Shown here one piece after another: positions 1 to 64,000 of a DNA stretch of 64,000 nucleotides. How positions within the stretch are numbered: position 1 is the stretch's first letter; each line of letters opens with the position of its first letter. The notes under the pieces are model-generated. The model was not told where the DNA came from. It searched no databases and saw nothing but the letters and a program-made list of their open reading frames with translations. Position numbers and translations under genes: made by a program. This stretch comes from an uncultured bacterium (GTDB taxonomy: Bacteria; Babelota; Babeliae; Babelales; Vermiphilaceae): positions 480,001 to 544,000 of the forward strand of contig OY968764.1 of the NCBI GenBank assembly GCA_963695335.1, in the 5' to 3' direction.

Positions 1-565
1 CAGCACGTTTAATAGAAAGTGCATATGCTTTACCAGCAACAACCTCTTCACTACGGATGGCAGATGTAACTTTTGTACGTTTATTTGTAAGATTTTGAAG
101 TTCAGTTGAAGCTTCTTTGTGTTCTTCTTTTTTATTTTCTTTTGGAGTATTTCTGAACCAACCTTTATCGGTCATTTCATCTATTTTCAGTTGTTGAGTT
201 TTGATTTGATTATCAAGATTTTTTTCTTCTGCGTACAATAATTCAAGTTTTTCACCAGCTGCTTTTACTTGTTCTTTACTGTAACCCCGCAAGTCACCCA
301 TCCACGTTCTTTCATGAAGTGTAGCAAGCACATTTGCAACAGCATCATTTGCTTCTTGACGAGCTATTGCTTTTTCATCAGCAGGGGCGCTTTGAATATC
401 TTTGATAGCATCTTTTAAGGCATCAGTAGCTTGACTGATTTGACGTGCAGAGCTTTGTGTTTTTATTGATGAACGAGCGGTTCTTTTCTGCATTACTTTG
501 GCATCAATTGTGCCAATGATGGTAAAAGTAAGGGCGGTAAGACTGATATGTAGTAATTTTTTCAT
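1..565 (-). CDS. Secreted coiled-coil hypothetical protein, partial (runs off window); paralog of 812..1450
   Basis: Read by hand: ATG at 565 with GGAG RBS; MKKLLHISLTALTFTIIGTIDAKVMQKR resembles MKKMLSTTLVAIAFAMVSTVDAKVMRR of the neighbour. Not in the ORF track because the stop is outside the window. Confidence 0.75.
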   Translation of the reverse strand, partial: MKKLLHISLTALTFTIIGTIDAKVMQKRTARSSIKTQSSARQISQATDALKDAIKDIQSAPADEKAIARQEANDAVANVLATLHERTWMGDLRGYSKEQVKAAGEKLELLYAEEKNLDNQIKTQQLKIDEMTDKGWFRNTPKENKKEEHKEASTELQNLTNKRTKVTSAIRSEEVVAGKAYALSIKRA

Positions 566-811
566 AACAACTCTCCTTTTTTATATTTCTACTATATTTC
601 TATTTTTAGGATAATTAAATTAGTTTCAGATAGTCAATAGATTATAAAAAATTAAATTAAAAAGATGGTTGTGTGATGGATTATGAAGTTTACAAAAAGG
701 ATAACGGACAACATACATATGTACGTTGCCCGTTTTAGTGTCAGTGTTACATTATTCCTTTATAGGTCGTAACATCAATATATTTCGTCTTTGGTGTTAC
801 CGGAGGCGTAT

Positions 812-1450
812 TTACTTTCCCGCTGTACCATAATATTTATTCATAGCAGCTTCTTTAAGGGTGCTTGCTCTTGTTTTAGCGCCTTCCCATACATTACCAG
901 CTGCTTCACCTACTCTTGATGTTTTAATATATTCTTTACCTTGGCCTTTGAGTAAAATATCATCAAGAACAGAAATTGTTGCTGCTGCTAACACAGCAAC
1001 AAAAGTTCCGGTCATAGCATTATAATAATTTATACCAACTTCTTTTTTTACTGTTTCGTTATCAGCTTTGATGTCTTTTAATTCTTGTTCTAATTTAGCA
1101 AGTTTTTCAGATGCATTTTTATGAGCTTGTTTTTCTTCTTCTGTACGGCTATCCCAAATCAAGCCTTTTTTCCCTAAACTAGTTACAAGCGTTCTTTGGT
1201 TAGCAACTTCAAGTTCTTTTGCTTTCTTTTCAGCGATTGCAATACCAGCTTTATCATTTGCAAGCATATCTACTGCTTCACTAACGTTCTTTTGTGTTGG
1301 GTTCATTACCACTTCTTGTGTTGTTTCTCTTACTTCTTGAGCCATTGTTGTAGGTTTTGCTGTACCTGCTCTTCTCATCACCTTCGCGTCAACAGTGCTT
1401 ACCATTGCAAAAGCAATAGCAACGAGGGTTGTGCTTAACATTTTCTTCAT
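812..1450 (-). CDS. Secreted coiled-coil hypothetical protein with a C-terminal hydrophobic segment
   Basis: ORF 812..1474; likely start ATG 1450 after a GGAG RBS; signal peptide ending VDA. Confidence 0.75.
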   Translation of the reverse strand: MKKMLSTTLVAIAFAMVSTVDAKVMRRAGTAKPTTMAQEVRETTQEVVMNPTQKNVSEAVDMLANDKAGIAIAEKKAKELEVANQRTLVTSLGKKGLIWDSRTEEEKQAHKNASEKLAKLEQELKDIKADNETVKKEVGINYYNAMTGTFVAVLAAATISVLDDILLKGQGKEYIKTSRVGEAAGNVWEGAKTRASTLKEAAMNKYYGTAGK

Positions 1451-1643
1451 GAGACACTCCTTATTATTGGACAACTATATATTTATACTCTTTTTTCTTA
1501 AGTTTTGAGCTCTGGGTAGCATGCTCTGTTCCCAGGTACTCATCACTTCTAATTTCAGAGTAAAGAAATGCGATTCTAATTGTCAATAAAATATAAAAGA
1601 TTTTTATAAAAAATATAAGAAATGTCGATGTATACTATATTTT

Positions 1644-1686
1644 GCATCCTTCGATACACCCCTAACGGGGCACTCAGGACGAGCGG
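1644..1686. repeat. REP-like palindromic element (CCTTCGA...CTCAGGACGAGCGG family)
   Basis: GC-rich hairpin in an AT-rich intergenic region; same arms as copies at 51321-51463 and 61685-61810. Confidence 0.75.
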
Positions 1687-1721
1687 TGGGAGGTAAAAAA
1701 GCTTCTTTTTTGAGGGTTAAA

Positions 1722-2393
1722 TTATTTTATGAGCAGCCTCAAAAGATAGTCTTTACAGAGATAAAAAAAGAAGGAAGCGAAGAGAATTCCATCAAATCTG
1801 TCCAAAAAACCCCCATGGCCGGGCAATAAAGTGCCAGAGTCTTTGAGCCGTGCTCGGCGTTTAAGCCATGATTCAAACAGATCGCCTGCAAGGGAAAGCA
1901 GGCAAGTTACGATGGTAAATGGGATAATAAGCCAGCAGGGAGTGTGGTATTCTTGCTCCCAAATGATAAAAATAAAGCCAAGAAGGGCAAAAATAAAGCC
2001 CCCTGAAACACCTTCCCATGTTTTGTTGGGGCTAATAGACTTGCAAATGGGGTGTCTGCCGATAAGATTACCGGTGAGATAGCTGCCGGTATCAAAACTG
2101 AAGACAATAACAAAAAGGATTACTAATAAATTATGGTATATGGGGCTGTGGTTTAAAACTATGAGTAGCGCAAACGGTAATATAAGATAAGGAGGCAGTA
2201 ATAGCCAAAACAAAGGTGTATTGACGGGGAAAAAGCGTGTCCATTCGTAGATGATAATAAGAAATAGTATAACAATTAAGATAAGCGAGAAAAATATTGG
2301 GGGTAAATAAAAATAGACTGCCCAGAATCCAAGTCCTAGAACAACCCCTGTGAGTAATCTTACAAAAAAATTATTCGAAAGCGTTAAATGCAT
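1722..2393 (-). CDS. cdsA: Phosphatidate cytidylyltransferase
   Basis: SPNKTWEG and SWLKRRARLKDSGTLLPGHGGFLDRFD motifs; multi-pass membrane protein. Confidence 0.95.
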   Translation of the reverse strand: MHLTLSNNFFVRLLTGVVLGLGFWAVYFYLPPIFFSLILIVILFLIIIYEWTRFFPVNTPLFWLLLPPYLILPFALLIVLNHSPIYHNLLVILFVIVFSFDTGSYLTGNLIGRHPICKSISPNKTWEGVSGGFIFALLGFIFIIWEQEYHTPCWLIIPFTIVTCLLSLAGDLFESWLKRRARLKDSGTLLPGHGGFLDRFDGILFASFFFYLCKDYLLRLLIK

Positions 2394-2733
2394 TTTCTAT
2401 ATACTGTAAATTGATTGAACTGTTATTATCTTCTACCAGTGCCACATCAAAGCGGCATATAATTTCTTCTTCATTATGCTGTGCCAAAAAATGTTTCGCA
2501 ATAGATACTATTTTTTTCTGTTTTGATGGGCTGATTAATTCAGCTGGATCAACAAGTGGATTATGACGCCACTTAACTTCCACAAATGCAACGGTATCTT
2601 TTTTTTGTGCTATGATATCCACTTCACCAAAACGTTTGCGATAATTTTGCGTGATTATGGTATATCCATGTTTTTGCAGATATTGTGCTACGAGTAACTC
2701 GCCTTCTTTGCCTTTTTCTATTTTGTAATTCAT
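2371..2733 (-). CDS. yraN: YraN family (UPF0102) nuclease-like protein
   Basis: GKEGE...YL...GY...NYR...GEVDII...FVEVK...RFDV pattern. Confidence 0.9.
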   Translation of the reverse strand: MNYKIEKGKEGELLVAQYLQKHGYTIITQNYRKRFGEVDIIAQKKDTVAFVEVKWRHNPLVDPAELISPSKQKKIVSIAKHFLAQHNEEEIICRFDVALVEDNNSSINLQYIENAFNAFE

Positions 2734-2739
2734 TATTCA

Positions 2740-2804
2740 GCGCTCATCCTGAGCTTGTCGAAGGATTAAAGCGCTTAATTCTTCAACAAGTTCAGAATGA
2801 GCGC
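2740..2804. repeat. REP-like inverted repeat pair
   Basis: GCGCTCATCCTGAGCTTGTCGAAGGA paired with TTCTTCAACAAGTTCAGAATGAGCGC. Confidence 0.8.
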
Positions 2805-2840
2805 AAGAAATATATCAGACAAGCTTGATAATATGTTTAT

Positions 2841-3719
2841 TTAAAATCTGTTCGCCATATGTTTTGTTTTACTATTTTGTGCAAGTTGAGTGCGCGGAGC
2901 CTGCAACGCTAACACTTTTTCTTTTTGTTCCACGAGATTTGTTTCCATAGCAATAATGGTTGGTTCAAGCGTGGCAAGTTTAGGCAACCAGTATAAACGT
3001 ATTTTTGCAAGACGTTTTTCTGCAGCGGTAAATTTGTTACGCGTTATATAAAAGTTACAAATATTACATTCACTTGCAGCAAGATGTTCGTAGCATTTGG
3101 TTTGTATGTGAGCAACTTCATCTCTATATTGTTTAAAGTGATCTTGTTTTAAGAAAACTTCAGTAAGTCCCAACGTTTCTTCTGTTTTTGTTTGATCGCG
3201 ATCGATTGGAAGTATGCATGCAAATGAACTGAGAGTGGAACGGTAGAGTGCATATTCTTGTTTTGCGCTACCAGGGTACAGTGAACAATATTGTGTGTAC
3301 ACGAGTGATGCTTTGTTTTGCTGACCATCTCCGTATAAAACATCAGCAAGTTCTAGAAGGTGCTCAGAGAGTAGTGTAATATCAGTGCATGTTTTGAGCA
3401 GTTGCTCAAGATATTTTATGGTAACTTGTGTGTTTCCTTTTTCTTTTTGTTCATTTTTTGCTTGAACAAGTTCTTCATATTCAAAATCTATGTATGTGCG
3501 GTTGCGTTTTTTCACGCCCTTGGGCGTGTCCTCCGAAGCCTTGGCGAAGGAGGATTGAGTGGAAGCTGATTTTTTTTTAATTGGTTTTTTTAAAGATGGT
3601 TCTTGACCAATTTTTACATCAAATTGCTGTTTATGCATTGAAGAAGCACCATTGATGATGGCGGAGTTAATAAGAACGGAAAGTGCTGATAGAATAATAT
3701 ACTTTCTTGTTTTTATCAT
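2841..3719 (-). CDS. bamD: Outer membrane protein assembly factor BamD-like TPR protein
   Basis: YPGS..QEYALY, DRDQTKT and HLAASE..I..FY TPR pattern typical of BamD. Confidence 0.8.
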   Translation of the reverse strand: MIKTRKYIILSALSVLINSAIINGASSMHKQQFDVKIGQEPSLKKPIKKKSASTQSSFAKASEDTPKGVKKRNRTYIDFEYEELVQAKNEQKEKGNTQVTIKYLEQLLKTCTDITLLSEHLLELADVLYGDGQQNKASLVYTQYCSLYPGSAKQEYALYRSTLSSFACILPIDRDQTKTEETLGLTEVFLKQDHFKQYRDEVAHIQTKCYEHLAASECNICNFYITRNKFTAAEKRLAKIRLYWLPKLATLEPTIIAMETNLVEQKEKVLALQAPRTQLAQNSKTKHMANRF

Positions 3720-3804
3720 GGGATTATGCCTATCATAAAATGATATTTTTGATACACGGTATTATTAAGAACTTATCTAAAACTTAAGAATTTGATTATT
3801 TTAT

Positions 3805-3958
3805 CCGTTCGCACTGAGCTTGTCGAAGTGAGCGAACATAATAGAATTTATGAATTCTTACAAATAATGTTCGTATGTTTCGAGCCGTCCTTCGCCGAGG
3901 CTTCGGAGGCCAGGCGGGCGTTTACTCCTGAGCTTGCCGAAGGGTCAACACGAACGGG
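3805..3958. repeat. Composite, nested REP-like palindromic elements
   Basis: CCGTTCGCACTGAGCTTGTCGAAGTGAGCGAAC is identical to 7101-7133; the second arm has a CCTTCGCCGAGGCTTCGGAGG unit and a CCTGAGCTTGCCGAAGG unit inserted. Confidence 0.8.
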
Positions 3959-4056
3959 AAGATATAATAAATTGTAAAAAGTTGATTGAAATTTTCAGAT
4001 AAACTCTAAATATGAGTATACTGGTATCATCACAAAAGAAAAGAAAGATACAAATC

Positions 4057-5766
4057 ATGAAAAAAAATAGCGGCGAATTATTAGTTCAATTAGGTGTGAT
4101 CAACGCACAACAGTTAGCCGAATGTCAGCAAGAAGCTGAAAAAACAGGAGCAACAGTTGAAGCGTGCGTTATTGAAAAAAAATATGCAACCGCTGAAAGT
4201 TTAGCGCAAGCGTATGCAAAGTATTCTTCTTTACAATATATAGATACTGTTACAGAAAAAATGGCAGATCTTGATCTTTTAGCAAAAGTTCCGCTTAAAT
4301 TTTTACGCGATAATGAAATTATGCCCATCATGATGGATGGGAAAATGTATATTTTGACAGCTAACCCTTTTAACTTTCAGCCGCTTGATGAATTGAATAT
4401 GCTGCTTGGTGGTAATGTGCAGTATGCCGTTGCACCATTAGCAGTGATCACCAACAGCATTAATCGTTATTATCCTCTTGAGGGCACCGAACGGATGATG
4501 AAGGAGCTTGAAGAGGAAGAAGAAGCTCCAAAAGAAGTTGCGTTTGAAGAGATAGAAGAAAAAGATATTCTTGGCATGGCAACAGAAGCGCCAATTATTA
4601 AGTTGGTGAATAATATTTTTTTTCAGGCAGTTAAACGTAACGCTTCTGATATTCATATTGAGCCGTTCGAAAAAGAGATTCGTGTACGTTACCGTATTGA
4701 TGGCGTGATGTACACGGTGATGAATCCTCCCAAGCGTATTCAGGGAGCGCTGAGTTCTCGTATAAAAATTATGGCGCATCTTGATATTGCAGAAAAACGT
4801 ATTCCGCAAGATGGTAGAATTGCGATTAAAGTTGCGGATAAAGCATATGACATTCGTGTTTCTGTCTTACCAGTGGCATTTGGTGAACGCATTGTGATGC
4901 GTTTATTAGATAAATCACGGACATTTACAGGGTTGCAAGAAATTGGATTTAGTGAACGAGATTTAAAAGTTATTGAAGCAAATATTAGTCGGCCCAACGG
5001 AATTATTTATATTACGGGTCCAACAGGTTCTGGTAAAACAAGTACGTTGTATTCCATTTTAACAAAATTGAATAGACCAGAAGTTAATATTGTGACGGTA
5101 GAAGATCCTATTGAATATCAAATGGCAGGAATTGGACAAGTTGGTGTGCGGGAAAAAGTTGGGCTTACCTTTGCAGCAGCATTACGATCAATTTTGCGTC
5201 AAGACCCTGACATTATCATGATTGGTGAAACGCGTGACCAAGAGACAGCGCAAATTGCAGTACAAGCAGCGCTTACTGGTCACTTGGTATTGAGTACGCT
5301 GCATACCAATAGCGCACCAGCATCTATTACGCGATTAATTGATATGGGCATTGAACCATTTTTAATTTCGTCATCTGTGGTGATGGTTGTTGCGCAGCGT
5401 TTGGTTCGTAAACTGTGTCCAAAATGTAAAAAGGCATATCATCCAAATGTAGAATTACTTGAAAAAATTGGTTTGTCTGCCAAAGAAGCAAAAGAGATTA
5501 AATTTTATGAACCGGTTGGTTGTGATGAATGTAATCAAACAGGGTTCCGTGGACGAATTGCTGTGTTTGAAATTATGGAAATGACGCAAGCAATTGCAAA
5601 ACTGACTATGGATCGTGCTGAAACTGGATTGATTAGAGAGCAAGCACTTAAAGATGGAATGATACCGTTGATCAAAGATGGCTTGCGTAGAATTAAAGAT
5701 GGTCTTACAACAATTGAAGAAGTTCTTGCAGTTGCAACTGCGGAACAAGAAGCGATAGACGCATAA
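4057..5766 (+). CDS. gspE: Type II secretion / type IV pilus assembly ATPase (GspE/PulE/PilB family)
   Basis: ASDIHIEP, GPTGSGKT Walker A, VEDPIEY, LRQDPD, GHLVLSTLHTN and tetra-Cys motif; ORF open from 4012. Confidence 0.92.
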   Translation: MKKNSGELLVQLGVINAQQLAECQQEAEKTGATVEACVIEKKYATAESLAQAYAKYSSLQYIDTVTEKMADLDLLAKVPLKFLRDNEIMPIMMDGKMYILTANPFNFQPLDELNMLLGGNVQYAVAPLAVITNSINRYYPLEGTERMMKELEEEEEAPKEVAFEEIEEKDILGMATEAPIIKLVNNIFFQAVKRNASDIHIEPFEKEIRVRYRIDGVMYTVMNPPKRIQGALSSRIKIMAHLDIAEKRIPQDGRIAIKVADKAYDIRVSVLPVAFGERIVMRLLDKSRTFTGLQEIGFSERDLKVIEANISRPNGIIYITGPTGSGKTSTLYSILTKLNRPEVNIVTVEDPIEYQMAGIGQVGVREKVGLTFAAALRSILRQDPDIIMIGETRDQETAQIAVQAALTGHLVLSTLHTNSAPASITRLIDMGIEPFLISSSVVMVVAQRLVRKLCPKCKKAYHPNVELLEKIGLSAKEAKEIKFYEPVGCDECNQTGFRGRIAVFEIMEMTQAIAKLTMDRAETGLIREQALKDGMIPLIKDGLRRIKDGLTTIEEVLAVATAEQEAIDA

Positions 5767-5793
5767 TGTTTTTTCGAGTAAAGGAATAATATA

Positions 5794-6243
5794 GTGGAAC
5801 ATACATATCTTGTTTGGGCATTGAGTTTTAGTTTGTTTTGTAATTCTTCAGAGCATCCTGCGAATAAACCACATACATCGCTGATGGAAGAATATCATAA
5901 TTCTTTTAAGCCACAGTTAGAAATTGAAAATAAAAAACATGAAGAGCGTAAATTTGGTAGAGGTTCTTCTGGGCCTGGTGAAGGTGAAATGGATTTAGAC
6001 ATGGATTTGGATTTACGACTTAAGATGAATACATATGAACGTGAAGCTCGATTGGCAAAATATAAGAAAGATGCAATTGCATCACTGGAGCAAGATAGAG
6101 ATAAATTGATAAAAAGTTTAGATGCAGAGCAGCGCCAACAGTTGCAGGACATAGAAGTAAAAACTAAAAAAATACAACACGTATGTAAGCAAGAAGAAAA
6201 AAATATACGATATCTAGTTATGCAACAGCGATCCAAGTTATAG
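5794..6243 (+). CDS. Hypothetical secreted protein
   Basis: Co-oriented ORF with a signal-peptide-like N-terminus and charged helical body. Confidence 0.6.
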   Translation: MEHTYLVWALSFSLFCNSSEHPANKPHTSLMEEYHNSFKPQLEIENKKHEERKFGRGSSGPGEGEMDLDMDLDLRLKMNTYEREARLAKYKKDAIASLEQDRDKLIKSLDAEQRQQLQDIEVKTKKIQHVCKQEEKNIRYLVMQQRSKL

Positions 6244-6252
6244 TAGGACATT

Positions 6253-6528
6253 ATGAATTATACATTAGTATTTGTGTGCACAGCTTTCTTTTCATATGCA
6301 ACTTCATCTGCAATGGATGCTAGTAAAGTAGTTGAAAATAATATTAAATACTTGAGAACTTTAAGAATTAAAACAGTGAATTCAATGCAAAAAATGACTG
6401 TAAAGAATATAAGCAATCAAGAATTTGTGGAAAAGATAGATTTTAAGATGCGATTGTTGGATGATATTGATCGAGACATTAAGCAGGCGGAAGAAAAGTT
6501 GAAAGAGCAAAGCAAATCTAAATTATAA
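6253..6528 (+). CDS. Small hypothetical secreted protein
   Basis: AGGA RBS; signal peptide ending SSA followed by Met. Confidence 0.6.
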   Translation: MNYTLVFVCTAFFSYATSSAMDASKVVENNIKYLRTLRIKTVNSMQKMTVKNISNQEFVEKIDFKMRLLDDIDRDIKQAEEKLKEQSKSKL

Positions 6529-7032
6529 ATGAAATATACTAAATCTGGTTTTACACTTATTGAAGCAATGGTAGTTCTCGCATTGTTTGCAGTTGTTGTA
6601 ATGCTTGGCATGTGGCAACTTTCATTTTTAGATAATACCATTGTTCATGCGCAAGTTGATAAACTTGCAACGGCGTGTTCGTATCTGCGGCAAAAAGCAA
6701 TTGCGAGTAACAGTGATCAGATTTTAGTGTGTGATGTAGAAAAAAATGAATATCGCGGTGATAATGTTAATGAAACGTTATCATCGCGTGTTTGTTTTGG
6801 TTTTTTGCCGAACGTTTTGGGTTCACCCGGTTCACCATCACGAGTGATTACTAAAGCAGTTACATTTCCTAATTCATCAATTAATTTTTACCCAACTGGG
6901 ACTCTTTCTTCTGGCACGGTATATCTTACTGATAAGAATAAAAAAAATATGTATGCCTTGAGTAATGCGGTGTCGCAGGTTTCTTATTTACGCCTTTACC
7001 GATATGATGGTAAGTGGAAGCTTTTAGATTGA
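6529..7032 (+). CDS. Prepilin-type N-terminal cleavage/methylation protein (minor pseudopilin, GspH/FimT-like)
   Basis: KSG/FTLIE motif followed by a hydrophobic helix; FYPTG near the C-terminus. Confidence 0.85.
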   Translation: MKYTKSGFTLIEAMVVLALFAVVVMLGMWQLSFLDNTIVHAQVDKLATACSYLRQKAIASNSDQILVCDVEKNEYRGDNVNETLSSRVCFGFLPNVLGSPGSPSRVITKAVTFPNSSINFYPTGTLSSGTVYLTDKNKKNMYALSNAVSQVSYLRLYRYDGKWKLLD

Positions 7033-7042
7033 TATTTTTTGA

Positions 7043-7133
7043 CGTTCGTATGGTTCGACAGGCTCACCACGAACGGATTAAGAAATTTATTATTATTCTC
7101 CCGTTCGCACTGAGCTTGTCGAAGTGAGCGAAC
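7043..7133. repeat. REP-like inverted repeat pair
   Basis: CGTTCGTATGGTTCGACAGGCTCACCACGAACGG and CCGTTCGCACTGAGCTTGTCGAAGTGAGCGAAC. Confidence 0.85.
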
Positions 7134-7148
7134 ATAACGTAATTCAGA

Positions 7149-9860
7149 ATGTTCAAAAAAATATTTTTTGCGTTGGTGCTTGGTTTTATAGGCACCATTT
7201 TTTTTGCACAATATGATGCATGGACTCATAAAAAAATTGAGCAACTGTTTTGCAACATTGCTCAAAAATATCTTGGGGGCAATTTTGCATGCTCGGTGCA
7301 GTCGGTGAATTTTTTTTCACCATCATTGGTGTTGCATGACCTTGATATGCAATCAGTGGATCCTGATGCATGGTCATGGAAGTGTAAAAAATGTGAAGTG
7401 CACTGTTCTTGGATACAACTTTTATTAAAAGGTGTTATGGAGCAGCATGTGGTGATAGATGGTTTTGAATGCAGCTCACGTGTTGAAAATGGACACCTTG
7501 CTGTTGAACCACATATTATGGCAATGACGCAAAAATCATTTTTACCATTTGCGGTTGAACTTAAATCGATGGTGTTTAAAAATGCTCATTTTGATGCACA
7601 TGATCCATTGTATAACATTGATATTGCACTCTCTTTTAATAGCTCATCTTTGCGGTTGGGTAATCAGATCAAAACGACTTTATTTATTGGTGATGGTTAT
7701 GTGGCATATGAGAAAAAGAAGTATATACAAAACATAGCCACAGATTTTTTTGTGTTAACAGAGTTTAATGATGAACGTGGTATGTACGATATTGGTGCAC
7801 AAGTTGCAGGAACATGTGCATTATCACATATGTCCGATCAAGGTGGGTGCTACATTACAGGCAGCTGGAAGGGTGATCGTGGAAGATTTTCAATACGCAA
7901 CGCATATAATTCTTTGGTGATCGACCCTGTTATTATTACTGAAAAAGAGATACGAATTAATGCACGTTTGCCTTTGTCATATGTGGCACAATGTGTTGCA
8001 GATTCTGTTGAAAAGTATCCGGTTGAAGGTACTTTACATTGCTGTGTAAAAATGAGCAAAGACGCAGAGCAAACAGTTGATGGGCAGTTGGTTGTGGAAG
8101 ATGTTACTCTGAATGACCAATATCTATGCGATACAGGAAAAGTTGTGTTTGCACGATGCAGTGACAGTTGGAAAATGCGTCTTGATATAAGCCGTTATAA
8201 TCAAGAATGTAAAGGCACGGGTGTTTGGAATCAAGCAACGCGTAAAGGTGAGTTACATGTTAAAAATAGTACTGATCTTTCATCAAAAAAATTCCCGTAT
8301 TGGCGTGTTAAACCTCACAGTTTTAGTACTCATGTTGCCGTTGAAAATGATATAGTCACTGGTTTTTGCGACGCTTGTGCGTCGCATATATTGAATAATG
8401 TAGTGCATACAAGTAGCAGTTCTTTTTCGTATACACAAGGATTATTAAATATACAAGGTTATATTAACGATAATCGGTTTTCTGTTGCAATGTCATTACA
8501 ACCACACTTTGCATTACATCATTGCATGTATAAAGATAAAGATCATAAACCGTTAATTATGTTGCAAGAAGATCAAAGTAAAAAGCAGCTCATTGGGTCA
8601 ATTGCATTTCCATTTGTTCGCTCACTGATTAATAGTACAATGCAGTATGATGTGCAAGGTGAGGGTGCATTGGATGTTGTTGCTACAGTCTCACCAACAG
8701 AAATTGTTGCAGATATTGCACTCAATGAAGCAACAATTAGATTGCCGCAAACATATAATTTTATAGATGGCTTTAAAAGCCACTTTGTTTATAACATTGC
8801 TCATAAATCAGCACTGTTTGAAAATGTTGATCTTTCACTGTATACAGGACATATCAATTGTTTGCGTGCACATTTTGATTTTGATATTCAAGGTAAGCTT
8901 ATTTTTGCGCATGCACCATGCATTTTTAATGAATGCTTACTCAATATTAATAAAGATCTTTTTGCGACTGTTTCAGGTACTATTTTATTTTCAAAATCTA
9001 TGCAATCAGATGCCCGTATCGACGGACACATTTTGATTGATAAAAGTCAGTTAAAAGAGAATCTTTTTTCTGGAATCATTCAAAAACAATTACTATCATA
9101 TACCCATTCAGCTTTTACGGTGCCAGATATGCCACTTGATTATGATGTACGCATTGAAACAAAATCACCTATTGTTGTGGATACCGGATTTTTACAAACT
9201 CATGCGCATGTGAATATGCGAGTATATAAAGATACGAATGAGCCATTCATGTCGGGTGCTGTTACATTGCATGGCGGAACACTTAATTTTCCCTATAAAC
9301 CGTTGTATATATCGCGAGGTATTATTACGTTTTATCCTGATCAACTGTTTGATCCTGCTATTGAACTTTTTGCTCGTAATAAGATAAAAAAATATGATGT
9401 GTCACTGCAAGTTGACGGTTCTTTGCTGAATCATCACATTGCACTTGACGCAACGCCTGTGTTGTCTGAAGAACAAATTGTGGGTCTTTTGCTTGTTGGT
9501 GCAGAAGAGCATTCTCTGAACAGTATGATGCCGGCACTTATTGTACAGAATCTAAAGAATCTCATTTTTAGTAATAATCAGCTATCTTTTTTTGATAAGT
9601 ATTTTAAGCCGCTCTTAGGATCGTTTAATATTAATTTGGTACCAAGTTTTACCGATCAAACGGGTAGAGGTGGATTACGCGGAGCGTTGGAAATCACTTT
9701 GGATGATCGGTGGCGTGCAGTGATTCAGAAAAACTTTAGTTTAACGGAAGATACAAAGTTTGAACTTGAATTTCTGTTGTCTGATGATATAACATTGCGT
9801 GCAATTCGCGATGAACGGCGTGACTTGGGTGGTGAAGTTGAAATGCGATGGAAGTTTTAA
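7149..9860 (+). CDS. TamB-like translocation/assembly module protein
   Basis: N-terminal membrane anchor, beta-rich body, C-terminal F...FDP.I...P.LSEEQI..LL..G and terminal RWKF strand. Confidence 0.75.
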   Translation: MFKKIFFALVLGFIGTIFFAQYDAWTHKKIEQLFCNIAQKYLGGNFACSVQSVNFFSPSLVLHDLDMQSVDPDAWSWKCKKCEVHCSWIQLLLKGVMEQHVVIDGFECSSRVENGHLAVEPHIMAMTQKSFLPFAVELKSMVFKNAHFDAHDPLYNIDIALSFNSSSLRLGNQIKTTLFIGDGYVAYEKKKYIQNIATDFFVLTEFNDERGMYDIGAQVAGTCALSHMSDQGGCYITGSWKGDRGRFSIRNAYNSLVIDPVIITEKEIRINARLPLSYVAQCVADSVEKYPVEGTLHCCVKMSKDAEQTVDGQLVVEDVTLNDQYLCDTGKVVFARCSDSWKMRLDISRYNQECKGTGVWNQATRKGELHVKNSTDLSSKKFPYWRVKPHSFSTHVAVENDIVTGFCDACASHILNNVVHTSSSSFSYTQGLLNIQGYINDNRFSVAMSLQPHFALHHCMYKDKDHKPLIMLQEDQSKKQLIGSIAFPFVRSLINSTMQYDVQGEGALDVVATVSPTEIVADIALNEATIRLPQTYNFIDGFKSHFVYNIAHKSALFENVDLSLYTGHINCLRAHFDFDIQGKLIFAHAPCIFNECLLNINKDLFATVSGTILFSKSMQSDARIDGHILIDKSQLKENLFSGIIQKQLLSYTHSAFTVPDMPLDYDVRIETKSPIVVDTGFLQTHAHVNMRVYKDTNEPFMSGAVTLHGGTLNFPYKPLYISRGIITFYPDQLFDPAIELFARNKIKKYDVSLQVDGSLLNHHIALDATPVLSEEQIVGLLLVGAEEHSLNSMMPALIVQNLKNLIFSNNQLSFFDKYFKPLLGSFNINLVPSFTDQTGRGGLRGALEITLDDRWRAVIQKNFSLTEDTKFELEFLLSDDITLRAIRDERRDLGGEVEMRWKF

Positions 9861-9876
9861 AAAAAAGGAGCAGTGT

Positions 9877-10479
9877 ATGAAATTTCTAACGTTATGTATT
9901 GTTGGAATGTTGTGTGTGCCGCTATTGGTACTTGCGGATAATCCATCACATACAGAATTCATTGAAAATATAAAAAAAGAGCATGGCATTGTTTTTGATA
10001 TCTTATTTTTACAAGCGCGAGAAACATTAAAAGCAAAAGAAGATATTGTAATGTGGCTGTATCATAAAAATAAAGCAGAGTTTAAAACTATTCAAAATCT
10101 TATGACAGACTTAAAAGTTGAAGTTGGTTTTAATCATAATGATGAGCATATAATTAAAAAAGAGCTAGAAGATAGCTTAAAAGAAAAAATACAGGATGAA
10201 GCTCAAAAAGTTTTGGACATGGATGGCGTAACTGCAGAAAATATGAAGGATTTTTTTCATATTTCGCGCATGATATGTGGAGTGACATTAGAATCAGATG
10301 ATGCGTGCTGCAGGATGACACGAGCTTTACAAAAAGAATATCGTCTTGCTATTAAAGAGTTAAAAGCTATCGATAAAGCGGCAGAAAAAATTAAAAACAT
10401 AGATAAAAAAAGAACTAAACAGGCATTATTACATAAGTTGCGTGAGCAGATTATACTTGGAACTTCTCCTCGTAAGTAG
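9877..10479 (+). CDS. Hypothetical secreted protein
   Basis: AAGGAG RBS before ATG 9877; signal peptide ending VLA. Confidence 0.7.
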   Translation: MKFLTLCIVGMLCVPLLVLADNPSHTEFIENIKKEHGIVFDILFLQARETLKAKEDIVMWLYHKNKAEFKTIQNLMTDLKVEVGFNHNDEHIIKKELEDSLKEKIQDEAQKVLDMDGVTAENMKDFFHISRMICGVTLESDDACCRMTRALQKEYRLAIKELKAIDKAAEKIKNIDKKRTKQALLHKLREQIILGTSPRK

Positions 10480-10496
10480 TAAAAAAGAAAAAGGGG

Positions 10497-11204
10497 ATGA
10501 ATATGAAGCGATTGAAGTACAGTTTATTAGGTTTATTTTTTTGCGCACAGAGTGTAGATGTGTTGTGTTTTAATAATACGCCATCTACGTTTGGTAAAAC
10601 ACATTTTATCGTTGGATATGAAAAAAAACCAACGGTAATAAAAGATAAAAAACGACATGTATCTCATAAAAAACAACAGCCTTGTAACGATGTTTCTTGT
10701 CTTGATAAAAACCGTATTACGCAATCATTTTTTACGACCATTCACGATTTATCGCCGATCTTATTAGAATTGATGTCTGATACCAAGAGATGTTTACACA
10801 TTGCTGCATTCAGTTTAACTGATATGCGTATTGTTGATCATCTTAAAGATGCACATCAAAAAGGTATAGATGTTTGTATCATTACTGATGCAAGTAACAT
10901 GAAGCAGCTTCATAATAAAGTTCAGATATTAGTGAATGATGGAGTTGCGGTGTGGTATTATAAACCTTCGCTCAATCCTCACTATAAAAAAAGCGGTTTA
11001 TCAGAACCGTTTATGCATCATAAATTGATTGTAGCGGATGATTTTGTGGTGACAGGGTCAGCAAATTTTACTAAGGCAGGACAAAAAACGAATATTGAAA
11101 ATATAACCGTTTTAAGAGATCGGCAAACAATTGATGAATATCATGCTGAATTTGAACGTCTAAAAAAATATTGCGTTCAATGTACGCAACGATCTTTTGA
11201 ATAA
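10497..11204 (+). CDS. Phospholipase D-family protein with one HKD motif (Nuc/Zucchini-like), signal peptide
   Basis: MHHKLIVADD (HxKxxxxD) plus TGSANFT...NIEN. Confidence 0.88.
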   Translation: MNMKRLKYSLLGLFFCAQSVDVLCFNNTPSTFGKTHFIVGYEKKPTVIKDKKRHVSHKKQQPCNDVSCLDKNRITQSFFTTIHDLSPILLELMSDTKRCLHIAAFSLTDMRIVDHLKDAHQKGIDVCIITDASNMKQLHNKVQILVNDGVAVWYYKPSLNPHYKKSGLSEPFMHHKLIVADDFVVTGSANFTKAGQKTNIENITVLRDRQTIDEYHAEFERLKKYCVQCTQRSFE

Positions 11205-11348
11205 AAAATTGTTAAAAATAGTTTGGATAAAAATTGGAGAATGATTTAAGAAGGGGCTTCATTACTACAATTCCTTCTTAGCTCACCTCAATGCTACTGC
11301 GGATTAAAAAAAAATGCAAGAGTCAAAAATGAGAAAAATTTTTATTTT

Positions 11349-12344
11349 TTAAGAATTGTGTAATTGATTAATTAATTTCTGAAAATCATGAGGAAATTCA
11401 TCAGTAAATGCGTATTCTTTGTCTTCAAATACAAATGATAAACTTTCTGCATGAAGTGCTTGACGATTGATGAGTGGTGATTTTTTTCCATAGAGTTGAT
11501 CACCAACGATAGGGTGTCCAATTGCTTTCATATGAACACGAATTTGATGGGTGCGGCCGGTTGTCGGTTTTACTTCAATAAGGGATGTGTCTTTAAAAGA
11601 TTCTAAAACTTTATACTCTGTTTTTGCATGGCGAGTTTTGGTGCCTCCAACCTTGCCATCTGCACTGATATATTCTTCTTCAAAAGTTCTCATTTTGATG
11701 GGATTCATTGGGTCACGGCCTACCGCAAGTGTGATAGTGCCTTCTTTGGGAGGATGGCCATCAACAATAGCTTTGTATGTTTTTTGTATTTTTCTGTTTC
11801 TAAACAGTCCACCAATAATATTATGAGCATAGTTTGTGCGTGTGATGATCATAATCCCAGATGTTTCTTTATCAAGGCGGTGAATAATGCCAGGGCGGTC
11901 ACTCAGATCTGTTGCAGCAATGTCACCATGGTAATGACGTATCCAATCGGTGAGGCTTATTGCCGAACTGGCTGTGGATGTTGGGTGTACCAATAGATGT
12001 GCAGGTTTATGAATAATCATAAAATGTTCAGTGGCAGCAAGAACTGATACTCCTGTTGTTTTATCTAAAATAGTACTGAGAGGTGCAGTTTGTTGGGCTG
12101 GAAACTGTATTGTCACGGTATTGGTTGGGTGAACTAAGACACTTGGTTTTTTGGCAGGGGTATTGTTTATAGTGATGCCACCATTATCAATAATATGCTG
12201 AAAGTACGTGCGAGAGTAGTCAGGAAATAGGGTTGTCATGTAACGATCTATGCGGCAAGGGGTACTATTTTCTGCTACAGTAAAGGAAAATGTGCTTTCT
12301 GGAGCGATATGGCCATGAACCATTGAATTTCCTGATATGTTCAT
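11349..12344 (-). CDS. RluA-family (RluD-like) pseudouridine synthase
   Basis: S4-like N-terminus, HRLDKETSG, TGRTHQIRVH, GHPIVGD..YG and QALHA. Confidence 0.93.
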   Translation of the reverse strand: MNISGNSMVHGHIAPESTFSFTVAENSTPCRIDRYMTTLFPDYSRTYFQHIIDNGGITINNTPAKKPSVLVHPTNTVTIQFPAQQTAPLSTILDKTTGVSVLAATEHFMIIHKPAHLLVHPTSTASSAISLTDWIRHYHGDIAATDLSDRPGIIHRLDKETSGIMIITRTNYAHNIIGGLFRNRKIQKTYKAIVDGHPPKEGTITLAVGRDPMNPIKMRTFEEEYISADGKVGGTKTRHAKTEYKVLESFKDTSLIEVKPTTGRTHQIRVHMKAIGHPIVGDQLYGKKSPLINRQALHAESLSFVFEDKEYAFTDEFPHDFQKLINQLHNS

Positions 12345-12555
12345 ATTACATAAAATATGATTCTATTGATAAAAAATGTAACATAGTTCTTTATTTTAAT
12401 TGTCATATATAATACTCTTAAAGTCAAATGGCGATAATCCTAGTACATAGGGGTAATTGCTGGTTGCATCCGTTTAAAACAGCGTTTAGACTGATAATAA
12501 TTGGTGGTGAGTTGGCTCTTGTTCAAAAGGGCAAGCATGTATGAGGAGGTGAGCC

Positions 12556-13911
12556 ATGGATATAAAAGATTTACTCTATGGAATTCAAGAAAATATAGAT
12601 GGTGTGATTACTCATAAAAGCTCAGAGGGCGAAAAGCTCTGGCATGCTTTGCTTGATACTCATCCAGTTGATATTGCCGATATTTGTAAACAGTTGAATA
12701 AAGAAGATGTTGGTAAGCTTTATGAGGCGTTGCCGCATTCTATGAAGCTTGATCTTTTTCCTGAATTGTCAGACAAATTAAAAGTGTATGTTCTTTCTGT
12801 TTTAGATGACAATGAACAGGTTGAAGCTTTTCAGACGCTTTCTACTGATGAACTTACTGATCTTTTTGATATTTTTTCAGACGAAGAGCTTAAACGGTAT
12901 CTTGGTTCACTCAACAAACGTGTGCATGAAAAAGTAAGAAGAATGCTTAAGTTTGATCCAGAATCAGCAGCCGGTATTATGCATACGGATGTGATTACAT
13001 TGATGGAAGATTTTACTGTTGAAAAAAGTATTTCTTTGATGCAGCGATTACGACCAAGTAGAGATGTACACCAGCAGATGTTTGTGGTTAATAAAGATCA
13101 TCTTCTTGTTGGTTTTGTTTATTTAGAAGATTTAATTTTTAATAAACCGAATGTTCGTATTTCTTCTTTTATGCACAAAAATGAACTTATTGCACGAGCA
13201 GATGAAGATCGTGAAACAATTGCAAAAGCGATGGTGCATTATAATTTTACGACCGTTCCTGTTGTAGGAGCTGATGGTATTTTTCTTGGTGTTATTTCTG
13301 GCGATACGTTGATGGATGTTTTGGTTGAAGAAGCAGTGGAAGACGTTCAAAAGATGGCTGCTGTCACACCGCTTACTCGTCCTTATTTTGAAACCCCGTT
13401 TTTCCAATCTTTATATGAACGCAGTTATATTTTAGTGATACTTTTGCTTGCTGGTTCAGTTTCTACTACCATTATGCGTGTATATGAAGCAACGCTGACA
13501 GAAATGCTTTTAATGTTTGTTCCTATGCTCACGAGTGTTGGAGGTAATACAAGTAATCAGACATCAGCGGTTGCAATTTGTGGTATGGCTTCAGGTGAAT
13601 TTACACACAAAACTGCGAGAAGATTTTTACGGCGTGAATTAATGATGGCTTCTTTCTTATCTTTGATTCTTGGTGCTACATCATTTACGCGTGTGTATTT
13701 AACGAGTGGAGTGTTGTGGGAAAGTATTGTAGTCAGTTTAACATTGGCTATTATTGTTTTGGTTTCTGTGACGCTTGGCAGCGCAATGCCATTTGTTTTA
13801 AAGCGTTTTAATATCGATCCTGCATTCTCTGCAGGACCATTCTTGGCAACGATTATGGATATCGTTGGGATATTAATTTATTGCACAAGTATTAAACTTT
13901 TGCTTTTCTAA
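12556..13911 (+). CDS. mgtE: Magnesium transporter MgtE
   Basis: MgtE N-domain, CBS pair, GGNT..Q and DPA..AGPFLATIMD transmembrane motifs. Confidence 0.93.
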   Translation: MDIKDLLYGIQENIDGVITHKSSEGEKLWHALLDTHPVDIADICKQLNKEDVGKLYEALPHSMKLDLFPELSDKLKVYVLSVLDDNEQVEAFQTLSTDELTDLFDIFSDEELKRYLGSLNKRVHEKVRRMLKFDPESAAGIMHTDVITLMEDFTVEKSISLMQRLRPSRDVHQQMFVVNKDHLLVGFVYLEDLIFNKPNVRISSFMHKNELIARADEDRETIAKAMVHYNFTTVPVVGADGIFLGVISGDTLMDVLVEEAVEDVQKMAAVTPLTRPYFETPFFQSLYERSYILVILLLAGSVSTTIMRVYEATLTEMLLMFVPMLTSVGGNTSNQTSAVAICGMASGEFTHKTARRFLRRELMMASFLSLILGATSFTRVYLTSGVLWESIVVSLTLAIIVLVSVTLGSAMPFVLKRFNIDPAFSAGPFLATIMDIVGILIYCTSIKLLLF

Positions 13912-13942
13912 CTATATTTTTTAACAAAAATGTGAGAATTGC

Positions 13943-13971
13943 TTGACAAAACCGCTATATAATTATACCTT
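13943..13971 (+). promoter_or_regulatory. Probable sigma70 promoter of the tRNA pair
   Basis: TTGACA, 17-nt spacer, TACCTT, about 40 nt upstream of tRNA-Lys. Confidence 0.55.
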
Positions 13972-14012
13972 CTAATAGTGATTTAATTTGAAATATTGAT
14001 TTAAAAATTAGT

Positions 14013-14088
14013 GGGCCGCTAGCTCAGTCGGTAGAGCAACAGCCTTTTAAGCTGTGGGTCGTTGGTTCGAGTCCAACGCGGCTCACCA
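14013..14088 (+). tRNA. tRNA-Lys (anticodon UUU)
   Basis: Cloverleaf from GGGCCGC to GCGGCTCA-CCA; anticodon arm CAGC-CTTTTAA-GCTG; GTTCGA T-loop. Confidence 0.97.
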
Positions 14089-14118
14089 GTCTACGCCAAG
14101 GCTTCGTCTGGCTTCGCC
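14089..14118. repeat. Short palindromic element (CT(A/T)CGCCAAGGCTTCG family) directly after tRNA-Lys
   Basis: GTCTACGCCAAGGCTTCG; related to copies at 3528, 18325, 19977 and 61101. Confidence 0.7.
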
Positions 14119-14239
14119 AAAAAGGTGGAGTTAAGTTTGAGTCTGTCGAAAGATTTGGCACAGTCAATTAAAAAAGGCTGTGGTTTTTTATTTTTACCCA
14201 CTTATATCAGAATTCTAAGTCACCTTTCTTGAAATTTAT

Positions 14240-14317
14240 GTCCCTATCGTCTAGCCTGGTCTAGGACATCGCCCTTTCACGGCGAAAACAGGGGTTCAAA
14301 TCCCCTTGGGGATGCCA
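14240..14317 (+). tRNA. tRNA-Glu (anticodon UUC), integration target
   Basis: GTCCCTA/TGGGGAT acceptor stem plus G-CCA; anticodon arm TCGCC-CTTTCAC-GGCGA; GGTTCAAATCC T-arm. Confidence 0.96.
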
Positions 14318-15766
14318 TTGTATACAATCGAACGAATCTGCGATTAAATCGAATGGCGAAACAAGCTCCCAATGAACATTTTCACCACTTATCTTCAAGT
14401 TCGATAATACGGTTTTGATTAAAAGCCGTTTTTGCTGAACTTCTGAACTTATAAAAATATCATATGCTCTGTCTGCAAGCTTAAGCAGCATCTGTGCGGT
14501 AATATAGTAATTTGTCTCTGCTTCTTGAAGTTGCTCTAAACGAATGGCAATATCAGTTGCTTTGTCTTTGAGTGATGTGAAGAATTTGTCATAGTAGGCG
14601 TCAGTAATACTCCCTTTCAGTTTATCCATATAAAGATTATCCATCATCGTGGCAAGTGTGCTTTGTTCTTTTAATAACTTTTCATTTTCTTGTTTGTGGA
14701 ATTCAACTTTGTTTTTATGCACTTCAGTGAGAACATCCATCGTGTCTTGGAGAATGTTTTTTGGCATTTGTAGGCGTGCAAAGAGTTTGCTGATGCTTGC
14801 AGTAATTGTTTCTTCACGGAACCATGTTGCGCCATGTTTGCCTTTTGCTTGCGTGCAATGGTAATAAACATGGCCTTTTTGCCGTTCATGGGTTATTGCA
14901 AGACCGCAATCGCCGCAACGGATTAAACCGCGATATAAAATGTCTTCTTTGCCTTTGTAGCGTTGTAGGTTTTTTCCATTTCTTTTTCTAACTTCTTGTA
15001 CTTCCTGAAACAATGCTTGTGTAATGATGGGTGGATAATTATGAGGATATGATTTTCCATTCACGGTCATGATGCCGTAATAGAAGGTGTAATTGAACAT
15101 TTTATCAACATTGCTTGTGGACCATGCAAGGCCATAATCAGTGTTTATTTTTTTGCATAAGGTGGAAAAAGAAAATGCACCTGTTGCATACAATTCAAAT
15201 GCTTTGCGCACAACTTGTGAGCCAAATTCATCAACAATAATTGTTGTTTTGTCGCTACCTAATGAAATGTTTTTATACCCATAAGGCGCTTTTGCAGGCC
15301 ATTCACCTTTGCGTAACTTTTGTTCAATGGCACGTTTAACATTATCACTGATTGCATCGGAATAATATTTTGCTAACCCAAGGCTGATGCCAAATTGGAA
15401 CTTTTCAACAGCAGAAATATTACTGTTGATGATTTGCCCGTCGGAAATAAAATGTAATTCAAGTTGATCTCTGAGGGCTTTTTCATAAAGGGTGGAGATG
15501 CGTTTATCAAAGGTGTTGCGTGATAGTCTATCTACTTTATCGCAGCAGATAACAACTTTTTCTTTTTGATTGAGTGCATAATCAATAATTGCATCAAATT
15601 CAGAGCGGCTATTGGTATAAGCACTTTCATCAAAGCTGCAAGTGCGGAGTATACTAAAGCCTTTGTTGCGACAATATTGTTCAAGGCGACTTATCTGGGC
15701 AGGGAGTGAATTACCAGCTTCTTTTTGTTCTTCTGTGCTGACACGAGCTATCAGAATAGCTTTCAT
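14261..15766 (-). CDS. Large serine recombinase (resolvase, recombinase and zinc-ribbon domains)
   Basis: ARVSTEEQ catalytic Ser, DRLSR, APYGY, CGDCG...YYHC and coiled coil; last codons are the antisense of tRNA-Glu. Confidence 0.95.
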   Translation of the reverse strand: MKAILIARVSTEEQKEAGNSLPAQISRLEQYCRNKGFSILRTCSFDESAYTNSRSEFDAIIDYALNQKEKVVICCDKVDRLSRNTFDKRISTLYEKALRDQLELHFISDGQIINSNISAVEKFQFGISLGLAKYYSDAISDNVKRAIEQKLRKGEWPAKAPYGYKNISLGSDKTTIIVDEFGSQVVRKAFELYATGAFSFSTLCKKINTDYGLAWSTSNVDKMFNYTFYYGIMTVNGKSYPHNYPPIITQALFQEVQEVRKRNGKNLQRYKGKEDILYRGLIRCGDCGLAITHERQKGHVYYHCTQAKGKHGATWFREETITASISKLFARLQMPKNILQDTMDVLTEVHKNKVEFHKQENEKLLKEQSTLATMMDNLYMDKLKGSITDAYYDKFFTSLKDKATDIAIRLEQLQEAETNYYITAQMLLKLADRAYDIFISSEVQQKRLLIKTVLSNLKISGENVHWELVSPFDLIADSFDCIQWHPQGDLNPCFRRERAMS

Positions 15767-16008
15767 GGGATAAATCCTTTTGTTTATGGATATTTCGTAG
15801 ATTTGTCGATGATAGTGTAACAGAAGAAATGAGGATTGTTATTAGTATTATAATTGGAGCTTCAAGATGATAATAAATATAAACAACAAGATATGATGAA
15901 TATAACTTAATATATTTAATTATATTTTTATGTATTAAATTTACTTAATTACATTATTATGGCATTCTTTGTGTGCATTACAAAATACATAACAAAAAAG
16001 GTGCCCTC

Positions 16009-17196
16009 ATGAAAAATTCTCATCTAATTCTCACCCTATGTGCATTAAGCACATTGATATCTCACTCAATGCAACTTACTCTCAAAGCAAATCCTCACAA
16101 ACTTAAACAGATAAGATACATTACATCACAAAAGGAATCACAAACAACACCCACCAAGATAAAGAAACAAAAAAATAATCAATATAATAATTGTTGTATT
16201 ATTGAAGGAAAAGAACGAGTAAAAGACCTTGTGGTACAGACTTCAAATGCATTGCAATCACGCCTTAAGGAATTACAAACAACATTCACCAAGACAAAGA
16301 AACGAAACAGCAGTCAATGCAATAATTGTTGTATTGTTGAAAAAAAAGAGCAAATTAAAGATCTTGTGGTATATACTTCAAATTCATTGCAATCATGTTT
16401 TCCTACATATAACTCCAAATACGATTCCAAAGTTTTTGTTGAAGATTATGGTTGTCAAAGTTTACATATTGTATTCGGTATGACCCATGCTTGTTTTGCC
16501 GTTGCGACGCTTAACCCTATTGGCTTGATTCCAATTATTACGAATGCTGTAGCAATAAAATGTATTAAGTTAGATAGGGATCTTATTAATTCAGTAGAAC
16601 GACCTCAGTTAGCAACAGATTTGATATCTTATTTGAATGCGATTAATCGTGAGGGTTATCTTTCTATTCATAGGCTTTTTATCAGAAGAGATTGTATAGA
16701 AAATGAGATAAGAAATCATAAAAAAGTTAATACACAAACGCTTTCATCCCTTGATTTAAAAAACGCATTAAATAATTATAATGTAAAACTTATTGAGTTA
16801 GAAAAGTCAGAAGACATAATAAATAGTGAAATTCTTGAACCAATCTTACCTATTTTGAATAAGTATGAAAATGTAGATATTGAAAAATGTTTAACATATA
16901 CAGATACACTAAAGAGAACTGCGGCATTTAAAAGACGTTTACTTGTTGGTGGAAGTTTGGCTATTTATCTCTCCACTTTGGGTATCGTTGTGGATGGCAC
17001 TGACAATGTATTAATTGCATTCATAGCTACGTTATCTATGCTTGATTTAATAGGAACACCTTTAATAATGGATAATGATTTATCAGATAAGATGAATATT
17101 ATTTCGAATTGCCTAAAAATCTATAAAAATCATTTGGCAACAATACAAAACAATGCTTTTGTAAAAACATTAGAAAATAAAAAAAATATTGAGTAA
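16009..17196 (+). CDS. Cargo protein: signal peptide, internal Cys-containing repeat, two hydrophobic hairpins
   Basis: AAGGTG RBS; NNCCI.E.KE..KDLVV.TSN.LQS occurs twice; ORF open from 15973. Confidence 0.75.
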   Translation: MKNSHLILTLCALSTLISHSMQLTLKANPHKLKQIRYITSQKESQTTPTKIKKQKNNQYNNCCIIEGKERVKDLVVQTSNALQSRLKELQTTFTKTKKRNSSQCNNCCIVEKKEQIKDLVVYTSNSLQSCFPTYNSKYDSKVFVEDYGCQSLHIVFGMTHACFAVATLNPIGLIPIITNAVAIKCIKLDRDLINSVERPQLATDLISYLNAINREGYLSIHRLFIRRDCIENEIRNHKKVNTQTLSSLDLKNALNNYNVKLIELEKSEDIINSEILEPILPILNKYENVDIEKCLTYTDTLKRTAAFKRRLLVGGSLAIYLSTLGIVVDGTDNVLIAFIATLSMLDLIGTPLIMDNDLSDKMNIISNCLKIYKNHLATIQNNAFVKTLENKKNIE

Positions 17197-17222
17197 TGCC
17201 GAAAAATAATAGTGGTTAAACA

Positions 17223-17259
17223 ATTAAGGGTTATTGCAGATTATTGCATAGCCCTTAAT
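17223..17259. terminator. Hairpin between convergent cargo and rep genes
   Basis: ATTAAGGGTTA...TAGCCCTTAAT inverted repeat. Confidence 0.55.
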
Positions 17260-17276
17260 CATTGTTCAGTAACTTA

Positions 17277-18434
17277 TCAAATTTCTTTTGTGATAGGTTC
17301 AAATTTTTCTAAGCAATCCCTAATCACCTTAAATGAATTTGATGATATGGGTTGTTGAGTAATCGTAGTGTTTTTCATATCAGCAATTAAGCGGTACCAG
17401 CTACGTTTATTGTGTGCACCAAGCATAGTGCGTAGTTCACGAATGCTTATTTGATCCAATGCCAATTTCATTCCATAAAGCTGCAAAATACGGCGAGGGC
17501 TGAGGGTAGGATTATTAAAAATAAGAGCAACAAGAAGTTGTTTTGTGTTATTTGTTTTGAAATCCAACAACGGTGGGCGCATGCGTTCAATTTCATCAAG
17601 ATAATGCAGGAGTACTTTGCGTGCAATGTTTGTTTTGAAGAGTCCTTTAAAGGTCAGTTGAGCTTTAATATTCAGCATCTTTAAAATCTGTTGGATCTTG
17701 CGCCGATTATTCAAGCGTGCTTCCATGCGTAAAACTTCAAACATTTTTTTATTATGCAATTCATCGTAGAGGTGCAATTGAATTGCGTTATCTTTTTCTA
17801 ATGATCGTTTATCACTTTTTTTTGCATATTCAAGATCACGAATTTTATCATAAAAAACTAATTCATAAGAGTTACTATGCCATTTGTAGCTGTGGCCTTT
17901 ATTGCGGTAATCAGTTTGATTGATATCAAGAGAGAGTTTGATATTTGCTTGTTCAATTTTGCTGATGTAATGATACGGAATAGAACCATCAGTGAGTGGG
18001 ATATTTTTTGAAAAATGAATGCCGGAAACGGGTGCATTGATCAAATTTTCAATATCAGTTGCAACTCCCATGGTGTGTAATGTTGTGCATAATTTTTGTA
18101 CAAGATCAGGAAATTGTTTTTGTGTTAGTTCTTCAAAGTTGTTACCAAATAATAGTTTTGGCAATGATAGTTCAATTTTAAGCAACGTTTTTGGTGTTGA
18201 GAGTGGTGAGGGCCGTCTTAAAAGGGATAGACGAGGTTTATAATAACCTGTAGCTAATTCTTTTTTTGTCGGGTTTTGTTTGGAAGAAATGCCGCGCAAA
18301 GCATAGGTTTTATCGTTGATCTCGGTCTTCGAAGCTTTAGCGAAGTAGACCCATCGCGCAGAAGGCGTAAATAAATCAGGATTAGTAATTTCAAACAAGT
18401 CTTGCGTAAGGAGTAAAACGATCGTATCTATCAT
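17277..18434 (-). CDS. Rolling-circle replication initiator, phage gII/X (CRI)-like
   Basis: MIDTI start, IELSLPKLLFGNN, V..IHFSKN, LVFYDK (putative catalytic Tyr) and LRMEARL motifs. Confidence 0.7.
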   Translation of the reverse strand: MIDTIVLLLTQDLFEITNPDLFTPSARWVYFAKASKTEINDKTYALRGISSKQNPTKKELATGYYKPRLSLLRRPSPLSTPKTLLKIELSLPKLLFGNNFEELTQKQFPDLVQKLCTTLHTMGVATDIENLINAPVSGIHFSKNIPLTDGSIPYHYISKIEQANIKLSLDINQTDYRNKGHSYKWHSNSYELVFYDKIRDLEYAKKSDKRSLEKDNAIQLHLYDELHNKKMFEVLRMEARLNNRRKIQQILKMLNIKAQLTFKGLFKTNIARKVLLHYLDEIERMRPPLLDFKTNNTKQLLVALIFNNPTLSPRRILQLYGMKLALDQISIRELRTMLGAHNKRSWYRLIADMKNTTITQQPISSNSFKVIRDCLEKFEPITKEI

Positions 18435-18804
18435 TGCAATATCCCATGATGAAATCAATTATATTGCACGTAAGGATACGGGTAAATGCTTTGAAAAACA
18501 AGTCCCGCAGAGCGGTTCTTGATGAATTACTCATTGCGGGATATTTGATGTGGCAAGGCTTGCCCTTCATAGCTTTAGCGGAGTAGGGTTGGTGTTTTAT
18601 GGGCCTGTGGAAGCCGCAGCACCCAACTTCGCAAAAGCTTTGAGACTCAGCTTTTTTTGCTTTTGCCTTTTTTGGTGAACGTCTTTTATTTGCTGCACTT
18701 GTTTGCAGATTCACTTCTATAAGTAATGTGAATAAGTTTGCAACACGTGTTTTTTCTTCAACTGTTAAGACTCTAACAGATTTTATTGGTCGTAATCGAG
18801 CCAT
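18391..18804 (-). CDS. Small basic hypothetical protein upstream of rep
   Basis: GAGAG RBS; helical N-half (LTVEEKTRVANLFTLLIEVN); the C-half contains a palindromic repeat and may be degenerate. Confidence 0.55.
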   Translation of the reverse strand: MARLRPIKSVRVLTVEEKTRVANLFTLLIEVNLQTSAANKRRSPKKAKAKKAESQSFCEVGCCGFHRPIKHQPYSAKAMKGKPCHIKYPAMSNSSRTALRDLFFKAFTRILTCNIIDFIMGYCNDRYDRFTPYARLV

Positions 18805-19071
18805 ATAATACTCTCTATAATAAATAATGAAAATTATTTTGTTCGTAGTATGGCGTAAAATTACTGTGACAAGTTTTTTAGATTAATTGGGAACTGAGAC
18901 AGGAATTGTACGCCATAGTCATGATCTGCGTGAGATCACGTTCAATATCTATAATTGCGTACATGGTATTCCTTCCGTGGCCTTCGAAGCTTTATGCGTA
19001 GTAGGCAAAAAAATGATGCTATCATTACAACGATTGCTGCAATGATAGCATATAGTGCGAATAATGCAAAT

Positions 19072-19401
19072 TTATTTTCTGCTTGGTACAGGAATCTCAA
19101 GCGGGATGTATTGGCCGTGAAGTTCAACCATGATTTTTTTGGATCCAAGCCCTCTTAAGATTTTAAAGAAACTTTGCATACTAAAATCTGTTTTGCTTCC
19201 TGATCGCATTGCTTGCACAATAGTCGGAGATACTCCTGCCATTTTTGCAAGTTTTCTTACGGATATATTGTCTTTTGCCATAGCAGCAAGAATCAATTCA
19301 GACAAAAGAAGTTCTTTATATTCTTCATCAAATTTTTTACGTTCTTCTGGGCTTAATGATTCAATAAGTTCATCTACAGTTGATTTTACTTTTTTATTCA
19401 T
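19072..19401 (-). CDS. XRE-HTH antitoxin (HigA-like)
   Basis: ISVRKLAKMAGVSPTIVQAMRSG HTH; overlaps the stop of the upstream toxin. Confidence 0.8.
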   Translation of the reverse strand: MNKKVKSTVDELIESLSPEERKKFDEEYKELLLSELILAAMAKDNISVRKLAKMAGVSPTIVQAMRSGSKTDFSMQSFFKILRGLGSKKIMVELHGQYIPLEIPVPSRK

Positions 19402-19777
19402 AATATGTTCCTTCTTTAACTCTTTTAATATAGTTCTCTTTTGCTCTTAAAGCTTTTTCTTTTTCTTTTATAGGCATTTTTGCTGATTTTTTTTCATAGG
19501 CATTGGTTATAATAACTTTTGATCCATCAAAGAAAAAACAGAAAAATCTGTCTGGTGAAGATTTAAATACATATATTTGGTCTCCTTCATAACGAAATTT
19601 TTCTAGATTAAAAACTTTTCCTGTGTTTCCAAGTAATAAAAAAAGGCGTGCGAGTTTCTTTTGACGATCATCAGGTAAATTTTTGAAATGAGCTAAAGGT
19701 TCACTTTTTCCCTTATCATTAAAATACCATTCAATGATATATTCTTTACCTTCACATGCTACAATCTTTTTCTTCAT
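19394..19777 (-). CDS. RelE/ParE-superfamily (Gp49/HigB-like) toxin
   Basis: IEWY...GKSE, IYVFK...RFFCFF...IITNAYEKKS.K.P..E pattern; toxin-first gene order. Confidence 0.85.
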   Translation of the reverse strand: MKKKIVACEGKEYIIEWYFNDKGKSEPLAHFKNLPDDRQKKLARLFLLLGNTGKVFNLEKFRYEGDQIYVFKSSPDRFFCFFFDGSKVIITNAYEKKSAKMPIKEKEKALRAKENYIKRVKEGTYYE

Positions 19778-19824
19778 TAAGCACTCGATTTTTTTATGGG
19801 TATTACTTTTTATTCATTATTAAA

Positions 19825-19844
19825 TGTATCATAAAAATGATACA
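19825..19844. promoter_or_regulatory. Probable TA operator
   Basis: Perfect inverted repeat TGTATCAT-AAAA-ATGATACA about 50 bp upstream of the toxin start. Confidence 0.6.
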
Positions 19845-20032
19845 AGCACAAGGATGATTATAATTTTGCACCTTCGTTCATTGTATATTTAACTCCGCAA
19901 ATAGCGTCTGTATCATGCTTAATGAGTATTTTATAGGGGCTGTTTGGTTCAGGAGAGCATGGTGAAGGGGATGCCAGTCTTCGCTCTAGCGAGCTTCGTA
20001 TGGCAAGCCAATCTTCGCAAATGATTGATATT

Positions 20033-20280
20033 AAAAATTAAAAGAGCTGTTTTAACAACGGCTCTTTTTTTTTTGTTTTAAATCGATCTATTCGTTACTT
20101 TTTATGTTTTGACCTATAAAATTCTATTGTGAAATATTGTTAAATTATAAAAATATTTATAAAACCATTGTTTTCTACCCCCCCCCATCTGATATTGTTA
20201 TAATTGAAATAAATATTGTTAGTTTTTCAAAAAAGGAGAGTTTTCATGAAGAAGTTATGTTTATTGTCAGGAATGATGGT
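20033..20280 (+). repeat. Terminator-promoter-signal peptide cassette, copy 1 (C9 tract)
   Basis: Near-identical to 23222-23463 and, in its 3' part, to 42236-42393; has TGTTATAAT extended -10 and poly-C at 20178-20186. Confidence 0.85.
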
Positions 20281-20824
20281 TTTTGTTGTGGCAGGTGTTA
20301 ATGCGGCACAAAACTTGACAGATGAACAACGTCAAAAATTGGAACAAGTGCAATGGGGAAAAATTAGACAACAACACGAATTGGCACGTCCTGCAACCTA
20401 TAAGATGTTAGATCCATTAGTACAGCAAAGCAACTGGCCTGCTGTTTTTCATATTCTTGATCAAATGCAAGGGGTTATAAGTGTTAATGAGTATCGATAC
20501 CATGGGGATACACTGCTTACTTTCGCGGTAGGTACAAAAAATATTTCAGCAGCAAAAACATTACTTGAAAAATATAAAGCTAATCCTAATGTAACATCTT
20601 TATCATTTTCAGGTCTTGGATTGTCACCATTGATGCAGGCTTGTATAACGGGAGACCTTGCCATGGTTAAATTATTACTTAGCTATAAAGCTAATCCTTT
20701 TTTAATGAGATCAGGAGAGGGAATAACACCAGGAAGTACCGCGTTGTTCTATGCTAAATATTATAACTATCCTGAAATTGTAAAATTGTTGGAAAAATAT
20801 ACACGTCCTGCAAAAGATGCATAA
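20246..20824 (+). CDS. Secreted ankyrin-repeat protein
   Basis: MKKLCLLSGM signal peptide; GDTLLTFAV, SPLMQACITGDLAMVKLLL and TALFYA..Y.EIVKLL repeats. Confidence 0.88.
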   Translation: MKKLCLLSGMMVFVVAGVNAAQNLTDEQRQKLEQVQWGKIRQQHELARPATYKMLDPLVQQSNWPAVFHILDQMQGVISVNEYRYHGDTLLTFAVGTKNISAAKTLLEKYKANPNVTSLSFSGLGLSPLMQACITGDLAMVKLLLSYKANPFLMRSGEGITPGSTALFYAKYYNYPEIVKLLEKYTRPAKDA

Positions 20825-20825
20825 A

Positions 20826-21026
20826 TTATAAAAATAAATGAGATCCCTTCTCTTGTTGTAGTTTTAAATTCTTCTAAACAATCTTTAATAATTTTAAACG
20901 AATTAGATGGCATGGGTTGTTGGGGAATGCTAGCATCTTTTATGTCAGCAATTAAGCGATACCAGCTGCGTTTATTGTAAGCACCAAACATGGTACGTAA
21001 TTCTCAGATGCTTATTGTTCCAATGC
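20826..21026 (-). pseudogene. 3' remnant of a rep gene homologous to 17277..18434
   Basis: MFGAYNKRSWYRLIADIK...SNSFKIIKDCLEEF versus MLGAHNKRSWYRLIADMK...SNSFKVIRDCLEKF; frameshift and stop upstream. Confidence 0.85.
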
Positions 21027-21289
21027 TATTTATGTTTTGCTTCAAGTTTTAATTGTAATCCCATGGCATTAATAATTGTACGAAAATCATGCCAACGTAG
21101 ATTCTTTTTAGAAAGCATTTTATAGATGTTTTGGTTGTCTACATTTTGTGCGTTAAGAACATGCTTTAAGGCAAGACGAATAGTTTCTTGATTTTCATCC
21201 ATAAGAGTAGCATTAAGGCATGCAAGTGCTTCTTCAGGATCTTGGAGTGCTTTGAGTAAACTTTCTTCGTGATCGATTGTTCTTTTCAT
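21026..21289 (-). CDS. Addiction-module antidote (HI1420-like) with an apparently shortened HTH
   Basis: LQDPEEALACLNA...LAL..V..AQ...QNIYKMLSKK...IINAMGLQL pattern. Confidence 0.7.
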   Translation of the reverse strand: MKRTIDHEESLLKALQDPEEALACLNATLMDENQETIRLALKHVLNAQNVDNQNIYKMLSKKNLRWHDFRTIINAMGLQLKLEAKHK

Positions 21290-21711
21290 TTTTCTTGTGT
21301 ATTTAAAGCATTATATTTTTGAAGAGCTAACTTTTTAATTTCTGCAATTTCATCTTCAGTAAAACGTTCTTTGAGATATCTTTGGAAAGTTTTTCTGTTC
21401 AGAGTTTTTTTTGCTATGACCATTTCAATAGCAGTGAGTTCAACTTCTTCTAAAATACCTCGATCTTTTAAAAAATCATCAAAGTTAGAGCCAATATACT
21501 TATTTTTTGTCATTATATTTTGTATCTTTTGTGATTGGATAATAGTTGGAGATACTTTTGCTATTTTTGCGAGTTTTTTTACTGATACATTATCTTTGGC
21601 TATAGCAGCAAGAATTAACTCGGATAATGCGAATATTCTATATTCTTCATTAAATTTTTTGCATTCTTCTGGACTCAATGATTCGATGAATGTATCAAAT
21701 GTTGATTTCAT
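21286..21711 (-). CDS. Chimeric protein of three antitoxin N-terminal segments
   Basis: aa 1-59 match 19072..19401; aa 67-101 carry IGSNFDDFL...GILEEV; aa 105-136 match the N-terminus of 21708..22013. Confidence 0.7.
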   Translation of the reverse strand: MKSTFDTFIESLSPEECKKFNEEYRIFALSELILAAIAKDNVSVKKLAKIAKVSPTIIQSQKIQNIMTKNKYIGSNFDDFLKDRGILEEVELTAIEMVIAKKTLNRKTFQRYLKERFTEDEIAEIKKLALQKYNALNTQEK

Positions 21712-22013
21712 TTTTTGAAGATATCTTTTGGCTCTTTATCCATAAGAGCTAGAAAGTGAGCAAAGCTTGCAAGTGTTAAGTTTGCTTGGCCACGTTGTAT
21801 TTTGGAGGCTTGAGATGGGCTTGTGGATAAGCGACGAACAACTTCGTTAAAACCAACCTTATTTTTTTTCATATATTCTGCCATAGTATCAGAAAGTATT
21901 TTTTGAATTGATCTGAGAATATCAACTTCAAGTTGTGCTTTGCGCTCAATTTCAGCAATTTGTTCTTTAGTGAGTCTTTTCTCTACGATGTCATAAAAGC
22001 TTTTTGTTTTCAT
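21708..22013 (-). CDS. XRE-HTH antitoxin
   Basis: ATG 22013 just after the toxin stop; GFNEVVRRLSTSPSQASKIQRGQANLTL HTH. Confidence 0.8.
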   Translation of the reverse strand: MKTKSFYDIVEKRLTKEQIAEIERKAQLEVDILRSIQKILSDTMAEYMKKNKVGFNEVVRRLSTSPSQASKIQRGQANLTLASFAHFLALMDKEPKDIFKK

Positions 22014-22014
22014 A

Positions 22015-22338
22015 TTATTTTTCCTCTGATAAGCGTTTATATGCAGTTTTAATATCTTTTTCCTGTGACTTTTTATCACCAGCAGCAAGTAGAATAATTA
22101 ATTGATTTTCCTTAAAGCAATAATATAGTCGGTATCCAAATTGTCGTTCACGTAATTCAAAGAGTCCTTTACCTAATGCACGACTATGAGGAAGTTTTAA
22201 TTCATTGCCTAATTTTTCTAACATGCGTAATTCTTGGGAGATAGATTCAAATTGTTCAATGGTTAACTTATAGATCCATTTTTCAAGGGGGCTTTTTCCG
22301 CTTTCATTAACCCAATATTCTATATTCCATTTTTTCAA
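22015..22338 (-). CDS. RelE/HigB (Gp49-like) toxin
   Basis: GKSPLEKW, LPHSRALGKGLFELR, YRLYYCF and LLAAGDK.SQ..DI..A; TTG start with AGGAG RBS. Confidence 0.88.
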   Translation of the reverse strand: MKKWNIEYWVNESGKSPLEKWIYKLTIEQFESISQELRMLEKLGNELKLPHSRALGKGLFELRERQFGYRLYYCFKENQLIILLAAGDKKSQEKDIKTAYKRLSEEK

Positions 22339-22451
22339 AGCTTCACTCCTACAAATAATAGTACTACTATAAAAGATAGTATAATAAGCGATGTTATGTC
22401 AATGCTAAACTTAATAAGTTACTTTATATAATGGAGTTTGTTTGCTCATTC

Positions 22452-22541
22452 GTTAACCATATCTTAAATTCCGTAAAGAGCGTCTGCATCATGCTTAATG
22501 GGTACTTGAAGGGGGCTGTTTGGTTCAGGAGAACATGGTGA
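22452..22541 (-). repeat. Second copy of the element right end (att-proximal integrase-tail sequence)
   Basis: AGCGTCTG.ATCATGCTTAATG.GTA....GGGGCTGTTTGGTTCAGGAGA.CATGGTGAA shared with 19880-19966. Confidence 0.85.
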
Positions 22542-22629
22542 AAAGGGAAGGCTTGAGTTGCTGTTGTGAGAAATGGGGTATGTGGTATACTGATTAATAG
22601 AAATTAACTTTTTAAATTAGGGATAATTT

Positions 22630-23202
22630 ATGAAAAAAATATTTTTTATAGCAGTCTTTATGGTTGTGGGACTATTTCTAGAAGTTGGCGCCAGTCCTGC
22701 GCGTCTTAATGCTAAGGAAGCGCAGAATATACTCAATAGAATTGAATCTGAAGCTCAATCTCATGCTTGGGAGCCTACAGGCCCTACTGCAGAAGATATC
22801 CGAGCAGCTACTAAAGTTGAAAAGTTAGCGGTTAAGGGAAGTATAGAAGATAAACTTATAAGTGCTGTGAAGAATGGTGATCTTAAAAGTGTTGAAACTT
22901 TCATTGTTGCGGGCGCAAATCTTGAAGCTAGAGATAATCAGGATATGACTGCTCTTATGATAGCTGCAGACAGAGGTTATTCTGATATTGCTAGAGCTCT
23001 TATAGATGCAGGCGCTGATATTAACGCTCAGGATAAGTTCGGTTGTACAGCGCTTTTTAAGGCTGCAGACAAAAACCATGTTGGTATTGTAAAAATGCTT
23101 GTAGCTAAGGGAGCTGTAGATAATAGTTTTGAAGATATGTTGATGCGTGCTACATTTCAAGGTAATGCAGAAATGGTGAAAGCTCTTAATAAAGAAGCTT
23201 AA
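22630..23202 (+). CDS. Secreted ankyrin-repeat protein
   Basis: Signal peptide; TALMIAA..G..DI..ALI.AGADINAQD..G.TAL repeats. Confidence 0.92.
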   Translation: MKKIFFIAVFMVVGLFLEVGASPARLNAKEAQNILNRIESEAQSHAWEPTGPTAEDIRAATKVEKLAVKGSIEDKLISAVKNGDLKSVETFIVAGANLEARDNQDMTALMIAADRGYSDIARALIDAGADINAQDKFGCTALFKAADKNHVGIVKMLVAKGAVDNSFEDMLMRATFQGNAEMVKALNKEA

Positions 23203-23221
23203 TAGTTTTATAAAAATAGTT

Positions 23222-23463
23222 AAAAATTAAAAGAGTCGTTTAAAACGGCTCTTTTTTTTGTTTTAAATCGATCCATTCGTCTTTTTCCATATTTTGACTA
23301 TAAAAATTCTATTGTAAAATATTGTAAAATTATAAAAATATTTATAAAACTATTGTTTTCTACCCCCCCCCCACCTGATATTGTTATAATTGAAATAAAT
23401 ATTGTTAATTCTCAAAAGAGGAGTATTTTTATGAAAAAGTTATGTTTACTATCAGGAATGATA
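23222..23463 (+). repeat. Terminator-promoter-signal peptide cassette, copy 2 (C10 tract)
   Basis: Aligns with 20033-20280; poly-C at 23363-23372. Confidence 0.85.
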
Positions 23464-24048
23464 GCTTTGGTTGCGGTTGCACATATTAATGGAGATGTTA
23501 CTTATCCTGGAAATTTAAAAGAAAAGCATATTCAGAGAATAGAAGATGTGCAAAGAGAGAAAATTAAACGTCAAAAACAGTTAGCACGTCCACCAATATA
23601 TAGAATGGTTGATGCTTTGATTAAAGAAGAATATGCATCGTGGCATTACGATGATAATGGACAATGGGTTGAAGCACCGGCAAAAATTGTTGTAGATTGG
23701 CCAGCCGTTTTTAGAATTTTAGATTCAATGCCTGGGGTTATCGATGTTAATGAATATGCAACTTATGAGAATCAGGATCCTTTACTTTGGGTTGCAGTAG
23801 AACAAAAAAATTTCTTAGCAGCTAAAACATTACTCGAAAAATATCATGCTGATCCTAATTTTGGCAAATGTACGGGAGAGCATGGAAAAAATGAGAAATG
23901 TAATATGAACGATTCTCTTTTGATGTTAGCGCGTGAAAAAGGAGATGTTCAAATGGGTATATTATTAACACAGCATGGCGCTCATCCGATTACGATGAAA
24001 CAAATAGGCATTGATAAAGGTTGGACTAATCCGAGTAACCGTGAATGA
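23431..24048 (+). CDS. Secreted ankyrin-like protein, paralog of 20246..20824
   Basis: MKKLCLLSGM, LARP..Y.M.D.L, DWPAVF.ILD.M.GVI.VNEY and AAKTLLEKY.A.PN are shared. Confidence 0.85.
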   Translation: MKKLCLLSGMIALVAVAHINGDVTYPGNLKEKHIQRIEDVQREKIKRQKQLARPPIYRMVDALIKEEYASWHYDDNGQWVEAPAKIVVDWPAVFRILDSMPGVIDVNEYATYENQDPLLWVAVEQKNFLAAKTLLEKYHADPNFGKCTGEHGKNEKCNMNDSLLMLAREKGDVQMGILLTQHGAHPITMKQIGIDKGWTNPSNRE

Positions 24049-24090
24049 TGTAGTTTGAAAAAGAAATTAAGACAAAGTAATTTTAGTTAG

Positions 24091-24124
24091 AATCCCTTTT
24101 TATGATAATTCATAAGAAGGGATT
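24091..24124. terminator. Repeated stem-loop ATCCCTTTTTATG.TAATTCATAA..AGGGAT, copy 1
   Basis: Hairpin with T-tail; four copies in the window. Confidence 0.75.
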
Positions 24125-24190
24125 TTTGCATTCTTCTGAACTTAATGACTCGATGAAGTTATCGAATGTTGATTTAGTTTTTTTATTCAT
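24110..24190 (-). pseudogene. 26-codon antitoxin N-terminal fragment
   Basis: MNKKTKSTFDNFIESLSSEECKNPFL* matches the N-termini of 19072..19401 and 21286..21711. Confidence 0.7.
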
Positions 24191-24275
24191 ACTACTATTG
24201 TATAGTTATTTTGTTATTTGCATAATTTTTGAAAAAAGAACTGATGAGTCATAAGAACAATCCAAGGAGGATAGT

Positions 24276-26888
24276 ATGAATGGCCAATTATTTACCGATT
24301 CCGTGCAAGATTTACTCAATCAAGCTGCCAGTATTGCTAACCATTATGATCATGCATCTCTAAAGCCAATTCATACACTTGGAGCCTGTCTTAACAATGA
24401 TTTTTGTCTTTCATTTTTTAATGTTTTTGATATTCCCGTTATACAGCTTCAACAATTGGTTGAACACGAACTGCATTCACTACCACGCGCTTATGGTGCA
24501 CAAATTGCTATAGATAAATCTTTACAGGAATTTTTACAAGCATGCAAAGAAGAGGCAGAAAGCTTGGGTGATCAATATATCAGCCTTGAGCATCTTTTTT
24601 TGCAATGGGTTACCACCAAACATCTACCAGCATCTATCCGTTCTTTTTTTGCTGAGTACGGTTTGACTAAAAAAGAAATTCTTAAGCAGATGGAAAATAT
24701 TCGTCGTGGAAGAACTGCTGATAATGAAAATGCAGAAAATCGATATGAAATTTTAGAAAAATATTGCCAAAATATTACTGCTCAAGCACGTGCTGGCAAG
24801 CTTGATCCGGTTATTGGCCGACATGAAGAAATCAGAAGAGTAATACAGATACTTTCTCGAAGAACAAAAAATAATCCGGTTTTAGTTGGTGAACCAGGCG
24901 TGGGAAAAACAGCAATTGTAGAAGGAATCGCTCAACGTATTATCAATGATGACGTACCTGAAGGGTTACGCAATAAAACTATTTATTCTCTTGATTTGGG
25001 ACTGCTGATAGCGGGCGCAAAGTATCAGGGTGAATTTGAAAACCGTCTTAAAGGTTTGTTAAAAGAAATAGAAGAGAGTCGAGAAAATATCATTCTTTTT
25101 ATTGATGAATTGCATATGCTTATTGGTGCTGGAGCTTCTGCAGGAGGTGGAATGGATGCATCAAACTTGCTCAAACCTGCTCTTGCTCGTGGTGCACTTC
25201 ATTGCATTGGTGCCACAACACTTGCCGAATATAAAAAATATATAGAAAAAGATGCTGCACTTGAGCGTAGATTTCAAAAAGTATTCATTGAAGAACCTTC
25301 GGTAGAAGATACTATTTCAATTTTGCGCGGGTTACGAGAAAAATATGAACTGCATCATGGCATACGTATTAAAGATCAGGCGCTTGTTGATGCGGCAGTT
25401 CTTTCTAATAAATATATTCCAGACAGATTTTTGCCAGATAAAGCAATAGATTTAATTGATGAAGCAGCATCCATGGTTAAAATGTCTATTGATTCACAAC
25501 CAGAAGAAATAGATAAACTTGACCGCAAAATCAGGCAATTGGAAATCGAAAAATTAGCCCTAAAAAAAGAGACTGGTAGTGCTATAGAAGTACGTTTAAC
25601 TGATTTGGAAAAAGAGCTTGCTGAACTGAAAGAAAAGCATAAAACTCTTTATAATCAATGGCAGATACAAAAAGCACCCCTCGAAAAAATCAATAAGTTA
25701 AAAGAAGAAATTGAAGAAGCAAAAGTAGCTTATCAAGCAGCAGAACGTAGAGATGATTATGCAAAAGCATCTGAAATAAAATATGGAAAACTTGATGCAC
25801 TAGAAAAAAAATTAGTTACAGAACAAAATAAATTAAAAAATATAGACACGACTTTGGTTAAACAAGAAGTTGACGAGCATGACATTGCAATGGTACTTTC
25901 TCGCTGGACAAAAATACCGGTAGAGAAGCTTACTTCATCTGAAACACAAAAACTTTTAAGTATGGAAACTTTATTAAAAAATAAAGTTATTGGCCAAGAT
26001 GAAGCCTTACAAAAAGTTGCTCATGCCATTCAGGTACACAGAGCTGGTTTGGCTGATCCGAACAAACCGATTGGCTCATTTTTATTTTTAGGACCAACTG
26101 GTGTTGGTAAAACAGAAGTTGCCAGAACATTGGCAGACTTTTTATTTAATGATCCTCAAAAAATGATACGCATTGATATGTCTGAGTACATGGAAAAACA
26201 TTCAGTTGCTCGTTTAATTGGTGCACCTCCAGGTTATGTAGGGTATGAAGAAGGTGGTCAACTCACTGAGCAGGTCCGTCGGCATCCTTATAGCGTTGTA
26301 CTTTTTGATGAAATAGAAAAAGCACATCCTGATGTATTTAACATTTTTTTACAAATTCTTGATGAAGGTAAATTAACAGATGGTCAAGGCAGAACAGTTT
26401 CATTCAAAAATTGCATCATTATTATGACGTCTAATATTGGTTCAGACTTACTCCTTGCAAGCACAACCATTGATGATAAGGTTAAATCAGAAATAGATAA
26501 ATTACTGCATGTGCGATTTAAACCAGAATTTTTAAACAGAATTGATGCTATTATTTTCTTTAAAGCGCTTGATTTGGCTGATGTTGAAAAAATAGCGAGC
26601 ATTCAAATAAAAGAGTTGGAAAAAAAGCTTGCTGCAAAAAACATCAAGGCAACCGTTACGGATAAACTCATTAAAACTGTGGCTGAGCGAGGATATAGTA
26701 AAGAGTTTGGTGCACGCCCACTCAAAAGGGAAATACATAACTTTATTTATGTCCCTGTATCGCATTTTTTATTACAAAATCCAGATATTAAAACGGTTAA
26801 GCTTGATGCATCCAATGGAGTATTAGAAATTTTTAGTGAAGATGTAACTGTACAAAAAAGAGCTAAAAAAAATAAAATGGAAGAATGA
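24276..26888 (+). CDS. clpB: ATP-dependent chaperone ClpB
   Basis: Two AAA+ modules ([16 protein letters not shown]), long middle coiled coil, [25 protein letters not shown]. Confidence 0.96.
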
Positions 26889-26910
26889 TCCAATTAAAAG
26901 AACAGGTTAT

Positions 26911-27762
26911 ATGATCAATGCATGTTTATTTAAAAAACTTTTCTTATATTTCTTTTTGTTTTTATCCATCCAATCTGTTTGTACAATTTCTTTAAAAGAA
27001 CAGCTCAGTCAGGTTGGCTATGTAGAAATATGTGATAAAAATCATGGAGCTGCAGCGTTTGATTCTTTGTATGCATGTTTTGATGAACTCATAACATTTC
27101 TGCAAACAAATCCAGCATGGGCTCAAAAATTATATATCGCAAAAGAACGTTTTATCCGCTCAGAAGACAGGAATTATTATTCGACTGATTTTTTTGGTTT
27201 CTACGACGAATCAGAAAGAGAAGGGAGAAATCAGATCTCTTTTTATTATTCAACTCATTTTCAAGAATTTATTTTTTCTCATTACCCAGAATTCAAGCAA
27301 GTTCCGCACATTGTTACTTTTTTTCAGATGTGCTTTGATCTGCAACAATCAAGTAGAAATGTATGTAATGAAGTGGCAGCGCAGTTAGAATTAGAAAATA
27401 TTTTTCTTTCAAAACAGAGCAATCCCCCTATCCTTTTAAAAGTAGTAAAATATTTTCCTTCTTATAATCCTGTGCGGCCTCATTACGATGGAACTGCGTT
27501 TTCTCTGTTTCTTGATAGCACTGACAATCAATCACTATTTCTTTCTCCTTATAAGTCTGAATTCACCGTTGATGATTTTTTTACCCCTTTAAGAGAATTT
27601 TCTCGATTAGATAATCAAAATTCTATCTTACTCATTCCCGGAACATTGTTAACAGAATTTTCTCTCTATCCAACTCCTCACATTGTTGAGCGAAGTGGAA
27701 AAATTCGATATGCAACAATTGCATTTGCTATGAGGCCTAATTACACATCTGCACAAAAATAG
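26911..27762 (+). CDS. Secreted 2OG-Fe(II) oxygenase-like protein
   Basis: HYD (HxD), PTPHIV and RYATIAF facial-triad-like motifs; signal peptide. Confidence 0.7.
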   Translation: MINACLFKKLFLYFFLFLSIQSVCTISLKEQLSQVGYVEICDKNHGAAAFDSLYACFDELITFLQTNPAWAQKLYIAKERFIRSEDRNYYSTDFFGFYDESEREGRNQISFYYSTHFQEFIFSHYPEFKQVPHIVTFFQMCFDLQQSSRNVCNEVAAQLELENIFLSKQSNPPILLKVVKYFPSYNPVRPHYDGTAFSLFLDSTDNQSLFLSPYKSEFTVDDFFTPLREFSRLDNQNSILLIPGTLLTEFSLYPTPHIVERSGKIRYATIAFAMRPNYTSAQK

Positions 27763-27863
27763 TTTTTCGCTTTTGCCAAATTTTAAACATTGAATTTTTT
27801 TTATAAACAATATCATGATGAAACATAATTGTAGTGTGGAAACGCAGTAATAGAGGATGTGCT

Positions 27864-30363
27864 ATGTTCAAATTGCGGTATCGGTATTTGATTTTTTTAC
27901 TTTTTTATCATTCCTTGCAAGCATTAACAACGCTTAATGTAACATTAGATTCAGACAATAATCCGGGTGGCAGGTGAGATTGGTGATTTGAGATATGCTT
28001 GAATACAATGAATCAAGGTCTTAACTCAATACCCGATGATTATGCGATTGTTTTTGACTTTCCAATGACGATTCAACTCAATGGAATCTTGCCGATTATT
28101 AACAATTCCTCAAATCCTGTGAATATCACCATTGGTAATACAGGCTCAACTCCTACCGTTACAATTGATGGTAATAGTGGTGCTTACAGTGGATTTTTTA
28201 TCCCAACGGGAAATGTGACGATTCAAAACATGATCTTTCAAAACCTGAGCGCACAAGGTGGTAATGGTGGAGACGGAATTTCAGGCGGTGGTGGTGGAAT
28301 GGGTGCTGGAGGGGCCATTTACGCACCTCAATTCTTTTTAAATGGCTCAAATCCTTCAATCACTTTGATGAATGTATTGATAAATGAATGTTCTGCTGTT
28401 GGTGGAAATGGAGGAAGTTATATAGGTCTTTCTTCCACTGGTAATGAAGGTGGCGGAGGTGGCGGAGGTTTTAGCGGAAATGGTGGTTCTATTACTACCA
28501 CGGGAAGCACTGGAGGGGGTGGCGGAGGTGGCTTTGGTGGAGATGGTGGAGATGTTACTCTTTCGACCGATGATTTGGGGGGCGGCGGAGGTGGTGGCGG
28601 TGGAATAGGATCCCGCGCTACCATAGGCACACTCACGAATCTGGGCAACGGAGGCTCGGATCAGAATATCGGTTTGGATGGAAATGGTTATGGTCTTTCA
28701 ATTACTGCTGGTTCAGGTGCCGGAGGGAATTCTGGAGGGAACATGGCAGGAGGAGGCGGTGGCGGCACCACGGGAGGTGGCGGAGGGGGAAGTAATGGAT
28801 CTGATGGGTTTCAACCGCAAGGTAGTTTAGCACCAGGAGGCAGTGCTGTACCTTCTGGAGGCAATGGAGGAGACGGCGGTGGAGGAGGCGGCGGTGGCGT
28901 TGTTGTAACATCGTTTACAAATGGAGTAGATGGACAAGCAGGTAGTGGTGGCTATGGCGGCGGCGGCGGTGGTGGGGCTGGTACGGGTGCTTATGATGCT
29001 TCTTATACAGTACAAGGTGGATCTGGTGGAGTTGGCGGAGGTGGCGGTGGCGGAGGAGTGAATCAATCCGGTACGACGCCTGCATGAGGTGGTAATTCTC
29101 TTGGTGGAGGTGGCGGCGCAGGTGGTGGACCATCTAATGGTATCACTGCTTGGGTGGAAATGATATAGGAAATCTTGGTGGAGGATCAGGAGGAATGGGC
29201 GCAAATAACTATGGAGCAGGTTTTGGTGGTGGAGGCGGTGGCGGAGGAAGTGGTCTGGGCGGAGCTATATTTGTGGATAGCGGTTTGAATTTCACCATAC
29301 AAGCATTCTCTGGAATTCCAACCACGTTCAATACACCAAATAATACAACACAAGCAGGAACTCATGGAACTGGTGGCCCTGGAGCTCAAGATGGTCTAGA
29401 TGGATCAGCACTTGGGAATAGTATTTTCCTGCGCTCTGGATCTTCTTTAACATTCATGGCGCAAGATGTTGATGATCTTTTAACACTTGGTGATCAAGTT
29501 GCGTTTATTGATGATACAAGTTTTGGTGGGCAAGGAACGAGTGTCTTTGTAGGAGGAAATGGAACTGTTATTTACAATGGAACAACAGATTATCCAGGAA
29601 CCATTACTATCAACAATGCGAATTTCAAAGTGAATGGGTTGATCGATGCAGCATCTATTTTTGTCTGTAGAAACATTGGTTTTAGTGCGCAAAGAGGTAC
29701 TCTCAGTGGGAGTGGAACATTAACTGGAAATGTTTTTGTAAATTCCGGAACAATCTCTCCAGATACAGGGCAAGCACTCACGCTTGGAAGTTTGACTCTC
29801 AATTCAGCAGATCCAATTAACAACACTCTTGGAAGCCTTGTGCATATTGAAATTGATGCAAACAGAGGCACATCTTTATTGATGTTACCGGGCCTGCATC
29901 ATTAGCGGGTACATTAGAAATTGAATTAGACCCAAATGCTCAGCCTGGAACGTATACTATTCTGAATTCATCTGGTATTACAGGAACCTTTGATACCGTT
30001 ACATTTACAGGAACAGTTCCTAATTATACGCTTTCTTATCTGCCAGTTGGAAATCCTACCTTTGTGCAATTTGATTTCTTAGGTTACCCAAACCCTAATC
30101 CTTTGCATAAAAAGAAGTTCCGCGAAACGCTTGCAGCGTATCATCAAGCATATCTGTTTGAAAAGGTTGTTGCAGCTATTGGAAAACATGAAAATAAAGA
30201 TGAAAAACGTTTACGTAAAAAAGAAGCAAAACGGTTGGAACATTATAAGCAGCTTCATCCTTATAGTCACTATGTAAAAAAGCATTTCAAATGGCTCAAG
30301 AAGTTTAAGCATAAAGAAGTTCCGCATATTGTTCACTTGATTAAAAAAGGTGAAGCGGCATAA
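27864..30363 (+). pseudogene. Degraded glycine-rich autotransporter-passenger/adhesin-like gene
   Basis: Signal peptide from ATG 27864; frameshifts near 27970-28000, 29150 and 29870; in-frame TGA at 29085; GGAIY/GGAIF motifs and beta-helix-like tail. Confidence 0.75.
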
Positions 30364-30372
30364 GTTTCGTTG

Positions 30373-30434
30373 TTATATTTTGTTGAGATAAAAGATCCCT
30401 TTTTATGGTAATTCATAAAGAGGGATCTTTTTTA
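30373..30434. repeat. Repeated stem-loop copy 2; left direct repeat of the toxin operon
   Basis: TTATATTTTGTTGAGATAAAAGATCCCTTTTTATGGTAATTCATAAAGAGGGATCTTTTT, closely matching 39900-39960. Confidence 0.8.
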
Positions 30435-30435
30435 A

Positions 30436-31659
30436 CTAATTTTTTGTTTCAATAATAGATTCGTCATTTTTATATTGATTGATTCTTATAAGAAATTTTT
30501 CTATTGCTTGTGTGAATAATTCTGAAGATTTTTTTGATAATGGTTCACCATTAACAATACTGTAGACTTTGCTTTGGATTTCATCAAGAATGCTATTAAT
30601 AAGCGTGATGCTAGATATAAATTCAGTACTATTACATGGTTTTTTTATAATATTAAGAGCTTCGTATACGCGTGATGTTATCTCTGAAGTAATATTTAGA
30701 TTACATAATTTTGCATTATAAAAGACATAAGAAGCCAATGTATTAAATTCATGAGACTGAGATGCATCATATTGCTGATTGCTAAGTATTATTATTATGG
30801 CTTCTTGTACACCAAAGGAGTCAAAACGACTAATGAGATTTTTGTGGTCTAATCGTCCTTTATAGAGATTATGAGCAAGCTCAATGATATCACAATTAAA
30901 GTTTTTTATAAGGAAGTTTTTTTGTGCGATAGGATCAGTAATATTGTTAGATGTAAGATATTCACTTATTTGTTTTTTAAGATGAATGAGTTCTGCATAA
31001 GCTATAGGTAAGCTTTTATGTTGTATGATAGATAAGATATTTTTTAAATCATTGGAAAATATAGATTCGTATTGTGTCATATCAATATGATCGTTGCGTG
31101 ATATATAACAATCATGAGCAGTTTGACGTACATCAAAACCATATTGTTTAATAACCCATTCTTTGATTTTAGCACCCTGAATAATATTTTTTTCTCGTGT
31201 TTGTTTTAATAATTTATACTTTAAACTTTCTAATTCTTTTGATGCTTTTTCAAGAGGGGCATGGGCGATGTGATGCAACATAGTAGTTATAGGATCAAGA
31301 TAAATTTTTTCTACTATAGCAAGGCATATCTTATCTCTAAGTTTATTTTTGTTGAGTGTTTTGCGAGTGCGGGGATATAAACGGTTGATTTTATTTAAAA
31401 GAGCATCAATATCACCTTTTTGCTGTAAAAGTATGCATTGTTCTTTATATTCCTGAATCTTCTTGCGTGATTTTGCACTCGTATGATTATCGATGTAATC
31501 TTGGCCTGTTATATCAATTATGAAGGCAGTTTCTGCTTCAATAAAGCTTTGCCACTCATCATCATTACGACCATTAGCTAAATTAGGGATGGAAACAATT
31601 GATAATGAAATGCTAGTAAAATAAATAAGAGATAAGAAATTTTGACGAAAGTATGACAT
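30436..31659 (-). CDS. Secreted paralog of the toxin central region, lacking a toxin domain
   Basis: YKEQCILLQQKGDI, CLAI.EK...DPIT and YGFDV...A..CY.SR are shared with the split toxin. Confidence 0.8.
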   Translation of the reverse strand: MSYFRQNFLSLIYFTSISLSIVSIPNLANGRNDDEWQSFIEAETAFIIDITGQDYIDNHTSAKSRKKIQEYKEQCILLQQKGDIDALLNKINRLYPRTRKTLNKNKLRDKICLAIVEKIYLDPITTMLHHIAHAPLEKASKELESLKYKLLKQTREKNIIQGAKIKEWVIKQYGFDVRQTAHDCYISRNDHIDMTQYESIFSNDLKNILSIIQHKSLPIAYAELIHLKKQISEYLTSNNITDPIAQKNFLIKNFNCDIIELAHNLYKGRLDHKNLISRFDSFGVQEAIIIILSNQQYDASQSHEFNTLASYVFYNAKLCNLNITSEITSRVYEALNIIKKPCNSTEFISSITLINSILDEIQSKVYSIVNGEPLSKKSSELFTQAIEKFLIRINQYKNDESIIETKN

Positions 31660-31697
31660 GTGATTGTTCCAAAAAAATAATAATGAAGTAGTTTGGT

Positions 31698-32075
31698 TTA
31701 ATTTTTTGTTTCTATAATAAATTGATCATTTTCATGCTTGATGATTACTTCTTTGGGTTTTAGCTTACACACTTTTTCTTCCCAATCAGTAATAATTTGC
31801 ACATATTGTTTGCGAGTCATTTTTAACAAAGTTGGAATTTCTTCTTCAGAATACAAATCAGAAAGCAATATGTAATTGCCGTCTTTTTCTAATGCAGTAA
31901 GATTACCGTTGGTTGAATAACCCCAATCATCGTTAAAACCCCATTCTTTAAAAGAAGAAGGATGATAACCAACATCTGTTGCTAAAAAATGTCCCAAAAT
32001 AGTCATTTTTTCATTTGAGGCATCTTCATAACGATAATGTCCACTAGTAGAAATAGTTAATTTAATAAATTCCAT
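31698..32075 (-). CDS. Putative immunity protein of the EndoU toxin
   Basis: 125-aa ORF whose ATG directly follows the toxin TAA; no signal peptide. Confidence 0.7.
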   Translation of the reverse strand: MEFIKLTISTSGHYRYEDASNEKMTILGHFLATDVGYHPSSFKEWGFNDDWGYSTNGNLTALEKDGNYILLSDLYSEEEIPTLLKMTRKQYVQIITDWEEKVCKLKPKEVIIKHENDQFIIETKN

Positions 32076-32803
32076 TTAAATCCTTGCTTCTACGATAGGA
32101 TAGGCTGTTGTGATTTGACCATTTTTGGTTATATACATTTCAATTTCTATGCCTTCGCTTGTAAAACCGCTAATTATATATTTTCCACCAGATTCTTTTT
32201 TGGCAATCGCTCCACTTTTTATAAAGTCGTCATATGCTTCACCTATTTTGCGAACTACTTCTTCACGTGACCAATGTTGAGGAAAAAACGTTTTATTGGG
32301 TATTCGTGAACCGTCTATCACTAAATCCGTAAGATAACATCCATTTTTTTCAATGCCTTTTTCTATAAATTGAACGGCACCACTATTTTTTACAGCACCC
32401 TTTAAATCATGGTGAAATCCTCCGATTCCCGACACTCTTCCTTTTTTAGACCATCCTAAACCTTCTAGAGTAAAAATATGCTCATATGGTAATTGGACTT
32501 TTTGATTTTTACACTCAGCAAAACCATATCTATGGTTACCAAAGACGTTTTTTAATGAATCTAATTCTTTTTTAAAGTTACCCAAGACATTAATTTTTTC
32601 ACTTTCTAGCAACGTTTTACTGCTATTGATGATAGCTTTTACACTGCCACTCTTATTCATATTGTGCATAGCATCAGACATTTTTATTGTAATGCCTTCG
32701 GCTGTCACTAAAATAGGATTGTCAGCCAGATGCGTATCAAAGCCTTTTTTGAATGTACGTGCTACAGCAGTAGTGGATTTGCCAAGTTTTTCTAATACAT
32801 CTA

Positions 32804-33781
32804 ACGTGAGTTCGATCTAAGAAAATTTTAAAAAAAAATTCATTACGATATCCTTTTAAAAACAATCAAACTTAAAAAAGGGTATTGTAATGAATTTGAC
32901 TACTATTTTCTACCATTGTGATGAATTTTGCAAATTTTTTGAAAAAGAGTTTCCAATCCGTGTTCTTTCTGATGGGAAAAATATTAGAAAAAGGAATGGA
33001 TCTTTAAAGCTTAGTGAAACTATGACGATTGTCATTTATTATCAGCAATCTGGCTATAAAACATTCAAGGATTATTACACAAAAAGTGATGAATTAAAAT
33101 CAGCGTTCCCTGGTCTTACAAGCTATAATCGTTTTGTAGAATTACAACAAAAAATTACAATGCCTTTAGCTATTTTTACAAAATTATATGCGCTTGGAAA
33201 ATGTGATGGCAATTCATACATTGACAGTTTTTCACTGTCTGTAAGTCATCAAAAAAGAATATCTTCTCATAAAACCTTTAAAGGATTAGCCGCTCGAGGA
33301 AAAACAAGTGTGGGTTGGTTTTACGGATTCAAAGTTCATGTAATTATCAATGGTTGGGGAGAAATTATTGATTTTTGTATCACCTCAGGAAATGTTGTTG
33401 ATAATAATACAAAAGTTATTGAAAAAATAACTGAAAAAATTCATGGAAAAGTTTATGGAGATAAAGGCTATTTGCTTAATTCAGAACTGTTTCAAAAGCT
33501 TTACTCTAAAGGCATTCATATTGTTACAAAAATTCGAAATAATATGAAAAATAAGCTTATGGATGTTAAAGATAAAATCATGTTAAAAAAACGTGGAATC
33601 ATTGAGTCTGTTGGAGCAATTCTTAAGGAGGATCTTAATATTGAACATTCACGATATCGTAGTCCAAGATCATTGATTATAAATGTATTTGCAGCTTTAG
33701 CTTCTTACGGATTTCGAAAAAAAAAGCCATCAATATACAAAAAAAGCTTTTTTCTATTGACGGCTTAGATCGAACTCACGT
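32804..33781 (+). mobile_element. IS982-family insertion sequence (978 bp)
   Basis: Perfect 18-bp inverted repeat ACGTGAGTTCGATCTAAG; 8-bp target duplication TACATCTA at 32796-32803 and 33782-33789. Confidence 0.95.
32890..33768 (+). CDS. IS982-family DDE transposase
   Basis: SYNRFVEL, YIDS, GWFYGFKVH, GDKGY and KRGIIES motifs. Confidence 0.93.
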   Translation: MNLTTIFYHCDEFCKFFEKEFPIRVLSDGKNIRKRNGSLKLSETMTIVIYYQQSGYKTFKDYYTKSDELKSAFPGLTSYNRFVELQQKITMPLAIFTKLYALGKCDGNSYIDSFSLSVSHQKRISSHKTFKGLAARGKTSVGWFYGFKVHVIINGWGEIIDFCITSGNVVDNNTKVIEKITEKIHGKVYGDKGYLLNSELFQKLYSKGIHIVTKIRNNMKNKLMDVKDKIMLKKRGIIESVGAILKEDLNIEHSRYRSPRSLIINVFAALASYGFRKKKPSIYKKSFFLLTA

Positions 33782-35033
33782 TACATCTATCTCTTTAAGA
33801 AAATTATAAGCGGCGCCAAGGCCTTCGCAGACCATAACATCCGCCATGAATTGGCCTATAAAAACAGCGTATTGATCACCGGTCACGTCTTGTAGCGGTT
33901 CCATTATTTCGCAGAAAACATCAATGCGTTGCTGATATTCTTCTGGAGATAAATATAATTTTCCAACGGTAAGGTCTGATGTAAAATGAGCGGTATTTAT
34001 TATCAGTTCAGTGAGTGTGTATGTTGTAGTGATGCCATTGTGCATTACAGCAATAGGATCATTCCATAGAGCAGCGCCTCCTTTTTTTAAAAGTGATCTG
34101 AGGTCGCAGGCAAGATGTCCCATGTTAGAAACTTGCGTAACTGGATTAAGTCCTTTGAAAAAAGCGCCAAATCCTTTCAATAATAGTTCCGATGATCGTT
34201 GTAATACTGGATGTGTGCCGCTCAAAATAGCATGTGCTAGTTGTTGCATGTCACCCAATGTACGACTAACCATTGAGAAATTAAAGATGAATGTAGGGTG
34301 ATCTTTTGCTGTTCTGATAGCATCTATGGAGTTATAAACGTGTAATTCTATTTTGAGCAAATTGCTGAAGTTACAAAGACGTGCATTACCAAATATATGT
34401 TGCGCAAGATCATTCATTTCATTGGCTACTGACTCATAACTATTATTATTCTCAAGAATTTTTACAGCAGCTTGATTCACATCAATAGCCATAAAAGATT
34501 CAGCAAGTTTTATATGATCCGTTCGTGCTTCATATGTTTTATGAGCAAGTCCAACAATGTTTTTGCCAAATGATTTTTTAATGTATTCTTTTTGTGCGGT
34601 GGGGGCAGTGAGATAACGTTCTTCAAAAACTTTATTTACTTGTTTATCAAGACGAACCAGTTCTGCGTGAGCAATTGGTAAATCTTTATGCTTTATGTTG
34701 TCGATAATTGCTCGCATAGTGTTTGCAGTGCGGGATTGTTTTTCTGGTGCAGCAATATAATCAGCTCGAGATACATAACAGTTTTGCGCAGCACTTAAAA
34801 CATCAAAACCGTAGTGATCAACAGTCCATTGTGTAATTTGATCGTTGTTGGTCAGATTTTTTTCTTGCGCTTGATTATGTATTTGTGTTTCAAGATTTAC
34901 CATTTCTGTAATAGCTCTTTCAAGTGACGGAGCACGCCGAATGGCAGCAAGTATCATAGTAATTGGATCATGCAAAGCTTTTTCTGTTATTGCAAGACAA
35001 GCATTAGCAGTAAAATCATATTTTTTATTGTTA

Positions 35034-35883
35034 GGTTCTGTTGAGTTTTTGAAAAGATAAGTTTTGAAGTATGATAACACCGAAAAAGCAAAAACCAAAT
35101 CACTAAAACGGTGCTATCATGAAAAAAGAGTATATCAGCGAAATGGCCTGGAGCAAAATTTTTAATTTTTTAAAACAGCAAAAAAACATTTATATAAAAG
35201 AAGAAAAGGACTGTAAAAAGTTTATAGAAGGGACATTTTGGATGGCAAGAACAGGAGCACAATGGAGAGAGTTGCCGGAAAAATATGGAAATTGGAATAG
35301 TGTGTTCAGCAGATTTAATGCTTGGTCAAAAAAACATATTTGGGAAAAATTACTCAGTTTTTGTGCAGAGGATCCCGATATGGAATATGTAATGATTGAT
35401 GCCACGATAGTCCGCGCACATGCCTGTTCTGCTGGATATGATCAATTTAAAAATGAAGGACTGGGAAGAAGTAAAGGTGGTTTTACAAGTAAGATACATG
35501 CAACAGTAGATGCTTTAGGCAATCCTTTAAGATTTGTTATTACTCCTGGTCAGCGTAATGATATTACTCAGGCTGATATTTTATTAAAAGATATTTCTGA
35601 ATCATATGTAATAGCGGATAAAGGATATGATTCCACTGAATTACGTTCGAAATTAATAGAAAAAAATTGTGTTCCCGTTATTCCTCCAAGATCCAATCGT
35701 AAAGAACAATATCAATATGATGAACATCTATATAAAGAGAGACATGCGATTGAATGCTTGTTTTCAAAGATAAAACACTTTAGAAGAGTGTTTGCTCGTT
35801 TTGATAAATCGGCACGAAATTTTTTATCTTTTCTTTCTTTTGTGGGAACTTGCATATGGTTACGATGAAAACTCAACAGAACC
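35034..35883 (+). mobile_element. IS5-family insertion sequence (850 bp)
   Basis: 16-bp inverted repeat GGTTCTGTTGAGTTTT; TA duplication at 35032-35033 and 35884-35885. Confidence 0.93.
35119..35868 (+). CDS. IS5-family transposase
   Basis: RTGAQWRELP..YG.W, IDATIVRAH, GRSKGG.TSKIH, ADKGYD and R..IE..F..IK.FRR motifs. Confidence 0.95.
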   Translation: MKKEYISEMAWSKIFNFLKQQKNIYIKEEKDCKKFIEGTFWMARTGAQWRELPEKYGNWNSVFSRFNAWSKKHIWEKLLSFCAEDPDMEYVMIDATIVRAHACSAGYDQFKNEGLGRSKGGFTSKIHATVDALGNPLRFVITPGQRNDITQADILLKDISESYVIADKGYDSTELRSKLIEKNCVPVIPPRSNRKEQYQYDEHLYKERHAIECLFSKIKHFRRVFARFDKSARNFLSFLSFVGTCIWLR

Positions 35884-37030
35884 TAGTAACGATGTCAAAA
35901 CATATATTTTTGCGTTGATTATAAAGAGTAGCAATATCACCTTTTTGTTGTAATAAAATGCATTTTTCTTTGTAATGTTGAATGGATTGTTGTTCTTGTT
36001 CAGTGGCATAGACAGCAATATAATCTTGACGAGAAAAAAGATCTTGTTCGGCGATCCTTATTATATCCTCTCCGATAATGGAATGTATAAATCTTTCTTC
36101 CATATAGTTGTAAAACAAGGGCACTAAAAATTGATATTCACGGTCATACGGGAATAAAGCGTGTAATGTATTAAGAGCTGCATAGGCAGTGCTCGGATCA
36201 GCATAAAGAATCTGCTCGAGTAATTGTGTTATTTCTCCAGATATTGATTTGTCGATAAAAATTATCTCTTTTGGAACAAATTTAAAATTTTTTCTCCCAA
36301 CAACATCTTTAGTGCGGCATTCTAAGGTGTTTTTTTTAAGGAGTTGTAATTGTTTTTGAACAGTAGGGAGTTTTAATGCAGTAATAATATCATTACTATT
36401 ATTAATTTTAAAATTAACAGTTATTGGACTTATAGCAGCAGAAGATATTTTTTTGTTATGTATTTGTCGGTTATATTCTCTTGCTATTTTGTCTAGTTTA
36501 GTTATTTCTAGATTGCTGAAATTTGTAGATTTGTTTTGTGCTATTTGATTTTCATATATTTCTTGTTTTCGTGTATCGTTAAGTTGATCTTCTGAAAACT
36601 TTTTTTTCCAATCATCATCATACGAAGATGTTGTTGAATTGGAGTTGTTATTATCTTGAGAAGGTGACTCTACAGATGTTGATTTTGCATCATCACGATA
36701 TACGTAGACATCTTCTCTCACTTCCACTTCGAGTGTCTCTTTATTTATACAAACCCCAGTATATGTATCATAATTGTCATGATTAGTAACAGACAATGCA
36801 TGAGTATGAGTAGTTTTATCACATGTATGTCCATTGGAAGACGAATTGCCAAGATCAAATGACTGGCGTCCAGTAGATGTAGTAGATTCGCTTGTTGAAG
36901 TAAATCCAGCATCCTCAACGTTCCAATCATTAAAGCCTACAATAGTAATTTTAGCATATGTTGTAGAGCATATAAGTAATGTAATGATTGCATGCGATAT
37001 GTGTTTTTTTATTGGTAATATCATAATTGT

Positions 37031-38386
37031 TTAGTGTGTTTTAAGGAGTGCATGAGAATATTGTATTAAAAATTTTGATTCTTTTATAAAGATAAGCACA
37101 TTTACTGCAACAGAAAGAGGTACGCCCCATTTCTTTATTTTTTCATATATTTTTTCTGTCATATTTTCTTGTAATACTTCTGCTTCATCGTGTAATTGAT
37201 TAAGCGCTTGCTGAAAGTGAGTGCGAGTTAACACAATAGGGACTTCAGTTTTGACACTGTCTTGTCCTGAATAGTAAAACATTTTTGCACTATCAATAAT
37301 CAGTTGCACATCGCGTAAAGAGCAATTTTGTATGTGCTGTAACATGTGAGTGATAAATTCATCAGTTACTGAATCATCAAGTGTGACTGATTGGTCATGC
37401 GTGATGCTATTGATAAAAGTTTGAATTTTTTGATTGTTATTAAGCAGTGGCATTTTAATAATTTTTCCAGAAAATCGGCTTTTTATTTCTGGTGGCAATT
37501 TAGTGACATCGTTTGCTGTGCCAATAATAATAATGTTAGGGTTTTCTTTTTCAATTTTATCTAAAGCAAGCCAAAATGCGGCAGCACTTTGGGAGTCATC
37601 TGATTGGCTATTGGTATGATGTTCAAACAATTTATGCAGTTCATCAATGATAATTACCTTGGGTAATCTATTTTGAGTATGTTCTTGTAGGCATTTTTCT
37701 ATATTATTAGATGTTTGATTTCTAAAATGGCCGAGTAATGAGGTTGCAGGAATAAATACTACTGGGTAGTTAAGCATATGTGCTATTGCGTATGCCAGTG
37801 TTGTTTTTCCTGTTCCTGGTTGCCCTACCAAAATAAATCGATGAAAAGAGGGTACAAGATCTATTTTGTGCGATGCATTTTTATTATGTTGAGATGATTG
37901 CAAATAAGTGAAAATTCCTTTTAATAAAGCAGGTGCATTATCTATTGAAGATTCTAAAAGCCATTGTGGTATTTTTATTGGTAGTGGTTCTATTGAATGA
38001 GGTTGTTTTGAATTTTGAGTTGAGAGCTGTTCTTGCTCCAGTGGTTTTGCTTTTTCAAAAAAATCTGGATAGCGGTCTTTAAGAATAGCATAACCTTCTG
38101 GTCCAGTGCCAATGTAAGTAAATGTTAATATAACTTTTCCTTCGATAGCCATTTTATCTTGTAATACTACATTTCTTTCGACGTGTCTTTTTTCTGGTCG
38201 GGATTGTTCTGTCTGTGTAATAACTGGAATTTCATCTTTGTATAAAGGCTTCAATGGAGGTAAATCATTTATAGATTTTTGAGAATCATTTTTGTTTGAA
38301 ATGGCAGGTTTTTTTAATGACTTAGGTTTACTGAATAATAAAGAACTTGAAGCAATAATAAGTGTTATAAATATAAATTTTTTCAT
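37031..38386 (-). CDS. AAA-family ATPase with N-terminal signal peptide
   Basis: GQPGTGKT, IIIDEL, IGTAN and IKSRF; start MKKFIFITLIIASSSLLFS overlaps the upstream stop (ATGA). Confidence 0.88.
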   Translation of the reverse strand: MKKFIFITLIIASSSLLFSKPKSLKKPAISNKNDSQKSINDLPPLKPLYKDEIPVITQTEQSRPEKRHVERNVVLQDKMAIEGKVILTFTYIGTGPEGYAILKDRYPDFFEKAKPLEQEQLSTQNSKQPHSIEPLPIKIPQWLLESSIDNAPALLKGIFTYLQSSQHNKNASHKIDLVPSFHRFILVGQPGTGKTTLAYAIAHMLNYPVVFIPATSLLGHFRNQTSNNIEKCLQEHTQNRLPKVIIIDELHKLFEHHTNSQSDDSQSAAAFWLALDKIEKENPNIIIIGTANDVTKLPPEIKSRFSGKIIKMPLLNNNQKIQTFINSITHDQSVTLDDSVTDEFITHMLQHIQNCSLRDVQLIIDSAKMFYYSGQDSVKTEVPIVLTRTHFQQALNQLHDEAEVLQENMTEKIYEKIKKWGVPLSVAVNVLIFIKESKFLIQYSHALLKTH

Positions 38387-39738
38387 TGTTTTGTCTTTCT
38401 TTGCCAAGGCCATTTTTTTCTTTCTTCTTCAGCTTCTTTTTCAATGATAGTTTCTTTTTCACGAGTTTTTTTCATCATGTCATTATAAAGTTTTTTTTGT
38501 TCATCTGAGATAAGAGAATATTCTTTTTTGATACCATCTTTATAATGGGTATAATGTAAGTTAAGACCACTTTTTACATCGTTACCTGTATATACATCGC
38601 TGTTTGGGTTTGCGGATGCTTGTATTATTTGTTGTTGAACAAAATGTATTTGTTGCATGTCCATATTTTCTTTGTGATGACGGTTTTGTCGTTCTTCATC
38701 AGTTTCTTCTTCAAGATTGTAATTTGACTCCATTTTTTGTCTTAGGTATTGATCGGTTGCATAAGTGATAGCAGCTTGTTTAATAATTAAAGGTGAGGAT
38801 GGGGTTGTTTGATTTATTTTGCTTGTTCTGCATATTACTTTTGAGATATTTTCTAAATCACGCCCAGAAGAATCTCCCATTTTTTCTACTTCTTGAATCA
38901 GAAAGTCATCAGTTACTTCTTTATCGAGCATGGTATGTGGGTTTGTTAAATAATCACGAAGAAATTGCATTTTAATTGTGGAATCGGTCATGAGTGGGAA
39001 TTTTATGCAATCAGGAAGAATTCTATTTTTGTATGGTTTGGGTAGTTTGTTGATACGATTCATAGTTCCAATAAAAAAGAAATCTTTGTTGCCACTTTGT
39101 TGATCAAGAAACATCCATAATGCTTTTGATGTTGCATCTGTATCATGATGTTTACTTTCACTGTTTTCTAGCAATAGATTGAGCTCATCAATAATCAAAA
39201 TGGTTGGTTTTTTTGAAGCTTTAATCGCATCAAGCTCTCTTTCAAGTCGCATAGCTGTGTGATTACGCTGTTCTCCGAGTAGAGAAGTACTTGATATAAT
39301 TTTATATTCCCAACCATGTTCAATCATTTTGTGTGCAATAGCTTTAGCCATTGTTGTTTTACCTGAACCAGGTTCGCCAACAAATATTGCTGATCGGTAA
39401 TCTTCATTAAGAGGGAAAAAAGTAGGGTTTTGTAAATGGTTAACAATGAACCGCGCTTCTTTTGGAGAAGATTTGAATACTAAGCTCATTTTTTTCATAT
39501 CGAGCTCAGTAAAAGCAAGTGATTGTGTAGCGGACAGAGTTGTTTCTTGTTGTTGCGGGTAATGGTGATGATGGTGTTGATGATAATGATTATGTTGTTG
39601 CGCGCTAAGAGCATTGTGGATTAGTTCTAATATATCTGATTCGTCGAATGGTTTTATAGGAGGAGGAGAATTGTCTACTGCTAATGAACTGTTAAAAAGA
39701 CACAATGATAGGAAAATAATTCCATAGTTATATGGCAT
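38383..39738 (-). CDS. AAA-family ATPase with N-terminal signal peptide and His/Gln tract
   Basis: GEPGSGKT, LIIDEL, IGTMN and KNRI; signal MPYNYGIIFLSLCLFNSSLA. Confidence 0.88.
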   Translation of the reverse strand: MPYNYGIIFLSLCLFNSSLAVDNSPPPIKPFDESDILELIHNALSAQQHNHYHQHHHHHYPQQQETTLSATQSLAFTELDMKKMSLVFKSSPKEARFIVNHLQNPTFFPLNEDYRSAIFVGEPGSGKTTMAKAIAHKMIEHGWEYKIISSTSLLGEQRNHTAMRLERELDAIKASKKPTILIIDELNLLLENSESKHHDTDATSKALWMFLDQQSGNKDFFFIGTMNRINKLPKPYKNRILPDCIKFPLMTDSTIKMQFLRDYLTNPHTMLDKEVTDDFLIQEVEKMGDSSGRDLENISKVICRTSKINQTTPSSPLIIKQAAITYATDQYLRQKMESNYNLEEETDEERQNRHHKENMDMQQIHFVQQQIIQASANPNSDVYTGNDVKSGLNLHYTHYKDGIKKEYSLISDEQKKLYNDMMKKTREKETIIEKEAEEERKKWPWQRKTKQ

Positions 39739-39899
39739 GTGGTTACTCCGAAAAAAAACATTATGAAACACTGTTGTTTTTTCATTGTAATGAATTTTTT
39801 GTAATAAACAAATTTTTTATAAAATGTTGGTTGATGAGAGTGATTGTTCAGATAGGATTTATCGGCAACTTCAAAATGGTGAAGCAATAACATAGTTAA

Positions 39900-39960
39900 T
39901 TATATTGTGTTGAAATAAAAAAATCTCTTTTTATGGTAATTCATAAAGAGGGATTTTTTA
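39900..39960. repeat. Repeated stem-loop copy 3; right direct repeat, overlapping the rarA stop
   Basis: Matches 30373-30434; supplies the last codons KNPSL* of rarA. Confidence 0.8.
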
Positions 39961-41095
39961 AATATTTTTTACCTTTAATCTTTTCAGGTAATAAATCATC
40001 CGTTGTATATTTTTGGTAATTTTTCCCATACCCCAACTCTTTCATTAATGGCGTAGGTGCATTGCGGATATTCATAGGAATAGGTAAATTACCAAACTGT
40101 TTAACATCAGAAGTTGCGGCAAGATATGCATAATATGAAGATCTATCTTTTTGAGCTTGAGATAAATAACAAACACCGTGAGCTAAATTAATGGCACATT
40201 CTGGATAGCCGATAATTTCCACTGCTCTGAAAACATTATTTGCTATTGTTAACGCATAAGGATCTGCTAATCCAATATCTTCTGAAGCAAAGATAACCAT
40301 ACGTCTTGCGATAAATTTAGGATCTTCTCCCGCTTCTATCATTCGTGTTAAATAATATAATGCTGCATCAGGCTGGCTAGCACGCATTGATTTTATAAAA
40401 GCAGAGATAGTATTGTAATGTTCCTCTGCTTTTTTATCATAGCGTAAAAAACTGTTCTGTATTGTATTTTGAAGATTTTCTAGGGTAATTTTTTTATAGA
40501 GTGCGTACGTGTTTTCAATGACGTTTAATGCTTGGCGCGCATCACCATTTGCCATTGAAGTAATCCAATCTGAAGCCTCTTCATTTATTGCAATATCTGT
40601 TCGTTGAATAATCTGTTTCATGTCATCAGCAGATAATTCTTTTAAGACAAAAACGCGACATCGTGAAAGAAGCGCTGGTATAACTTCAAAGCTGGGATTC
40701 TCTGTTGTTGCGCCAATAAGAATCAATTCTCCTGATTCAACATATGGTAATAAAAAATCTTGTTGTGCTTTAGTAAACCGATGTATTTCATCCAAAAACA
40801 GTACTTTTATACTAGTATCGTTTTTTTTGATAATTTGCTTAATATCATCTTTTCCAGCCGATACAGCTGAAAATTCATAAAAAGAGGCTTGGATAGCGTT
40901 GGCATATATTCGGGCCAATGTGGTTTTTCCAACACCTGGAGGACCCCATAAAATAAAGCTAAAAATATGTTGTTTTTCAATAGCTATGCGTAAAGGTTTT
41001 TCTGGACCAACTAAATGGTGTTGGCCAATAAATTCATCCAAAGATAAGGGTCTGATTTTTGTAGCCAAAGGCTCATGAAAGTGATTTTTTGCCAT
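39941..41095 (-). CDS. rarA: Replication-associated recombination protein A (RarA/MgsA)
   Basis: PLA..IRP..L....[34 protein letters not shown] and [10 protein letters not shown]. Confidence 0.95.
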
Positions 41096-41259
41096 GATAA
41101 TTCTCCTATAATTAATAATATAGATATTGACAAAAATGTCAATATCATTAATTACAGAATGAATTAATATATAGATTGGTCGGCATATTATCAAATTGTC
41201 CAGGAAGCACCTGGACAAGTACAAATTTTATCGAGCAACGAAGATTAAGCAGTTAATTA

Positions 41260-42138
41260 TTATTCATTGTTATATGTAACAGGAAATCGTTTTTCTACAA
41301 AGGCTGTCATGCCTGTTTTTTGATCTTTACGAGCGAATGTAGCATTGAAAAGATTGCGTTCAATTTTTAAACCTGAAGAAAGAGGGGCTTCAAACGCTTG
41401 ATGTATCGCTTCGATAACATCCATGCAGGCAGGAAGAGAATATGATGCTATTTCATGTGCTATTTTTAATGCTTCTTCTTATAACATATCATCTGGCACA
41501 ATGTAGCTTACAAGTCCTGCTTTTTCAGCTTCTTGCGCGTCCATTTTTCGACCAGTTAAGCAATAATACATTGCTTTTCCTTTTCCTATAGAACGAGGTA
41601 AAAACTGAGTTCCTCCTCCTCCAGGGATGGTTGCTAATGTAATTTCGGGTTGAGAAAACTGAGCATTTTGGCTAGCAATAATAAAATTACAATGTTGAGC
41701 AAGTTCACATCCGCCACCTAAGGCTTGGCCTGCAACAGCAGCAAAAATTGGTTTGCGAAAATTACGTATTGTTTCCCATCCTGTTGAAAGGAAATTACGA
41801 TTATATGCATCCATATAATTTTTGTTGTGCATTTCTTTTATATTGGCTCCAGCAGAGAAAAATTTTTGAGAGCCTGTTAGAATCACGCAATGAATTTCTT
41901 TATCTTTTTCACATTGCTTTAAGATGAAATCTAAATTTTGCATAACGTCTTCGCTCAGCGCATTAACGGGAGGGTTATTGAGTTTGATCATGCCCACTTT
42001 ATTAATTTTATTGAAAAGGAGAAATTTATATTTTGTTGATGCGAGCATAGCTTTGATAGAAATGGTGGTTGATGCCAAATTTAATAGAGTTACAATGGTA
42101 ATGATATGTAATTTTGTAATCTTGGATAACATACTCAA
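41260..42138 (-). pseudogene. Enoyl-CoA hydratase with signal-peptide-like extension and a premature in-frame TAA at 41479
   Basis: FSAGANI, ALGGGCELA, QPEI and PGGGGTQ motifs; the frame continues past the stop to ...GMTAFVEKRFP. Confidence 0.85.
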
Positions 42139-42235
42139 GCTCCTTTATTTTGATTTTTTTTGATCGATGATAGTGTAGCAGAAGGGGAAGGGGATTGTTA
42201 TATGAAAAACTTGATTGGTTCGCAATTTTGCTGCG

Positions 42236-42393
42236 AATTTCTATTGTGAAATATTATAAAATTATAAGAATGTTTATAAAACCATTGTTTTTTACCCCCC
42301 CCATCTGATATTGTTATAATTGAAATAAATATTGTTAGTTTTCAAAAAAGGGGTGTTTTTATGAAGAAGTTATGTTTATTGTCGGGGATGATG
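42236..42393 (+). repeat. Promoter-signal peptide cassette, copy 3 (C8 tract)
   Basis: Aligns with 20120-20280; poly-C at 42295-42302. Confidence 0.85.
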
Positions 42394-42867
42394 GCATTTA
42401 GCTTGGTTGTTAACGCGGATATTACTAATAATCAAGGAAATCTCAAAACCCCAGGGAATATTACAGAAGAAGAACGTCAGAAAATAGAACAAGTTCAATG
42501 GGGTAAAATTACACGTCAAGAAGAACTTGCTCGTCCAGCAACTTATAAAATGCTTGATTCGTTAATTAGGCCGCTATCTGTATCAGGCCTCAGAGAAGAA
42601 GAGGTGGTTGACTGGACAACTGTTTTTGCAATTCTTGATTCAATGCGAGGAGTTATTGATGTTAACGAATACTGTACTCCGCTTCGCAATACATTGCTTG
42701 GATTGGCAGCAGAAGAGGAAAATATACCAGTGATAAGGATATTATGTGAAAAATATAATGCCAATCCTTATCGAGCATGTTATCAGGGAGCTCCATCTCC
42801 ATTAGATCAAAAGGTACCCAATGCTAGAGTGCGTGATGTGTTACGTTACTATGCTAGGAATTTTTAA
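42361..42867 (+). CDS. Secreted ankyrin-like protein, paralog of 20246..20824
   Basis: MKKLCLLSGMM, EQVQWGKI, LARPATYKMLD, GVIDVNEY and EKYNANP are shared. Confidence 0.85.
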   Translation: MKKLCLLSGMMAFSLVVNADITNNQGNLKTPGNITEEERQKIEQVQWGKITRQEELARPATYKMLDSLIRPLSVSGLREEEVVDWTTVFAILDSMRGVIDVNEYCTPLRNTLLGLAAEEENIPVIRILCEKYNANPYRACYQGAPSPLDQKVPNARVRDVLRYYARNF

Positions 42868-42957
42868 ATAAAAAAGATTTTGGTAAATATATAAGAAGAG
42901 TTGTTTTTTTAACAAGATGTAGTTTGAAAAAAAATTAAGATAAAGTATTGTTAGTAG

Positions 42958-42996
42958 GATCCCTTTTTATGGTAATTCATAAAGAGGGATCTTTTT
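42958..42996. terminator. Repeated stem-loop copy 4
   Basis: GATCCCTTTTTATGGTAATTCATAAAGAGGGATC plus T-tail; its upstream 45 bp are shared with copy 1. Confidence 0.75.
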
Positions 42997-43000
42997 GTTT

Positions 43001-43177
43001 TTAAACTAATGCTTTGATAATTTTTAAAATCTTAAACTTTTTTAAAATTTTGTAGAGTATGATGATAATTCTTTGGAGAAGAATCAAAAGTTCCCAGAAA
43101 TCTATTTTTGTATCTTGTTGATTATGTTTATCATTTTCGCAGCATGATATGTTGAATTCACGTGTAGAATGTACCAT
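43001..43177 (-). CDS. Possible 58-aa small protein with a basic hydrophobic C-terminus
   Basis: Hand-read ORF MVHSTREF...KIIKALV with AGGA RBS, ending just before the stem-loop. Confidence 0.3.
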   Translation of the reverse strand: MVHSTREFNISCCENDKHNQQDTKIDFWELLILLQRIIIILYKILKKFKILKIIKALV

Positions 43178-43438
43178 TGTTTTCCTATTTCAAAAAGTGG
43201 TTAGTTGAATAAAAGAAAGTAATTACCATCGATGTTTTTATGTACGCACTGTTTATGTTTCCTTATCTTTTTGATTGTATTAATTTTACTATTATTATTT
43301 CTTCTGTTTCTACAAACTGTTTTCTGGTATCATAGCAAATTATTATCAACTGTAAAGAAGAGGTTTTGTTATATAAAGTAAAAATAATTTTTTTGATTTG
43401 TTACACTAATGTAATATTCATTTTTTTTAAGGAGCATC

Positions 43439-43669
43439 ATGGCTGCAGTTAATTATAATCATATCGTTGGTTTATTTTGTATCATTATTGGTATTGTGGT
43501 AATAGCGGTTGCACTGGGAGATTTATTGGTTCGTGTTTTGGTTGCGCTTGCAGCGTTATCGTTAATTAATTACGGGTTACGTTTGCGTGGGTTGCCACCA
43601 TTACAGTTGTTATTACCATTGCTTGCAAGTCGTAGTGGTAGAGGACGTTGGTTTAATCAGTGGAGATAA
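43439..43669 (+). CDS. Small membrane protein
   Basis: AAGGAG RBS; two hydrophobic helices. Confidence 0.7.
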   Translation: MAAVNYNHIVGLFCIIIGIVVIAVALGDLLVRVLVALAALSLINYGLRLRGLPPLQLLLPLLASRSGRGRWFNQWR

Positions 43670-43673
43670 ATAC

Positions 43674-44459
43674 ATGAGTGATATCATTGTTTTGTACGCA
43701 GGGCATTGCCTGCGTATTTTTATATTGTTGATTGGTGGGATACCTTGTGTTTTTTGGATGAGTAAAATATTGGCTGCATTGTGTGCTAAACACTTTTCTC
43801 AACATGCTGGTGTTTTGGTTGGTAGAGTTATTTTTTATGGTGGGTTGTTGTTGGTGTTCGTAACGCTATTGCAAGAATTAGGTTTTAATGTTGTTGCATT
43901 GCTGGGAGCTGCAGGGGTTCTTGGTGTTGCGATAGGTTTTGCATCGCAGACAGCCGTTTCTAATATTATTAGCGGCTTTTTTTTATTGCTTGAACGTCCA
44001 TTTTCTGTTGGTGACATTATCAAATGTGGTGATGTGTATGGATATGTTGAATCAATAGATTTACTTTCTGTGCATGTGCGTACATCCGATAATAAATTGG
44101 TGCGTTTACCCAATGAGATTGCGCTTAAACAATCACTCAGTAATCTCACCTATTATCCAATAAAAAGAATAGATTGTATTGTATCAATGCCATACAGTGT
44201 TGATGTTGAAGATGCAAAAAAGCAGATACAAACTGTTGTTGCGCATAATGCTTTATTTTTAAAAGATCCTGCAGCGGTTGTGATGGTGAATAAATTAGCA
44301 ATGCATGATTTTGATACTGAGATTAAAATCTTTTTGATGGTACGTGTATGGGTTGCAACGGAAAATTTTTTATCAGCACCAGCTGTTCTGATGCAGCAAT
44401 TAAAAAATCAATTTGATACAGAGGATGTTGTTATAACAGTTGTACAAAGTAATAATTAG
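43674..44459 (+). CDS. Small-conductance mechanosensitive channel (MscS family)
   Basis: LLGAAGVLGVAIGFASQ..VSN.ISG..LL.ERPF.VGD motif. Confidence 0.92.
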   Translation: MSDIIVLYAGHCLRIFILLIGGIPCVFWMSKILAALCAKHFSQHAGVLVGRVIFYGGLLLVFVTLLQELGFNVVALLGAAGVLGVAIGFASQTAVSNIISGFFLLLERPFSVGDIIKCGDVYGYVESIDLLSVHVRTSDNKLVRLPNEIALKQSLSNLTYYPIKRIDCIVSMPYSVDVEDAKKQIQTVVAHNALFLKDPAAVVMVNKLAMHDFDTEIKIFLMVRVWVATENFLSAPAVLMQQLKNQFDTEDVVITVVQSNN

Positions 44460-44547
44460 CTATAGCCAATGTATTGCAATTTTTTTATGCAATGTGTTTG
44501 AATACTATTCATATTACTATTTTATCCCAAAAACAGGAGTGATGACA

Positions 44548-45281
44548 ATGGCAGAAAAAAAAGTCATGTATTAGAAGCGGTTGGTTTTGCTTTTAAAGAA
44601 TTGATTGAACATGTGCGTCTTTTTGTGATGGTACTTTTATCTGGAATGGTAAGTATTCTCATAGTTGGTGGGTTACTTGCATTACTCAACAAAAGTTTTA
44701 TTCAAGCTCTTTTTTCTTCACAAGCATTGCAAGACTATCAAGCATGTGTTGGTTATGAGTGTGCAGCAGTTGCATACAAATCAGGTGCAACTTTGATGAG
44801 TATGGTATCGGCTAATCTGTTTTCAGTACTTATTTCAGCAGTAGTGATTATGCTTTTTTTTGTTGGTCTTGATTTAGGATTCAAAAAAATTGCACTTAAT
44901 ATCCACGATCGTCATGAAAGTTCTGTAAAAGATCTTTTTGCTTCTTTCAGCTTAGCACCTAAAGCACTTGTTGGGTGGGTATTATACGCATTAATGGTAT
45001 GGATTGGTTGGATCTTTTTTGTATTACCAGGATTTATTGCATTATTACGTTTTGCATTTTTCCCTTATTTTATAGTTGATAAACATGCTGGTCCTATTCA
45101 TGCACTCAAAATGAGTTGGGCAATGACCAAAGATCATGTATGGGATATATTTGCACTTTGGGTAGTCATTAAAATTATAGCATATCTTGGCTTTGCAAGT
45201 GGTATTGGTATTGCTCTTATTTGGCCAATATCAACACTTGCGTATGCATCATATTATCGTCAGTTTGTTGCAAAAAAATAA
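44548..45281 (+). CDS. Multi-pass membrane protein (DUF975-like) with an apparent frameshift in an A8 run near the start
   Basis: FVLPG...RF.F.PYFIVD...A.K.SW..TK pattern; RBS and ATG at 44548 are one base out of frame with ORF 44601..45281. Confidence 0.7.
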
Positions 45282-45287
45282 TTTTTT

Positions 45288-47246
45288 TTACAGACGTCGC
45301 CTGAATTTTTTTTCAATTTCATGCAATGATAACAGCCATCCGGTTGGCCTTCCATGTGGGCAGGAAAATCGGTTGGCTGTTTTTTCTAGATCACGTAACA
45401 GTTGTTCCATTTTTTCTTGTGTGAGCGTATCACCTGCTTTGACTGCAGCTTTGCATGCCATTTGTGCTTGTAGTTTATTGTTCACCATTTTTTTGAGTTC
45501 TTGTTGATCAAGCGTGCTGCTCTCTGTAATCCATACAACTGCTGTTTTAATAATATCATCAAGTGATTGATCTTTAAGATGCACCGGGAGTGATTCTATT
45601 TTTAATTGATTACTTGCGCACTGTTCAATAATAATGCCGTTATCAGTAAAAATATCCAAATGTGGTGTTATGATTGCAATATCTTGTGGTGATAATGTGA
45701 TGATATGAGGGAACAGTAATTGCACCGTTGCAACTTCTGTAAAACGTTGTGAAAACAGTTCGTATAAAATACGTTCGTGTGCTGCGTGTTGATCTACTAA
45801 AAAAAGGCCATCTTCTTTTTCTACAAGAATGTATGTTGTGTTGTATTGGCCGATGAGGCGGTAGGCGGTTGTTGGTTTTGGGGTGGTTGTGCTATACAAA
45901 GAAGTATTAATTTCATTTATTTCGAGCGCTCGAAGATATCCTTTTGCCCCAATTTCCACTCCGTTCCAATCGGGATCCCCATCGGAAGGAACTGAAGATG
46001 GGGTTAAACGAGCGCGGGAAGTTGCAGATGAAGATGGATGTAAAATATTTTCTTTTTCGTTCATATGGTTCGACAAGCTCACCACGAACGGTAGAGAATT
46101 TTCTACAGCATTAAGCATTTCATTAGATGTATTTAGTCCGTTCGCATTGAGCCTGTCGAAATGAGCGAACGGTGTATCAAAATCAAAAGACCTTAATTCT
46201 TGTGGCCTTGCAGAATACTGCTCAGCAGATTTAAATGTAATATCCCTTTTGAGGTGCTGAGATAAATTCTGTTCAAGTGTATTTTTAACAGCTTGTTGCA
46301 ACGCTTGCTCAATGCGCCGCGGGTGCAAAAATTTTACTTCTTCTTTGCGTGGATGAATATTAATATCAACTTCATGGGGTGCAACTGTAATATGAATCAC
46401 TGCAGCAGGATAGCGGCCAGCAGGAATAACATTTGCATATCCTTTAACAAATGCATTACTCAGATGTTGATTTTTAACCCAACGTTTATTAACAAACAAG
46501 TAAATACTACTTCTATCATAGCGATAATATTGATGATCAGAGATGATACCTGAGATTGTAAAATCTTTTTCTGTTGTATGCAGTTCTAAAAGATGGGTGT
46601 TTGCTTCCCAAATTTGGAGAGTGCGATTTTTCAAATCGTTTGTTATAGGAAAATTAAAAACTTGTTTACCCTCAGAAAACAGTAAAAAATGAATGTGAGG
46701 ATAATCAAAACAAAATGCATTAAACAGCAATTGAATTGCGCGCCATTCCGTTTGTGTTGTTTTTAAAAATTTTTTACGTGCAGGAACATTATAAAATAAA
46801 TTATTAATACTCAAATCAGTTCCGGTTGCACATGCAACAGAAGTTGTTTCTATAATGTTGCCGGCATCAACAACAACTTTGGTCCCTTCAAGAGATTGTT
46901 CTTCTTTGGTGATGAGTATTATCTGGCTCACGGATGCAATACTTGCAAGTGCTTCTCCGCGAAAACCAAATGTATCAATTGTTTCCAATTGACTTACGTG
47001 CGTAATTTTACTTGTTGCATGACGATCAAAACAGAGTTGTGCATCAATTGTATCCATGCCGCAGCCGTTATCAACAATACGAATTAATTGTTTGCCGGCA
47101 TCTTCAACGTATATTGCTATGCGCGTTGCTCCAGCATCAATCGCATTTTCAACCAATTCTTTAATAATATTTGCAGGACGTTCAACTACCTCTCCGGCTG
47201 CAATTTTCTGTGCTTCATGTGGTGGGAGTTGTTTGATTTTTGCCAT
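45288..47246 (-). CDS. mutL: DNA mismatch repair protein MutL
   Basis: IAAGEVVERP, ELVENAIDAGA, FGFRGEAL, DQHAAHER, ACK and CPHGRP motifs. Confidence 0.97.
   Translation of the reverse strand: MAKIKQLPPHEAQKIAAGEVVERPANIIKELVENAIDAGATRIAIYVEDAGKQLIRIVDNGCGMDTIDAQLCFDRHATSKITHVSQLETIDTFGFRGEALASIASVSQIILITKEEQSLEGTKVVVDAGNIIETTSVACATGTDLSINNLFYNVPARKKFLKTTQTEWRAIQLLFNAFCFDYPHIHFLLFSEGKQVFNFPITNDLKNRTLQIWEANTHLLELHTTEKDFTISGIISDHQYYRYDRSSIYLFVNKRWVKNQHLSNAFVKGYANVIPAGRYPAAVIHITVAPHEVDINIHPRKEEVKFLHPRRIEQALQQAVKNTLEQNLSQHLKRDITFKSAEQYSARPQELRSFDFDTPFAHFDRLNANGLNTSNEMLNAVENSLPFVVSLSNHMNEKENILHPSSSATSRARLTPSSVPSDGDPDWNGVEIGAKGYLRALEINEINTSLYSTTTPKPTTAYRLIGQYNTTYILVEKEDGLFLVDQHAAHERILYELFSQRFTEVATVQLLFPHIITLSPQDIAIITPHLDIFTDNGIIIEQCASNQLKIESLPVHLKDQSLDDIIKTAVVWITESSTLDQQELKKMVNNKLQAQMACKAAVKAGDTLTQEKMEQLLRDLEKTANRFSCPHGRPTGWLLSLHEIEKKFRRRL
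45924..46172. repeat. Palindromic elements translated in frame within the MutL linker
   Basis: 46058-46091 and 46138-46172 match the intergenic pair at 7043-7133; 45924-46017 matches the intergenic element at 61731-61810. Confidence 0.88.
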
Positions 47247-47371
47247 GGTAGTAGAATTTTTTTCTAAAAATAAGTAATTAAATAACTGTTTTTTCAGTAT
47301 ATCATGTATTGCCAAGAACAGTACAAAATAAAAATATCCTCTGATGCAAAATTGTTTCAGAGGATATTGAA

Positions 47372-48259
47372 CTATTTTTTATCATTTTGTGCAAAAACAA
47401 GTGCTTTGCAATATGTACCGAGTGCTAACATTGTGCCTCCTGGATGTAAACAGATTGAGGAAAGAGGTTTTTTCTTATAGAAGCGGTCTACGCCATTGAA
47501 TTGATCTATAGTAACAGGGATTTTTGTGTCAGTTATTTTTTTGCTATATTCGTTATAGATCTGAATTGTGTCTCCTGGTGTTTCTACAGTTACAATTTCA
47601 TTGTTATCATTGATCACAACAGATGAAATATAACGATTATCGCGCTTAAAGCAGAAACGTTTTACTTTTTCTTTTGTTCTCATATCAAATAGGCGCACTT
47701 TATTGAGAGAAGCGGTAATTATTGTTGTATCATGTGTATTAAAACATACTGAGATAGGTTGATCTTGGTGGTGAATGCTGAAAAGTCTTTTGTCTTCAAC
47801 GAGATCAAATAAACGTACTGTATGGTCTGCTGCTACAGCTAATTTATTGCCATAACGATTAAATTTAACAGCAGATACTATATCTTTATTTTCAAAAGAA
47901 CATGTTTCATTTGGGACAAATTCAGAAAATTTTATGTTGTTTGGTTTAGCAACATTGGTGACACGTGCCATTGTGTCATCAGATCCAGTAGCAACCAGAT
48001 TGTGATGCATGGAAATTGCTCGAGTGATTTGATTATGATTATCAAAAGATTGGGATTCTTTATGTGTGTCGAATTTAAACAGATGTGATTTAAAGTCGCC
48101 AGAAGTTGTAGCTAAGATATTACCATTGTCTAACAGATCGACGGCACGAACTTGACCTACTTGCTCGAACGTTCTTATAATCTCCCATTCATTTTTTTCC
48201 ATGCAATTGAGTGATGCGGCAGCAACAAGAGGGAACAATAATATACGCATGTGGTTCAT
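47372..48259 (-). CDS. Secreted WD40-repeat protein
   Basis: VATGSDDTMARV, AVKFN..G..LA....HTVRLFD and KVRLFDMR repeats; signal peptide. Confidence 0.85.
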   Translation of the reverse strand: MNHMRILLFPLVAAASLNCMEKNEWEIIRTFEQVGQVRAVDLLDNGNILATTSGDFKSHLFKFDTHKESQSFDNHNQITRAISMHHNLVATGSDDTMARVTNVAKPNNIKFSEFVPNETCSFENKDIVSAVKFNRYGNKLAVAADHTVRLFDLVEDKRLFSIHHQDQPISVCFNTHDTTIITASLNKVRLFDMRTKEKVKRFCFKRDNRYISSVVINDNNEIVTVETPGDTIQIYNEYSKKITDTKIPVTIDQFNGVDRFYKKKPLSSICLHPGGTMLALGTYCKALVFAQNDKK

Positions 48260-48339
48260 GAGAATCCTTTTTTATGAAATAGATTTTTTAAGATCTCATA
48301 TTGTGTAGCATATATTGCTGTAATAAACAACAGGATAGC

Positions 48340-48819
48340 TTACTTTTTCACCGGGCAACTGGCGTTTAGTTTTATTGTGATGAATTTATCTTTTGGACAT
48401 GGCTGTTCTTTTGATGATCTACGAACTCTTGCTTGTTCAAAGTTTTGATTTGACTGAGCAAAGTCTTGAGCAAGTTGTTTCTTTACAGGACGTTGGATAT
48501 GTGCTTGCTGAGCCAGTGCAGCTTCAAGTTTTGCCATATTTTCTTGTTCTTGTTTTATTTCTATTGCTTTATACCGAGCACTTACTTCCCTGTCGTATTT
48601 TTCCCATGCTTCTGGGTTTGCTTTTCTTGCCTCTGCTTCGTGCCGAGCAGCTGTTTGTTCTCTTGTTTCTTTGTTTTTTTTTATAGTTCTTTCTTCTTGA
48701 TACATTGCTTTAAGTTCATGTGGATAATGATATAATTCTCGACCAAATCCAAACATACCAAACGCATTGCAAGAAACAGTGAGTATACTTGTATAAAAAA
48801 TATATTTCATGATATTCAT
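48340..48819 (-). CDS. Hypothetical secreted protein
   Basis: Signal peptide ending AFG then Met; charged helical body. Confidence 0.6.
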   Translation of the reverse strand: MNIMKYIFYTSILTVSCNAFGMFGFGRELYHYPHELKAMYQEERTIKKNKETREQTAARHEAEARKANPEAWEKYDREVSARYKAIEIKQEQENMAKLEAALAQQAHIQRPVKKQLAQDFAQSNQNFEQARVRRSSKEQPCPKDKFITIKLNASCPVKK

Positions 48820-48976
48820 ATAAATTGCCTTTTCTAAAAAAATGTAGCCTTGTGATAACAATTTACTACAAACTGAAATGGTTGGCAAATATATAGTATT
48901 CATTTGAAAGGAATTTCAGATAGGTTAAGCTGATACAAGAAAAATAAGATTTTTTATTCATTGAATATGAGAAGAT

Positions 48977-50371
48977 ATGAAAAATGTAACCATTATTCTT
49001 TTTGGTGCAACGGGAGATCTGAGTAAGCGTAAGATTTTACCAGCGTTGTACCAATTGTTTGTTAAAAATAAGTTAGAAAAGGTGATTATTGTAGGAGCTG
49101 CTTTTGATGATGTAACTTCTGATCAGATGATTGATGCAGCAAAACCATTTGTTCAAGATAAAGATGAAACAATTTGGAGTGGGTTGCGCGCGATAAGTTA
49201 TTATAAAAAAATTGATTTTACCAAACCAGCTGATTTTGAATCATTGCGTGCTTTTGTTCAAGAATGTGAACTAAAGCATAAAATGGTGCCAAGTCGTCTT
49301 TTTTACGCAGCAACAGCGGCTGATTTTTTTTGTCCTATTACGCATAACAGTGCTGAAGTTGGTTTGTTGCAGAGAAAGAATACGCATGATCAAGTTTGGC
49401 ATAGAATTGTGTATGAAAAACCATTTGGCCATGATCTGCAGTCAGCGCACACAATTAATGAATGTATTAAAAACTGTATAGATGAATCACAAGTCTATCG
49501 TATTGATCATTATCTGACTAAAGAAGTTGTCAGCAATATTGCCATGATCCGTTTCACCAACTGTGTACTGGAGCCACTGTGGTCAAACAGATACATTGAT
49601 CAAGTACAAATTGTTTTGAGTGAAAGTGTGGGGCTTGAAGGGCGTGGTATCTATTATGATGCGTATGGTGCATTGCGTGATGTGGTTCAAAATCACATGC
49701 TTGAGCTGCTTGCATTAATATGTATGGAATCTCCAGAAAAACTGACCGGAGATTATATTCGTGCAGAGCGTGTAAAAGTGTTAGAAAAAGTAAAATTTAT
49801 TGATGGTATTTTAGGACAATATGATGGTTACACAGATGAACCACATGTTAAAAAAGATTCACATACTGATACCTATGCATCATTAAAACTTGCGATTGAT
49901 ACACCACGTTGGGTTGGTGTTCCTTTCTATTTAAAAACTGGTAAATGTCTGGATAAAAAAGAAACTATTATTCATATTAAATTTAAACAAGTTGATTGTT
50001 TATTAATGCGTGGATGCCCAACAGATTCCAATTGGTTGACCATACAAATAGCTCCTGAAGCAACCTTTGTATTAACATTGAATGTTAAAAAACCTAATAC
50101 CGCTGATACAATGATGCCGGTGGGTATGGAGTTTTGCCATTCATGTCTTTTTGGAGTGCAAACGCCAGAAGCATATGAGGTATTGCTTGATGAAGTTGCA
50201 CGCGGCGAACAATCAATTTCTGTACGATTTGATGAGATTGAACATGCATGGAAACTCATTGACGTTATCGAACAGCAAAAATTACCGCTGTTTACCTATG
50301 AAAAGAAATCAAAAGGTCCGCAAGAAGAACAACAGTTTACACAAAAGCATGGAATGAGGTGGAGATCATGA
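48977..50371 (+). CDS. zwf: Glucose-6-phosphate 1-dehydrogenase
   Basis: GATGDL..RK..PALY, EKPFG.DL, YRIDHYL.KE and RDVVQNH motifs. Confidence 0.96.
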   Translation: MKNVTIILFGATGDLSKRKILPALYQLFVKNKLEKVIIVGAAFDDVTSDQMIDAAKPFVQDKDETIWSGLRAISYYKKIDFTKPADFESLRAFVQECELKHKMVPSRLFYAATAADFFCPITHNSAEVGLLQRKNTHDQVWHRIVYEKPFGHDLQSAHTINECIKNCIDESQVYRIDHYLTKEVVSNIAMIRFTNCVLEPLWSNRYIDQVQIVLSESVGLEGRGIYYDAYGALRDVVQNHMLELLALICMESPEKLTGDYIRAERVKVLEKVKFIDGILGQYDGYTDEPHVKKDSHTDTYASLKLAIDTPRWVGVPFYLKTGKCLDKKETIIHIKFKQVDCLLMRGCPTDSNWLTIQIAPEATFVLTLNVKKPNTADTMMPVGMEFCHSCLFGVQTPEAYEVLLDEVARGEQSISVRFDEIEHAWKLIDVIEQQKLPLFTYEKKSKGPQEEQQFTQKHGMRWRS

Positions 50372-51303
50372 ATATCGCAATGATAGGGCTTGGTAGAATG
50401 GGTGAATCTCTTGCGTATCGTGCAACACAAGCAGGATTTACCGTATTTGGTTTTGATGTGAGTGCTGATAGTTGCGCAGTTGCAGCACAAGATGGTGTGC
50501 AGATTGTTGCAAGCATTACTGATTTTAAAGATAAAGATATTCATGTTTTTTGGCTTATGGTGCCGCAAGGAGAACTTGTTGATAAAGTGATTGCTCAATT
50601 GCGTTCTATTCTTGCATCAGGTGACATTATTATTGATGGCGGCAATAGCAAATTCAGTGATTCTATGCGCCGTGCACAAGAGCTTGCATTGCAAGATGTT
50701 TATTTTATAGATTGTGGAACATCGGGTGGAATTCATGGGCGTGAACATGGATTTTGTTTGATGGTTGGTGGTGACAAAAAAGCATACGAGACTATTGAAC
50801 CTCTTTGTAAAGCTGTTGCAGCGCCAGGTGGATATGCATATGTTGGCCCTTCTGGAGCAGGGCACTATGTTAAGATGGTACATAACGGCATTGAGTATGG
50901 ACTGTTGCAAGCGTATGCTGAAGGATTTCATGTACTCAAAAGTGGGCAATTTAAAGATGTTTCTTTAGATTTAGAAAAAATCGCAACATTGTGGAGCCAT
51001 GGTTCGGTAATTCGTTCTTGGATTTTAGAACTTGTTGAAGACATTATGAAAGAAGATCCAAGTTTAAATGATATTAAAGGTAATGTTGCTTCTACTGGAA
51101 TGGGCAAGTGGACTGTTGAAGAGGCTCATGCAACACATATTCCCGTATCAGTTATTGAAGAATCATTACGCGTACGTGAATGGTCAGAAAAAACTGGCGG
51201 TAATTATGCAACGAAAATTGTTGCTATGTTACGTAACAAATTTGGTGGGCATGCGGTTACCTCATCTTCAGTTCCTTCCGATGGGGGCTCCAAATTGGAG
51301 TAA
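50368..51303 (+). CDS. gnd: 6-phosphogluconate dehydrogenase, decarboxylating (short-chain type)
   Basis: GLGRMG, IDGGNS, DCGTSGG, GAGHYVKMVHNGIEYG and LRNKFGGH motifs. Confidence 0.95.
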   Translation: MNIAMIGLGRMGESLAYRATQAGFTVFGFDVSADSCAVAAQDGVQIVASITDFKDKDIHVFWLMVPQGELVDKVIAQLRSILASGDIIIDGGNSKFSDSMRRAQELALQDVYFIDCGTSGGIHGREHGFCLMVGGDKKAYETIEPLCKAVAAPGGYAYVGPSGAGHYVKMVHNGIEYGLLQAYAEGFHVLKSGQFKDVSLDLEKIATLWSHGSVIRSWILELVEDIMKEDPSLNDIKGNVASTGMGKWTVEEAHATHIPVSVIEESLRVREWSEKTGGNYATKIVAMLRNKFGGHAVTSSSVPSDGGSKLE

Positions 51304-51320
51304 GATAAGTTTGATTATTA

Positions 51321-51463
51321 CCCCGCTCGTCCTGAGTGTTTTACGTAGTGAAACGTAGTAAAATGTATCGAAGGATGCGATATAAGAAAGATTTAGATTA
51401 TTATTTTTTTCGCATACCCTTCGATACATTTTTGCTTTCGCAAAAACACTCAGGGCGAGCGGG
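51321..51463. repeat. REP-like inverted repeat pair with expanded apical loops
   Basis: CCCGCTCGTCCTGAGTG...TATCGAAGG paired with CCTTCGATAC...CACTCAGGGCGAGCGGG. Confidence 0.85.
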
Positions 51464-51498
51464 AAGAGGCAATAATTGTAAAAATAAAAAGGAAAATA

Positions 51499-52128
51499 AT
51501 GAACGTAATTGATATTAGTTGGCCAATCAGCAAAGCAACAACCGGATACAAAGATAGATCAATTGTTGGTATTGATGAAATAAAAAATTTTAATCGTGAT
51601 GGTGCACGTGAAACAGCGTTGCACGTGAGTTCTCACACGGGCACGCATGTTGATGCACCGTCACATTTTTTAAGAGATGGTAAAACAATTGATGAAATGC
51701 ACTTAGACCGTTTAATTGGTGATTGTGTTGTTCTTGATATGACAACATGCGCAGAACGCATTACGCGTGATTGTCTGATTGCGCATGATAATGATATTGT
51801 TGAAGGTGGCATTGTATTGTTTCGTACATCAAACAGTGATTTGAATCCAACGGATAAGTTCAGCCCGCACTTTGTGTATCTTGAAGCAAGTGGGGCAATT
51901 TATTTAGCTGAAAAAAAAGTAAAAGCTGTTGGCATTGATTATCTTGGTATTGAGCATAGTCAACCTGGTCATCCAACGCATGAAAATTTGATGCATGCAG
52001 ATGTAGCCATTATTGAAGGGTTACGTTTGGGGCATGTTGCTGCTGGTAAATATCTGTTTGTATGTTTGCCGCTGAATGTGATTGGCACCGAAGCTGCGCC
52101 TGCGCGTGCAATTCTTATGGCTAAGTAA
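51499..52128 (+). CDS. Cyclase family / kynurenine formamidase-like protein
   Basis: HTGTHVDAPSH, VGIDY, IIEGL and PL...G.EAAPARA motifs. Confidence 0.9.
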   Translation: MNVIDISWPISKATTGYKDRSIVGIDEIKNFNRDGARETALHVSSHTGTHVDAPSHFLRDGKTIDEMHLDRLIGDCVVLDMTTCAERITRDCLIAHDNDIVEGGIVLFRTSNSDLNPTDKFSPHFVYLEASGAIYLAEKKVKAVGIDYLGIEHSQPGHPTHENLMHADVAIIEGLRLGHVAAGKYLFVCLPLNVIGTEAAPARAILMAK

Positions 52129-52148
52129 TAGATGTATAAAAAAAGCCT

Positions 52149-53021
52149 CTAAAATCTAGAGGCTCTTTTTTTCCGTGATAATTTTTCTTTTTGTTTCATA
52201 AGTGCGTACATAGTTATCATTTCTTCACAATGTTTTTTGTGATTGATAATTTTTTTGTGACCGAAAACGCATCTATTTTGTATTCCAATACGAGCATTAT
52301 GAATATTTATTGATGCAGCGTGTATATCTGCTTCTCTTTCCTGTATTGAGGTTAATTCAGGTTTATGGGATCGGTCATACGATGAATTACATAATGATAC
52401 CATACTTTGTATAGAAGAATGTTCTAATAAAATATGCTGTAATTCATGATGATATGTAAAATTTTGCGAATCATTTGAATGTTTGGATAACTCATTATAG
52501 ATTCTTATTCTTGGTTTTACAACGCAATGATCATAAAAATAGGATCCACTTTTTGCACTAGCGAGTAACCCAGACTGTTCTGAAGATGTTATATATTCTA
52601 AATCTATATTGTTTGGATGGATCTGCATTTCTGACATGGCGTCTGTTAGCTGTTGATACATAGATGAAGGGATATTGGGATCATGATTTTTATGAGAATA
52701 AGAGTTTTTACGTAACTCTTGTTTGACGAAAGCTCTTTTTTTATCAATTTCTTGCTGTAAAGAGTCGTATGGTTTATTTGTAAGAGACGCGAGTTCTGTG
52801 AGTCCCTCTTTATAGACATTATTTTTTAAGACATTTATTTCACGGTCTACAGAAGTTATTGTGGTTAACTGTTTAATTCTTGCACTTTCCTTATCTTCTT
52901 GTGATTTGTTTACGTTTTTAACAGCTGGCTTAAGTAGAGAGGTAAGCATAGCCATGTTTGATGAGAAAACAAAAAAGAAAGGTATGATAAGAGCGTTTAA
53001 ATAATATTTATTTTGAGTCAT
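52149..53021 (-). CDS. Secreted HExxH zinc-metalloprotease-like protein
   Basis: HHELQH...H and EREAD; signal peptide. Confidence 0.7.
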   Translation of the reverse strand: MTQNKYYLNALIIPFFFVFSSNMAMLTSLLKPAVKNVNKSQEDKESARIKQLTTITSVDREINVLKNNVYKEGLTELASLTNKPYDSLQQEIDKKRAFVKQELRKNSYSHKNHDPNIPSSMYQQLTDAMSEMQIHPNNIDLEYITSSEQSGLLASAKSGSYFYDHCVVKPRIRIYNELSKHSNDSQNFTYHHELQHILLEHSSIQSMVSLCNSSYDRSHKPELTSIQEREADIHAASINIHNARIGIQNRCVFGHKKIINHKKHCEEMITMYALMKQKEKLSRKKRASRF

Positions 53022-53095
53022 TTGAAATTTCTCCAGATACAATAATTCTATGTTTTTAGCCTATCATATCTATATAAAATGTCAAATAGAAATCT

Positions 53096-53638
53096 TTAGC
53101 CCCAAGTTTGCTTACTCTGCAGCAATTCTACAATCTGTTCACCAAATTGCTGCGCGCCAGATGGGTCAGTTGCGGTGATAACATTAGATTCCACAACTAC
53201 TTTTTCTTCTGGAAGGTAAACAACGCCATTTTCTGCGAATATAGCATTCAATAAACCATCATCATTCCATCCGGTTGCATATTTGTCCCTCAGTACACCA
53301 GATTTGGCGAGTATGCGGGTTGCAATGCAAATTGCCCCAATTGGTTTGTGTTGCAGCGCAGCTTCCTGCAGAATTTTATAACTGGTGTTGTTATCCAGAT
53401 GTTCGAGCGTTCCAGGTCCACCAATAAAAAAGATTCCTTGATAGTCATTCACTCTTATCTGACTGAGGGTGATATCAACGTGAACTTTTGATCCATCTTT
53501 TGCAATTGCTTTATCAGATACATCACTTGCGGTAACAACGGTAAAACCAGCATCGGTGAGCATTTTTTTTGTTACGCCATATTCAATCTGTTGAAACCCT
53601 TTTGATGCAATGACAAGTAATACAGTTATTTCATTCAT
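53096..53638 (-). CDS. DJ-1/PfpI family protein
   Basis: GFQ.IE, FIGGPG, GAICIA and VITA..P; AAGGA RBS before ATG 53638. Confidence 0.9.
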   Translation of the reverse strand: MNEITVLLVIASKGFQQIEYGVTKKMLTDAGFTVVTASDVSDKAIAKDGSKVHVDITLSQIRVNDYQGIFFIGGPGTLEHLDNNTSYKILQEAALQHKPIGAICIATRILAKSGVLRDKYATGWNDDGLLNAIFAENGVVYLPEEKVVVESNVITATDPSGAQQFGEQIVELLQSKQTWG

Positions 53639-53654
53639 GAATATTTCCTTTTTT

Positions 53655-54614
53655 TTATGATGAAAATGTTTGAGCATCAATGATTCCATTAACGCATAAA
53701 GTTTTATATGTCGCATCATAATAAGATACAGGTTTATTTGGTGATGGTTCAATAGAAAGTCTGCATGTTGGGTCATTACTGAGTTGTTTTTTGTATGAAA
53801 TAGATTTGATAGTGCCATTATTGGCAAGTATTGTTTTTTTGAGCATAACATATGATCGCCATGCAAAGGGTGGAATTCTTCCTTGCCATGCAGGGATATA
53901 CAGATTTTTAATATACATTTTTGTTGCAAGAAATTGAATGGCATCAAGAATGCGTTTATTAAATTTGCATATTACCAAATGATCAATCTGCATGGATCCT
54001 GTTTGTTTTATAATTTCAGGCATTAATGTGTAAGAGATGAAGGCTTCATAATTAGGGCGTGATGATATATAACCAGGATCAATCATAGTAAGTGTATTGT
54101 GATGATTAATGAGCGTAACATTCCCTTTGTTGCATGCAATAGTTGTTATTGGATTGTGTGAGTAAGGAAATAGTTTAAGTGCACCGCATGTGATAACAAT
54201 GAGTAATGCAAGTGATACGGTACGAGTTTTAAGCGTACTGATTTTTTTACTATGCACAATAGCCAATGCAATCAAAGGAAGGGATAAGAGAATTATCACT
54301 GGAGGTTTGCAAAAACCAATTAACCATGCACGCTGTTCCAGATTAAGACACGCAAGCCATATTGTTGTGATATGCTCTAAGCACCAAATAAAGAATGTGT
54401 TGGGTATATATAAAAGTTCTAAGAAAAAAATAAGTGATGATACTAATAAAAAACAGGTTAAAAATGGACCAAAAAGTAATGTGCTGATGGGGGTTAATAA
54501 AGAGATAGGTAATCCCCAACCGATTAAAAAAGGCAGAGAAATGAATGATATAAATAGTTGGAGTTGAATACTTTTAAGGAATGATTGGTACCATTGTGCG
54601 ATTTTTTTCATCAT
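53655..54614 (-). CDS. Membrane protein, possibly ComEC-related
   Basis: LP.L...G..ISL....STLL..P transmembrane pattern followed by IDPG...IDHLVI metallo-beta-lactamase-like remnant. Confidence 0.55.
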   Translation of the reverse strand: MMKKIAQWYQSFLKSIQLQLFISFISLPFLIGWGLPISLLTPISTLLFGPFLTCFLLVSSLIFFLELLYIPNTFFIWCLEHITTIWLACLNLEQRAWLIGFCKPPVIILLSLPLIALAIVHSKKISTLKTRTVSLALLIVITCGALKLFPYSHNPITTIACNKGNVTLINHHNTLTMIDPGYISSRPNYEAFISYTLMPEIIKQTGSMQIDHLVICKFNKRILDAIQFLATKMYIKNLYIPAWQGRIPPFAWRSYVMLKKTILANNGTIKSISYKKQLSNDPTCRLSIEPSPNKPVSYYDATYKTLCVNGIIDAQTFSS

Positions 54615-54710
54615 AATTATTGACTAGTATATCATATATTGATTTTAAAAACAGGAGTGCATTAGTATGACAATAAGATGAATAAAATTGTATAAAAAAA
54701 AGGGGGCATT

Positions 54711-54929
54711 ATGAAACTTTTTCATAATAATGGACATGATCATTCTGAGCAAAATAATGAGCGCCATTGGTCAAAAAAAATGAGACAATATTGGCGTAGG
54801 TTGTATAGATCAGATAAATGCACCAGTATGTCTCATGGCAGTTATGATATTATAAGATGTATGTCATGGGCACGAGGTGAAAATTGGCGTCGTACTCATC
54901 CAAAAAGTTTGAATAAGCATCATAAATAG
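54711..54929 (+). CDS. Small basic hypothetical protein
   Basis: AAGGGGG RBS; 72-aa ORF filling an intergenic gap. Confidence 0.45.
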   Translation: MKLFHNNGHDHSEQNNERHWSKKMRQYWRRLYRSDKCTSMSHGSYDIIRCMSWARGENWRRTHPKSLNKHHK

Positions 54930-55017
54930 TAGTATCAATATTAACTTGATGTTTTAAAGCTGCCCTATAAGCTGTTAAATATTGAGCAATTGATATGTAA
55001 TGGTAGAAGGATATCTT

Positions 55018-55329
55018 ATGAAACATCATTTTTTTTGTTTATTATTGATTTCTTCTTTTTTTATCTACGCTATGCAACCTGAAAAGCATACTGTAACGAA
55101 AAGTCAGGTTGTATATAGTTTCGTTAATTTTAATAATCATATGAGGCAGTATTATCCGCATGCATTTGATACAAAAAAGTTCGGGTGGTTCATAGATGAC
55201 ATCAGGGCAATGAAAATGCATGAATTTGAAAATAATAAGGAAGAGTTACTGAATAAGTTACTATTTTTAAACAGTTGTGTTGATCAAAATACATATATTT
55301 TTGATATGAAGAAGTGTTTTAATTTTTAA
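55018..55329 (+). CDS. Small secreted hypothetical protein
   Basis: Signal peptide ending IYA then Met. Confidence 0.6.
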   Translation: MKHHFFCLLLISSFFIYAMQPEKHTVTKSQVVYSFVNFNNHMRQYYPHAFDTKKFGWFIDDIRAMKMHEFENNKEELLNKLLFLNSCVDQNTYIFDMKKCFNF

Positions 55330-55341
55330 TAAAAGTAAGCA

Positions 55342-57213
55342 ATGAAGCAATTACAGAGTCTTATCGAATTTATAGAATATAAAGCGTACTTGTTGCGTTG
55401 TTGGTCAGTAAAGTTACCTGCACAAGCAGGGTCAGGTCATACAACATCGTGTTTATCCGCAGCAGACATTGTTGCGGTACTTTTTTTTTATGCCATGCGT
55501 TATGATCCTTACAATTATAATAATCCTGATAATGATCGTTTTATTTTATCAAAAGGTCACGCAGCACCTTTGTTATATGCAGCGTGGTGTGAATTAGGTT
55601 TAGTTTCTGATAAAGAAATGCTTTCTTACAGAAAATTTGGTTCATCGTTAGAAGGGCACCCAACACGGCGCTTTAAATACGCAGAAACAGCAACAGGTTC
55701 ATTAGGAATTGGATTATCTGTTGGTGTGGGTGAGGCGCTCTGCGCTAAACTTGATAAACGTGATTTTCGTACCTATGTTTTGATGGGTGATAGTGAATCA
55801 TCAGAAGGTAGTGTGTGGGAAGCTGTGCAACTAGCAGAGCATTATAAACTTGATAATTTGATTGCATTTGTTGATGTTAATAATCTTGGTCAGAGCACGG
55901 AAACAATGCTTGATTATAAGATTAAACAATATGTTGAACGTTTTTCTGCATTTGGTTGGCATGTTTTTAGTGTTGACGGTCACAATGTACAAAGTTTAAT
56001 GGAAGTTATTGATCAAGCGCATACTGTTGTTGGCAAACCAGTGATGATTATTGCAAAAACGGTTAAAGGGTATGGCATTGATTTTGCTGCAGGATTGCAA
56101 GGGTTTCATGGTAAAGCGTTTACGCAAGATAAAGAAAAACAAGCTCTTGATGATTTAAAGAAAAATTTCCCGCAAGCTGCACACTATAACAATAATTATG
56201 ATTGGCAACCAAAACATCCACAACCAGACGCATTGGCATACAGCGGTGCTACAACAATTGTGATTATGGAAAAACCTGAATATAAAAAAGGTGAGATGAT
56301 TGCAACGCGCAAAGCATACGGCACAGCGCTTGCATTGCTTGGTGATATTTGTGACGCTGTGGTGAGCCTTGATGCAGAAGTGAAAAATTCAACGTATGCA
56401 GAAATTTTTGAAGCTGTGCATCCTGAAAGATTTTTCCAATGCTTTATTGCTGAACAAAATATGGTAGGAATGGGAGTCGGTTTTGATTGTCGTGGTAGAA
56501 TTCCATTTATTTCTACGTTCAGTTCATTTTTTTCCCGTGCACATGATCAAATCAGAATGGCTGCAATTGGTAATGCAGCTTTGCGTTTGGTTGGTTCACA
56601 TTGTGGAGTATCAATTGGGCAAGATGGGCCATCGCAAATGGGATTAGAAGATATTGCGATTATGCGTTGTTTGCCTGAATCTGTTGTGTTATATCCGTGC
56701 GATGCAGTCAGTACACATAAACTTGTTGAACAAATGGCTCGCTACAGTGGCGGCATCAGTTATTTGCGTACAACGCGCATGGAAACTCCTGTGTTATATG
56801 ATAACGATGAACAGTTTCCCATTGGTGGTTGCAAAGTGCTGCGTAAATCTGACAAAGATGTTGCATGTATTGTAGGGGCTGGAGTGACACTGCATGAAGC
56901 CCTTAAGGCGTATGATTTTTTAGTTAAACAAAACATTTTTGTCTCCGTCATTGATCTGTATTCAATTAAGCCGCTCGATGCGGCTACGCTTCTTTCTGTT
57001 GCGCATCAATCTGGTAATATTATTATTACGGTGGAAGATCATTATCCTGAAGGTGGTATTGGTGAGGCCGTGATGAGTGCATTATGCAATGAAAATATTA
57101 CAATTCATGCTCTTGCGGTATATCATTTACCCCGCTCGGGTTCGCCTGCGGAGTTGTTGGCTTTTGAAAATATTGATGCAGCTGCGATTGTTAAGACTGT
57201 ACAAAGAATATAA
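55342..57213 (+). CDS. tkt: Transketolase
   Basis: SGH, DRFILSKGHA, TGSLG.G, GDSE..EG..WEA, IAEQNM and GQDGPSQM motifs. Confidence 0.95.
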   Translation: MKQLQSLIEFIEYKAYLLRCWSVKLPAQAGSGHTTSCLSAADIVAVLFFYAMRYDPYNYNNPDNDRFILSKGHAAPLLYAAWCELGLVSDKEMLSYRKFGSSLEGHPTRRFKYAETATGSLGIGLSVGVGEALCAKLDKRDFRTYVLMGDSESSEGSVWEAVQLAEHYKLDNLIAFVDVNNLGQSTETMLDYKIKQYVERFSAFGWHVFSVDGHNVQSLMEVIDQAHTVVGKPVMIIAKTVKGYGIDFAAGLQGFHGKAFTQDKEKQALDDLKKNFPQAAHYNNNYDWQPKHPQPDALAYSGATTIVIMEKPEYKKGEMIATRKAYGTALALLGDICDAVVSLDAEVKNSTYAEIFEAVHPERFFQCFIAEQNMVGMGVGFDCRGRIPFISTFSSFFSRAHDQIRMAAIGNAALRLVGSHCGVSIGQDGPSQMGLEDIAIMRCLPESVVLYPCDAVSTHKLVEQMARYSGGISYLRTTRMETPVLYDNDEQFPIGGCKVLRKSDKDVACIVGAGVTLHEALKAYDFLVKQNIFVSVIDLYSIKPLDAATLLSVAHQSGNIIITVEDHYPEGGIGEAVMSALCNENITIHALAVYHLPRSGSPAELLAFENIDAAAIVKTVQRI

Positions 57214-57236
57214 ATAGGAACGTGTGGGGTAAAAGT

Positions 57237-57392
57237 ATGTGTGATGTTGTTATAGATTCAATTAACGAACATCTTTATACAGTAAAAATTCCCAATAAAA
57301 AAACATTAAAAGCTATTGCGAATATTGAGGCTGGCAAAGATTTAGTTAAGACAGAAGGCATAGAAGACCTTTTGAAAAAACTTGGTCTTTAA
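57237..57392 (+). CDS. Orphan 51-aa DinJ/RelB-like antitoxin C-terminal fragment
   Basis: Hand-read: ...KIPNKKTLKAIANIEAGKDLVKTEGIEDLLKKLGL*; no toxin gene follows. Confidence 0.6.
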   Translation: MCDVVIDSINEHLYTVKIPNKKTLKAIANIEAGKDLVKTEGIEDLLKKLGL

Positions 57393-57434
57393 TATGTTAG
57401 TGCCTATTTATGAGAAACGTTTTTTGAAAGAAGT

Positions 57435-58391
57435 TCAAAGTTTGTTTTTTAACTTATGTAGCTCATCGATTTCTACTAATTGTGCATAATGTTTTAAAAA
57501 GAGATGATTTGGATAATAGCTTGTATTCCGTTTATTTCTCATTATTGCTGCCCATGCAGCATCTTTGTGTAGAATTTCCGCTTGTCTTTCATGAATAGTG
57601 TCTAACTTTTTAAAATATTTGCTATGTATAATATCTTCCTTCTGTGCTGCGGTAAGATATTTTATTTCCATAGCTAAGATATTGTAACTCTCATGGTGTT
57701 GTGAAGCAAGATGCGCCAGCTCATGTCCAAATGTAGCAAGTTGTTCGTTATAAGACATTTCGCAAAATTGAGGATAAAGAGTTATGGCGGGATGATGAAC
57801 AATATCATTTTTGTTTATGATTAATGTATCGTTTTCACATTGGTAATTTACCGCTAATCCTGATGCAGCAGCAACATGACCGTGAGGGCTTGGAGAATGG
57901 GATAATTTTAATTCCACTGCTGTGGGATGAATGTTCATCTGTTTGCAAAGAGCTACAATTTCCGTTGATGTTGATTCTAAAGTATCACATTGTTTTTCAT
58001 GAGGTTGCGATAAATATTGTTTTTGAAAGTCTCTATATTGGCTGATGATTGAATTAATTATGTGTTGATCTTTATCGGTAATATTGAAATCTTTGTAAAT
58101 TGCATTAACAGTGTTTATTTCATCACGTTTTATATTTTCTGTAATCTGATTAAGGCGACAATCAATTTTATTTAAAACTATCTTTTTTTTGCCGGTAAGT
58201 TGAGTAAGTTTTGCGATAGTATGTGATATCAATTGTGCCGTTTTATTAACTGCGTATACACCAGCATTGTAAATTGCTGGTTTTTCAATTGATTTGTATA
58301 GTTTTTCCTGAGCTGTATCAGCTATGTTGCATGCTGAAGAAAATACAAGAGTGAGAGAGATAAAAGTCTGTATTGTAATAATTTTTTTCAT
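57435..58391 (-). CDS. Secreted HExxH metalloprotease-like protein (tandem paralog)
   Basis: GHELAH...H, HERQAE and YYPNHL..HY.QL. Confidence 0.78.
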   Translation of the reverse strand: MKKIITIQTFISLTLVFSSACNIADTAQEKLYKSIEKPAIYNAGVYAVNKTAQLISHTIAKLTQLTGKKKIVLNKIDCRLNQITENIKRDEINTVNAIYKDFNITDKDQHIINSIISQYRDFQKQYLSQPHEKQCDTLESTSTEIVALCKQMNIHPTAVELKLSHSPSPHGHVAAASGLAVNYQCENDTLIINKNDIVHHPAITLYPQFCEMSYNEQLATFGHELAHLASQHHESYNILAMEIKYLTAAQKEDIIHSKYFKKLDTIHERQAEILHKDAAWAAIMRNKRNTSYYPNHLFLKHYAQLVEIDELHKLKNKL

Positions 58392-58401
58392 GTGGTACCC
58401 A

Positions 58402-59478
58402 TTATTCTTTATTGCTCAAGAGCACGTCTTTATTAGTATTCGGACGTACTTGAGAAACTGCTGGTTTTTTGACGAATAAATGCGGCAGCGGTTGTTGCCA
58501 AAATTTTGATATTTTGATTTGAGGCATTGCTGTAGGACGAGGATTTTGTTTAGCCTGCTCCAAATAGGCAATCATTTTATGTGTTTCGTCAATTTCGCTT
58601 AATTGCAAGTAATGTTCACCATATAACATATTTGGATAATATTCATTAGATCGACTTGCCCTCATTATTGAAGCGCACTCTGCATCTCTGAGAGATGGAA
58701 AAACTTCTGCTTGACGTTCATGGGTTTGGCGAAGTTGCTGATAACTTTGTGATTTAGTAAGAGTGTTGTTTTTTGTATTTATAAAGGATGATATAACATT
58801 TTGGGTTATGCTATGACCATTTATTATATGTTCAGCTTCATGGATTGTAATAGCTTTTATTTGAGGATCATTGATGCTTTTTGGATGAAATGTAATTTGA
58901 GCTGGTTTTATTATTCGAAAGAAGGTTTTTCCTGAAAATGTTGTTGTATTCATTGAAACACTTTCACCTGAGGCTACAGCATTATATGGAAAATCATTGC
59001 TTTGGACTATATTTATGCTTTCAATGGTCATGCCATTTTGTGCCAATTGTTTTTTAATTATATCAATAGGTTCTGCAAGTTGAGGATCGTGAATTACATT
59101 CGTGTTTGGTTGACGTAAGAAATTTGTGTGAGCGTAATGATATTCTTTTAGTTTGTTGTTGGCTTCTTTTATCTGTTCATCATTAAGACCATTTTTTTTA
59201 AAAATCGTATTAATTTGATTTTGTTCTGTTTCGCGAAGATTTTGTTCCATTTTTTTGAGTTTGTTTTGATGCGCTTGTATAAATTTATCCGGGTGTGTTG
59301 ATTGGATTGGTTTTTGTATTACTTGTTTTACACCAAGTGCTATATCAATTGTTTTTGTGGTGAAGGGATAAGATATTGCATCTTTAATATGTTGCATCAA
59401 TGATGGTGGTTCCATGGTATGGAGGGCAAAAGGAAGAATGAGAGTAAAAATCGCTGGAAATATGATTGTTTTTTTCAT
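58402..59478 (-). CDS. Secreted HExxH metalloprotease-like protein (tandem paralog)
   Basis: IHEAEH...H, HERQAE and YYPNML..HY.QL. Confidence 0.78.
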   Translation of the reverse strand: MKKTIIFPAIFTLILPFALHTMEPPSLMQHIKDAISYPFTTKTIDIALGVKQVIQKPIQSTHPDKFIQAHQNKLKKMEQNLRETEQNQINTIFKKNGLNDEQIKEANNKLKEYHYAHTNFLRQPNTNVIHDPQLAEPIDIIKKQLAQNGMTIESINIVQSNDFPYNAVASGESVSMNTTTFSGKTFFRIIKPAQITFHPKSINDPQIKAITIHEAEHIINGHSITQNVISSFINTKNNTLTKSQSYQQLRQTHERQAEVFPSLRDAECASIMRASRSNEYYPNMLYGEHYLQLSEIDETHKMIAYLEQAKQNPRPTAMPQIKISKFWQQPLPHLFVKKPAVSQVRPNTNKDVLLSNKE

Positions 59479-59614
59479 TTTTATACCTTTTTATTATAAA
59501 TTCTGTGAGTAATTACAGTCTATTGAATGTTATCATAATGATACACTATATATTACAGGTTGTAAAAAGGTATGGTGATGTGACGATCTGGACGTGATTT
59601 TGTCTTATTTGGTC

Positions 59615-60628
59615 TTATAGGGGGTAAAAATTGCTATTTTCAAGCCATCCGCGAACTTTCCAGAGCATATTAATATAGGCCAAATGGTAGAAATGCTCTT
59701 CATAAAGATGATCAGGATAATACATTCTTGCACGTTTTGTTTTTAAACATTGAGCTATCTTTGGATCTTTGATGGCGGCGAGTATTTCTGCTTGCGCTTC
59801 ATGAATTTGTGCAAGTGTATGATATTCAGGGGTTTGTTTGAACTCGCTGTTTTTAATATTGTAATAATGACTCAGATATGCACTCAGAATAGATGTTGTT
59901 AAAGTATGGTTTTGAATGACGTGTTCTATTTCATGTGCACAGGTACTCATAATATTAATTTGAGATGTTTCAGTGAGCATGCAGGGGAATATTTCAATTT
60001 TTGCAGGTTTATGAGTGTATGAAATAAAATTTTGTTCTGATTGATTTGAAGTGAAAATTGTTATTCCGCTGACTGCTTGCGCTATGGTCATTGGATTTTC
60101 ATCAATTATCTTTTGGTCGGTTACCATCTTTATATGAATACTGTGTGGATTAATTCCATTGTGTTGCAACAGAGTAATGAGTGTTTCAAGAATATGAGCA
60201 GGAACATTTTGATCATGAATTACATCTGGATTTTTTTTGGTTAAATGTTTTGTGTAAATGGTTTTCATGCGATGCACGTCAGCTATATATTTTTGCCATA
60301 TTTCATTACTGACGTTGTATTTTGCTTTGATTGCAAGAAGTGCTTTTTGTTCTACTGCAAGAAGTTCTGTTCCAAATGCTTCAAGCTGTTTTTGAATTGA
60401 ATCGATTTTGTCAGCTTTATTATTGGTATTGGTATAACAAAGATCTAAAATGCCAAGTTTTTGGATGTATTCATCAATATATGCACAATTTTTAATGTAA
60501 TCTACCCCAGTGCCCGTGTTGAATTTCATAAGGCATGGAGGCATTTGTATTGGGGATAATCTGCAGGTTTGCAGCGCAAAAAGCAAGGCGATTGCCCTGA
60601 ATAAGATATGTATATTATTGTTTTTCAT
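59615..60628 (-). CDS. Secreted HExxH metalloprotease-like protein (tandem paralog)
   Basis: AHEIEH...H, HEAQAE and YYPDHL..HF. Confidence 0.78.
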   Translation of the reverse strand: MKNNNIHILFRAIALLFALQTCRLSPIQMPPCLMKFNTGTGVDYIKNCAYIDEYIQKLGILDLCYTNTNNKADKIDSIQKQLEAFGTELLAVEQKALLAIKAKYNVSNEIWQKYIADVHRMKTIYTKHLTKKNPDVIHDQNVPAHILETLITLLQHNGINPHSIHIKMVTDQKIIDENPMTIAQAVSGITIFTSNQSEQNFISYTHKPAKIEIFPCMLTETSQINIMSTCAHEIEHVIQNHTLTTSILSAYLSHYYNIKNSEFKQTPEYHTLAQIHEAQAEILAAIKDPKIAQCLKTKRARMYYPDHLYEEHFYHLAYINMLWKVRGWLENSNFYPL

Positions 60629-60679
60629 ATATATAAGCATACCAAATATATACAATTTGTCGATTTGCGCATTGGATGG

Positions 60680-61642
60680 TTATTTGTTATATACGCACAG
60701 CAACTTGTGCTTAGAGATAGTGTTATTTGCCAGAGTTTCTTCATGCCAAGAATCGAGTTTTTGTAAAATAGTAGGTAGAAGAGCAACAAATTTTGTGCTT
60801 GAAAACTTAGTATGGGAGATAGGAAGGTCATTTATTTTAACTTTAGCCTGGGTAAGATGGCTATAGGTTGGAAAGACACGGCTAGAAAAAGGCATCAGTG
60901 TGTAATGATATTTATGATGTTTATGAGGGCATTCATACTTGGTACAGAGTCGTCTCAATTGTGGTGCTATAATTTGCACCAGATCAAAGCTTGAATAAAG
61001 TGAATAGACATGATTGAACATAGGTGTGCAAATCAAGTGCTTTGTTCTTTCTTGTACTGGACATGCAAGGAGTATGAGTGATTTAATAGTTGGGTGATGA
61101 GCTTGCTCTTCGGAGCCTTGGCGAAGTAGGGGTTTTATTTTTGCCATACTGAGTGCAACGTTGCCGCCGTGGCTGTGAGCGATGATTCTAATAATTGGTT
61201 TTTTCCCATATTTTTTTTCATAAGCTTCACTCAAACTTATGATCTCTTTATGTAACACTTCAGCAGCTTTTTCTCTTTCTTGCTGTTTTAATTTTCCCGA
61301 CCAACCAAAAACATAAAATTCTTCAAGAGGAAAATGCTCTGGATCATGGTTTGCAATAGTTTCAGCAATTTCACGGAAGTGATGCTTTTCAGGAAATGCA
61401 TTGATGTGAAGCATGCATGCCTGTTCACCAAAGATTTTGTGATATGAAGGGGTGTAAATGATGAGTGTACCGTGTACCCAGATGGTAATAGGAGGAGATT
61501 CATGAGTTTCTGTGATGTTATGTGCTGGAGGTATGTCAATGTGGAGTTTTTGTCGATCAACATGTCTGCGATGAATACATCCTGGTAAAGATATGAGTAA
61601 GAAAAGAAGTAACTGACATCGAATAGGATTGTGTTTTCCCAT
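60680..61642 (-). CDS. Alpha/beta hydrolase-fold protein, possible lipoprotein
   Basis: IWVHGT, FGWSG, AHSHGGNV nucleophile elbow and LLACPVQ; LPGC lipobox-like. Confidence 0.8.
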   Translation of the reverse strand: MGKHNPIRCQLLLFLLISLPGCIHRRHVDRQKLHIDIPPAHNITETHESPPITIWVHGTLIIYTPSYHKIFGEQACMLHINAFPEKHHFREIAETIANHDPEHFPLEEFYVFGWSGKLKQQEREKAAEVLHKEIISLSEAYEKKYGKKPIIRIIAHSHGGNVALSMAKIKPLLRQGSEEQAHHPTIKSLILLACPVQERTKHLICTPMFNHVYSLYSSFDLVQIIAPQLRRLCTKYECPHKHHKYHYTLMPFSSRVFPTYSHLTQAKVKINDLPISHTKFSSTKFVALLPTILQKLDSWHEETLANNTISKHKLLCVYNK

Positions 61643-61684
61643 TATATACCTTGTTATACCCTAAGTCATGAAAAAATACTTTTC

Positions 61685-61810
61685 GCGCTCGTCCTGAGCC
61701 TGTCGAAGGATATCTTTTAGTGCGCTTTAATCCTTTTGCCCCAATTTTCACTTCGTTTCAATCGGGGTCCCCATCAAGAGAATTCGAAGATGGGGTGAGC
61801 TGATGAGCGC
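61685..61810. repeat. Composite REP-like element
   Basis: GCGCTCGTCCTGAGCCTGTCGAAGGA arm; the partner arm carries the CCCCAATTT...CCCCATC...GAAGATGGGG insert also found in mutL. Confidence 0.85.
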
Positions 61811-61871
61811 ACTAAAATACTTTGGTATCAATTATTGTTTAGGTATATGAAAAAAAAGGTAGGGATGTCAA

Positions 61872-62789
61872 TTATAGTTCAATAATAATGTCGTGATCTT
61901 TGTGAGAAGAGCAGTTACCGCCATTATCAAAGATTGTATCGAGTTGATTGATGATGGCAGGGAGTTGACGTACAAATGGAAGCAAGCCAAATTCAACGTG
62001 GAACAGTCCACGACTTCTTTTAATATAATTGACTGTGTTAAGAGCTTTAATAAGGCCCTTGAGTGCAAATTTATCTATTGCATGATCATCAGCGTTCCAT
62101 AGTGGATATTTTTTCCAACGAATCAAAGCTTGTGCCATTTTTGGATGGGCATCAAAATGACGTGCAGAAAGGAGCGGGCGTGTAATTTTTTGTTTGCGAT
62201 GATGCAAACCTTGTGGATCGGCAATTTGAATCATATCAGTGTGCGAGTGTAGTGAATAAATACGTTCAAAAATATTTGAACTGATTAAGTGATTGGTGTG
62301 ATTTTGAACAGGGCAGGCGAGTAATACAGCTTTTGCTATTTTGAGTTCAAAACCGTCAGGATCAATAATTTCTGCCAAATGGAGAATGACGTTGCCACCA
62401 TGGCTATGAGAAATAAGAATAATTTCTGGGGTACAGCCGTATATTTCTAGGTAAGTGACTACCAATTCCTTGAGAGCACAAAAAAGATCCTGAGCAGCAA
62501 TTTTACGCGCATTCAGATCAAGATTACCTGACCAGCCAAAAGTATAAAAATGCTCAGTGTTAAAATGTGCTGGATCAGCAATTGCAAGAGCTTGAGCACG
62601 TAAAGATGGATAATGGTACGTATCTGGCTGACTGAATTTATGTAACCCTTTGGTATCATCAGAAAGAAGGAGGGTTATATTTTTGGTCATTTTTGCAAGA
62701 AAAGGAGGCAAATCTGGCTTTGTACCATGAACCCATACGGTAACAATAGGAGCTTTAGGAGGTTCCGGTGGTGGTGGTGTAAAGAACAT
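61872..62789 (-). CDS. Alpha/beta hydrolase-fold protein, paralog of 60680..61642
   Basis: VWVHGT, FGWSG, SHSHGGNV and LLACPVQ. Confidence 0.8.
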   Translation of the reverse strand: MFFTPPPPEPPKAPIVTVWVHGTKPDLPPFLAKMTKNITLLLSDDTKGLHKFSQPDTYHYPSLRAQALAIADPAHFNTEHFYTFGWSGNLDLNARKIAAQDLFCALKELVVTYLEIYGCTPEIILISHSHGGNVILHLAEIIDPDGFELKIAKAVLLACPVQNHTNHLISSNIFERIYSLHSHTDMIQIADPQGLHHRKQKITRPLLSARHFDAHPKMAQALIRWKKYPLWNADDHAIDKFALKGLIKALNTVNYIKRSRGLFHVEFGLLPFVRQLPAIINQLDTIFDNGGNCSSHKDHDIIIEL

Positions 62790-62870
62790 AATTTTTCCTC
62801 TTATAAAAAATAAAGACAAAATTATTATAGCATAATTTTGTCTTTTGGTAAAAAAACTTAAAGTTAAAGG

Positions 62871-63566
62871 TTATTTATTGTGCTCTTTAATGACGGCTGC
62901 AATATAAGGACAGTCTGTATAATATTCTTCAGGATTACCATAAACAGGATGATTTTCATCTGTGAGTATGTCAGACGTCAAATGGCCAATAAGTTCTGCT
63001 TTTTGCGTTTCAGAATTTTTGTTGATAAAAAAACTGTTCCCATAACCACTTGTATGATAATTATAACCTGATTCGTATCTTTTTTGTTGATTTGGGAATC
63101 TGGAGCTAATGTAGATTTTGTCAGCTTTATAAGATTTAGTCTTGATTGTAATAGTATCGCCAAATTTGATTCTGGAACCTTTACCAATAATTATATGGAT
63201 CAGTGAATTTTGAATACCATGAATATAGAGAGCAACGAGTGCAGCATTACCCGCATCATTCATGCCAAGACGTTTGTGTTCAGGCTCTCCATTTTTATTA
63301 AAATTTGGTGAGAACCGTATGCCTTGGTTAGGATGGATAGTTTTTGTTGAATCATCTGATTTGTAATCGTTCTTGTTGCTGATTTTTGTTTTATCAGAGA
63401 TATCAATACGTGTAGAAAAGTTGGCATCTTTTGGTAATTTATTAATGATCGTGATATGTCGTTTTTGCGGAGTATCAAGGTTGCGATTTCTTATTTCTAT
63501 TTCTTGTTCCATTGCACAAGATAGTGTAGGAATAATAGTGCTGAGTGCGAGAGCATAATATTTCAT
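62871..63566 (-). CDS. Hypothetical secreted protein
   Basis: AAGGA RBS; signal peptide ending SCA then Met. Confidence 0.7.
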   Translation of the reverse strand: MKYYALALSTIIPTLSCAMEQEIEIRNRNLDTPQKRHITIINKLPKDANFSTRIDISDKTKISNKNDYKSDDSTKTIHPNQGIRFSPNFNKNGEPEHKRLGMNDAGNAALVALYIHGIQNSLIHIIIGKGSRIKFGDTITIKTKSYKADKIYISSRFPNQQKRYESGYNYHTSGYGNSFFINKNSETQKAELIGHLTSDILTDENHPVYGNPEEYYTDCPYIAAVIKEHNK

Positions 63567-63579
63567 CAAAATCCTTTTT

Positions 63580-64000
63580 TTAGTGATTATTATGTATGAT
63601 CCATTCATTAATAACGGCAATTGTATTTTGAGCTATGTCTTTTTCCGATTGTGTTCCATCAACAGTAATAAGCTTAACATGTTTTGCGGGAATTGTTCCA
63701 AATTCAGCTGGATCAAGCTTAGTGAGGTTGAATTTTTTTGCAGATTGAGTCAAAAGAGTTTTTCTTGGGCTTTCGAGACTGCTAAAATAGGCTTGTTGAG
63801 CTTGTGGACAAAAATCTTTTTTAAAGTTTTCACTGTCCTGGTATTGTTCATATATCTCTTCAAAGCCAGCAGCAACTTTTTCTAAGAATGATTTTTTTTC
63901 AAAAGCAGACACAGCTTCGTTGCGTTGCTGAATACGTTTTAGTGCTGTTTTAATAGGAATTTTTACAAAAACAGTCAGATCTGGTTGTCTGTTGTTCATA
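63580..64000 (-). CDS. tmk: Thymidylate kinase, C-terminal part (5' end outside window)
   Basis: PDLTVFV...TALKRI..R...FEK..FLEKV..GF...VDG.QS pattern. Confidence 0.75.
   Translation of the reverse strand, partial: MNNRQPDLTVFVKIPIKTALKRIQQRNEAVSAFEKKSFLEKVAAGFEEIYEQYQDSENFKKDFCPQAQQAYFSSLESPRKTLLTQSAKKFNLTKLDPAEFGTIPAKHVKLITVDGTQSEKDIAQNTIAVINEWIIHNNH

Follow-up and report, generated by a model that had tools for sequence, protein, structure and literature searches.

The stretch of DNA analysed here (64,000 nucleotides, hereafter the window) contains a mobile element of about 5.7 kb, placed at the end of a tRNA-Glu gene. We read it, with a probability of roughly two in three, as a small integrative element that sits at the CCA end of tRNA-Glu and carries attP within its own serine-recombinase gene, and whose excised circle is likely replicated by a predicted rolling-circle initiator. 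The genes between its repeats are those listed in an earlier interpretation of the same DNA (the original prediction), which as a whole was partly supported. The features are as follows.

14240..14317, forward strand: tRNA-Glu(ttc), the target (ARAGORN, Rfam); the host arm of attL consists of its T-arm and acceptor strand
14308..14317, forward strand: attL direct repeat; predicted crossover dinucleotide 14312-14313
14261..15766, reverse strand: large serine recombinase, 501 aa as integrated (Pfam Resolvase, Recombinase, Zn ribbon)
16009..17196, forward strand: cargo gene, 395 aa, signal-peptide-like start, internal 45-codon duplication, no known family
17277..18434, reverse strand: Rep, 385 aa, predicted Rep_trans/gene II-type nicking initiator (D3, H140, N144, Y195, K197, R236, E238)
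18391..18804, reverse strand: small ORF, candidate regulator or directionality factor
18493..18541, reverse strand: G+C hairpin and T run about 70 bases before the rep start, candidate rep attenuator
18850..18963, no strand assigned: nested inverted repeats, candidate origin or operator (18907-18963 around an inner hairpin at 18921-18939; second pair 18849-18917)
19072..19401, reverse strand: HTH antitoxin-like gene (Pfam HTH_3)
19394..19777, reverse strand: Gp49-like toxin gene of a type II toxin-antitoxin pair (Pfam Gp49 above cut-off)
19878..19976, reverse strand: stranded recombinase 3′ end, 32 codons and stop, which begins at the attR TGG and doubles as the element arm of attP
19967..19976, forward strand: attR direct repeat; predicted crossover dinucleotide 19971-19972
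19977..20072, forward strand: displaced native tRNA-Glu flank, hairpin repeat and terminator (G002 comparison)
20848..22546, reverse strand: older relic of the same family, with a rep 3′ end, toxin-antitoxin genes and a second stranded recombinase tail with decayed core

Boundaries and empty site

The direct repeat GGGGATGCCA lies at 14308-14317 and 19967-19976, and a scan of both strands of the 1.37-Mb genome found only these two exact copies; by chance, 0.52 copies would be expected in the whole genome and 0.006 in 30 kb of a single strand. When one mismatch was permitted, at least two matches appeared in 38 of 100 shuffles of the window. The repeat alone is suggestive as boundary evidence, and the boundary is proven, at the level of sequence comparison, because an empty site exists in a genome of the same genus. 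In that genome (G002), tRNA-Glu is joined to the counterpart of position 19977, as the original prediction had expected of relatives without the element. The sequence after tRNA-Glu in G002 is 89% identical to 100 bases here, terminator included, and its match to 19977-20072 was the best in that genome (122 versus 54.5 bits). The direct repeats proposed earlier as the limits of a 5.7-kb element were thereby borne out. The site after tRNA-Glu lacked a recombinase arm in seven of ten same-genus genomes, held an 88%-identical recombinase in two and a remnant in one; the last 30 bases of tRNA-Glu were the same in eight of the ten.

The palindrome that follows the right repeat had also been offered as a mark of the native flank. 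The flank itself held up, through the 100 bases that match G002, but the hairpin is weak evidence because its type also stands behind many other tRNA genes of the same genome; we set it aside as proof and used the G002 comparison instead. The displaced flank runs into the older relic, not directly into core genes. An Rfam scan returned two tRNAs and nothing else.

The attachment site lies within the recombinase gene

The Resolvase, Recombinase and zinc-ribbon families of Pfam all matched the recombinase above cut-off, in agreement with its earlier designation as a large serine recombinase. Residues S10, D79, R80 and R83 and the zinc ligands are invariant (Ser10 in 30 homologues), and the protein aligns with the A118 and TP901-1 integrases as far as residue 467. 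By these marks it is an intact large serine recombinase, predicted to catalyse attP x attB recombination.

The earlier placement of the left limit at the repeat is right for attL but not for the recombinase frame, which passes the repeat and extends 57 bases into the tRNA. Residues 484-501 are encoded by the antisense strand of the tRNA, and the CCA of attL is, on the opposite strand, the codon of Trp484. An in-frame TGG at the tRNA end recurred in 41 of 43 distinct junctions, which involved eight tRNA types and in no case (0/43) tmRNA. Together with the stranded 3′ end at attR, the reading frames place attP within the recombinase gene, which integration splits.

The stranded tail was recognized by its profile at 56 of 117 loci and not at all in reversed controls. 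All 12 attR sites called without a protein criterion opened a frame of 31-46 codons; among background core matches, 53 of 299 had a frame in the range of 25-45 codons. Over tail codons 11-27, pN/pS was 0.47 (18 pairs) and 0.45 (6 pairs), versus 1.0-1.4 in the other two frames. These patterns show that the tail, some 32 codons long, is conserved and selected at the level of the protein. The joined, tailed recombinase occurs in nature, at loci L018, L037, L099, L146 and L147, and the tail was present in 5 of 120 homologous recombinase proteins. In the structure model the tail was of low confidence (pLDDT 37-47) and unresolved.

Identity between attL and attR was 26-27 of 27 at positions 3-6 and 13 of 27 at position 7, and attP symmetry was maximal between positions 5 and 6 (0.395 versus 0.15-0.32). 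In genome G009 a second copy, 99.7% identical, lies inside an M16 peptidase gene, with the T-arm motif equally distant and position 4 exchanged. These comparisons suggest that the core common to the family is about 6 bp rather than 10, and we infer a crossover at bases 5-6 from the tRNA end. The motif offset between the attB and attP arms is 6 bp in the family; that of the LI integrase is about 5 bp. The original prediction had overlooked both the attP within the recombinase gene and the family core of about 6 bp.

Rep resembles gene II and Rep_trans initiators

In a structure comparison with 48,161 chains, RepDE ranked first (Z 7.9, rmsd 5.4, 226 aligned) and RepSTK1 second (Z 7.0, rmsd 5.2, 211 aligned), the next scoring 5.0; these fold scores are moderate, and a Z under 8 may reflect a common arrangement. 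Rep matched the inovirus G2P model at E 1.2e-4, and D3, Y195, K197, R236 and E238 were invariant in 111 Rep sequences. Initiators of this kind have three acidic metal ligands besides the Tyr and Lys; D3 and E238 would be two of them in Rep, whereas the third, D142 of RepDE, appears as a His (H140), as mapped by motif order and not by superposition. Rep itself had no match in Pfam, PHROG or NCBIfam, nor in a sequence search of PDB, and Foldseek against PDB returned nothing at E 0.001. The Pfam comparison proposed earlier thus failed for the protein itself and for its close homologues (0/34 matching PF05144), but 6 of 69 distant members passed the PF05144 cut-off. The initiator similarity that had been anticipated was found in this form: Rep resembles gene II/Rep_trans initiators, with a predicted fold of that type and a predicted catalytic Tyr-x-Lys. 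Its relatives group into 1,274 clusters at 50% identity and make up a family of their own; none was found in the viral contigs, plasmid records or phage records searched.

Hairpins of the attenuator type (at or below -12 kcal/mol) occurred in 38 of 89 upstream regions, versus 6 of 89 control windows and 1 of 89 shuffles. The nested inverted repeats were kept in close relatives only, word counts gave no family-wide origin motif, and a promoter scan was at chance level (22 versus 27). A leader peptide, considered from an upstream ATG and ribosome-binding site near 18965, was dropped as its frame varies among relatives.

Accessory genes

The small ORF is conserved only over its first ~45 residues, a helix and a basic stretch, and a SpoVG-family gene takes its position in other members. 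The cargo protein has eight homologues and an Atlas score of 0.76. Its secretion, part of the original prediction, is a prediction from the signal-peptide-like start; relatives hold many other cargo types (in Babeliales elements: ankyrin, WD40, restriction and toxin-antitoxin cargo).

The recombinase-Rep pairing in related loci

We examined 117 related loci, of which 26 were too short and 91 assessable. The recombinase was near Rep in 85 of the 91, which upholds the synteny suggested earlier; the loci are related and partly duplicated, so these counts overstate independence. The pairing persists down to ~32% Rep identity. The loci belong mostly to Babeliales and other small-genome bacteria, and element sizes in the family are 3.9-13.4 kb. 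Rep occurred without the recombinase at 6 of the 91 loci, and elsewhere the same recombinase family rides with a primase-like gene, Rep being absent. The pairing is thus conserved yet modular.

That each gene is also found alone would fit an incidental split, in which the stranded sequence is kept only as a DNA-binding arm, the tail does nothing and Rep came along as a passenger when another replicon co-integrated. So would the fixed DNA motifs in the codons of the first 30 bases, the retention of every canonical domain in the integrated form and the trivial reading that McMurdie et al. give for DsiB in the available part of their paper (PMC3146451). We nevertheless consider this highly improbable: the protein-type selection extends over codons 11-27, past any recombinase half-site, the frame is fixed in nearly all junctions, and the Rep pairing holds across the divergence just described.

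Search for a circle, a helper and transfer genes

The circle junction (19976 to 14318), for which a read search had been suggested, did not appear in five low-coverage read runs (6-9% of words). A contig of run X5 joining 14318 to 19991 (80% likeness, 30-base side) was taken as the empty site of a relative and was not counted. Terminal repeats were absent from the 117 loci, many of which are segments of longer contigs. These searches yielded neither a free circle nor a helper phage nor any conjugation gene, so we only infer rolling-circle activity and the route of spread.

The element carries its own integration/excision module, which is one criterion for an integrative mobilizable element (IME). 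As such it would integrate in the same way, its Rep-like protein would be mainly a relaxase, and it would borrow the pore of a visiting conjugative element. Rep_trans-type proteins serve IMEs as both initiators and relaxases, and 35 of 118 streptococcal IMEs of the Rep_trans type have no coupling protein, according to the accessible portions of two studies (PMC5704250, PMC7563843); relatives of the element are also labelled as from distant hosts (Rickettsiales, Fusobacterium, Patescibacteria). The earlier statement that no relaxase is visible can accordingly not be claimed, since Rep_trans-type proteins also act as relaxases (PMC5704250, same portions). However, a VirD4-type coupling protein was found in 0 of 31 genomes, VirB4 is missing from the element's own genome, and family members match PF05144, not PF02486. 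Mobilization of this kind is, in our view, doubtful.

We regard as improbable that the element is a filamentous-phage satellite, whose Rep would make single-stranded circles for packaging by a helper inovirus. Rep finds its closest family and structure matches among inovirus gene II proteins, phage RSM uses a serine recombinase to enter a tRNA 3′ end (PMC3816273, in the text available), and the sizes in the family would suit a filament. Against this, Zot was found in 0 of 31 genomes, though divergent inoviruses may escape its profile; Zot and coat families were absent from the element's six genes, as had been noted before, and from 115 ORFs of 24 elements; and Rep relatives were lacking in the viral contigs and phage records searched. 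The satellite label of the original prediction is therefore unsupported.

Discussion

We prefer the reading of a tRNA-Glu integrative element with attP in its own recombinase gene. The recombinase would read a T-arm motif of the tRNA as the host half-site and exchange strands at bases 5-6, counted from the end of the tRNA; the final four bases of the tRNA would then come from the element, leaving the tRNA whole. Integration would preserve all canonical recombinase domains, which end near residue 467, and swap just a 32-residue extension for tRNA-derived residues (18 here, 3-4 in most relatives); excision would rejoin the last 32 codons. The chromosome would then yield only the tail-less recombinase and the circle only the tailed form; with one form per state, the tail most likely tunes activity or direction, the tailed form most likely being the one for integration. 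Rep, under control of the attenuator, probably nicks an origin that lies upstream of its gene, the toxin-antitoxin pair likely stabilises the element, and cargo slots on either side of rep appear exchangeable. Cell-to-cell transfer is the least clear part; our first guess is uptake of naked DNA, because ComEC is present and no helper was found.

The separate parts have printed precedents in DsiB at tmRNA, phage RSM and the Rep_trans IMEs. According to the available text on the DsiB islands at Dehalococcoides ssrA (PMC3146451), these also have a reverse-strand large serine recombinase beside attL, whose gene 3′ end overlaps attL/attP, and form tandem arrays, a further likeness; its authors propose that the reading frame is whole only in the circular form or when it stands behind an adjacent island. 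DsiB differs in its tmRNA target, 20-bp repeat and insertion in the T-loop, and in a six-gene module with DsiA, ParB and Mom in which that text lists no rolling-circle initiator. Our family, likened to DsiB by description and not by sequence kinship, uses ordinary tRNAs with a core of ~6 bp at the acceptor end, a single recombinase and Rep; no second serine recombinase, ParB or Mom was found in the element. RSM1 and RSM3 of Ralstonia combine a serine recombinase, a 13-bp core at a tRNA 3′ end and a gene II-type initiator, but have a small resolvase-type enzyme, attP between genes and full virion and assembly genes, of which the element has none (PMC3816273, as far as its available text goes).

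IMEs with Rep_trans/MobT or serine integrases are likewise small, with a recombinase, an initiator-like gene, toxin-antitoxin or restriction genes and variable cargo. In the portions at hand (PMC5704250, PMC7563843), however, serine-recombinase IMEs disrupt protein genes, sites in tRNAs and gene ends belong to tyrosine integrases, transfer requires a conjugative helper (none was found for the element), and attP in a recombinase gene is not described. Mx8 IntP and the archaeal SSV-type 'suicidal' integrases do have attP inside the integrase gene, a tRNA target and an enzyme that is altered or split, but they are tyrosine recombinases (PMC4383910, PMC8371274, both in part). Splitting of the SSV type detaches the catalytic part (PMC8371274, same excerpt), whereas the element would exchange only a C-terminal extension past the canonical domains.

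The recombinase shares with A118/LI and TP901-1 its catalytic, recombinase and zinc-ribbon/coiled-coil domains, a short core and a symmetric attP, and differs in ~50 extra C-terminal residues spanning attP and in its tRNA acceptor-end target. No directionality factor for it was identified among the genes of the element, the small ORF being a candidate. Rep shares with RepDE, RepSTK1 and inovirus gene II/Phage_CRI proteins a TBP-like sheet and, in matching order, an N-terminal Asp, Tyr-x-Lys and Arg-x-Glu; it differs from pT181-family RepDE, RepSTK1 and gene II in its low identity (8-16%) and in the His and Asn that replace RepDE D142 and D146 (PMC4797284, in the sections available).

The Islander paper (2014), in its available part, states that serine recombinases were not known to target tRNA genes. 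Here a single clade of serine recombinases uses eight types of tRNA as targets, and its core is shorter than repeat-based island finders can pick up. A literature search found no description of this family; the TIGER database or supplements may list such elements. Tentatively, and rather unlikely as a whole, such elements could be a widespread class of minimal integrative replicons: the recombinase gene contains its own attP, tail exchange is an integration/excision switch replacing a directionality factor, T-arm reading allows retargeting among tRNAs via one core dinucleotide within the recombinase codons, and DNA uptake by the host spreads the rolling-circle product, with neither virion nor conjugation. 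If the tail sets direction or activity, it would mean that enzymes of a class in wide use for genome engineering can be controlled on a new principle, and the annotated copies, mostly tail-less, would be the wrong form to test. The elements are also candidates for a replicon and integration vector in bacteria that lack genetic tools.

Element boundary and integration site

Searches for tRNA genes, repeats and coding sequences placed the tRNA, both 10-base repeats and all six genes where the original prediction had put them; the stranded tail is an addition of this analysis:

14308–14317, left direct repeat (attL), at the 3′ end of tRNA-Glu(ttc)
14261–15766, minus strand, recombinase
16009–17196, plus strand, cargo gene
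17277–18434, minus strand, Rep
18391–18804, minus strand, small ORF
19072–19401, minus strand, HTH antitoxin
19394–19777, minus strand, Gp49-like toxin
19878–19976, minus strand, stranded 3′ end of the recombinase gene (stranded tail)
19967–19976, right direct repeat (attR)

The window covers contig positions 480001–544000. The genome is a single contig of 1.37 Mb, and the whole of it contains two copies of the 10-base repeat. When the site after tRNA-Glu was compared in ten genomes of the same genus, seven had no adjoining recombinase arm, two carried an 88%-identical recombinase and one a remnant. As predicted, tRNA-Glu is joined to the sequence from 19977 in an element-free relative (G002), where the 100 bases 3′ of the tRNA match 19977–20072 at 89%; this interval is also the top match of the G002 sequence in our genome (122 versus 54.5 bits). 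The hairpin at 19977 is by itself no proof of a native flank, because the same hairpin follows many other tRNA genes in this genome. At the level of sequence comparison, the element boundary is confirmed by the relatives' sites, and the integration anatomy of the element is well supported.

Past the displaced flank, the window holds an ankyrin gene and an older relic, in which a rep end, toxin-antitoxin genes and a second stranded tail remain. Window positions 19977–22546 and two other loci (L060 and L067) contain tandem units behind tRNA-Glu that consist of host flank, cargo and stranded tail without a recombinase, three of them in genome G009. In these arrays the recombinase side is gone while the tRNA has a native-type flank again. 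A terminator-promoter-leader block is repeated ahead of paralogous ankyrin-like genes (20031–20291, 23220–23476 and 42236–42564; 77–87% alike), with more copies elsewhere in the genome. A fragmented region at 27999–37024 contains glycine-rich ORFs, two DDE transposases (the one at 32890 is identical in protein sequence to a transposase of the tRNA-Arg relic) and an EndoU nuclease ORF (32076–32708) followed by a small ORF, a possible immunity gene.

The recombinase reads into the tRNA

The recombinase has Resolvase, Recombinase and zinc-ribbon domains with an invariant Ser10, and aligns with the A118 integrase as far as residue 467; the nearest NCBIfam models, XisF, CcrB and CcrA, all scored far under their cut-offs. 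Codon 484 is the tRNA CCA on the opposite strand, and the final 18 residues are tRNA antisense that agrees with the tRNA of element-free genomes. Among 43 distinct recombinase-tRNA junctions from 117 loci fetched by Rep, 41 have the in-frame TGG seen here, and 24 have an integrated tail of 3–4 residues. The targets were tRNA-Asp (14), Glu (11), Asn (7), Arg(tct) (4), Arg(tcg) (3), Gln (2), Pro (1) and Arg(cct) (1). Where homologues of Rep and of the recombinase are named, they bear the label Candidatus Babeliales or Dependentiae, which makes this group the most probable one for the host.

Read leftward from 19976, the stranded tail has 32 open codons. At the far end of related elements stands a homologous tail whose consensus reads W-x-x-L-V-D-x-F-R-N, followed later by L-x-x-I-Q-T-V-F, and a profile built on 14 tails matched in 56 of the 117 loci and in none of the reversed controls. 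Over codons 11–27, the region past the reach of the recombinase half-site, pN/pS was 0.47 (18 disjoint pairs) versus 1.23 and 1.01 in other frames, and 0.65 in one frame of the opposite strand. Because these tails had been picked by a protein profile, the test was repeated on attR sites called from DNA only (5-base core plus host hairpin); a frame of 31–46 codons opened in all 12, with a pN/pS of 0.45 (6 pairs). The joined form occurs naturally at five loci with elements in tandem (L018, L037, L099, L146 and L147), and such a tail forms the C-terminus in 5 of 120 homologous proteins (judged by eye, with six rows unparsed). In the predicted structure of one tailed protein, the tail forms low-confidence helices, so any role of the recombinase tail is putative.

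Probable crossover site

With positions numbered from the tRNA end, a comparison of attL and attR in 27 distinct elements found them identical at positions 3–6 in 26–27 of the elements but at position 7 in 13, and symmetry of the reconstructed attP was highest about positions 5–6. A GAAC motif lies at 21–24 in the tRNA arm and at 27–30 in the element arm. G009 holds one element in two copies, 99.7% alike across 4.6 kb, one at a tRNA-Arg site and the other inside an M16 peptidase gene, where GGTTCGA lies 25 bases before the CCA of the site, as in a tRNA. The copies (L148–L151) are ~160 kb apart, and the assembly breaks within both. Their attR sites differ at position 4, as expected if strand exchange falls inside that position, a single case at contig ends in which sequencing error is possible; the difference is consistent with four elements whose attR lacks TGG. 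The element therefore likely provides the last four bases of the tRNA.

Rep and its pairing with the recombinase

Profile searches, including NCBIfam, gave no direct family match for Rep. A precomputed PF05144 label was attached to 9 of 120 listed homologues, our own scan matched 0 of 34, and 6 of 69 more distant family members passed the cut-off; the nearest Atlas clusters (scores 0.96–0.97) carry PF05144 on 25–31% of members. With the predicted Rep model (pLDDT 77), RepDE ranked first in Foldseek (E 0.028) and in VIA, where RepSTK1 was second, and comparison with viral models gave inovirus G2P (E 1.2e-4). Residues invariant in 111 sequences include D3, N144, Y195, K197, R236 and E238, and H140 is present in at least 90%; RepDE uses D46, D142, E214, Y191 and K193 (PMC4797284). 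The family comprises 1,274 clusters at 50% identity. Of 89 regions upstream of rep, 38 contain a terminator-like hairpin. Close relatives share the nested inverted repeats at 18850–18963; a nick site was not identified. Rep probably replicates the element.

Host hairpin repeats lie inside rep (18328–18349), inside the small ORF (18557–18591) and upstream (18983–19000). The insertion in rep preserves the reading frame, as do similar inserts in other Rep homologues. At three loci (L021, L023 and L101) the reading direction of rep leads away from the recombinase, so that the replication module can lie in either orientation with respect to the integration module.

A recombinase was found near Rep at 85 of the 91 assessable loci (117 examined, 26 too short; the set includes duplicates and kin). 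Among 31 genomes, Rep occurs in 12 and the recombinase in 16, and the present genome also holds the modules apart from each other. At tRNA-Gln (885553–894803 of the contig; L160), a 9.2-kb element with a 57%-identical recombinase and its own stranded tail has a Toprim/DUF3987 gene and a tyrosine integrase in place of Rep. A relic at tRNA-Arg(tct) (204826–211575; L159) retains an intact Rep, a toxin-antitoxin pair and two stranded tails without a recombinase.

Cargo and possible transfer between cells

Complete elements span 3.9–13.4 kb. Cargo families in 115 of the 128 ORFs of 24 elements (the 13 omitted being mainly further copies of the small upstream gene) included ankyrin, WD40, restriction-modification, toxin-antitoxin, hydrolase and SpoVG; Zot, coat, relaxase and coupling families were absent from these ORFs at E 1e-5. 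In a close relative at tRNA-Glu (L002, 7214–9399), a gene with an Ntox17 domain and a small gene next to it serve as cargo.

The original prediction had allowed for a satellite, and a conjugative reading was also considered. None of the 31 genomes searched yielded a Zot or a VirD4-type gene, and VirB4 was not detected in the present one, so both readings lack a helper in these genomes. Searches of viral contigs, plasmids and phages gave no relative of Rep. ComEC is present in the genome. The route of transfer may be uptake as naked DNA, a guess by exclusion.

Relation to known systems

Literature searches covering listings and the openings of abstracts gave no description of this element family, which may already be listed among TIGER islands. 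The word 'tRNA' does not occur in the main text of a survey of LSRs (PMC10083194). The nearest precedent is DsiB: its gene overlaps attL at tmRNA, and completion of that gene on the circle has been proposed (PMC3146451). The present element is real and intact, and belongs to a large family of elements that integrate at tRNA ends. It brings together a split serine recombinase resembling DsiB and an initiator of the gene II/Rep_trans type, both of kinds already known.

Follow-up and report, generated by a model that had tools for sequence, protein, structure and literature searches.

The window, which is the whole 64,000-nt stretch of DNA that was analyzed, carries a 5.66-kb mobile element (14318-19976) at the 3′ end of a tRNA-Glu gene in a Dependentiae-like genome, and sequence comparison places the element's attP inside codons 484-486 of its own integrase gene. 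The att core lies within the integrase coding sequence, and the C terminus of the enzyme differs between the integrated and circular states. Codon patterns establish the stretch left on the attR side as the native C terminus, selected at the protein level. Because the tRNA-derived end is not a selected isoform and the ends of homologs vary, integration is better described, at the level of the gene, as loss of this tail than as an exchange of isoforms. The features that define the insertion are as follows.

14240..14317, + strand: tRNA-Glu(TTC), the integration target, intact afterwards and the sole tRNA-Glu called in the genome
14308..14317, + strand: attL core, equal to the final 10 nt of tRNA-Glu
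14261..15766, − strand: large serine recombinase, 501 aa when integrated, with Resolvase, Recombinase, Zn-ribbon, and coiled coil
19878..19976, − strand: parked tail, the native C terminus, 32 codons from W to stop
19967..19976, + strand: attR core
19977..20068, + strand: displaced host tRNA trailer, with a hairpin and a terminator-like site at 20040-20068

A search of both strands of the window found exactly two copies of the 10-bp core, GGGGATGCCA, at 14308 and 19967. As the sequence-only reading had stated, the integrated gene ends in WHP followed by antisense tRNA-Glu; its last 15 residues are read from the tRNA, and W484 lies within the core. That reading was also right that joining the ends at the core opens a frame across 19878-19966: when they were joined by script, the frame continued to a stop at 19878-19880, and after the shared WHP there were 29 residues rather than 15, giving a protein of 515 aa rather than 501 aa. 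In the frame of the parked tail, no start codon precedes W back to the upstream stop, and the tail is fused to the integrase in circles, which speaks against a separate directionality-factor product. The enzyme itself has an N-terminal serine catalytic domain (PF00239, E 3e-21) with R8, S10, D79, R80, and R83 invariant in 96 homologs. The Recombinase domain (PF07508) and the zinc ribbon with inserted coiled coil (PF13408) scored above cut-off, and models of close homologs matched solved integrases, with the domain order and fold of large serine integrases.

From occupied sites, empty sites, and circular relatives, we infer that the integrase catalyzes attP × attB recombination. For instance, a near-identical copy of the 19977..20068 trailer directly follows tRNA-Glu in genome G251, and in 5 of 10 same-genus genomes the DNA fetched holds tRNA-Glu but neither integrase nor tail. 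Relatives have a narrower core in common, nt 3-6 when numbered from W, immediately internal to the CCA end; in 19 pairs not picked by core, the match was 0.84-1.00 at these positions versus 0.16-0.47 before W. No clear inverted symmetry was found in attP or attB (best, 11/28), and promoter and terminator scans were at chance level (22 versus 27 expected; 4 versus 3.7). Five read runs, no RNA run among those listed, carried shares of 0.06-0.09. Contigs from four of them contained no joint between the ends of the element; a relative gave one weak joint resembling an empty site.

The split gene with att inside it is, as the relatives read, a family-wide design. First, the integrase ran into an antisense tRNA end in 103 of 120 readable relative loci. 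Second, 52 tails were found upstream on the same strand (about 21 of them were in the search profile, and duplicates are included), compared to none on the other strand and none downstream, with 751 kb upstream and 768 kb downstream searched. Third, tail-fused integrases exist on three distinct circular contigs of relatives (L132, L140/L141, which are one element, and L054), all with terminal repeats of 75-127 nt, no tRNA, and Rep present; these relatives are just 49-50% identical, and the contigs could be collapsed tandem arrays. In the linear loci L030, L046, and L055, the integrase reads into a neighbor's tail. The integrated ends, on the other hand, show no such constancy: among the top homologs, 56 of 120 stop ≤3 residues from W and 53 of 120 read assorted tRNA-derived tails. 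A conserved degron in the tRNA-derived end was considered and rejected, as these ends track the tRNA and differ in length, the shortest having 1 residue and the longest more than 40. The proposed comparison of homolog C termini thus bore out the native tail, fused in circular relatives, and not a selected alternative isoform. A search for extra full-length fusions with P0025 residues 468-516 returned itself alone among 2 candidates. The viral contig search gave 2 poor loci, and the best identities in phage and plasmid collections were 31% and 30%.

The tail behaves as a coding sequence. Its frame was open in 9 of 10 copies found in DNA, with a pN/pS of 0.37 across them, so that the suggested check of codon conservation came out positive; in codons 12-31, which lie outside a typical att arm, the ratio was 0.29. 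Between the window tail and L001, pS was 0.77 and pN 0.17 (p=1e-6), and the tail body evolved faster than the integrase body (pN 0.17 versus 0.07). The profile of the tail gave chance-level matches only against solved structures (best E 0.044), and NCBIfam and PHROGs gave no match to the tail in the window. The conserved stretch might instead be a DNA or RNA element, such as an att arm or the toxin-antitoxin operon's promoter, or a small gene of its own. In favor of this, each copy in the window is closely followed by a Gp49-like gene; the sole part common to both tail classes is the first ~10 codons, which coincide with the att arm as expected; and codon 9 is ATG, GTG, or CTG in most close copies. 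However, third codon positions vary most and second positions least (0.75 versus 0.94), the stop stays in place while its codon alternates among TAA, TAG, and TGA, conservation peaks in codons 12-31, natural in-frame fusions occur, and most distant tails have Arg at codon 9. This explanation is very improbable and largely refuted.

It is also unlikely that the tail is an ordinary stabilizing C terminus of little functional effect, with attP kept within the gene to save space and with integration and excision open to either isoform. The free variation of integrated ends would fit, as would the existence of two distinct tail classes: the second has only the first 10 residues in common, which means that the second helix is not universal, and in a quick-mode tree of 95 rows, used for spread only, most class 2 tails grouped in a single supported clade. 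The C-terminally extended recombinases of SCCmec likewise use several site pairs (PMC12286644). Against it, the tail can be translated only where a circle or tandem junction joins it to the gene, yet it is under purifying selection and has been kept in different lineages and at no fewer than eight tRNA targets.

A second tail copy in the window, to which the sequence-only reading had pointed, belongs to a neighboring element.

20216..22552, no strand assigned: decayed integrase-less sister element, a relic without core
20216-20824, + strand: sister ankyrin cargo
~20848-21027, − strand: sister Rep 3′ fragment
21026-22338, − strand: sister toxin-antitoxin-like genes
22424-22552, − strand: sister relic tail, core absent

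This copy (22441-22542, 82% identity over 102 nt) does encode the tail peptide in the homologous frame, as claimed. The description of its changes as mostly conservative or silent was overstated: codons 4-31 hold 4.5 synonymous versus 8.5 non-synonymous changes, and eight residues differ, including S>P and N>K. The TGG core is absent, and TGG stands where 8 of 10 compared copies stop, with the frame continuing to 22424. With pS 0.26 and pN 0.13, the difference was not significant (Fisher p=0.20), and the window pair alone was rejected as proof of selection. By its sequence, the sister copy has decayed to a relic and on its own gives weak evidence; the selection that had been suggested holds on the DNA-found copies and L001. 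Integrase-less relics are common in the genus.

Structure prediction was applied to a natural fusion from L105 (pTM 0.83; tail core pLDDT 94-95). Solved integrases align only to model residue ~200-210, except for chain 9y66_A, which aligned up to residue 233, and the tail begins at 215. The tail is thus modeled as a two-helix add-on beyond the canonical integrase fold, and the break falls after the fold common to solved integrases rather than separating domains as in suicidal integrases. The docking score of the tail was 0.66, compared to 0.00 for the best of 3 controls; runs agreed in at least 85% of contacts, with partner pLDDT of at least 71. The docking mark is reached by 116 of 157 solved pairs versus 2 of 215 mismatched pairs, although split-gene halves tend to pass and the alignments were our own. 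Predicted contacts fall at residues 334-349, 419-452, and 469-478, and they were more hydrophobic than the rest of 334-478 (0.57 versus 0.37, p=0.02), whereas their conservation was not significantly higher (0.69 versus 0.65, p=0.18). In the model, the tail packs against DBD2 and the hydrophobic coiled-coil base, at the hinge that directionality factors bind.

The remaining genes of the element bear on how excision might be controlled.

15973..17196, + strand: cargo ORF, 407 aa, no family match, variable among relatives
17277..18458, − strand: probable rolling-circle replication initiator (Rep), Phage_CRI/G2P-like by language-model features only
18391..18804, − strand: small helical protein ORF with ~35-50 conserved N-terminal residues (about 18650-18804)
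19072..19777, − strand: toxin-antitoxin-like pair, Gp49-like toxin (19394-19777) and HTH partner (19072-19401)

Rep had no Pfam, NCBIfam, or PHROGs match; its feature score was 0.97 to clusters in which 25-31% of members carry Phage_CRI. A homolog is present in 102 of 163 loci, and the element probably replicates by rolling circle. The small ORF, whose conservation is limited to its first ~35-50 residues and whose residues 1-55 gave no usable Atlas match, has a homolog in 82 of 163 loci, 74 of which also have a Rep homolog. It is a candidate directionality factor or a candidate Rep regulator. The element ORFs scanned contain no second resolvase domain.

The best explanation, which we hold tentatively and at slightly short of an even chance, is that the tail is a built-in clamp: the tail-bearing enzyme integrates, and the resident tail-less enzyme can be switched to excision. 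The element would integrate through a large serine integrase recombining in the last few bases of the tRNA gene. Since the incoming circle would encode the tail-bearing enzyme only, that form must be integration-capable. The tail would keep the coiled coil in the integrative path and mask the factor-binding site; integration would remove the tail from the gene and expose this site, making the resident enzyme the form that can turn to excision; the conserved small helical protein encoded upstream of Rep may trigger this change. We infer this switch function. The directionality or stability switch that had been proposed for a serine recombinase gains a possible physical basis from the docking model, but it is not the first such case. 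More broadly, it is quite possible, if not something to count on, that a wide clade of tRNA-targeting large serine integrases (Dependentiae and CPR) sets direction by rewriting its own gene, with a tail on the directionality-factor site giving a one-way integrase, tail removal an excision-competent one, and tails exchangeable between tandem neighbors.

The identical predicted docking surface, hydrophobic in homologs, would also serve a switch of activity or stability without a change of direction, like that of Mx8, in which the hydrophobic core at the base of the coiled coil would be complete only with the tail. The tail-less enzyme would then be unstable or weak and the element locked in, with excision left to a rare event or to tail-bearing enzyme from a circle or tandem neighbor. 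Integrases that read into a neighboring tail (L030, L046, and L055) and the frequency of integrase-less relics in the genus are consistent with this, the integrated form of Mx8 is reported to be less active (PMC4701971), and an equivalent idea was proposed for DsiB (PMC3146451). The tail-less form nevertheless retains the entire fold seen in solved integrases, and a conserved small protein accompanies the element in 82/163 loci, as a directionality factor would. We regard this alternative as possible, on the doubtful side. The natural isoform pair reduces the question of excision control in serine integrases without a known directionality factor to a two-construct assay, the isoforms differing by one 32-residue module predicted to lie at the control hinge. 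Annotated copies represent the truncated form, which means that miners of genome-editing tools would clone the wrong isoform.

The family extends large serine integrases to tRNA targets, which were stated in 2014 not to be known for them (PMC4383910); a small serine recombinase at a tRNA end had been reported earlier (PMC3816273). The latter, from the Ralstonia filamentous phage phiRSM, also recombines at a tRNA 3′ end in reverse orientation, but it is a resolvase-type enzyme with attP between genes. The available part of PMC12884075 has nothing on an att-in-gene tail design, and "tRNA" is absent from the main text of PMC10083194.

Tail swaps through an att site in the gene are already in print for serine integrases, in streptococcal rumA ICEs and Dehalococcoides DsiB. 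The rumA ICEs (PMC4701971) are large conjugative elements that target a protein gene, which swaps 3′ ends with the integrase, and the sections available describe no conserved folded tail. DsiB of the ssrA islands (PMC3146451) is closer, a ~540-aa serine integrase on the reverse strand that overlaps attL at a structural RNA 3′ end and was suggested to become whole only in the circular form or behind another island in tandem. Its target is tmRNA (ssrA) rather than tRNA-Glu, its islands also carry DsiA, a second, small recombinase, and a six-gene module, neither of which was seen in the present element, and tail conservation is not part of the description in the portion available.

Mx8 and SSV1, which had been cited as precedents, are tyrosine recombinases, whereas the integrase in the window is of the serine family. 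In Mx8 IntP (cited in PMC4701971 and PMC4383910), attP likewise lies in the integrase gene and integration replaces the C terminus, with 112 residues exchanged for 13. The suicidal integrases of SSV1 and pTN3 (PMC8371274) also have their gene split by their own integration, and the intact gene serves as its own directionality control, but in them the break removes the catalytic part, whereas the integrase in the window retains every canonical domain. SPbeta, LI/A118, Bxb1, and phiC31 integrases (PMC12286644, PMC11722253) share domain order, fold, and a control point at the coiled-coil/DBD2 junction. According to PMC12286644, directionality factors bind this junction, C-terminal extensions could block the site, and recombinases with such extensions (SCCmec) may have no directionality at all; it raises the question of whether C-terminally extended enzymes control excision in some other way. 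In those phage systems, a separate protein binds the junction and drives excision, whereas here a covalent tail is predicted to occupy it in the form that must integrate.

The serine integrase gene of the ~5.66-kb element overlaps tRNA-Glu, and a second copy of its tail lies to the right of the element.

14013-14088, plus strand, tRNA-Lys
14240-14317, plus strand, tRNA-Glu
14261-15766, minus strand, serine integrase ORF of 501 amino acids with Resolvase, Recombinase, and zinc-ribbon domains, overlapping the 3′ part of tRNA-Glu
22441-22542, second tail copy, closing a decayed unit (ankyrin gene, 3′ fragment of Rep, TA-like genes, tail) from which integrase and core are absent

The last 10 nt of tRNA-Glu occur at one further place in the window, 19967-19976. 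When the element ends were joined in a script, the frame stayed open as far as the stop at 19878-19880, giving a circle form of 515 amino acids compared to 501 when integrated, and the two sequences part after W484-H-P. At attR, the tail frame opens three residues ahead of the W, without a start codon. The core repeat and the in silico joined open frame confirm the split recombinase with an alternative tail claimed by the sequence-only reading. The DNA to the right of 19976 is the displaced trailer of the host tRNA, because genome G251 has the matching sequence at its tRNA-Glu end: there, 24 nt equal to window 19967-19990 form the tRNA-Glu end plus trailer, and the likeness to the right flank extends through a terminator-like site. 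In 5 of the 10 same-genus genomes (G248, G250, G253, G256, and G257), the DNA fetched around tRNA-Glu holds no intact integrase or tail; a short integrase fragment remains in G250. Besides a cargo ORF, the element encodes a probable initiator of rolling-circle replication (Rep), a conserved small helical protein, and a pair of Gp49 and HTH genes. Domain and family library searches returned no match for Rep, and its feature score was 0.97 to clusters with Phage_CRI on 25 to 31% of members. The 407-amino-acid cargo gene holds a 129-nt internal duplication (83%) at 16132-16395. Circularization would put the integrase and its tail on one strand with the TA pair, the small protein, and Rep (19878-17277, minus), and excision could thereby also couple their transcription.

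Loss of the integrase tail on integration is a rule across the family, whose named members are chiefly Dependentiae/Babeliales and CPR bacteria. First, the 120 best homologs ended in a tRNA-antisense motif (53), in a stop at most 3 residues past the W (56), or otherwise (9), with 2 unparsed. Second, the junction was readable in 120 of 160 loci and led into an antisense tRNA end in 103 (tRNAs for Asn, Glu, Asp, Arg, His, Gln, Met, and Leu), into the tail itself in 4, and into something else in 13. Third, in a search by the 7 nt at each integrase W codon alone, 18 of 42 upstream matches on the same strand had an open frame of 28 to 45 codons, compared to 3 of 22 on the other strand, and the best same-strand frames look like the window tail. 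A profile of 23 tails, run over 751 kb of upstream and 768 kb of downstream sequence, located 52 tails, all of them upstream and on the integrase strand (about 21 being members of the profile, duplicates kept in the count), and none on the other strand or downstream. Finally, crossover lies just inside the tRNA CCA end, since in 19 distinct integrase/tail end pairs not chosen by core the agreement of the two ends is 0.84 to 1.00 at nt 3 to 6 from the W codon, compared to 0.16 to 0.47 before it. The window's own genome also carries a second intact element of this design at tRNA-Gln (contig C1, 885553-894803), with a 57% identical integrase, different cargo, and no match to the window Rep.

Judged from its codons, the tail is selected as a protein. 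Ten copies, comprising the window tail plus nine others from 19 loci tried, were located solely by DNA identity. The tail frame was open in 9 of these, whereas the remaining five frames were open in 0, 2, 0, 5, and 0 copies. Identity averaged 0.82, 0.94, and 0.75 at the first, second, and third codon positions, and 8 copies had a stop at codon 32, variously TAA, TAG, or TGA. The pN/pS was 0.37 (0.29 for codons 12 to 31) compared to 0.58 to 2.31 in other frames, pooled ratios that overstate independence because the copies are kin. Only the window element and L001 form a pair in which both are intact; there, tail pS was 0.77 and pN 0.17 (p = 1e-6), DNA identity fell to background about 25 nt past the tail stop, and the integrase body gave pS 0.60 and pN 0.07. 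The pooled ratio and the L001 comparison bear out the proposed codon-level conservation. The second window copy, read earlier as a further sign of selection on the peptide, did not serve as such: against the first copy, pS was 0.26 and pN 0.13, a contrast that was not significant (p = 0.20), and with core and integrase gone it is a relic. A search of 1.84 billion proteins with the tail profile gave 240 matches at E ≤ 0.001; among the 150 listed, the tail lay inside the last 50 residues in 144, and integrase sequence stood ahead of it in 23, one an N-terminus only. A second tail class (L060, L063, L073, L077, L066, and other loci), mostly from one clade of CPR elements, has only the first helix or first 10 residues in common.

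Comparable units, lacking an integrase and closed by a tail, were found in G255 (three), G251 (one), and G254 (two, with integrase fragments present), and two more behind a tRNA-Arg of the window's own genome. Such units form stacks behind a tRNA in G255 (L203), G251 (L189), G254 (L204 and L205), and the own genome (C1:204826-211600), each comprising cargo, TA-like genes, and a core-bearing tail. A hairpin trailer like that of the tRNA itself follows every core (in G255, a 109-nt repeat at 87%), so that host-type trailer stands in place of the integrase side. REP-like hairpins directly 3′ of the CCA at several tRNA genes (window 14089-14130, 19977-20020, and other tRNA ends) vary from genome to genome within the genus. 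Other window repeats are a glycine-rich region (28282-29261), a 42-nt palindrome in four copies (24087, 30390, 39918, and 42954), and further REP-like families (2740-7144, 45938-46181, and 61098-61796).

The fused form does occur among relatives: four of 13 loci inspected were whole contigs with terminal repeats (L132, L140, L141, and L054; 123, 123, 127, and 75 nt, respectively), L140 and L141 being one element. All four have a Rep homolog, no tRNA, and an integrase of 529 to 540 amino acids that ends in the tail; integrases of the circular contigs are 49 to 50% identical to the window enzyme. These contigs could be collapsed tandem arrays. No fused integrase-tail joint of the window element was seen in four low-share sequencing runs. 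At the linear loci L030, L046, L055, and L130, an integrase or fragment runs in frame into a tail, as tandem junctions predict; neighbouring elements can thus exchange tails.

In the model of P0025, a natural integrase-tail fusion, tail helices are predicted at 484-491 and 501-511 (pLDDT 81 to 86); the modelled C-terminal part of another, in L105, had a pTM of 0.83 and a tail core pLDDT of 94 to 95. Solved integrases align to the L105 model over residues 1 to 200-210 (one chain to 233), among them 4kis_C (Z 10.7, rmsd 8.7, 164 aligned) and 9iua_C (Z 10.2, rmsd 3.2, 100 aligned). Because the tail starts only at 215, the integrated form keeps the known fold. Cofolding of the window integrase (1-483) with the window tail scored 0.66 compared to 0.00 for the best control. 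Among solved pairs, 116 of 157 attain this mark, and among mismatched pairs 2 of 215; split-gene halves tend to pass this docking test, yet the tail resembles no solved chain in sequence. Contacts agreed at least 85% between runs (partner pLDDT at least 71) and are predicted at 334-349 and 419-437, the two ends of the coiled coil per the P0025 model helices, and at 441-452 and 469-478. Across homologs these positions are more hydrophobic (p = 0.02), and their conservation is not significantly higher (p = 0.18).

According to PMC12286644, predictions place the verified directionality factors at the junction of DBD2 and coiled coil, a site that C-terminal extensions could block, and PMC11722253 has the factor restraining the hinge there. 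The long form must itself be able to integrate, because no other form is encoded by a circle that arrives in a new cell. The tail may clamp the coiled-coil hinge and mask the factor site, and its loss on integration would leave the enzyme open to an excision factor; we put the chance of this at a little under even. Somewhat less likely, tail loss would merely leave the integrase weak or unstable. The small helix protein (N-terminal helix of ORF 18391-18804, minus strand) is a fair candidate for that factor; it is present in 82 of 163 loci, 74 of them with Rep, and is often a 45- to 65-residue protein.

A C-terminal element of SprA is reportedly, from the title of a paper, a directionality toggle. 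The literature searched, chiefly outside subscription journals, yielded no description of this tRNA-targeting serine integrase clade or its tail. This analysis contributes the test of codon-level selection, the fused integrases on circular contigs, and a docking site predicted at the hinge that controls direction. Mx8 and SSV1 have tyrosine integrases, whereas the window enzyme is a serine integrase. For the serine family, an att site inside the integrase gene with a C-terminus changed on integration is described for the rumA ICEs (PMC4701971) and proposed for DsiB (PMC3146451).

Follow-up and report, generated by a model that had tools for sequence, protein, structure and literature searches.

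In the portion of the structural report on which we draw, the antitoxin SpHigA of S. pneumoniae contacts its toxin through residues W10 to S34, carries an HTH at residues 47 to 66 and a C-terminal strand that dimerizes, and binds as a dimer-based tetramer (PMC7984235). Excerpts from related studies state that residues 3 to 22 of V. cholerae HigA2 suffice for neutralization (PMC5416850), that the neutralizing tail of a Phd-type antitoxin is C-terminal (PMC4803016), and that isolated Phd-C worked only on a carrier, SUMO (PMC10440598). The available text of PMC7354431 leaves undecided whether orphan antitoxins serve as functional anti-addiction devices or result from decay, and states that orphan anti-addiction has not yet been demonstrated as a common use. 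The Babelota are described, in the part of PMC12172432 consulted, as strictly intracellular in protists. Here we analyze a locus from a bacterium of this phylum, likely a protist parasite, in which a single reading frame, located behind a complete toxin-antitoxin (TA) pair, combines N-terminal segments from three antitoxin families. Judged by its sequence relationships, the fusion is probably a polyvalent anti-addiction antitoxin, which would silence three HigB/Gp49-type mRNase toxins encoded elsewhere.

Organization of the four-gene locus

The window, i.e., the whole stretch of 64,000 nucleotides that was analyzed, belongs to a genome (G000) assembled as a single 1.37-Mb contig. An earlier note on this DNA had listed a toxin, an antitoxin, the fusion, and an HI1420-like gene; all four reading frames were confirmed on the minus strand (Table 1), together with the ATGA overlaps at both gene junctions and the lack of an internal stop in the fusion. 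Antitoxin families are labeled after the neighboring antitoxin at 19072-19401 (A), P0019 and its like (B), the adjacent antitoxin at 21708-22013 (C), and the HI1420-like gene (D).

Table 1. Features of the locus and its surroundings (positions within the window)
Feature	Position	Strand	Remarks
tRNA-Glu of the neighboring integrated element	14240-14317
Serine recombinase of the neighboring element	14261-15766
Rep-like gene of the neighboring element	17277-18458
Antitoxin of the neighboring intact family-A pair	19072-19401	minus
Toxin of the neighboring intact family-A pair	19394-19777	minus
Rep-like gene, 3' remnant	20848-21026	minus	79% to 17283-17462
Orphan HI1420-like antitoxin (family D)	21026-21289	minus	33-nt and 3-nt in-frame deletions in HTH region
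Three-module antitoxin fusion A-B-C'	21286-21711	minus	141 aa, stop-free; core of the finding
Module C', aa 101-141	21289-21411	minus	family-C N-terminal segment, HTH-free; subfamily other than that of the adjacent gene
Module B, aa 67-100	21412-21513	minus	family-B N-terminal segment; stops before HTH
Module A, aa 1-62	21526-21711	minus	N-terminal helices and first HTH half of HigA-like family A; first four codons lost
Complete family-C HTH antitoxin	21708-22013	minus	101 aa from ATG; weak HTH_19 match, E 0.0016
Gp49/HigB-like RelE-superfamily toxin (family C)	22015-22338	minus	PF05973, E 1.5e-14; family matches SpHigB 6AF3_A, E 0.009
Promoter-like site	22373-22402	minus	5' of toxin; 10/12, consensus match only
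Element-end repeat	22441-22542		82% to 19865-19966
Third family-A N-terminal remnant	24110-24190	minus	26 codons

The toxin gene begins with TTG, with GGAG 5' of this start, and the complete antitoxin behind it, which L134 matches at 89%, is its cognate partner. The idea that the whole is an operon designed around one toxin did not hold: the fusion belongs to a separate, usually toxin-free cassette that is appended to a TA pair, as judged from three related loci (L031, L032, and L033; see below). The ATGA overlaps are a secondary state. Four codons are gone from the front of the fusion, whose present start Met lies inside the coding sequence of L032 and P0005, and in L031 the reading frame of the fusion extends 15 codons past the HI1420 start. 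A scan for promoters and terminators gave no excess over chance (12 promoter-like sites, with 8.6 expected).

The shortened HTH that had been suspected in the HI1420-like gene results from two in-frame deletions, both absent from L031 and L033. This gene reached 13.1 bits, with a cutoff of 27 (PF21716/TIGR02684), and had no NCBIfam match; intact family-D relatives match TIGR02684/PF21716, with clear PF21716 scores of 50 to 51.5 bits. Contigs assembled in two further studies cover the critical sites: X5 spans the B-C junction (21290-21479, one difference), and X1 spans the 33-nt deletion and the downstream junction (20919-21172, no differences), indicating that these features are not assembly errors. 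An assembly artifact was rejected on these grounds and because homologues share the same junctions.

A decayed array of integrated elements

The four genes are part of a series of integrated elements, now decayed, that lies at tRNA-Glu. The element bearing the fusion is the second of the array and has lost its rep gene and recombinase; its rep is reduced to 180 bp, abutting the stop codon of the D gene directly. The rep-like protein of the neighboring element (393 aa) matched nothing in Pfam or NCBIfam, and we infer the name "rep-like." Relatives of it occur in 7 of the 11 genomes of the genus, tied to tRNA-integrated elements with differing TA families, and two of them, by coordinates, closely follow a family-C antitoxin (G251 C14, G249 C33). 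Another element of G000 adjoins a family-E antitoxin; families A, C, and E are all represented on elements of one rep family, and this element family looks undescribed.

Several other features of the window were recorded. Ankyrin-repeat genes with a hydrophobic N terminus and a common upstream region of ~265 bp (20031-20824, 22630-23202, 23220-24048, and about 42236-42785) recur in the genome, both between the remnants of elements and at other places. A cargo gene (15973-17196, 407 aa) without a family match contains an internal 129-bp duplication (16132-16260/16267-16395), and a sequence of ~30 to 40 bp at 18559-18600 has many copies genome-wide. The GC-rich stretch at 27999-29905 holds glycine-rich open reading frames split across two frames, which we take to be autotransporter-like.

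Composition of the fusion protein

The first part of the fusion had been described as resembling the neighboring antitoxin and breaking off mid-HTH, and this was borne out: module A is 69% identical to that antitoxin and ends within its HTH (HTH_3 at 40 to 86). The middle part, read earlier as the N terminus of another antitoxin family, is 76% identical to the N terminus of P0019; the HTH of this HTH_26/HTH_3 antitoxin begins at residue 38. For the last part, membership in the family of the adjacent antitoxin stood, but derivation from that antitoxin did not. The adjacent antitoxin misses aa 104 to 136 (tblastn, E≤1; blastp, E≤1e-3), so that a duplicate of it was rejected, and these residues are 51.5% identical (blastp) to the L004 antitoxin, a member of another subfamily from another genome. 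The three segments thus match distinct families, A, B, and C.

The N-terminal toxin-binding helices of these families are homologous to HigA. The family-A profile matches SpHigA (6AF3_B, E 6.3e-7), family B aligns to SpHigA 1-89 (E 0.0012), and family C is connected through B (hhalign, 95.5%). The toxins of A and C likewise match SpHigB, and the homology among the three antitoxin families extends along their whole length. The fusion departs from a canonical SpHigA-like antitoxin in two respects. It has no complete HTH or dimerization domain, as A is cut mid-HTH and B and C' stop before it, and no cognate toxin lies directly 5': the 5' toxin of the window owns its full antitoxin, L031 and L032 are toxin free, and L033 has a family-D pair. 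Neither the fusion nor any of its segments gave a useful match in Pfam or NCBIfam, and no HTH family matched the fusion. An all-helical AlphaFold2 model of the fusion alone was uninformative (mean pLDDT, 52; pTM, 0.28), and an ESM Atlas search gave a best score of 0.85, which is a lead only.

As for toxins within reach, a genome scan of G000 detected those of families A, C, D, and G and none of family B. The family-A toxin next door (Table 1) is a candidate resident target of module A.

Module B is the equivalent of SpHigA 1-33, and the retained parts, compared by sequence, match the SpHigA toxin interface. The dimer-based tetramer of SpHigA weighs against our reading, in that the N-terminal part alone may not be sufficient for neutralization of this type. 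Two further families that recur in related fusions can be placed in the same way. Family E shares homology with V. cholerae HigA2 (E 2e-12). Family F looks like a Doc partner of the TIGR02609 type (a weak match, E 0.002), and its fusions with A keep the C-terminal piece, as expected for a Phd-type neutralizing tail; the carrier need of Phd-C offers a reason to concatenate. In a PDB search, families C and D had no significant match of their own, so a toxin-binding role of the D N terminus may be suggested by analogy only.

Relatives of the fusion and selection

A homologue search with the fusion returned 20 matches, and four other 90% clusters (P0002 to P0005) cover 96 to 99% of it at 70 to 76% identity. 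Their junctions are identical to those of the window fusion in protein, and the DNA alignment agrees, indicating one origin. A metagenome scan yielded three loci. L031 has A-B-C' and an intact D, with the toxin gene absent 5'; L032 is toxin free and has a 30-codon A piece, shortened by a frameshifting deletion, and B-C'; and L033 has B-C' behind a family-D TA pair. B-C' lacking A is also found in P0006. Among 261 genomes of the phylum, the full A-B-C fusion occurs only in G000. A scan with the fusion alignment found no relative in genome_contigs. One scan of viral contigs was negative too, which is weak evidence.

Over 139 codons, the window fusion and L031 differ by a dS of 0.60 and a dN of 0.13, giving a dN/dS of 0.216 (p 3e-9), a whole-fusion value that rests on a single pair because L031 is the sole full-length homologue with DNA. 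By module, this pair gives 0.18 for A, 0.20 for B (p≤6e-4 for each), and 0.25 for C'. For B-C', all six pairs fall between 0.13 and 0.37, and the window branch is at 0.27 to 0.28. On that branch, C' has 0.13 to 0.15, and B has 0.70 to 0.78, a noisy value with a dS of only 0.17; among L031 to L033, B has 0.07 to 0.17, and the L031-L032 pair of C' is a single outlier at 1.20. Arithmetic from pairwise values puts the HI1420-like gene at about 0.46 on the window branch. Module B and the HI1420-like gene thus look to be under relaxed constraint in the window copy. In the trees, the C' modules form one clade (support, 0.985) and the A modules one weak clade (0.63), indicating that the selection postdates the fusion; B modules are intermixed with native B genes, so part of the B signal may have been imported by recombination. 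The earlier note had asked whether the fusion is unique and neutral; it is neither. The fusion is conserved, not mere debris.

These values bear on the possibility that one module only, most likely C', still neutralizes a toxin and that the rest serves as a translation start or a stabilizing carrier. Such an arrangement would fit the forms without A (L032, L033, and P0006), the high B and low C' values on the window branch, and the need of isolated Phd-C for a SUMO carrier in the consulted part of PMC10440598. It is at odds with pairwise dN/dS values of about 0.2 for each of A and B, with the low B values among L031 to L033, and with the free variation of module order, the modules being almost always combined with other pieces of antitoxins (see below). 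We consider it unlikely.

The scans also bear on whether the fusion is an element- or phage-borne counterdefense that disarms host TA defense on entry. The window copy does lie within a tRNA-linked element array, and phages carry orphan antitoxins, as stated in the available part of PMC11825919. Against this stand the viral-contig scan, weak as it is, and the loss of rep and recombinase from the carrier element. The L032 cassette lies directly behind a gene end that presumably belongs to an enoyl-CoA hydratase-like gene, which we also count against this origin; it is the least credible of the explanations that we weighed. In L031 and L032, no element genes are in view around the cassette, and the host chromosome may thus be the likelier beneficiary. 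The TA modules of competing sister elements would be plausible targets, given the families found on elements of one rep family (see above).

Census of antitoxin fragments

Relatives often carry TA pairs of families A, B, and C, and partial antitoxins of these families and of D were counted with full-length profiles. For family C, 261 genomes gave 113 matches: 70 full, 27 N-only, 3 C-only, and 13 dropped (9 frameshifted whole genes or contig ends and 4 family-B cross-hits). The skew of N-only over C-only copies has a binomial p of 4e-6, which is overstated because kin are not independent. For family D, 80 genomes gave 60 matches, with 9 N-only copies (2 of the 9 were fetched) and no C-only copy after one frameshifted pair was dropped. 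Family A had 4 N-only and 2 C-only copies among 38 matches; family B had about 7 and 2, plus 2 clipped at both ends, with weak cross-hits excluded by judgment. The N-only skew is thus strong for C and D and weak for A and B.

All 27 N-only copies of family C were fetched, and none has an intact family-C toxin 5'. They end at nt 78 to 167 of 303 (median, 120), which is the start of the HTH, and several follow toxin 3' remnants (L094, L099, and L100). As orphan mini-genes they have a pooled dN/dS of 0.26 (24 compared with the nearest native gene), and natives have 0.16. G000 itself contains an orphan family-C N-terminal mini-gene at C1 about 394540 (L114:1963-2187), a family-E antitoxin without an adjacent toxin-profile match (C1 208653-208982), and a toxin remnant followed by a family-D antitoxin (1066121-1066609).

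In three family-C copies (L099:4252-4443, L101:1960-2196, and L106:1935-2156), the HTH is deleted internally and the last ~10 residues are kept. The recurrent loss of whole HTHs and the C-terminal tails retained in these three would suit pieces that act as regulators, titrating resident toxins or antitoxins and so tuning TA autoregulation, with the HTH lost as harmful; the closeness of module A to a resident antitoxin would suit them too. We hold this to be very improbable, since G000 contains no toxin that would correspond to module B and C' is unlike the resident family-C antitoxin.

Other antitoxin concatenates

At least two antitoxin modules are present in 24 of 170 retrieved proteins, none of which matches a toxin profile (the module profiles were built from these loci). 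Because A, B, and C served as seeds, the set favors such fusions; 64 of its members were analyzed with Pfam. Further orders come from genome loci, which add D-C (L097), C-D (L116), C-F (L117), and C-E (L119), and confirm A-G (L131). Proteins and genome loci together show 17 module orders from 7 antitoxin families: A-B-C, B-C, C-B-C, C-A-D, C-A-B, C-A, C-B, A-F, A-E, E-A, A-G, A-A-D, B-D, D-C, C-D, C-F, and C-E. Such pieces have thus been joined repeatedly. Most of the concatenates are without a complete DNA-binding domain; P0109, L116, and L117 retain one. Antitoxin N termini joined to unrelated proteins were found in four cases (P0081, P0100, P0171, and L127), indicating that random in-frame joins do occur; in L127 (1128-2192), 21 family-B antitoxin residues are in frame with an APH-family phosphotransferase. 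A search for longer chains of 322 to 2,000 aa (248 to 321 aa lay outside the fusion queries) gave one unrelated fusion.

Possible source arrangements also exist. In L133, an intact A pair is followed on the same strand by an intact B pair and then an intact C pair, all within 7 kb. Whole orphan antitoxins stand behind another antitoxin gene in L003 (1119-1782, A-A), L007 (1067-1734, A-C), and L061 (1153-1782, A-B), and these stacked genes are probable fusion precursors.

Neutral deletion debris of collapsing tandem TA elements would draw on the same material. The window locus is decayed (the rep remnant, the third A remnant, and the lost codons), tandem A-B-C pairs are available in L133, fusions to nonantitoxins arise, and N-only copies follow toxin remnants. 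Such an origin does not explain a dN/dS of 0.22 at a dS of 0.60 or breakpoints clustered before the HTH; moreover, antitoxin-toxin fusions number 0 of 170 proteins, and a neutral copy remained free of stops in 0.5% of 3,000 crude simulations at 0.3 substitutions per site. For the family, debris is largely refuted, and its probability is slight. The proposal of the earlier note that toxin-binding parts were gathered without their DNA-binding domains is supported by the distinct families, the homologues, and this dN/dS.

Proposed mechanism

As a polyvalent anti-addiction antitoxin, the fusion would work as follows. Each segment would bind its toxin family in trans, folding like the two helices of SpHigA; loss of the HTH would remove operator binding, and fusing the segments would yield one stable product. 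The loss of an element or the entry of a new one would then no longer be lethal, so that the cell would be freed from addiction. The fusion may have originated by deletions across tandem TA-bearing elements such as those in L133, with joins in frame with the next antitoxin start being retained, and in the window the cassette would have become attached to the family-C pair of a decayed element.

A broader reading, for and against which we see the balance as even, is that Babelota trim the antitoxins of resident or past elements to toxin-binding peptides, keep them as mini-genes, and string them together polyvalently in many orders, with modules refreshed by recombination with native antitoxins; this would amount to a protein-level memory of addiction toxins. 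Decay does not readily account for an antitoxin that is fused, lacks an HTH and a toxin, and is under purifying selection, and the natural cut points would map minimal neutralizing segments of seven antitoxin families. The fusion would also illustrate how small-genome intracellular bacteria deal with a burden of addictive elements.

Comparison with known systems

Parent families A and B and the toxins of A and C resemble S. pneumoniae HigBA (PDB 6AF3/6AF4) by sequence, including the toxin-first order and the N-terminal two-helix interface followed by the HTH described in the portion of PMC7984235 used here. Compared with HigBA, the fusion lacks a complete HTH and the dimerizing strand, carries the interface in triplicate, and is not paired with a toxin of its own. 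The last gene of the locus corresponds to the HI1420-like antidote of the HI1419/HI1420 addiction module (TIGR02683/TIGR02684), here an orphan with in-frame deletions in its HTH.

Orphan or chromosomal antitoxins such as Erwinia chrysanthemi CcdA and T4 Dmd have no linked toxin and are proposed, in the available text of PMC7354431 and PMC12548467, to block the toxins of incoming elements. The fusion is similar in that a linked cognate toxin is absent, matching toxins lie on other elements (none of family B in G000), and purifying selection acts on it (dN/dS 0.22; weaker for B and D on the window branch). The antitoxins described there are whole and single, unlike the fusion, and PMC7354431, in its accessible text, uses none of the words truncated, fused, and fusion. 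Panacea/NetFlax multidomain antitoxins have modular, graftable neutralizing segments, and neutralization-domain-only antitoxins exist among them (PMC10440598); the sections of that paper at hand describe one antitoxin per adjacent toxin and no chain of segments from several families. In the literature covered, which included few subscription papers and no supplements and was available in part, chains of type II antitoxin neutralizing segments are not reported, in Babelota or elsewhere.

Polyimmunity proteins and loci are the nearest parallel in architecture. As set out in the part of PMC3482391 consulted, they hold several immunity domains per polypeptide or tandem operon, are toxin free, vary in order and content, and are proposed to act against foreign toxins. 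The A-B-C' fusion and the 16 other orders similarly place at least two distinct domains, predicted from homology to be neutralizing, in one polypeptide. The difference lies in the modules: polyimmunity uses globular immunity domains against secreted interbacterial toxins, whereas the modules here come from intracellular Gp49/RelE and Doc-partner antitoxins, not from secreted polymorphic-toxin immunity, and are trimmed type II segments that would face intracellular RelE-type (in relatives, Doc-type) addiction toxins. The fusion would thus extend the polyimmunity idea to type II TA systems.

Follow-up and report, generated by a model that had tools for sequence, protein, structure and literature searches.

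Bacterial AAA motors normally act in the cytoplasm of their producer, and the ATPases of PVC/eCIS and type VI secretion systems (T6SS) are likewise cytoplasmic. Two known systems use ATP to thread cargo at a membrane: p97/Cdc48, in membrane extraction, and the Plasmodium PTEX, in which the AAA+ motor HSP101 is exported by a parasite that itself lives inside cells. Dependentiae, bacteria living inside protists, have been described as having Sec/T2SS export only. Among described toxin operons, the MafA-MafB-MafI system of Neisseria comprises polymorphic toxins that are exported by Sec/T2SS and carry lineage-specific N-terminal domains (Zhang et al. 2012, PMC3482391). AAA+ ATPases are encoded together with toxins in PVC/eCIS, where the ATPase is CDC48-related, and in T6SS, where it is ClpV (PMC3482391). 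In Babela massiliensis, secreted fusions of an AAA domain to an Ulp1 peptidase have a predicted signal peptide and were proposed to act in the host cytoplasm (Pagnier et al. 2015, PMC4378268), and Legionella effectors such as AnkB end in a CaaX box used for host-mediated membrane anchoring (PMC2916131, PMC5506055).

The window, a stretch of 64,000 nucleotides from a genome whose relatives are Ca. Dependentiae, contains an operon of five co-oriented units (Table 1). Their junctions (a 4-bp ATGA overlap, then gaps of 6, 0, and 38 bp) agree exactly with those of a sequence-only reading, which had described five co-oriented, tightly coupled genes. That reading was wrong in taking the toxin as one intact gene, having overlooked two insertion sequence (IS) elements. 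The toxin gene is in three pieces, split by an IS5-family element (the genome has 6 identical copies) and by an element that we take, from a DDE_Tnp_1_3 match, to be of the IS982 family (4 near-identical copies). In an intact relative of 1009 aa, the pieces correspond to residues 1-359, 361-776, and 775-1005. Because the IS insertions break the toxin, the locus in the source genome is disabled. Four DNA sequencing runs, too shallow to be informative, contained no joint across either IS.

Table 1. Features of the ATPase-toxin operon and its flanks, in positions of the window
Feature	Position	Strand	Description
AAA1	38383..39738	-	451 aa; signal-like N-terminus, single classic-clade AAA domain, C-terminal helical extension, then Trp/Lys-rich tail
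AAA2	37031..38386	-	451 aa; signal-like N-terminus, one AAA domain, C-terminal helix of moderate hydrophobicity
Toxin 5' piece	35886..37024	-	signal-like N-terminus followed by variable region and first helical repeat; stops at IS5-family element
IS5-family insertion sequence	35032..35885	+	transposase 35119-35868; 18-bp inverted repeats
Toxin middle piece	33783..35031	-	helical repeats and pre-toxin helical region
IS982-family insertion sequence (presumed)	about 32803..33782	+	transposase 32890-33768
Toxin 3' piece	32076..32802	-	TAEG motif and EndoU nuclease tip
Putative immunity protein	31698..32075	-	125 aa; no Pfam match
Tipless paralogue	30436..31659	-	407 aa; signal-like N-terminus and helical repeats
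Direct repeat, left copy	30373..30438		about 70 nt; palindromic core; flanks operon
Direct repeat, right copy	39900..39964		88% identical; flanks operon

Judged by its sequence, the toxin is a polymorphic toxin, with a single stalk, many tips, and a small downstream gene particular to each tip. The EndoU assignment of the tip stands (Pfam EndoU_bacteria, E 1e-13), and a TAEG-type motif that resembles a processing site is conserved just before it. Also upheld was the description of a toxin free of RHS, filamentous haemagglutinin, LXG, PAAR, and MuF features, none of which gave a Pfam match in the three window pieces or in 12 intact homologues; the stalk is predicted to be helical. The 31 homologues fell into 8 tip groups, the 61 stalk relatives into 23 (EndoU, Ntox21, Ntox35, and Ntox17 among 55 scanned), and the 42 AAA-adjacent cargoes into 17, with the long opposite-strand neighbor at locus L124 left out of the cargo counts. 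The small adjacent gene swaps together with the tip; immunity homologues sit after EndoU tips, and CdiI_N, CdiI_ImmP, and DUF2247 matches occur in loci picked by their AAA. Orphan tip/immunity cassettes lie downstream in genomes G005 (L030), G061 (L038), G093 (L095), and G004 (L105). Polymorphic toxins are plentiful in Dependentiae (91 of 261 genomes contain an EndoU match), which implies that bacteria fight one another within their protist hosts.

The operon resembles MafA-MafB-MafI in its signal-like N-terminus, its lineage-restricted stalk, and its nuclease tips, which vary (EndoU, Ntox21, Ntox35, Ntox17, and colicin E3-type). Each tip is likewise followed by a small cognate gene, there are orphan cassettes, and a conserved accessory gene, whose product is predicted to be exported, lies upstream. 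In Dependentiae, however, the accessory gene encodes an AAA ATPase whose catalytic motifs are intact rather than the MafA lipoprotein, which is absent from the upstream position, and the producer is an intracellular parasite of protists, unlike the Neisseria producer of Maf. MafB-N (DUF1020) had no Pfam match in the 12 intact toxin homologues. The ATPases of PVC and those described here are both CDC48-like, but PVC and T6SS ATPases serve an injection apparatus, whereas the present ATPases and toxin carry signal-like N-termini. A search of the genome, which is 94% complete, detected the controls but no contractile sheath genes (VipB and Phage_sheath_1); a CdiB/ShlB transporter had no match in the genome, but its control also matched nowhere. 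The Babela AAA-Ulp1 proteins are from the same phylum and also have an AAA domain behind a predicted signal peptide; unlike them, the present ATPases are linked to toxin-immunity pairs. The window ATPases leave little room for an Ulp1-like peptidase domain, and neither they nor 11 family members had a peptidase Pfam match, although a permuted domain may escape Pfam.

The arrangement to which the sequence-only reading had pointed, an AAA-toxin-immunity order with variable tips, is conserved in relatives. A signal-bearing AAA lies directly upstream of 14 of 16 toxins picked by their stalk, blind to AAA (4 genera, mostly one). Among units picked by their AAA, 24 of 53 precede a long signal-bearing gene with an abutting small gene, compared with 6 of 316 signal-bearing control genes, and such loci span 20 of 28 genomes, 13 of 18 genera, and 4 families. 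Pfam toxin tips occur in 8 of 37 genes downstream of an AAA. The repeat stalk was found in 20 of 45 AAA-adjacent cargoes (12 of the 20 had seeded the stalk profile) versus 0 of 59 EndoU-picked toxins, and all 18 of the 261 genomes that have the stalk also have the AAA. At a new stalk match, G144:C2, the upstream signal-bearing AAA ends in a CaaX box. Since AAAs repeatedly stand directly before toxins, these motors would probably take part in toxin delivery within the host cell. The linkage could also be due to joint inheritance in a mobile cassette, because a single family accounts for all occurrences of the repeat stalk and the related genomes in these counts are not independent.

The linkage does not extend to all toxins of the phylum, most of which have no adjacent AAA, and the AAA as a general delivery route is not supported. 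Long EndoU toxins had an adjacent AAA in 3 of 56 newly fetched cases (about 14 of 68 with 12 earlier ones included), which rules out a route for all. In the source genome, three of five toxin-like loci lack an adjacent AAA. Among the stalk-bearing toxins of all genomes, two have none beside them. The idea that toxins divide cleanly into two mutually exclusive N-terminal classes was dropped after a second N-terminal region profile matched both AAA-side (11) and AAA-free (38) toxins. The heteromeric ATPase pair of the sequence-only reading is not required, because one ATPase often suffices; the many loci with a single ATPase rule out an obligate AAA1-AAA2 heteromer.

Both window ATPases match Pfam AAA (E 1e-19 and 7e-27) and retain all the catalytic motifs earlier claimed for them (Walker A/B, sensor-1, and Arg finger). 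Across 81 family members, the Walker A Lys is kept in 80, the Walker B Glu in 76, the sensor-1 Asn in 76, the Arg finger in 79, and an aromatic pore loop in 60; the pore-loop position of window AAA1, aromatic in most relatives, is Gln. By these motifs the family belongs to the classic AAA clade, with predicted ATPase/unfoldase activity, and its nearest solved structures are VAT and p97/Cdc48. Its members are not CDC48/p97/VAT orthologues, having a single AAA domain in place of N + D1-D2 and falling far below the TIGR01243 cut-off. The family differs from p97/Cdc48 and PTEX in lacking a Cdc48 N domain, a D2 domain, and a recognized channel partner (no channel gene was recognized in AAA-toxin loci), and its cargo, unlike theirs, is a polymorphic toxin. 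AAA1 and AAA2 are sister clades, and the AAA2 core is under purifying selection (dN 0.12, dS 0.91). A complex prediction for AAA1 and the toxin stalk, made with the pair from G006, scored 0.17 against a mark of 0.32. A metagenome scan yielded family members at 8 of 80 loci, the remainder being weak generic AAA matches. The AAA of locus L172 is divergent and groups outside the family.

Signal-like N-termini were called by a hydropathy and charge heuristic, not by SignalP. The window N-termini have short hydrophobic segments of this kind. A net positive charge precedes the hydrophobic stretch in 73 of 80 ATPases and a negative one in none of the 80, and 8 of 80 are hydrophobic enough for a 19-residue anchor. 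The ATPase N-termini look like cleavable positive-inside signals, not anchors; the Sec-like signal peptides of the sequence-only reading are favored to this extent, with cleavage predicted only. At the other end, a Cys at position -4 (a CaaX-type tail) is present in 14 of 80 ATPases versus 12 of 672 controls, and a Trp within the last 8 residues is present in 35 of 108 versus 53 of 545 controls; window AAA1 has no CaaX box. CaaX-type and Trp/Lys tails, as predicted features, support action in the eukaryotic cytosol, and the CaaX-type enrichment is suggestive of host-cytosol membranes. Legionella AnkB shares its CaaX box with only part of the AAA family, and export here would be Sec-based, as opposed to Dot/Icm export of Legionella effectors. 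Two secretins and two ATP/ADP translocases are encoded in the source genome.

We propose that the AAA ATPases are exported together with the toxin, by Sec and then type II secretion, and that their rings would assemble only where ATP is present. Host prenylation of CaaX tails, or aromatic/basic tails, may anchor them to membranes, where the motor would engage the helical-repeat stalk. Such a membrane-anchored unfolding motor would run in the ATP-rich protist host cytosol, and the toxin would probably be moved across a host-derived membrane toward co-infecting bacteria. Rival bacteria would be the target, because immunity genes and orphan immunity arrays are present; AAA1 may be the core ATPase and AAA2 an optional duplicate. 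That the ATPases are an exported unfoldase moving its own toxin across host membranes is, in our estimate, a nearly even call that leans toward doubt. More tentatively, there may be an undescribed toxin route in which an exported p97-like motor, host-prenylated or otherwise anchored on vacuolar membranes, uses host ATP to thread toxins and so kills rival endosymbionts. The sequence-only reading had already placed the ATPases outside the cell as a toxin translocase; synteny, signal-like N-termini, and tails are in its favor, its heteromer is not supported, and the translocase role is what we infer.

The ATPases could instead be independent host-directed p97-like effectors, akin to the secreted AAA-Ulp1 fusions of Babela, that share a mobile, co-expressed toxin cassette and do not handle toxins. 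We regard this as unlikely but deserving of serious weight, as about half of the AAAs have no downstream toxin pair (29 of 53 units, of which some stand before ankyrin, Sel1, or housekeeping genes), certain AAAs carry fused ankyrin repeats, most toxins have no adjacent AAA, and Babela has been proposed to secrete AAA effectors (PMC4378268). Such independence is hard to reconcile with tight translational coupling upstream of toxins with several unrelated N-termini, across several AAA subclades and different chromosomal sites, or with a repeat stalk that rarely occurs without an AAA.

It is improbable that the ATPase enters the victim (a rival bacterium, the host cytosol, or a mitochondrion) with the toxin and acts on the tip inside it by unfolding, releasing, or activating it: any cytoplasm has ATP, the motor motifs are intact, and the TAEG-type motif could serve as a processing site, but CaaX tails suit the eukaryotic cytosol and would be useless inside a bacterium, which a 45-kDa ATPase has no evident route to enter. 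Periplasmic or surface adaptors that escort or anchor the toxin as MafA might, with no need for ATP hydrolysis, would fit the mafA-mafB-mafI operon logic (PMC3482391) and the moderately hydrophobic helix at the end of AAA2; catalytic residues near-invariant in 81 divergent members, purifying selection on the AAA2 core, and the CaaX tails make this very unlikely. Least credible is a chaperone role in the bacterial cytoplasm, in which the ATPases would hold the toxin unfolded until it is secreted and their N-termini would not serve export, a simple answer to the ATP problem that the heuristic signal calls allow but that conflicts with short positive-inside hydrophobic N-termini retained in divergent members and with enriched host-type tails.

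If the exported unfoldase is real, a host-ATP-powered, toxin-handling motor would be a new way of moving proteins across membranes. Signal-bearing AAA fusions have already been noted in Babela (PMC4378268); for a link to toxins, no paper was found in the openly accessible literature. The AAA-toxin parts are small and soluble, so that binding, unfolding, and localization are directly testable with intact homologues.

The structure model of the toxin (pLDDT 62) had no Foldseek match at E<=0.001. A wide fold search returned nothing but generic helical bundles for the stalk, and the CDI EndoU toxin 5hkq for the tip (Z 7.9, rmsd 3.2, 117 aligned). In the ESM Atlas, the repeat stalk had no usable match, and the pre-toxin part gave weak MafB and PT-TG leads below 0.9 (MafB feature-level 0.87). 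The last gene is a tipless paralogue of the toxin, as had been claimed, with 36% identity over 285 aa, and has an orthologue at the same position in G160. It is ruled out as a core component, being found only in G000 and G160, with shorter forms in G006 and G260. Its last 16 codons resemble the 3' end of the immunity gene.

The window's genome is a single contig of 1.37 Mb with 35.7% GC, and near homologues of the two ATPases in its operon are named from Ca. Babeliales. The sequence-only reading had described five tightly coupled genes, and their junctions (-4, 6, 0, and 38 bp), both ATPases, the EndoU tip (the C-terminal toxin domain), and the tipless paralogue were all borne out. The toxin, taken there to be one gene, is instead interrupted by IS5-family and IS982-family elements, whose genomic copies (six and four, respectively) are 99.9 to 100% identical, so the insertions are recent. 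The three toxin pieces correspond to consecutive parts of the toxin of one intact relative; interrupted twice, the toxin is probably inactive in this genome, in which the two ATPase genes remain intact, as do the immunity and tipless genes.

A direct repeat of ~70 nt (88% identity) with a palindromic core lies on both sides of the entire operon. With two more hairpin copies, all four genomic copies found are inside the window, and the repeat may mark the insertion site of a cassette or may be a mobile palindrome. Elsewhere in the window are a glycine-rich gene of high GC content (47%), spread over two ORFs with no Pfam match, which we take to resemble a broken autotransporter-like adhesin, and a cluster of small toxin-antitoxin-like ORFs (RelE/HTH-type), judged by eye.

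Coordinates of the operon and other features (in the window unless a fetched locus, L, or the window's genome, G000, is named)
Feature	Position	Strand
Operon	30436..39738	minus
AAA1	38383..39738	minus
AAA2	37031..38386	minus
Toxin, 5' piece	35886..37024	minus
Toxin, middle piece	33783..35031	minus
Toxin, 3' piece with EndoU tip	32076..32802	minus
Immunity gene, 3' end	31699-31746	minus
Tipless gene, 3' end	30437-30484	minus
Flanking direct repeat	30373-30438 and 39900-39964	
Further hairpin copies of repeat	near 24092 and 42958	
Glycine-rich gene	27999-29905	
RelE/HTH-type ORFs	21026-22338	
Second AAA locus	L042:6529-11943 (genome 64.5-69.9 kb)	
Toxin/immunity-like loci	G000 near 787060, 811528, and 1261565	
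Proteins with CaaX-like ends	L089:5809-6716, L108:4499-5317, L138:2278-2592	

The tipless gene has an orthologue in another genome (G160) with the same position and the same stop point (dN 0.28, dS 0.62) and is evidently kept, but it is missing from most loci and is therefore optional; a role as decoy or adaptor is a guess. Its 3' end is 79% identical to that of the immunity gene, which suggests local recombination.

The middle toxin piece, used as a query against 201 genomes, gave matches in 11. Twelve intact homologues (884 to 1,062 aa) share one order, namely, a signal-like start (judged by hydropathy and charge), a variable region, two to three helical repeats of ~100 residues each (the stalk), and a helical pre-toxin region followed by a TAEG-type motif, after which they diverge. 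Pfam recognized EndoU in 8 of the 12 (seven plus one orphan-type tip), a change of tip brings a change of the small gene 3' of the toxin, and several loci have orphan tip/immunity cassettes downstream. The repeat stalk has 90 relatives among 1.84 billion representatives; signal-like starts were present in 50 of the 61 long relatives, whose tips form 23 groups, and 14 of 55 scanned relatives had a Pfam domain at the tip (EndoU, 6; Ntox21, 5; Ntox35, Ntox17, and Hint, 1 each). The shared stalk, varied tips, tip-matched small genes, and orphan cassettes together place the family among predicted polymorphic toxins by the genomic definition. Of 261 Dependentiae genomes, 91 encode a bacterial EndoU domain, in most cases at the end of a long signal-bearing protein whose gene is followed by a small one (loci L170 to L229). 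The polymorphic toxin repertoire of the phylum is apparently large and undescribed, and our literature search found no paper on it. Two EndoU toxins of one genome (L191 and L196 in G255) have the family's pre-toxin region without the repeat stalk or an upstream AAA gene and offer natural controls for binding.

The proposed synteny of ATPase, toxin, and immunity gene recurs in relatives. Among stalk-picked loci, an AAA gene lay immediately 5' of the toxin in 14 of 16. Sixty regions around ATPase-family matches, outside the loci already examined, gave 53 informative units, and in 24 of these a long signal-bearing gene and an abutting small gene followed the AAA gene, versus 6 of 316 controls (signal-bearing genes taken both from the window's genome and from 20 random stretches of relatives). 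These toxin-pair units, called by a crude rule that missed at least one EndoU locus, span 13 of 18 genera and four families. The long genes 3' of AAA (n = 37) had Pfam toxin tips in 8 cases and were clearly something else in 4. Two of the three metagenomic loci with sufficient downstream DNA have the complete AAA-AAA-toxin-small gene order, and the third has an AAA gene and then a stalk gene. Picking loci by EndoU added 56 long toxins, and a co-oriented family AAA gene lay within two genes of just 3 of them, or about 14 of 68 with 12 earlier toxins (11 with AAA) included, counts that leave out ten listed long matches and 68 weaker ones. Therefore, the ATPase predicts the toxin, but the converse does not hold. 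The repeat stalk goes with the ATPase: it was found in 20 of 45 AAA-side cargoes (long genes downstream of AAA), 12 of these 20 having seeded the stalk profile, versus 0 of 59 EndoU-picked toxins. All 18 stalk genomes (of 261) carry the ATPase, and at a newly found stalk match the upstream AAA protein ends in CaaX. Because these 18 genomes belong to one family, shared descent may account for the co-occurrence.

Our leading, though tentative, explanation is that an exported AAA motor threads its partner toxin using ATP in the host cytosol. The cited papers describe Dependentiae as Gram-negative parasites that live inside protists and have Sec and type II secretion, with signal peptides on 44% of Chromulinavorax proteins (PMC4378268, PMC6561590, PMC4776705). 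Searches of the window's genome recovered two secretins and two ATP/ADP translocases but neither VipB nor phage sheath. ATPase and toxin would cross the inner membrane via Sec and exit either in vesicles or by type II secretion. Assembly of the ATPase would be confined to places with ATP, namely, the host cytosol, where the motor would dock on a membrane by its tail and thread the toxin, either releasing it from the compartment of the producer or passing it on toward that of a rival. No membrane channel for threading was identified in the AAA-toxin loci. The arrangement resembles MafA-MafB, described in part of PMC3482391 as a Sec-exported polymorphic toxin with an upstream accessory gene, and a section of PMC4378268 already notes signal-bearing AAA-Ulp1 fusions in Babela. 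Our literature search found no paper linking exported AAA ATPases to toxins, and the words toxin, secretion, and ATPase are absent from the text of PMC12172432; there is a real chance that these loci represent a new delivery mechanism.

Cys occupies position -4 in 14 of 80 genome-derived ATPases, compared with 12 of 672 controls of secreted type, and the ATPase tails with this Cys mostly read as CaaX boxes; bacterial CaaX effectors of Legionella are reported to be prenylated by the host (PMC2916131, PMC5506055). In the 108 homologues closest to AAA1 of the window, this Cys is present in just 7, and Trp-rich, often basic tails occur in 35 versus 53 of 545 controls. CaaX-like ends are also present on other small, mostly signal-bearing Dependentiae proteins, which suggests that host prenylation may be used more widely in the phylum.

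From the immunity genes and the arrays of orphan immunity genes, we argue that victims would include other Dependentiae. The ATPase could instead be an independent host effector riding in the toxin's cassette, which we consider less likely than threading; that it acts inside the victim is improbable. An ATP-independent adaptor is more doubtful again. Both ATPases are single-domain classic AAA proteins whose nearest solved relatives, by sequence and by fold (model pLDDT 89), are VAT and p97/Cdc48, and across 81 members the catalytic residues are almost invariant, with an aromatic residue at the pore-loop position in 60. AAA1 and AAA2 form sister clades (support 0.95), AAA2 having been seen only together with an AAA1 in one operon or at a contig end and AAA1 often singly; with a cutoff of E<=1e-20, family members were found in 48 of the 261 genomes. 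The least probable alternative is a cytoplasmic chaperone. By our heuristic, a hydrophobic N-terminal stretch is present in 95 of 108 database homologues, with anchor-like hydrophobicity in 11 of the 108. Net charge ahead of the stretch is positive in 73 and negative in none of 80 genome-derived members, which had been prefiltered for such a stretch, so by the positive-inside rule the ATPase domain would lie outside even with a membrane anchor.

The window's genome has a second locus (in L042) with a signal-bearing AAA gene, a toxin-like gene of 727 aa with a different N terminus, a gene of 109 aa, a paralogue (67%) of the immunity gene paired with EndoU, and an AAA-like gene whose Walker A motif is degenerate. 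Outside the window, this genome also has three further toxin/immunity-like loci, likewise signal-bearing, with no AAA gene next to them.
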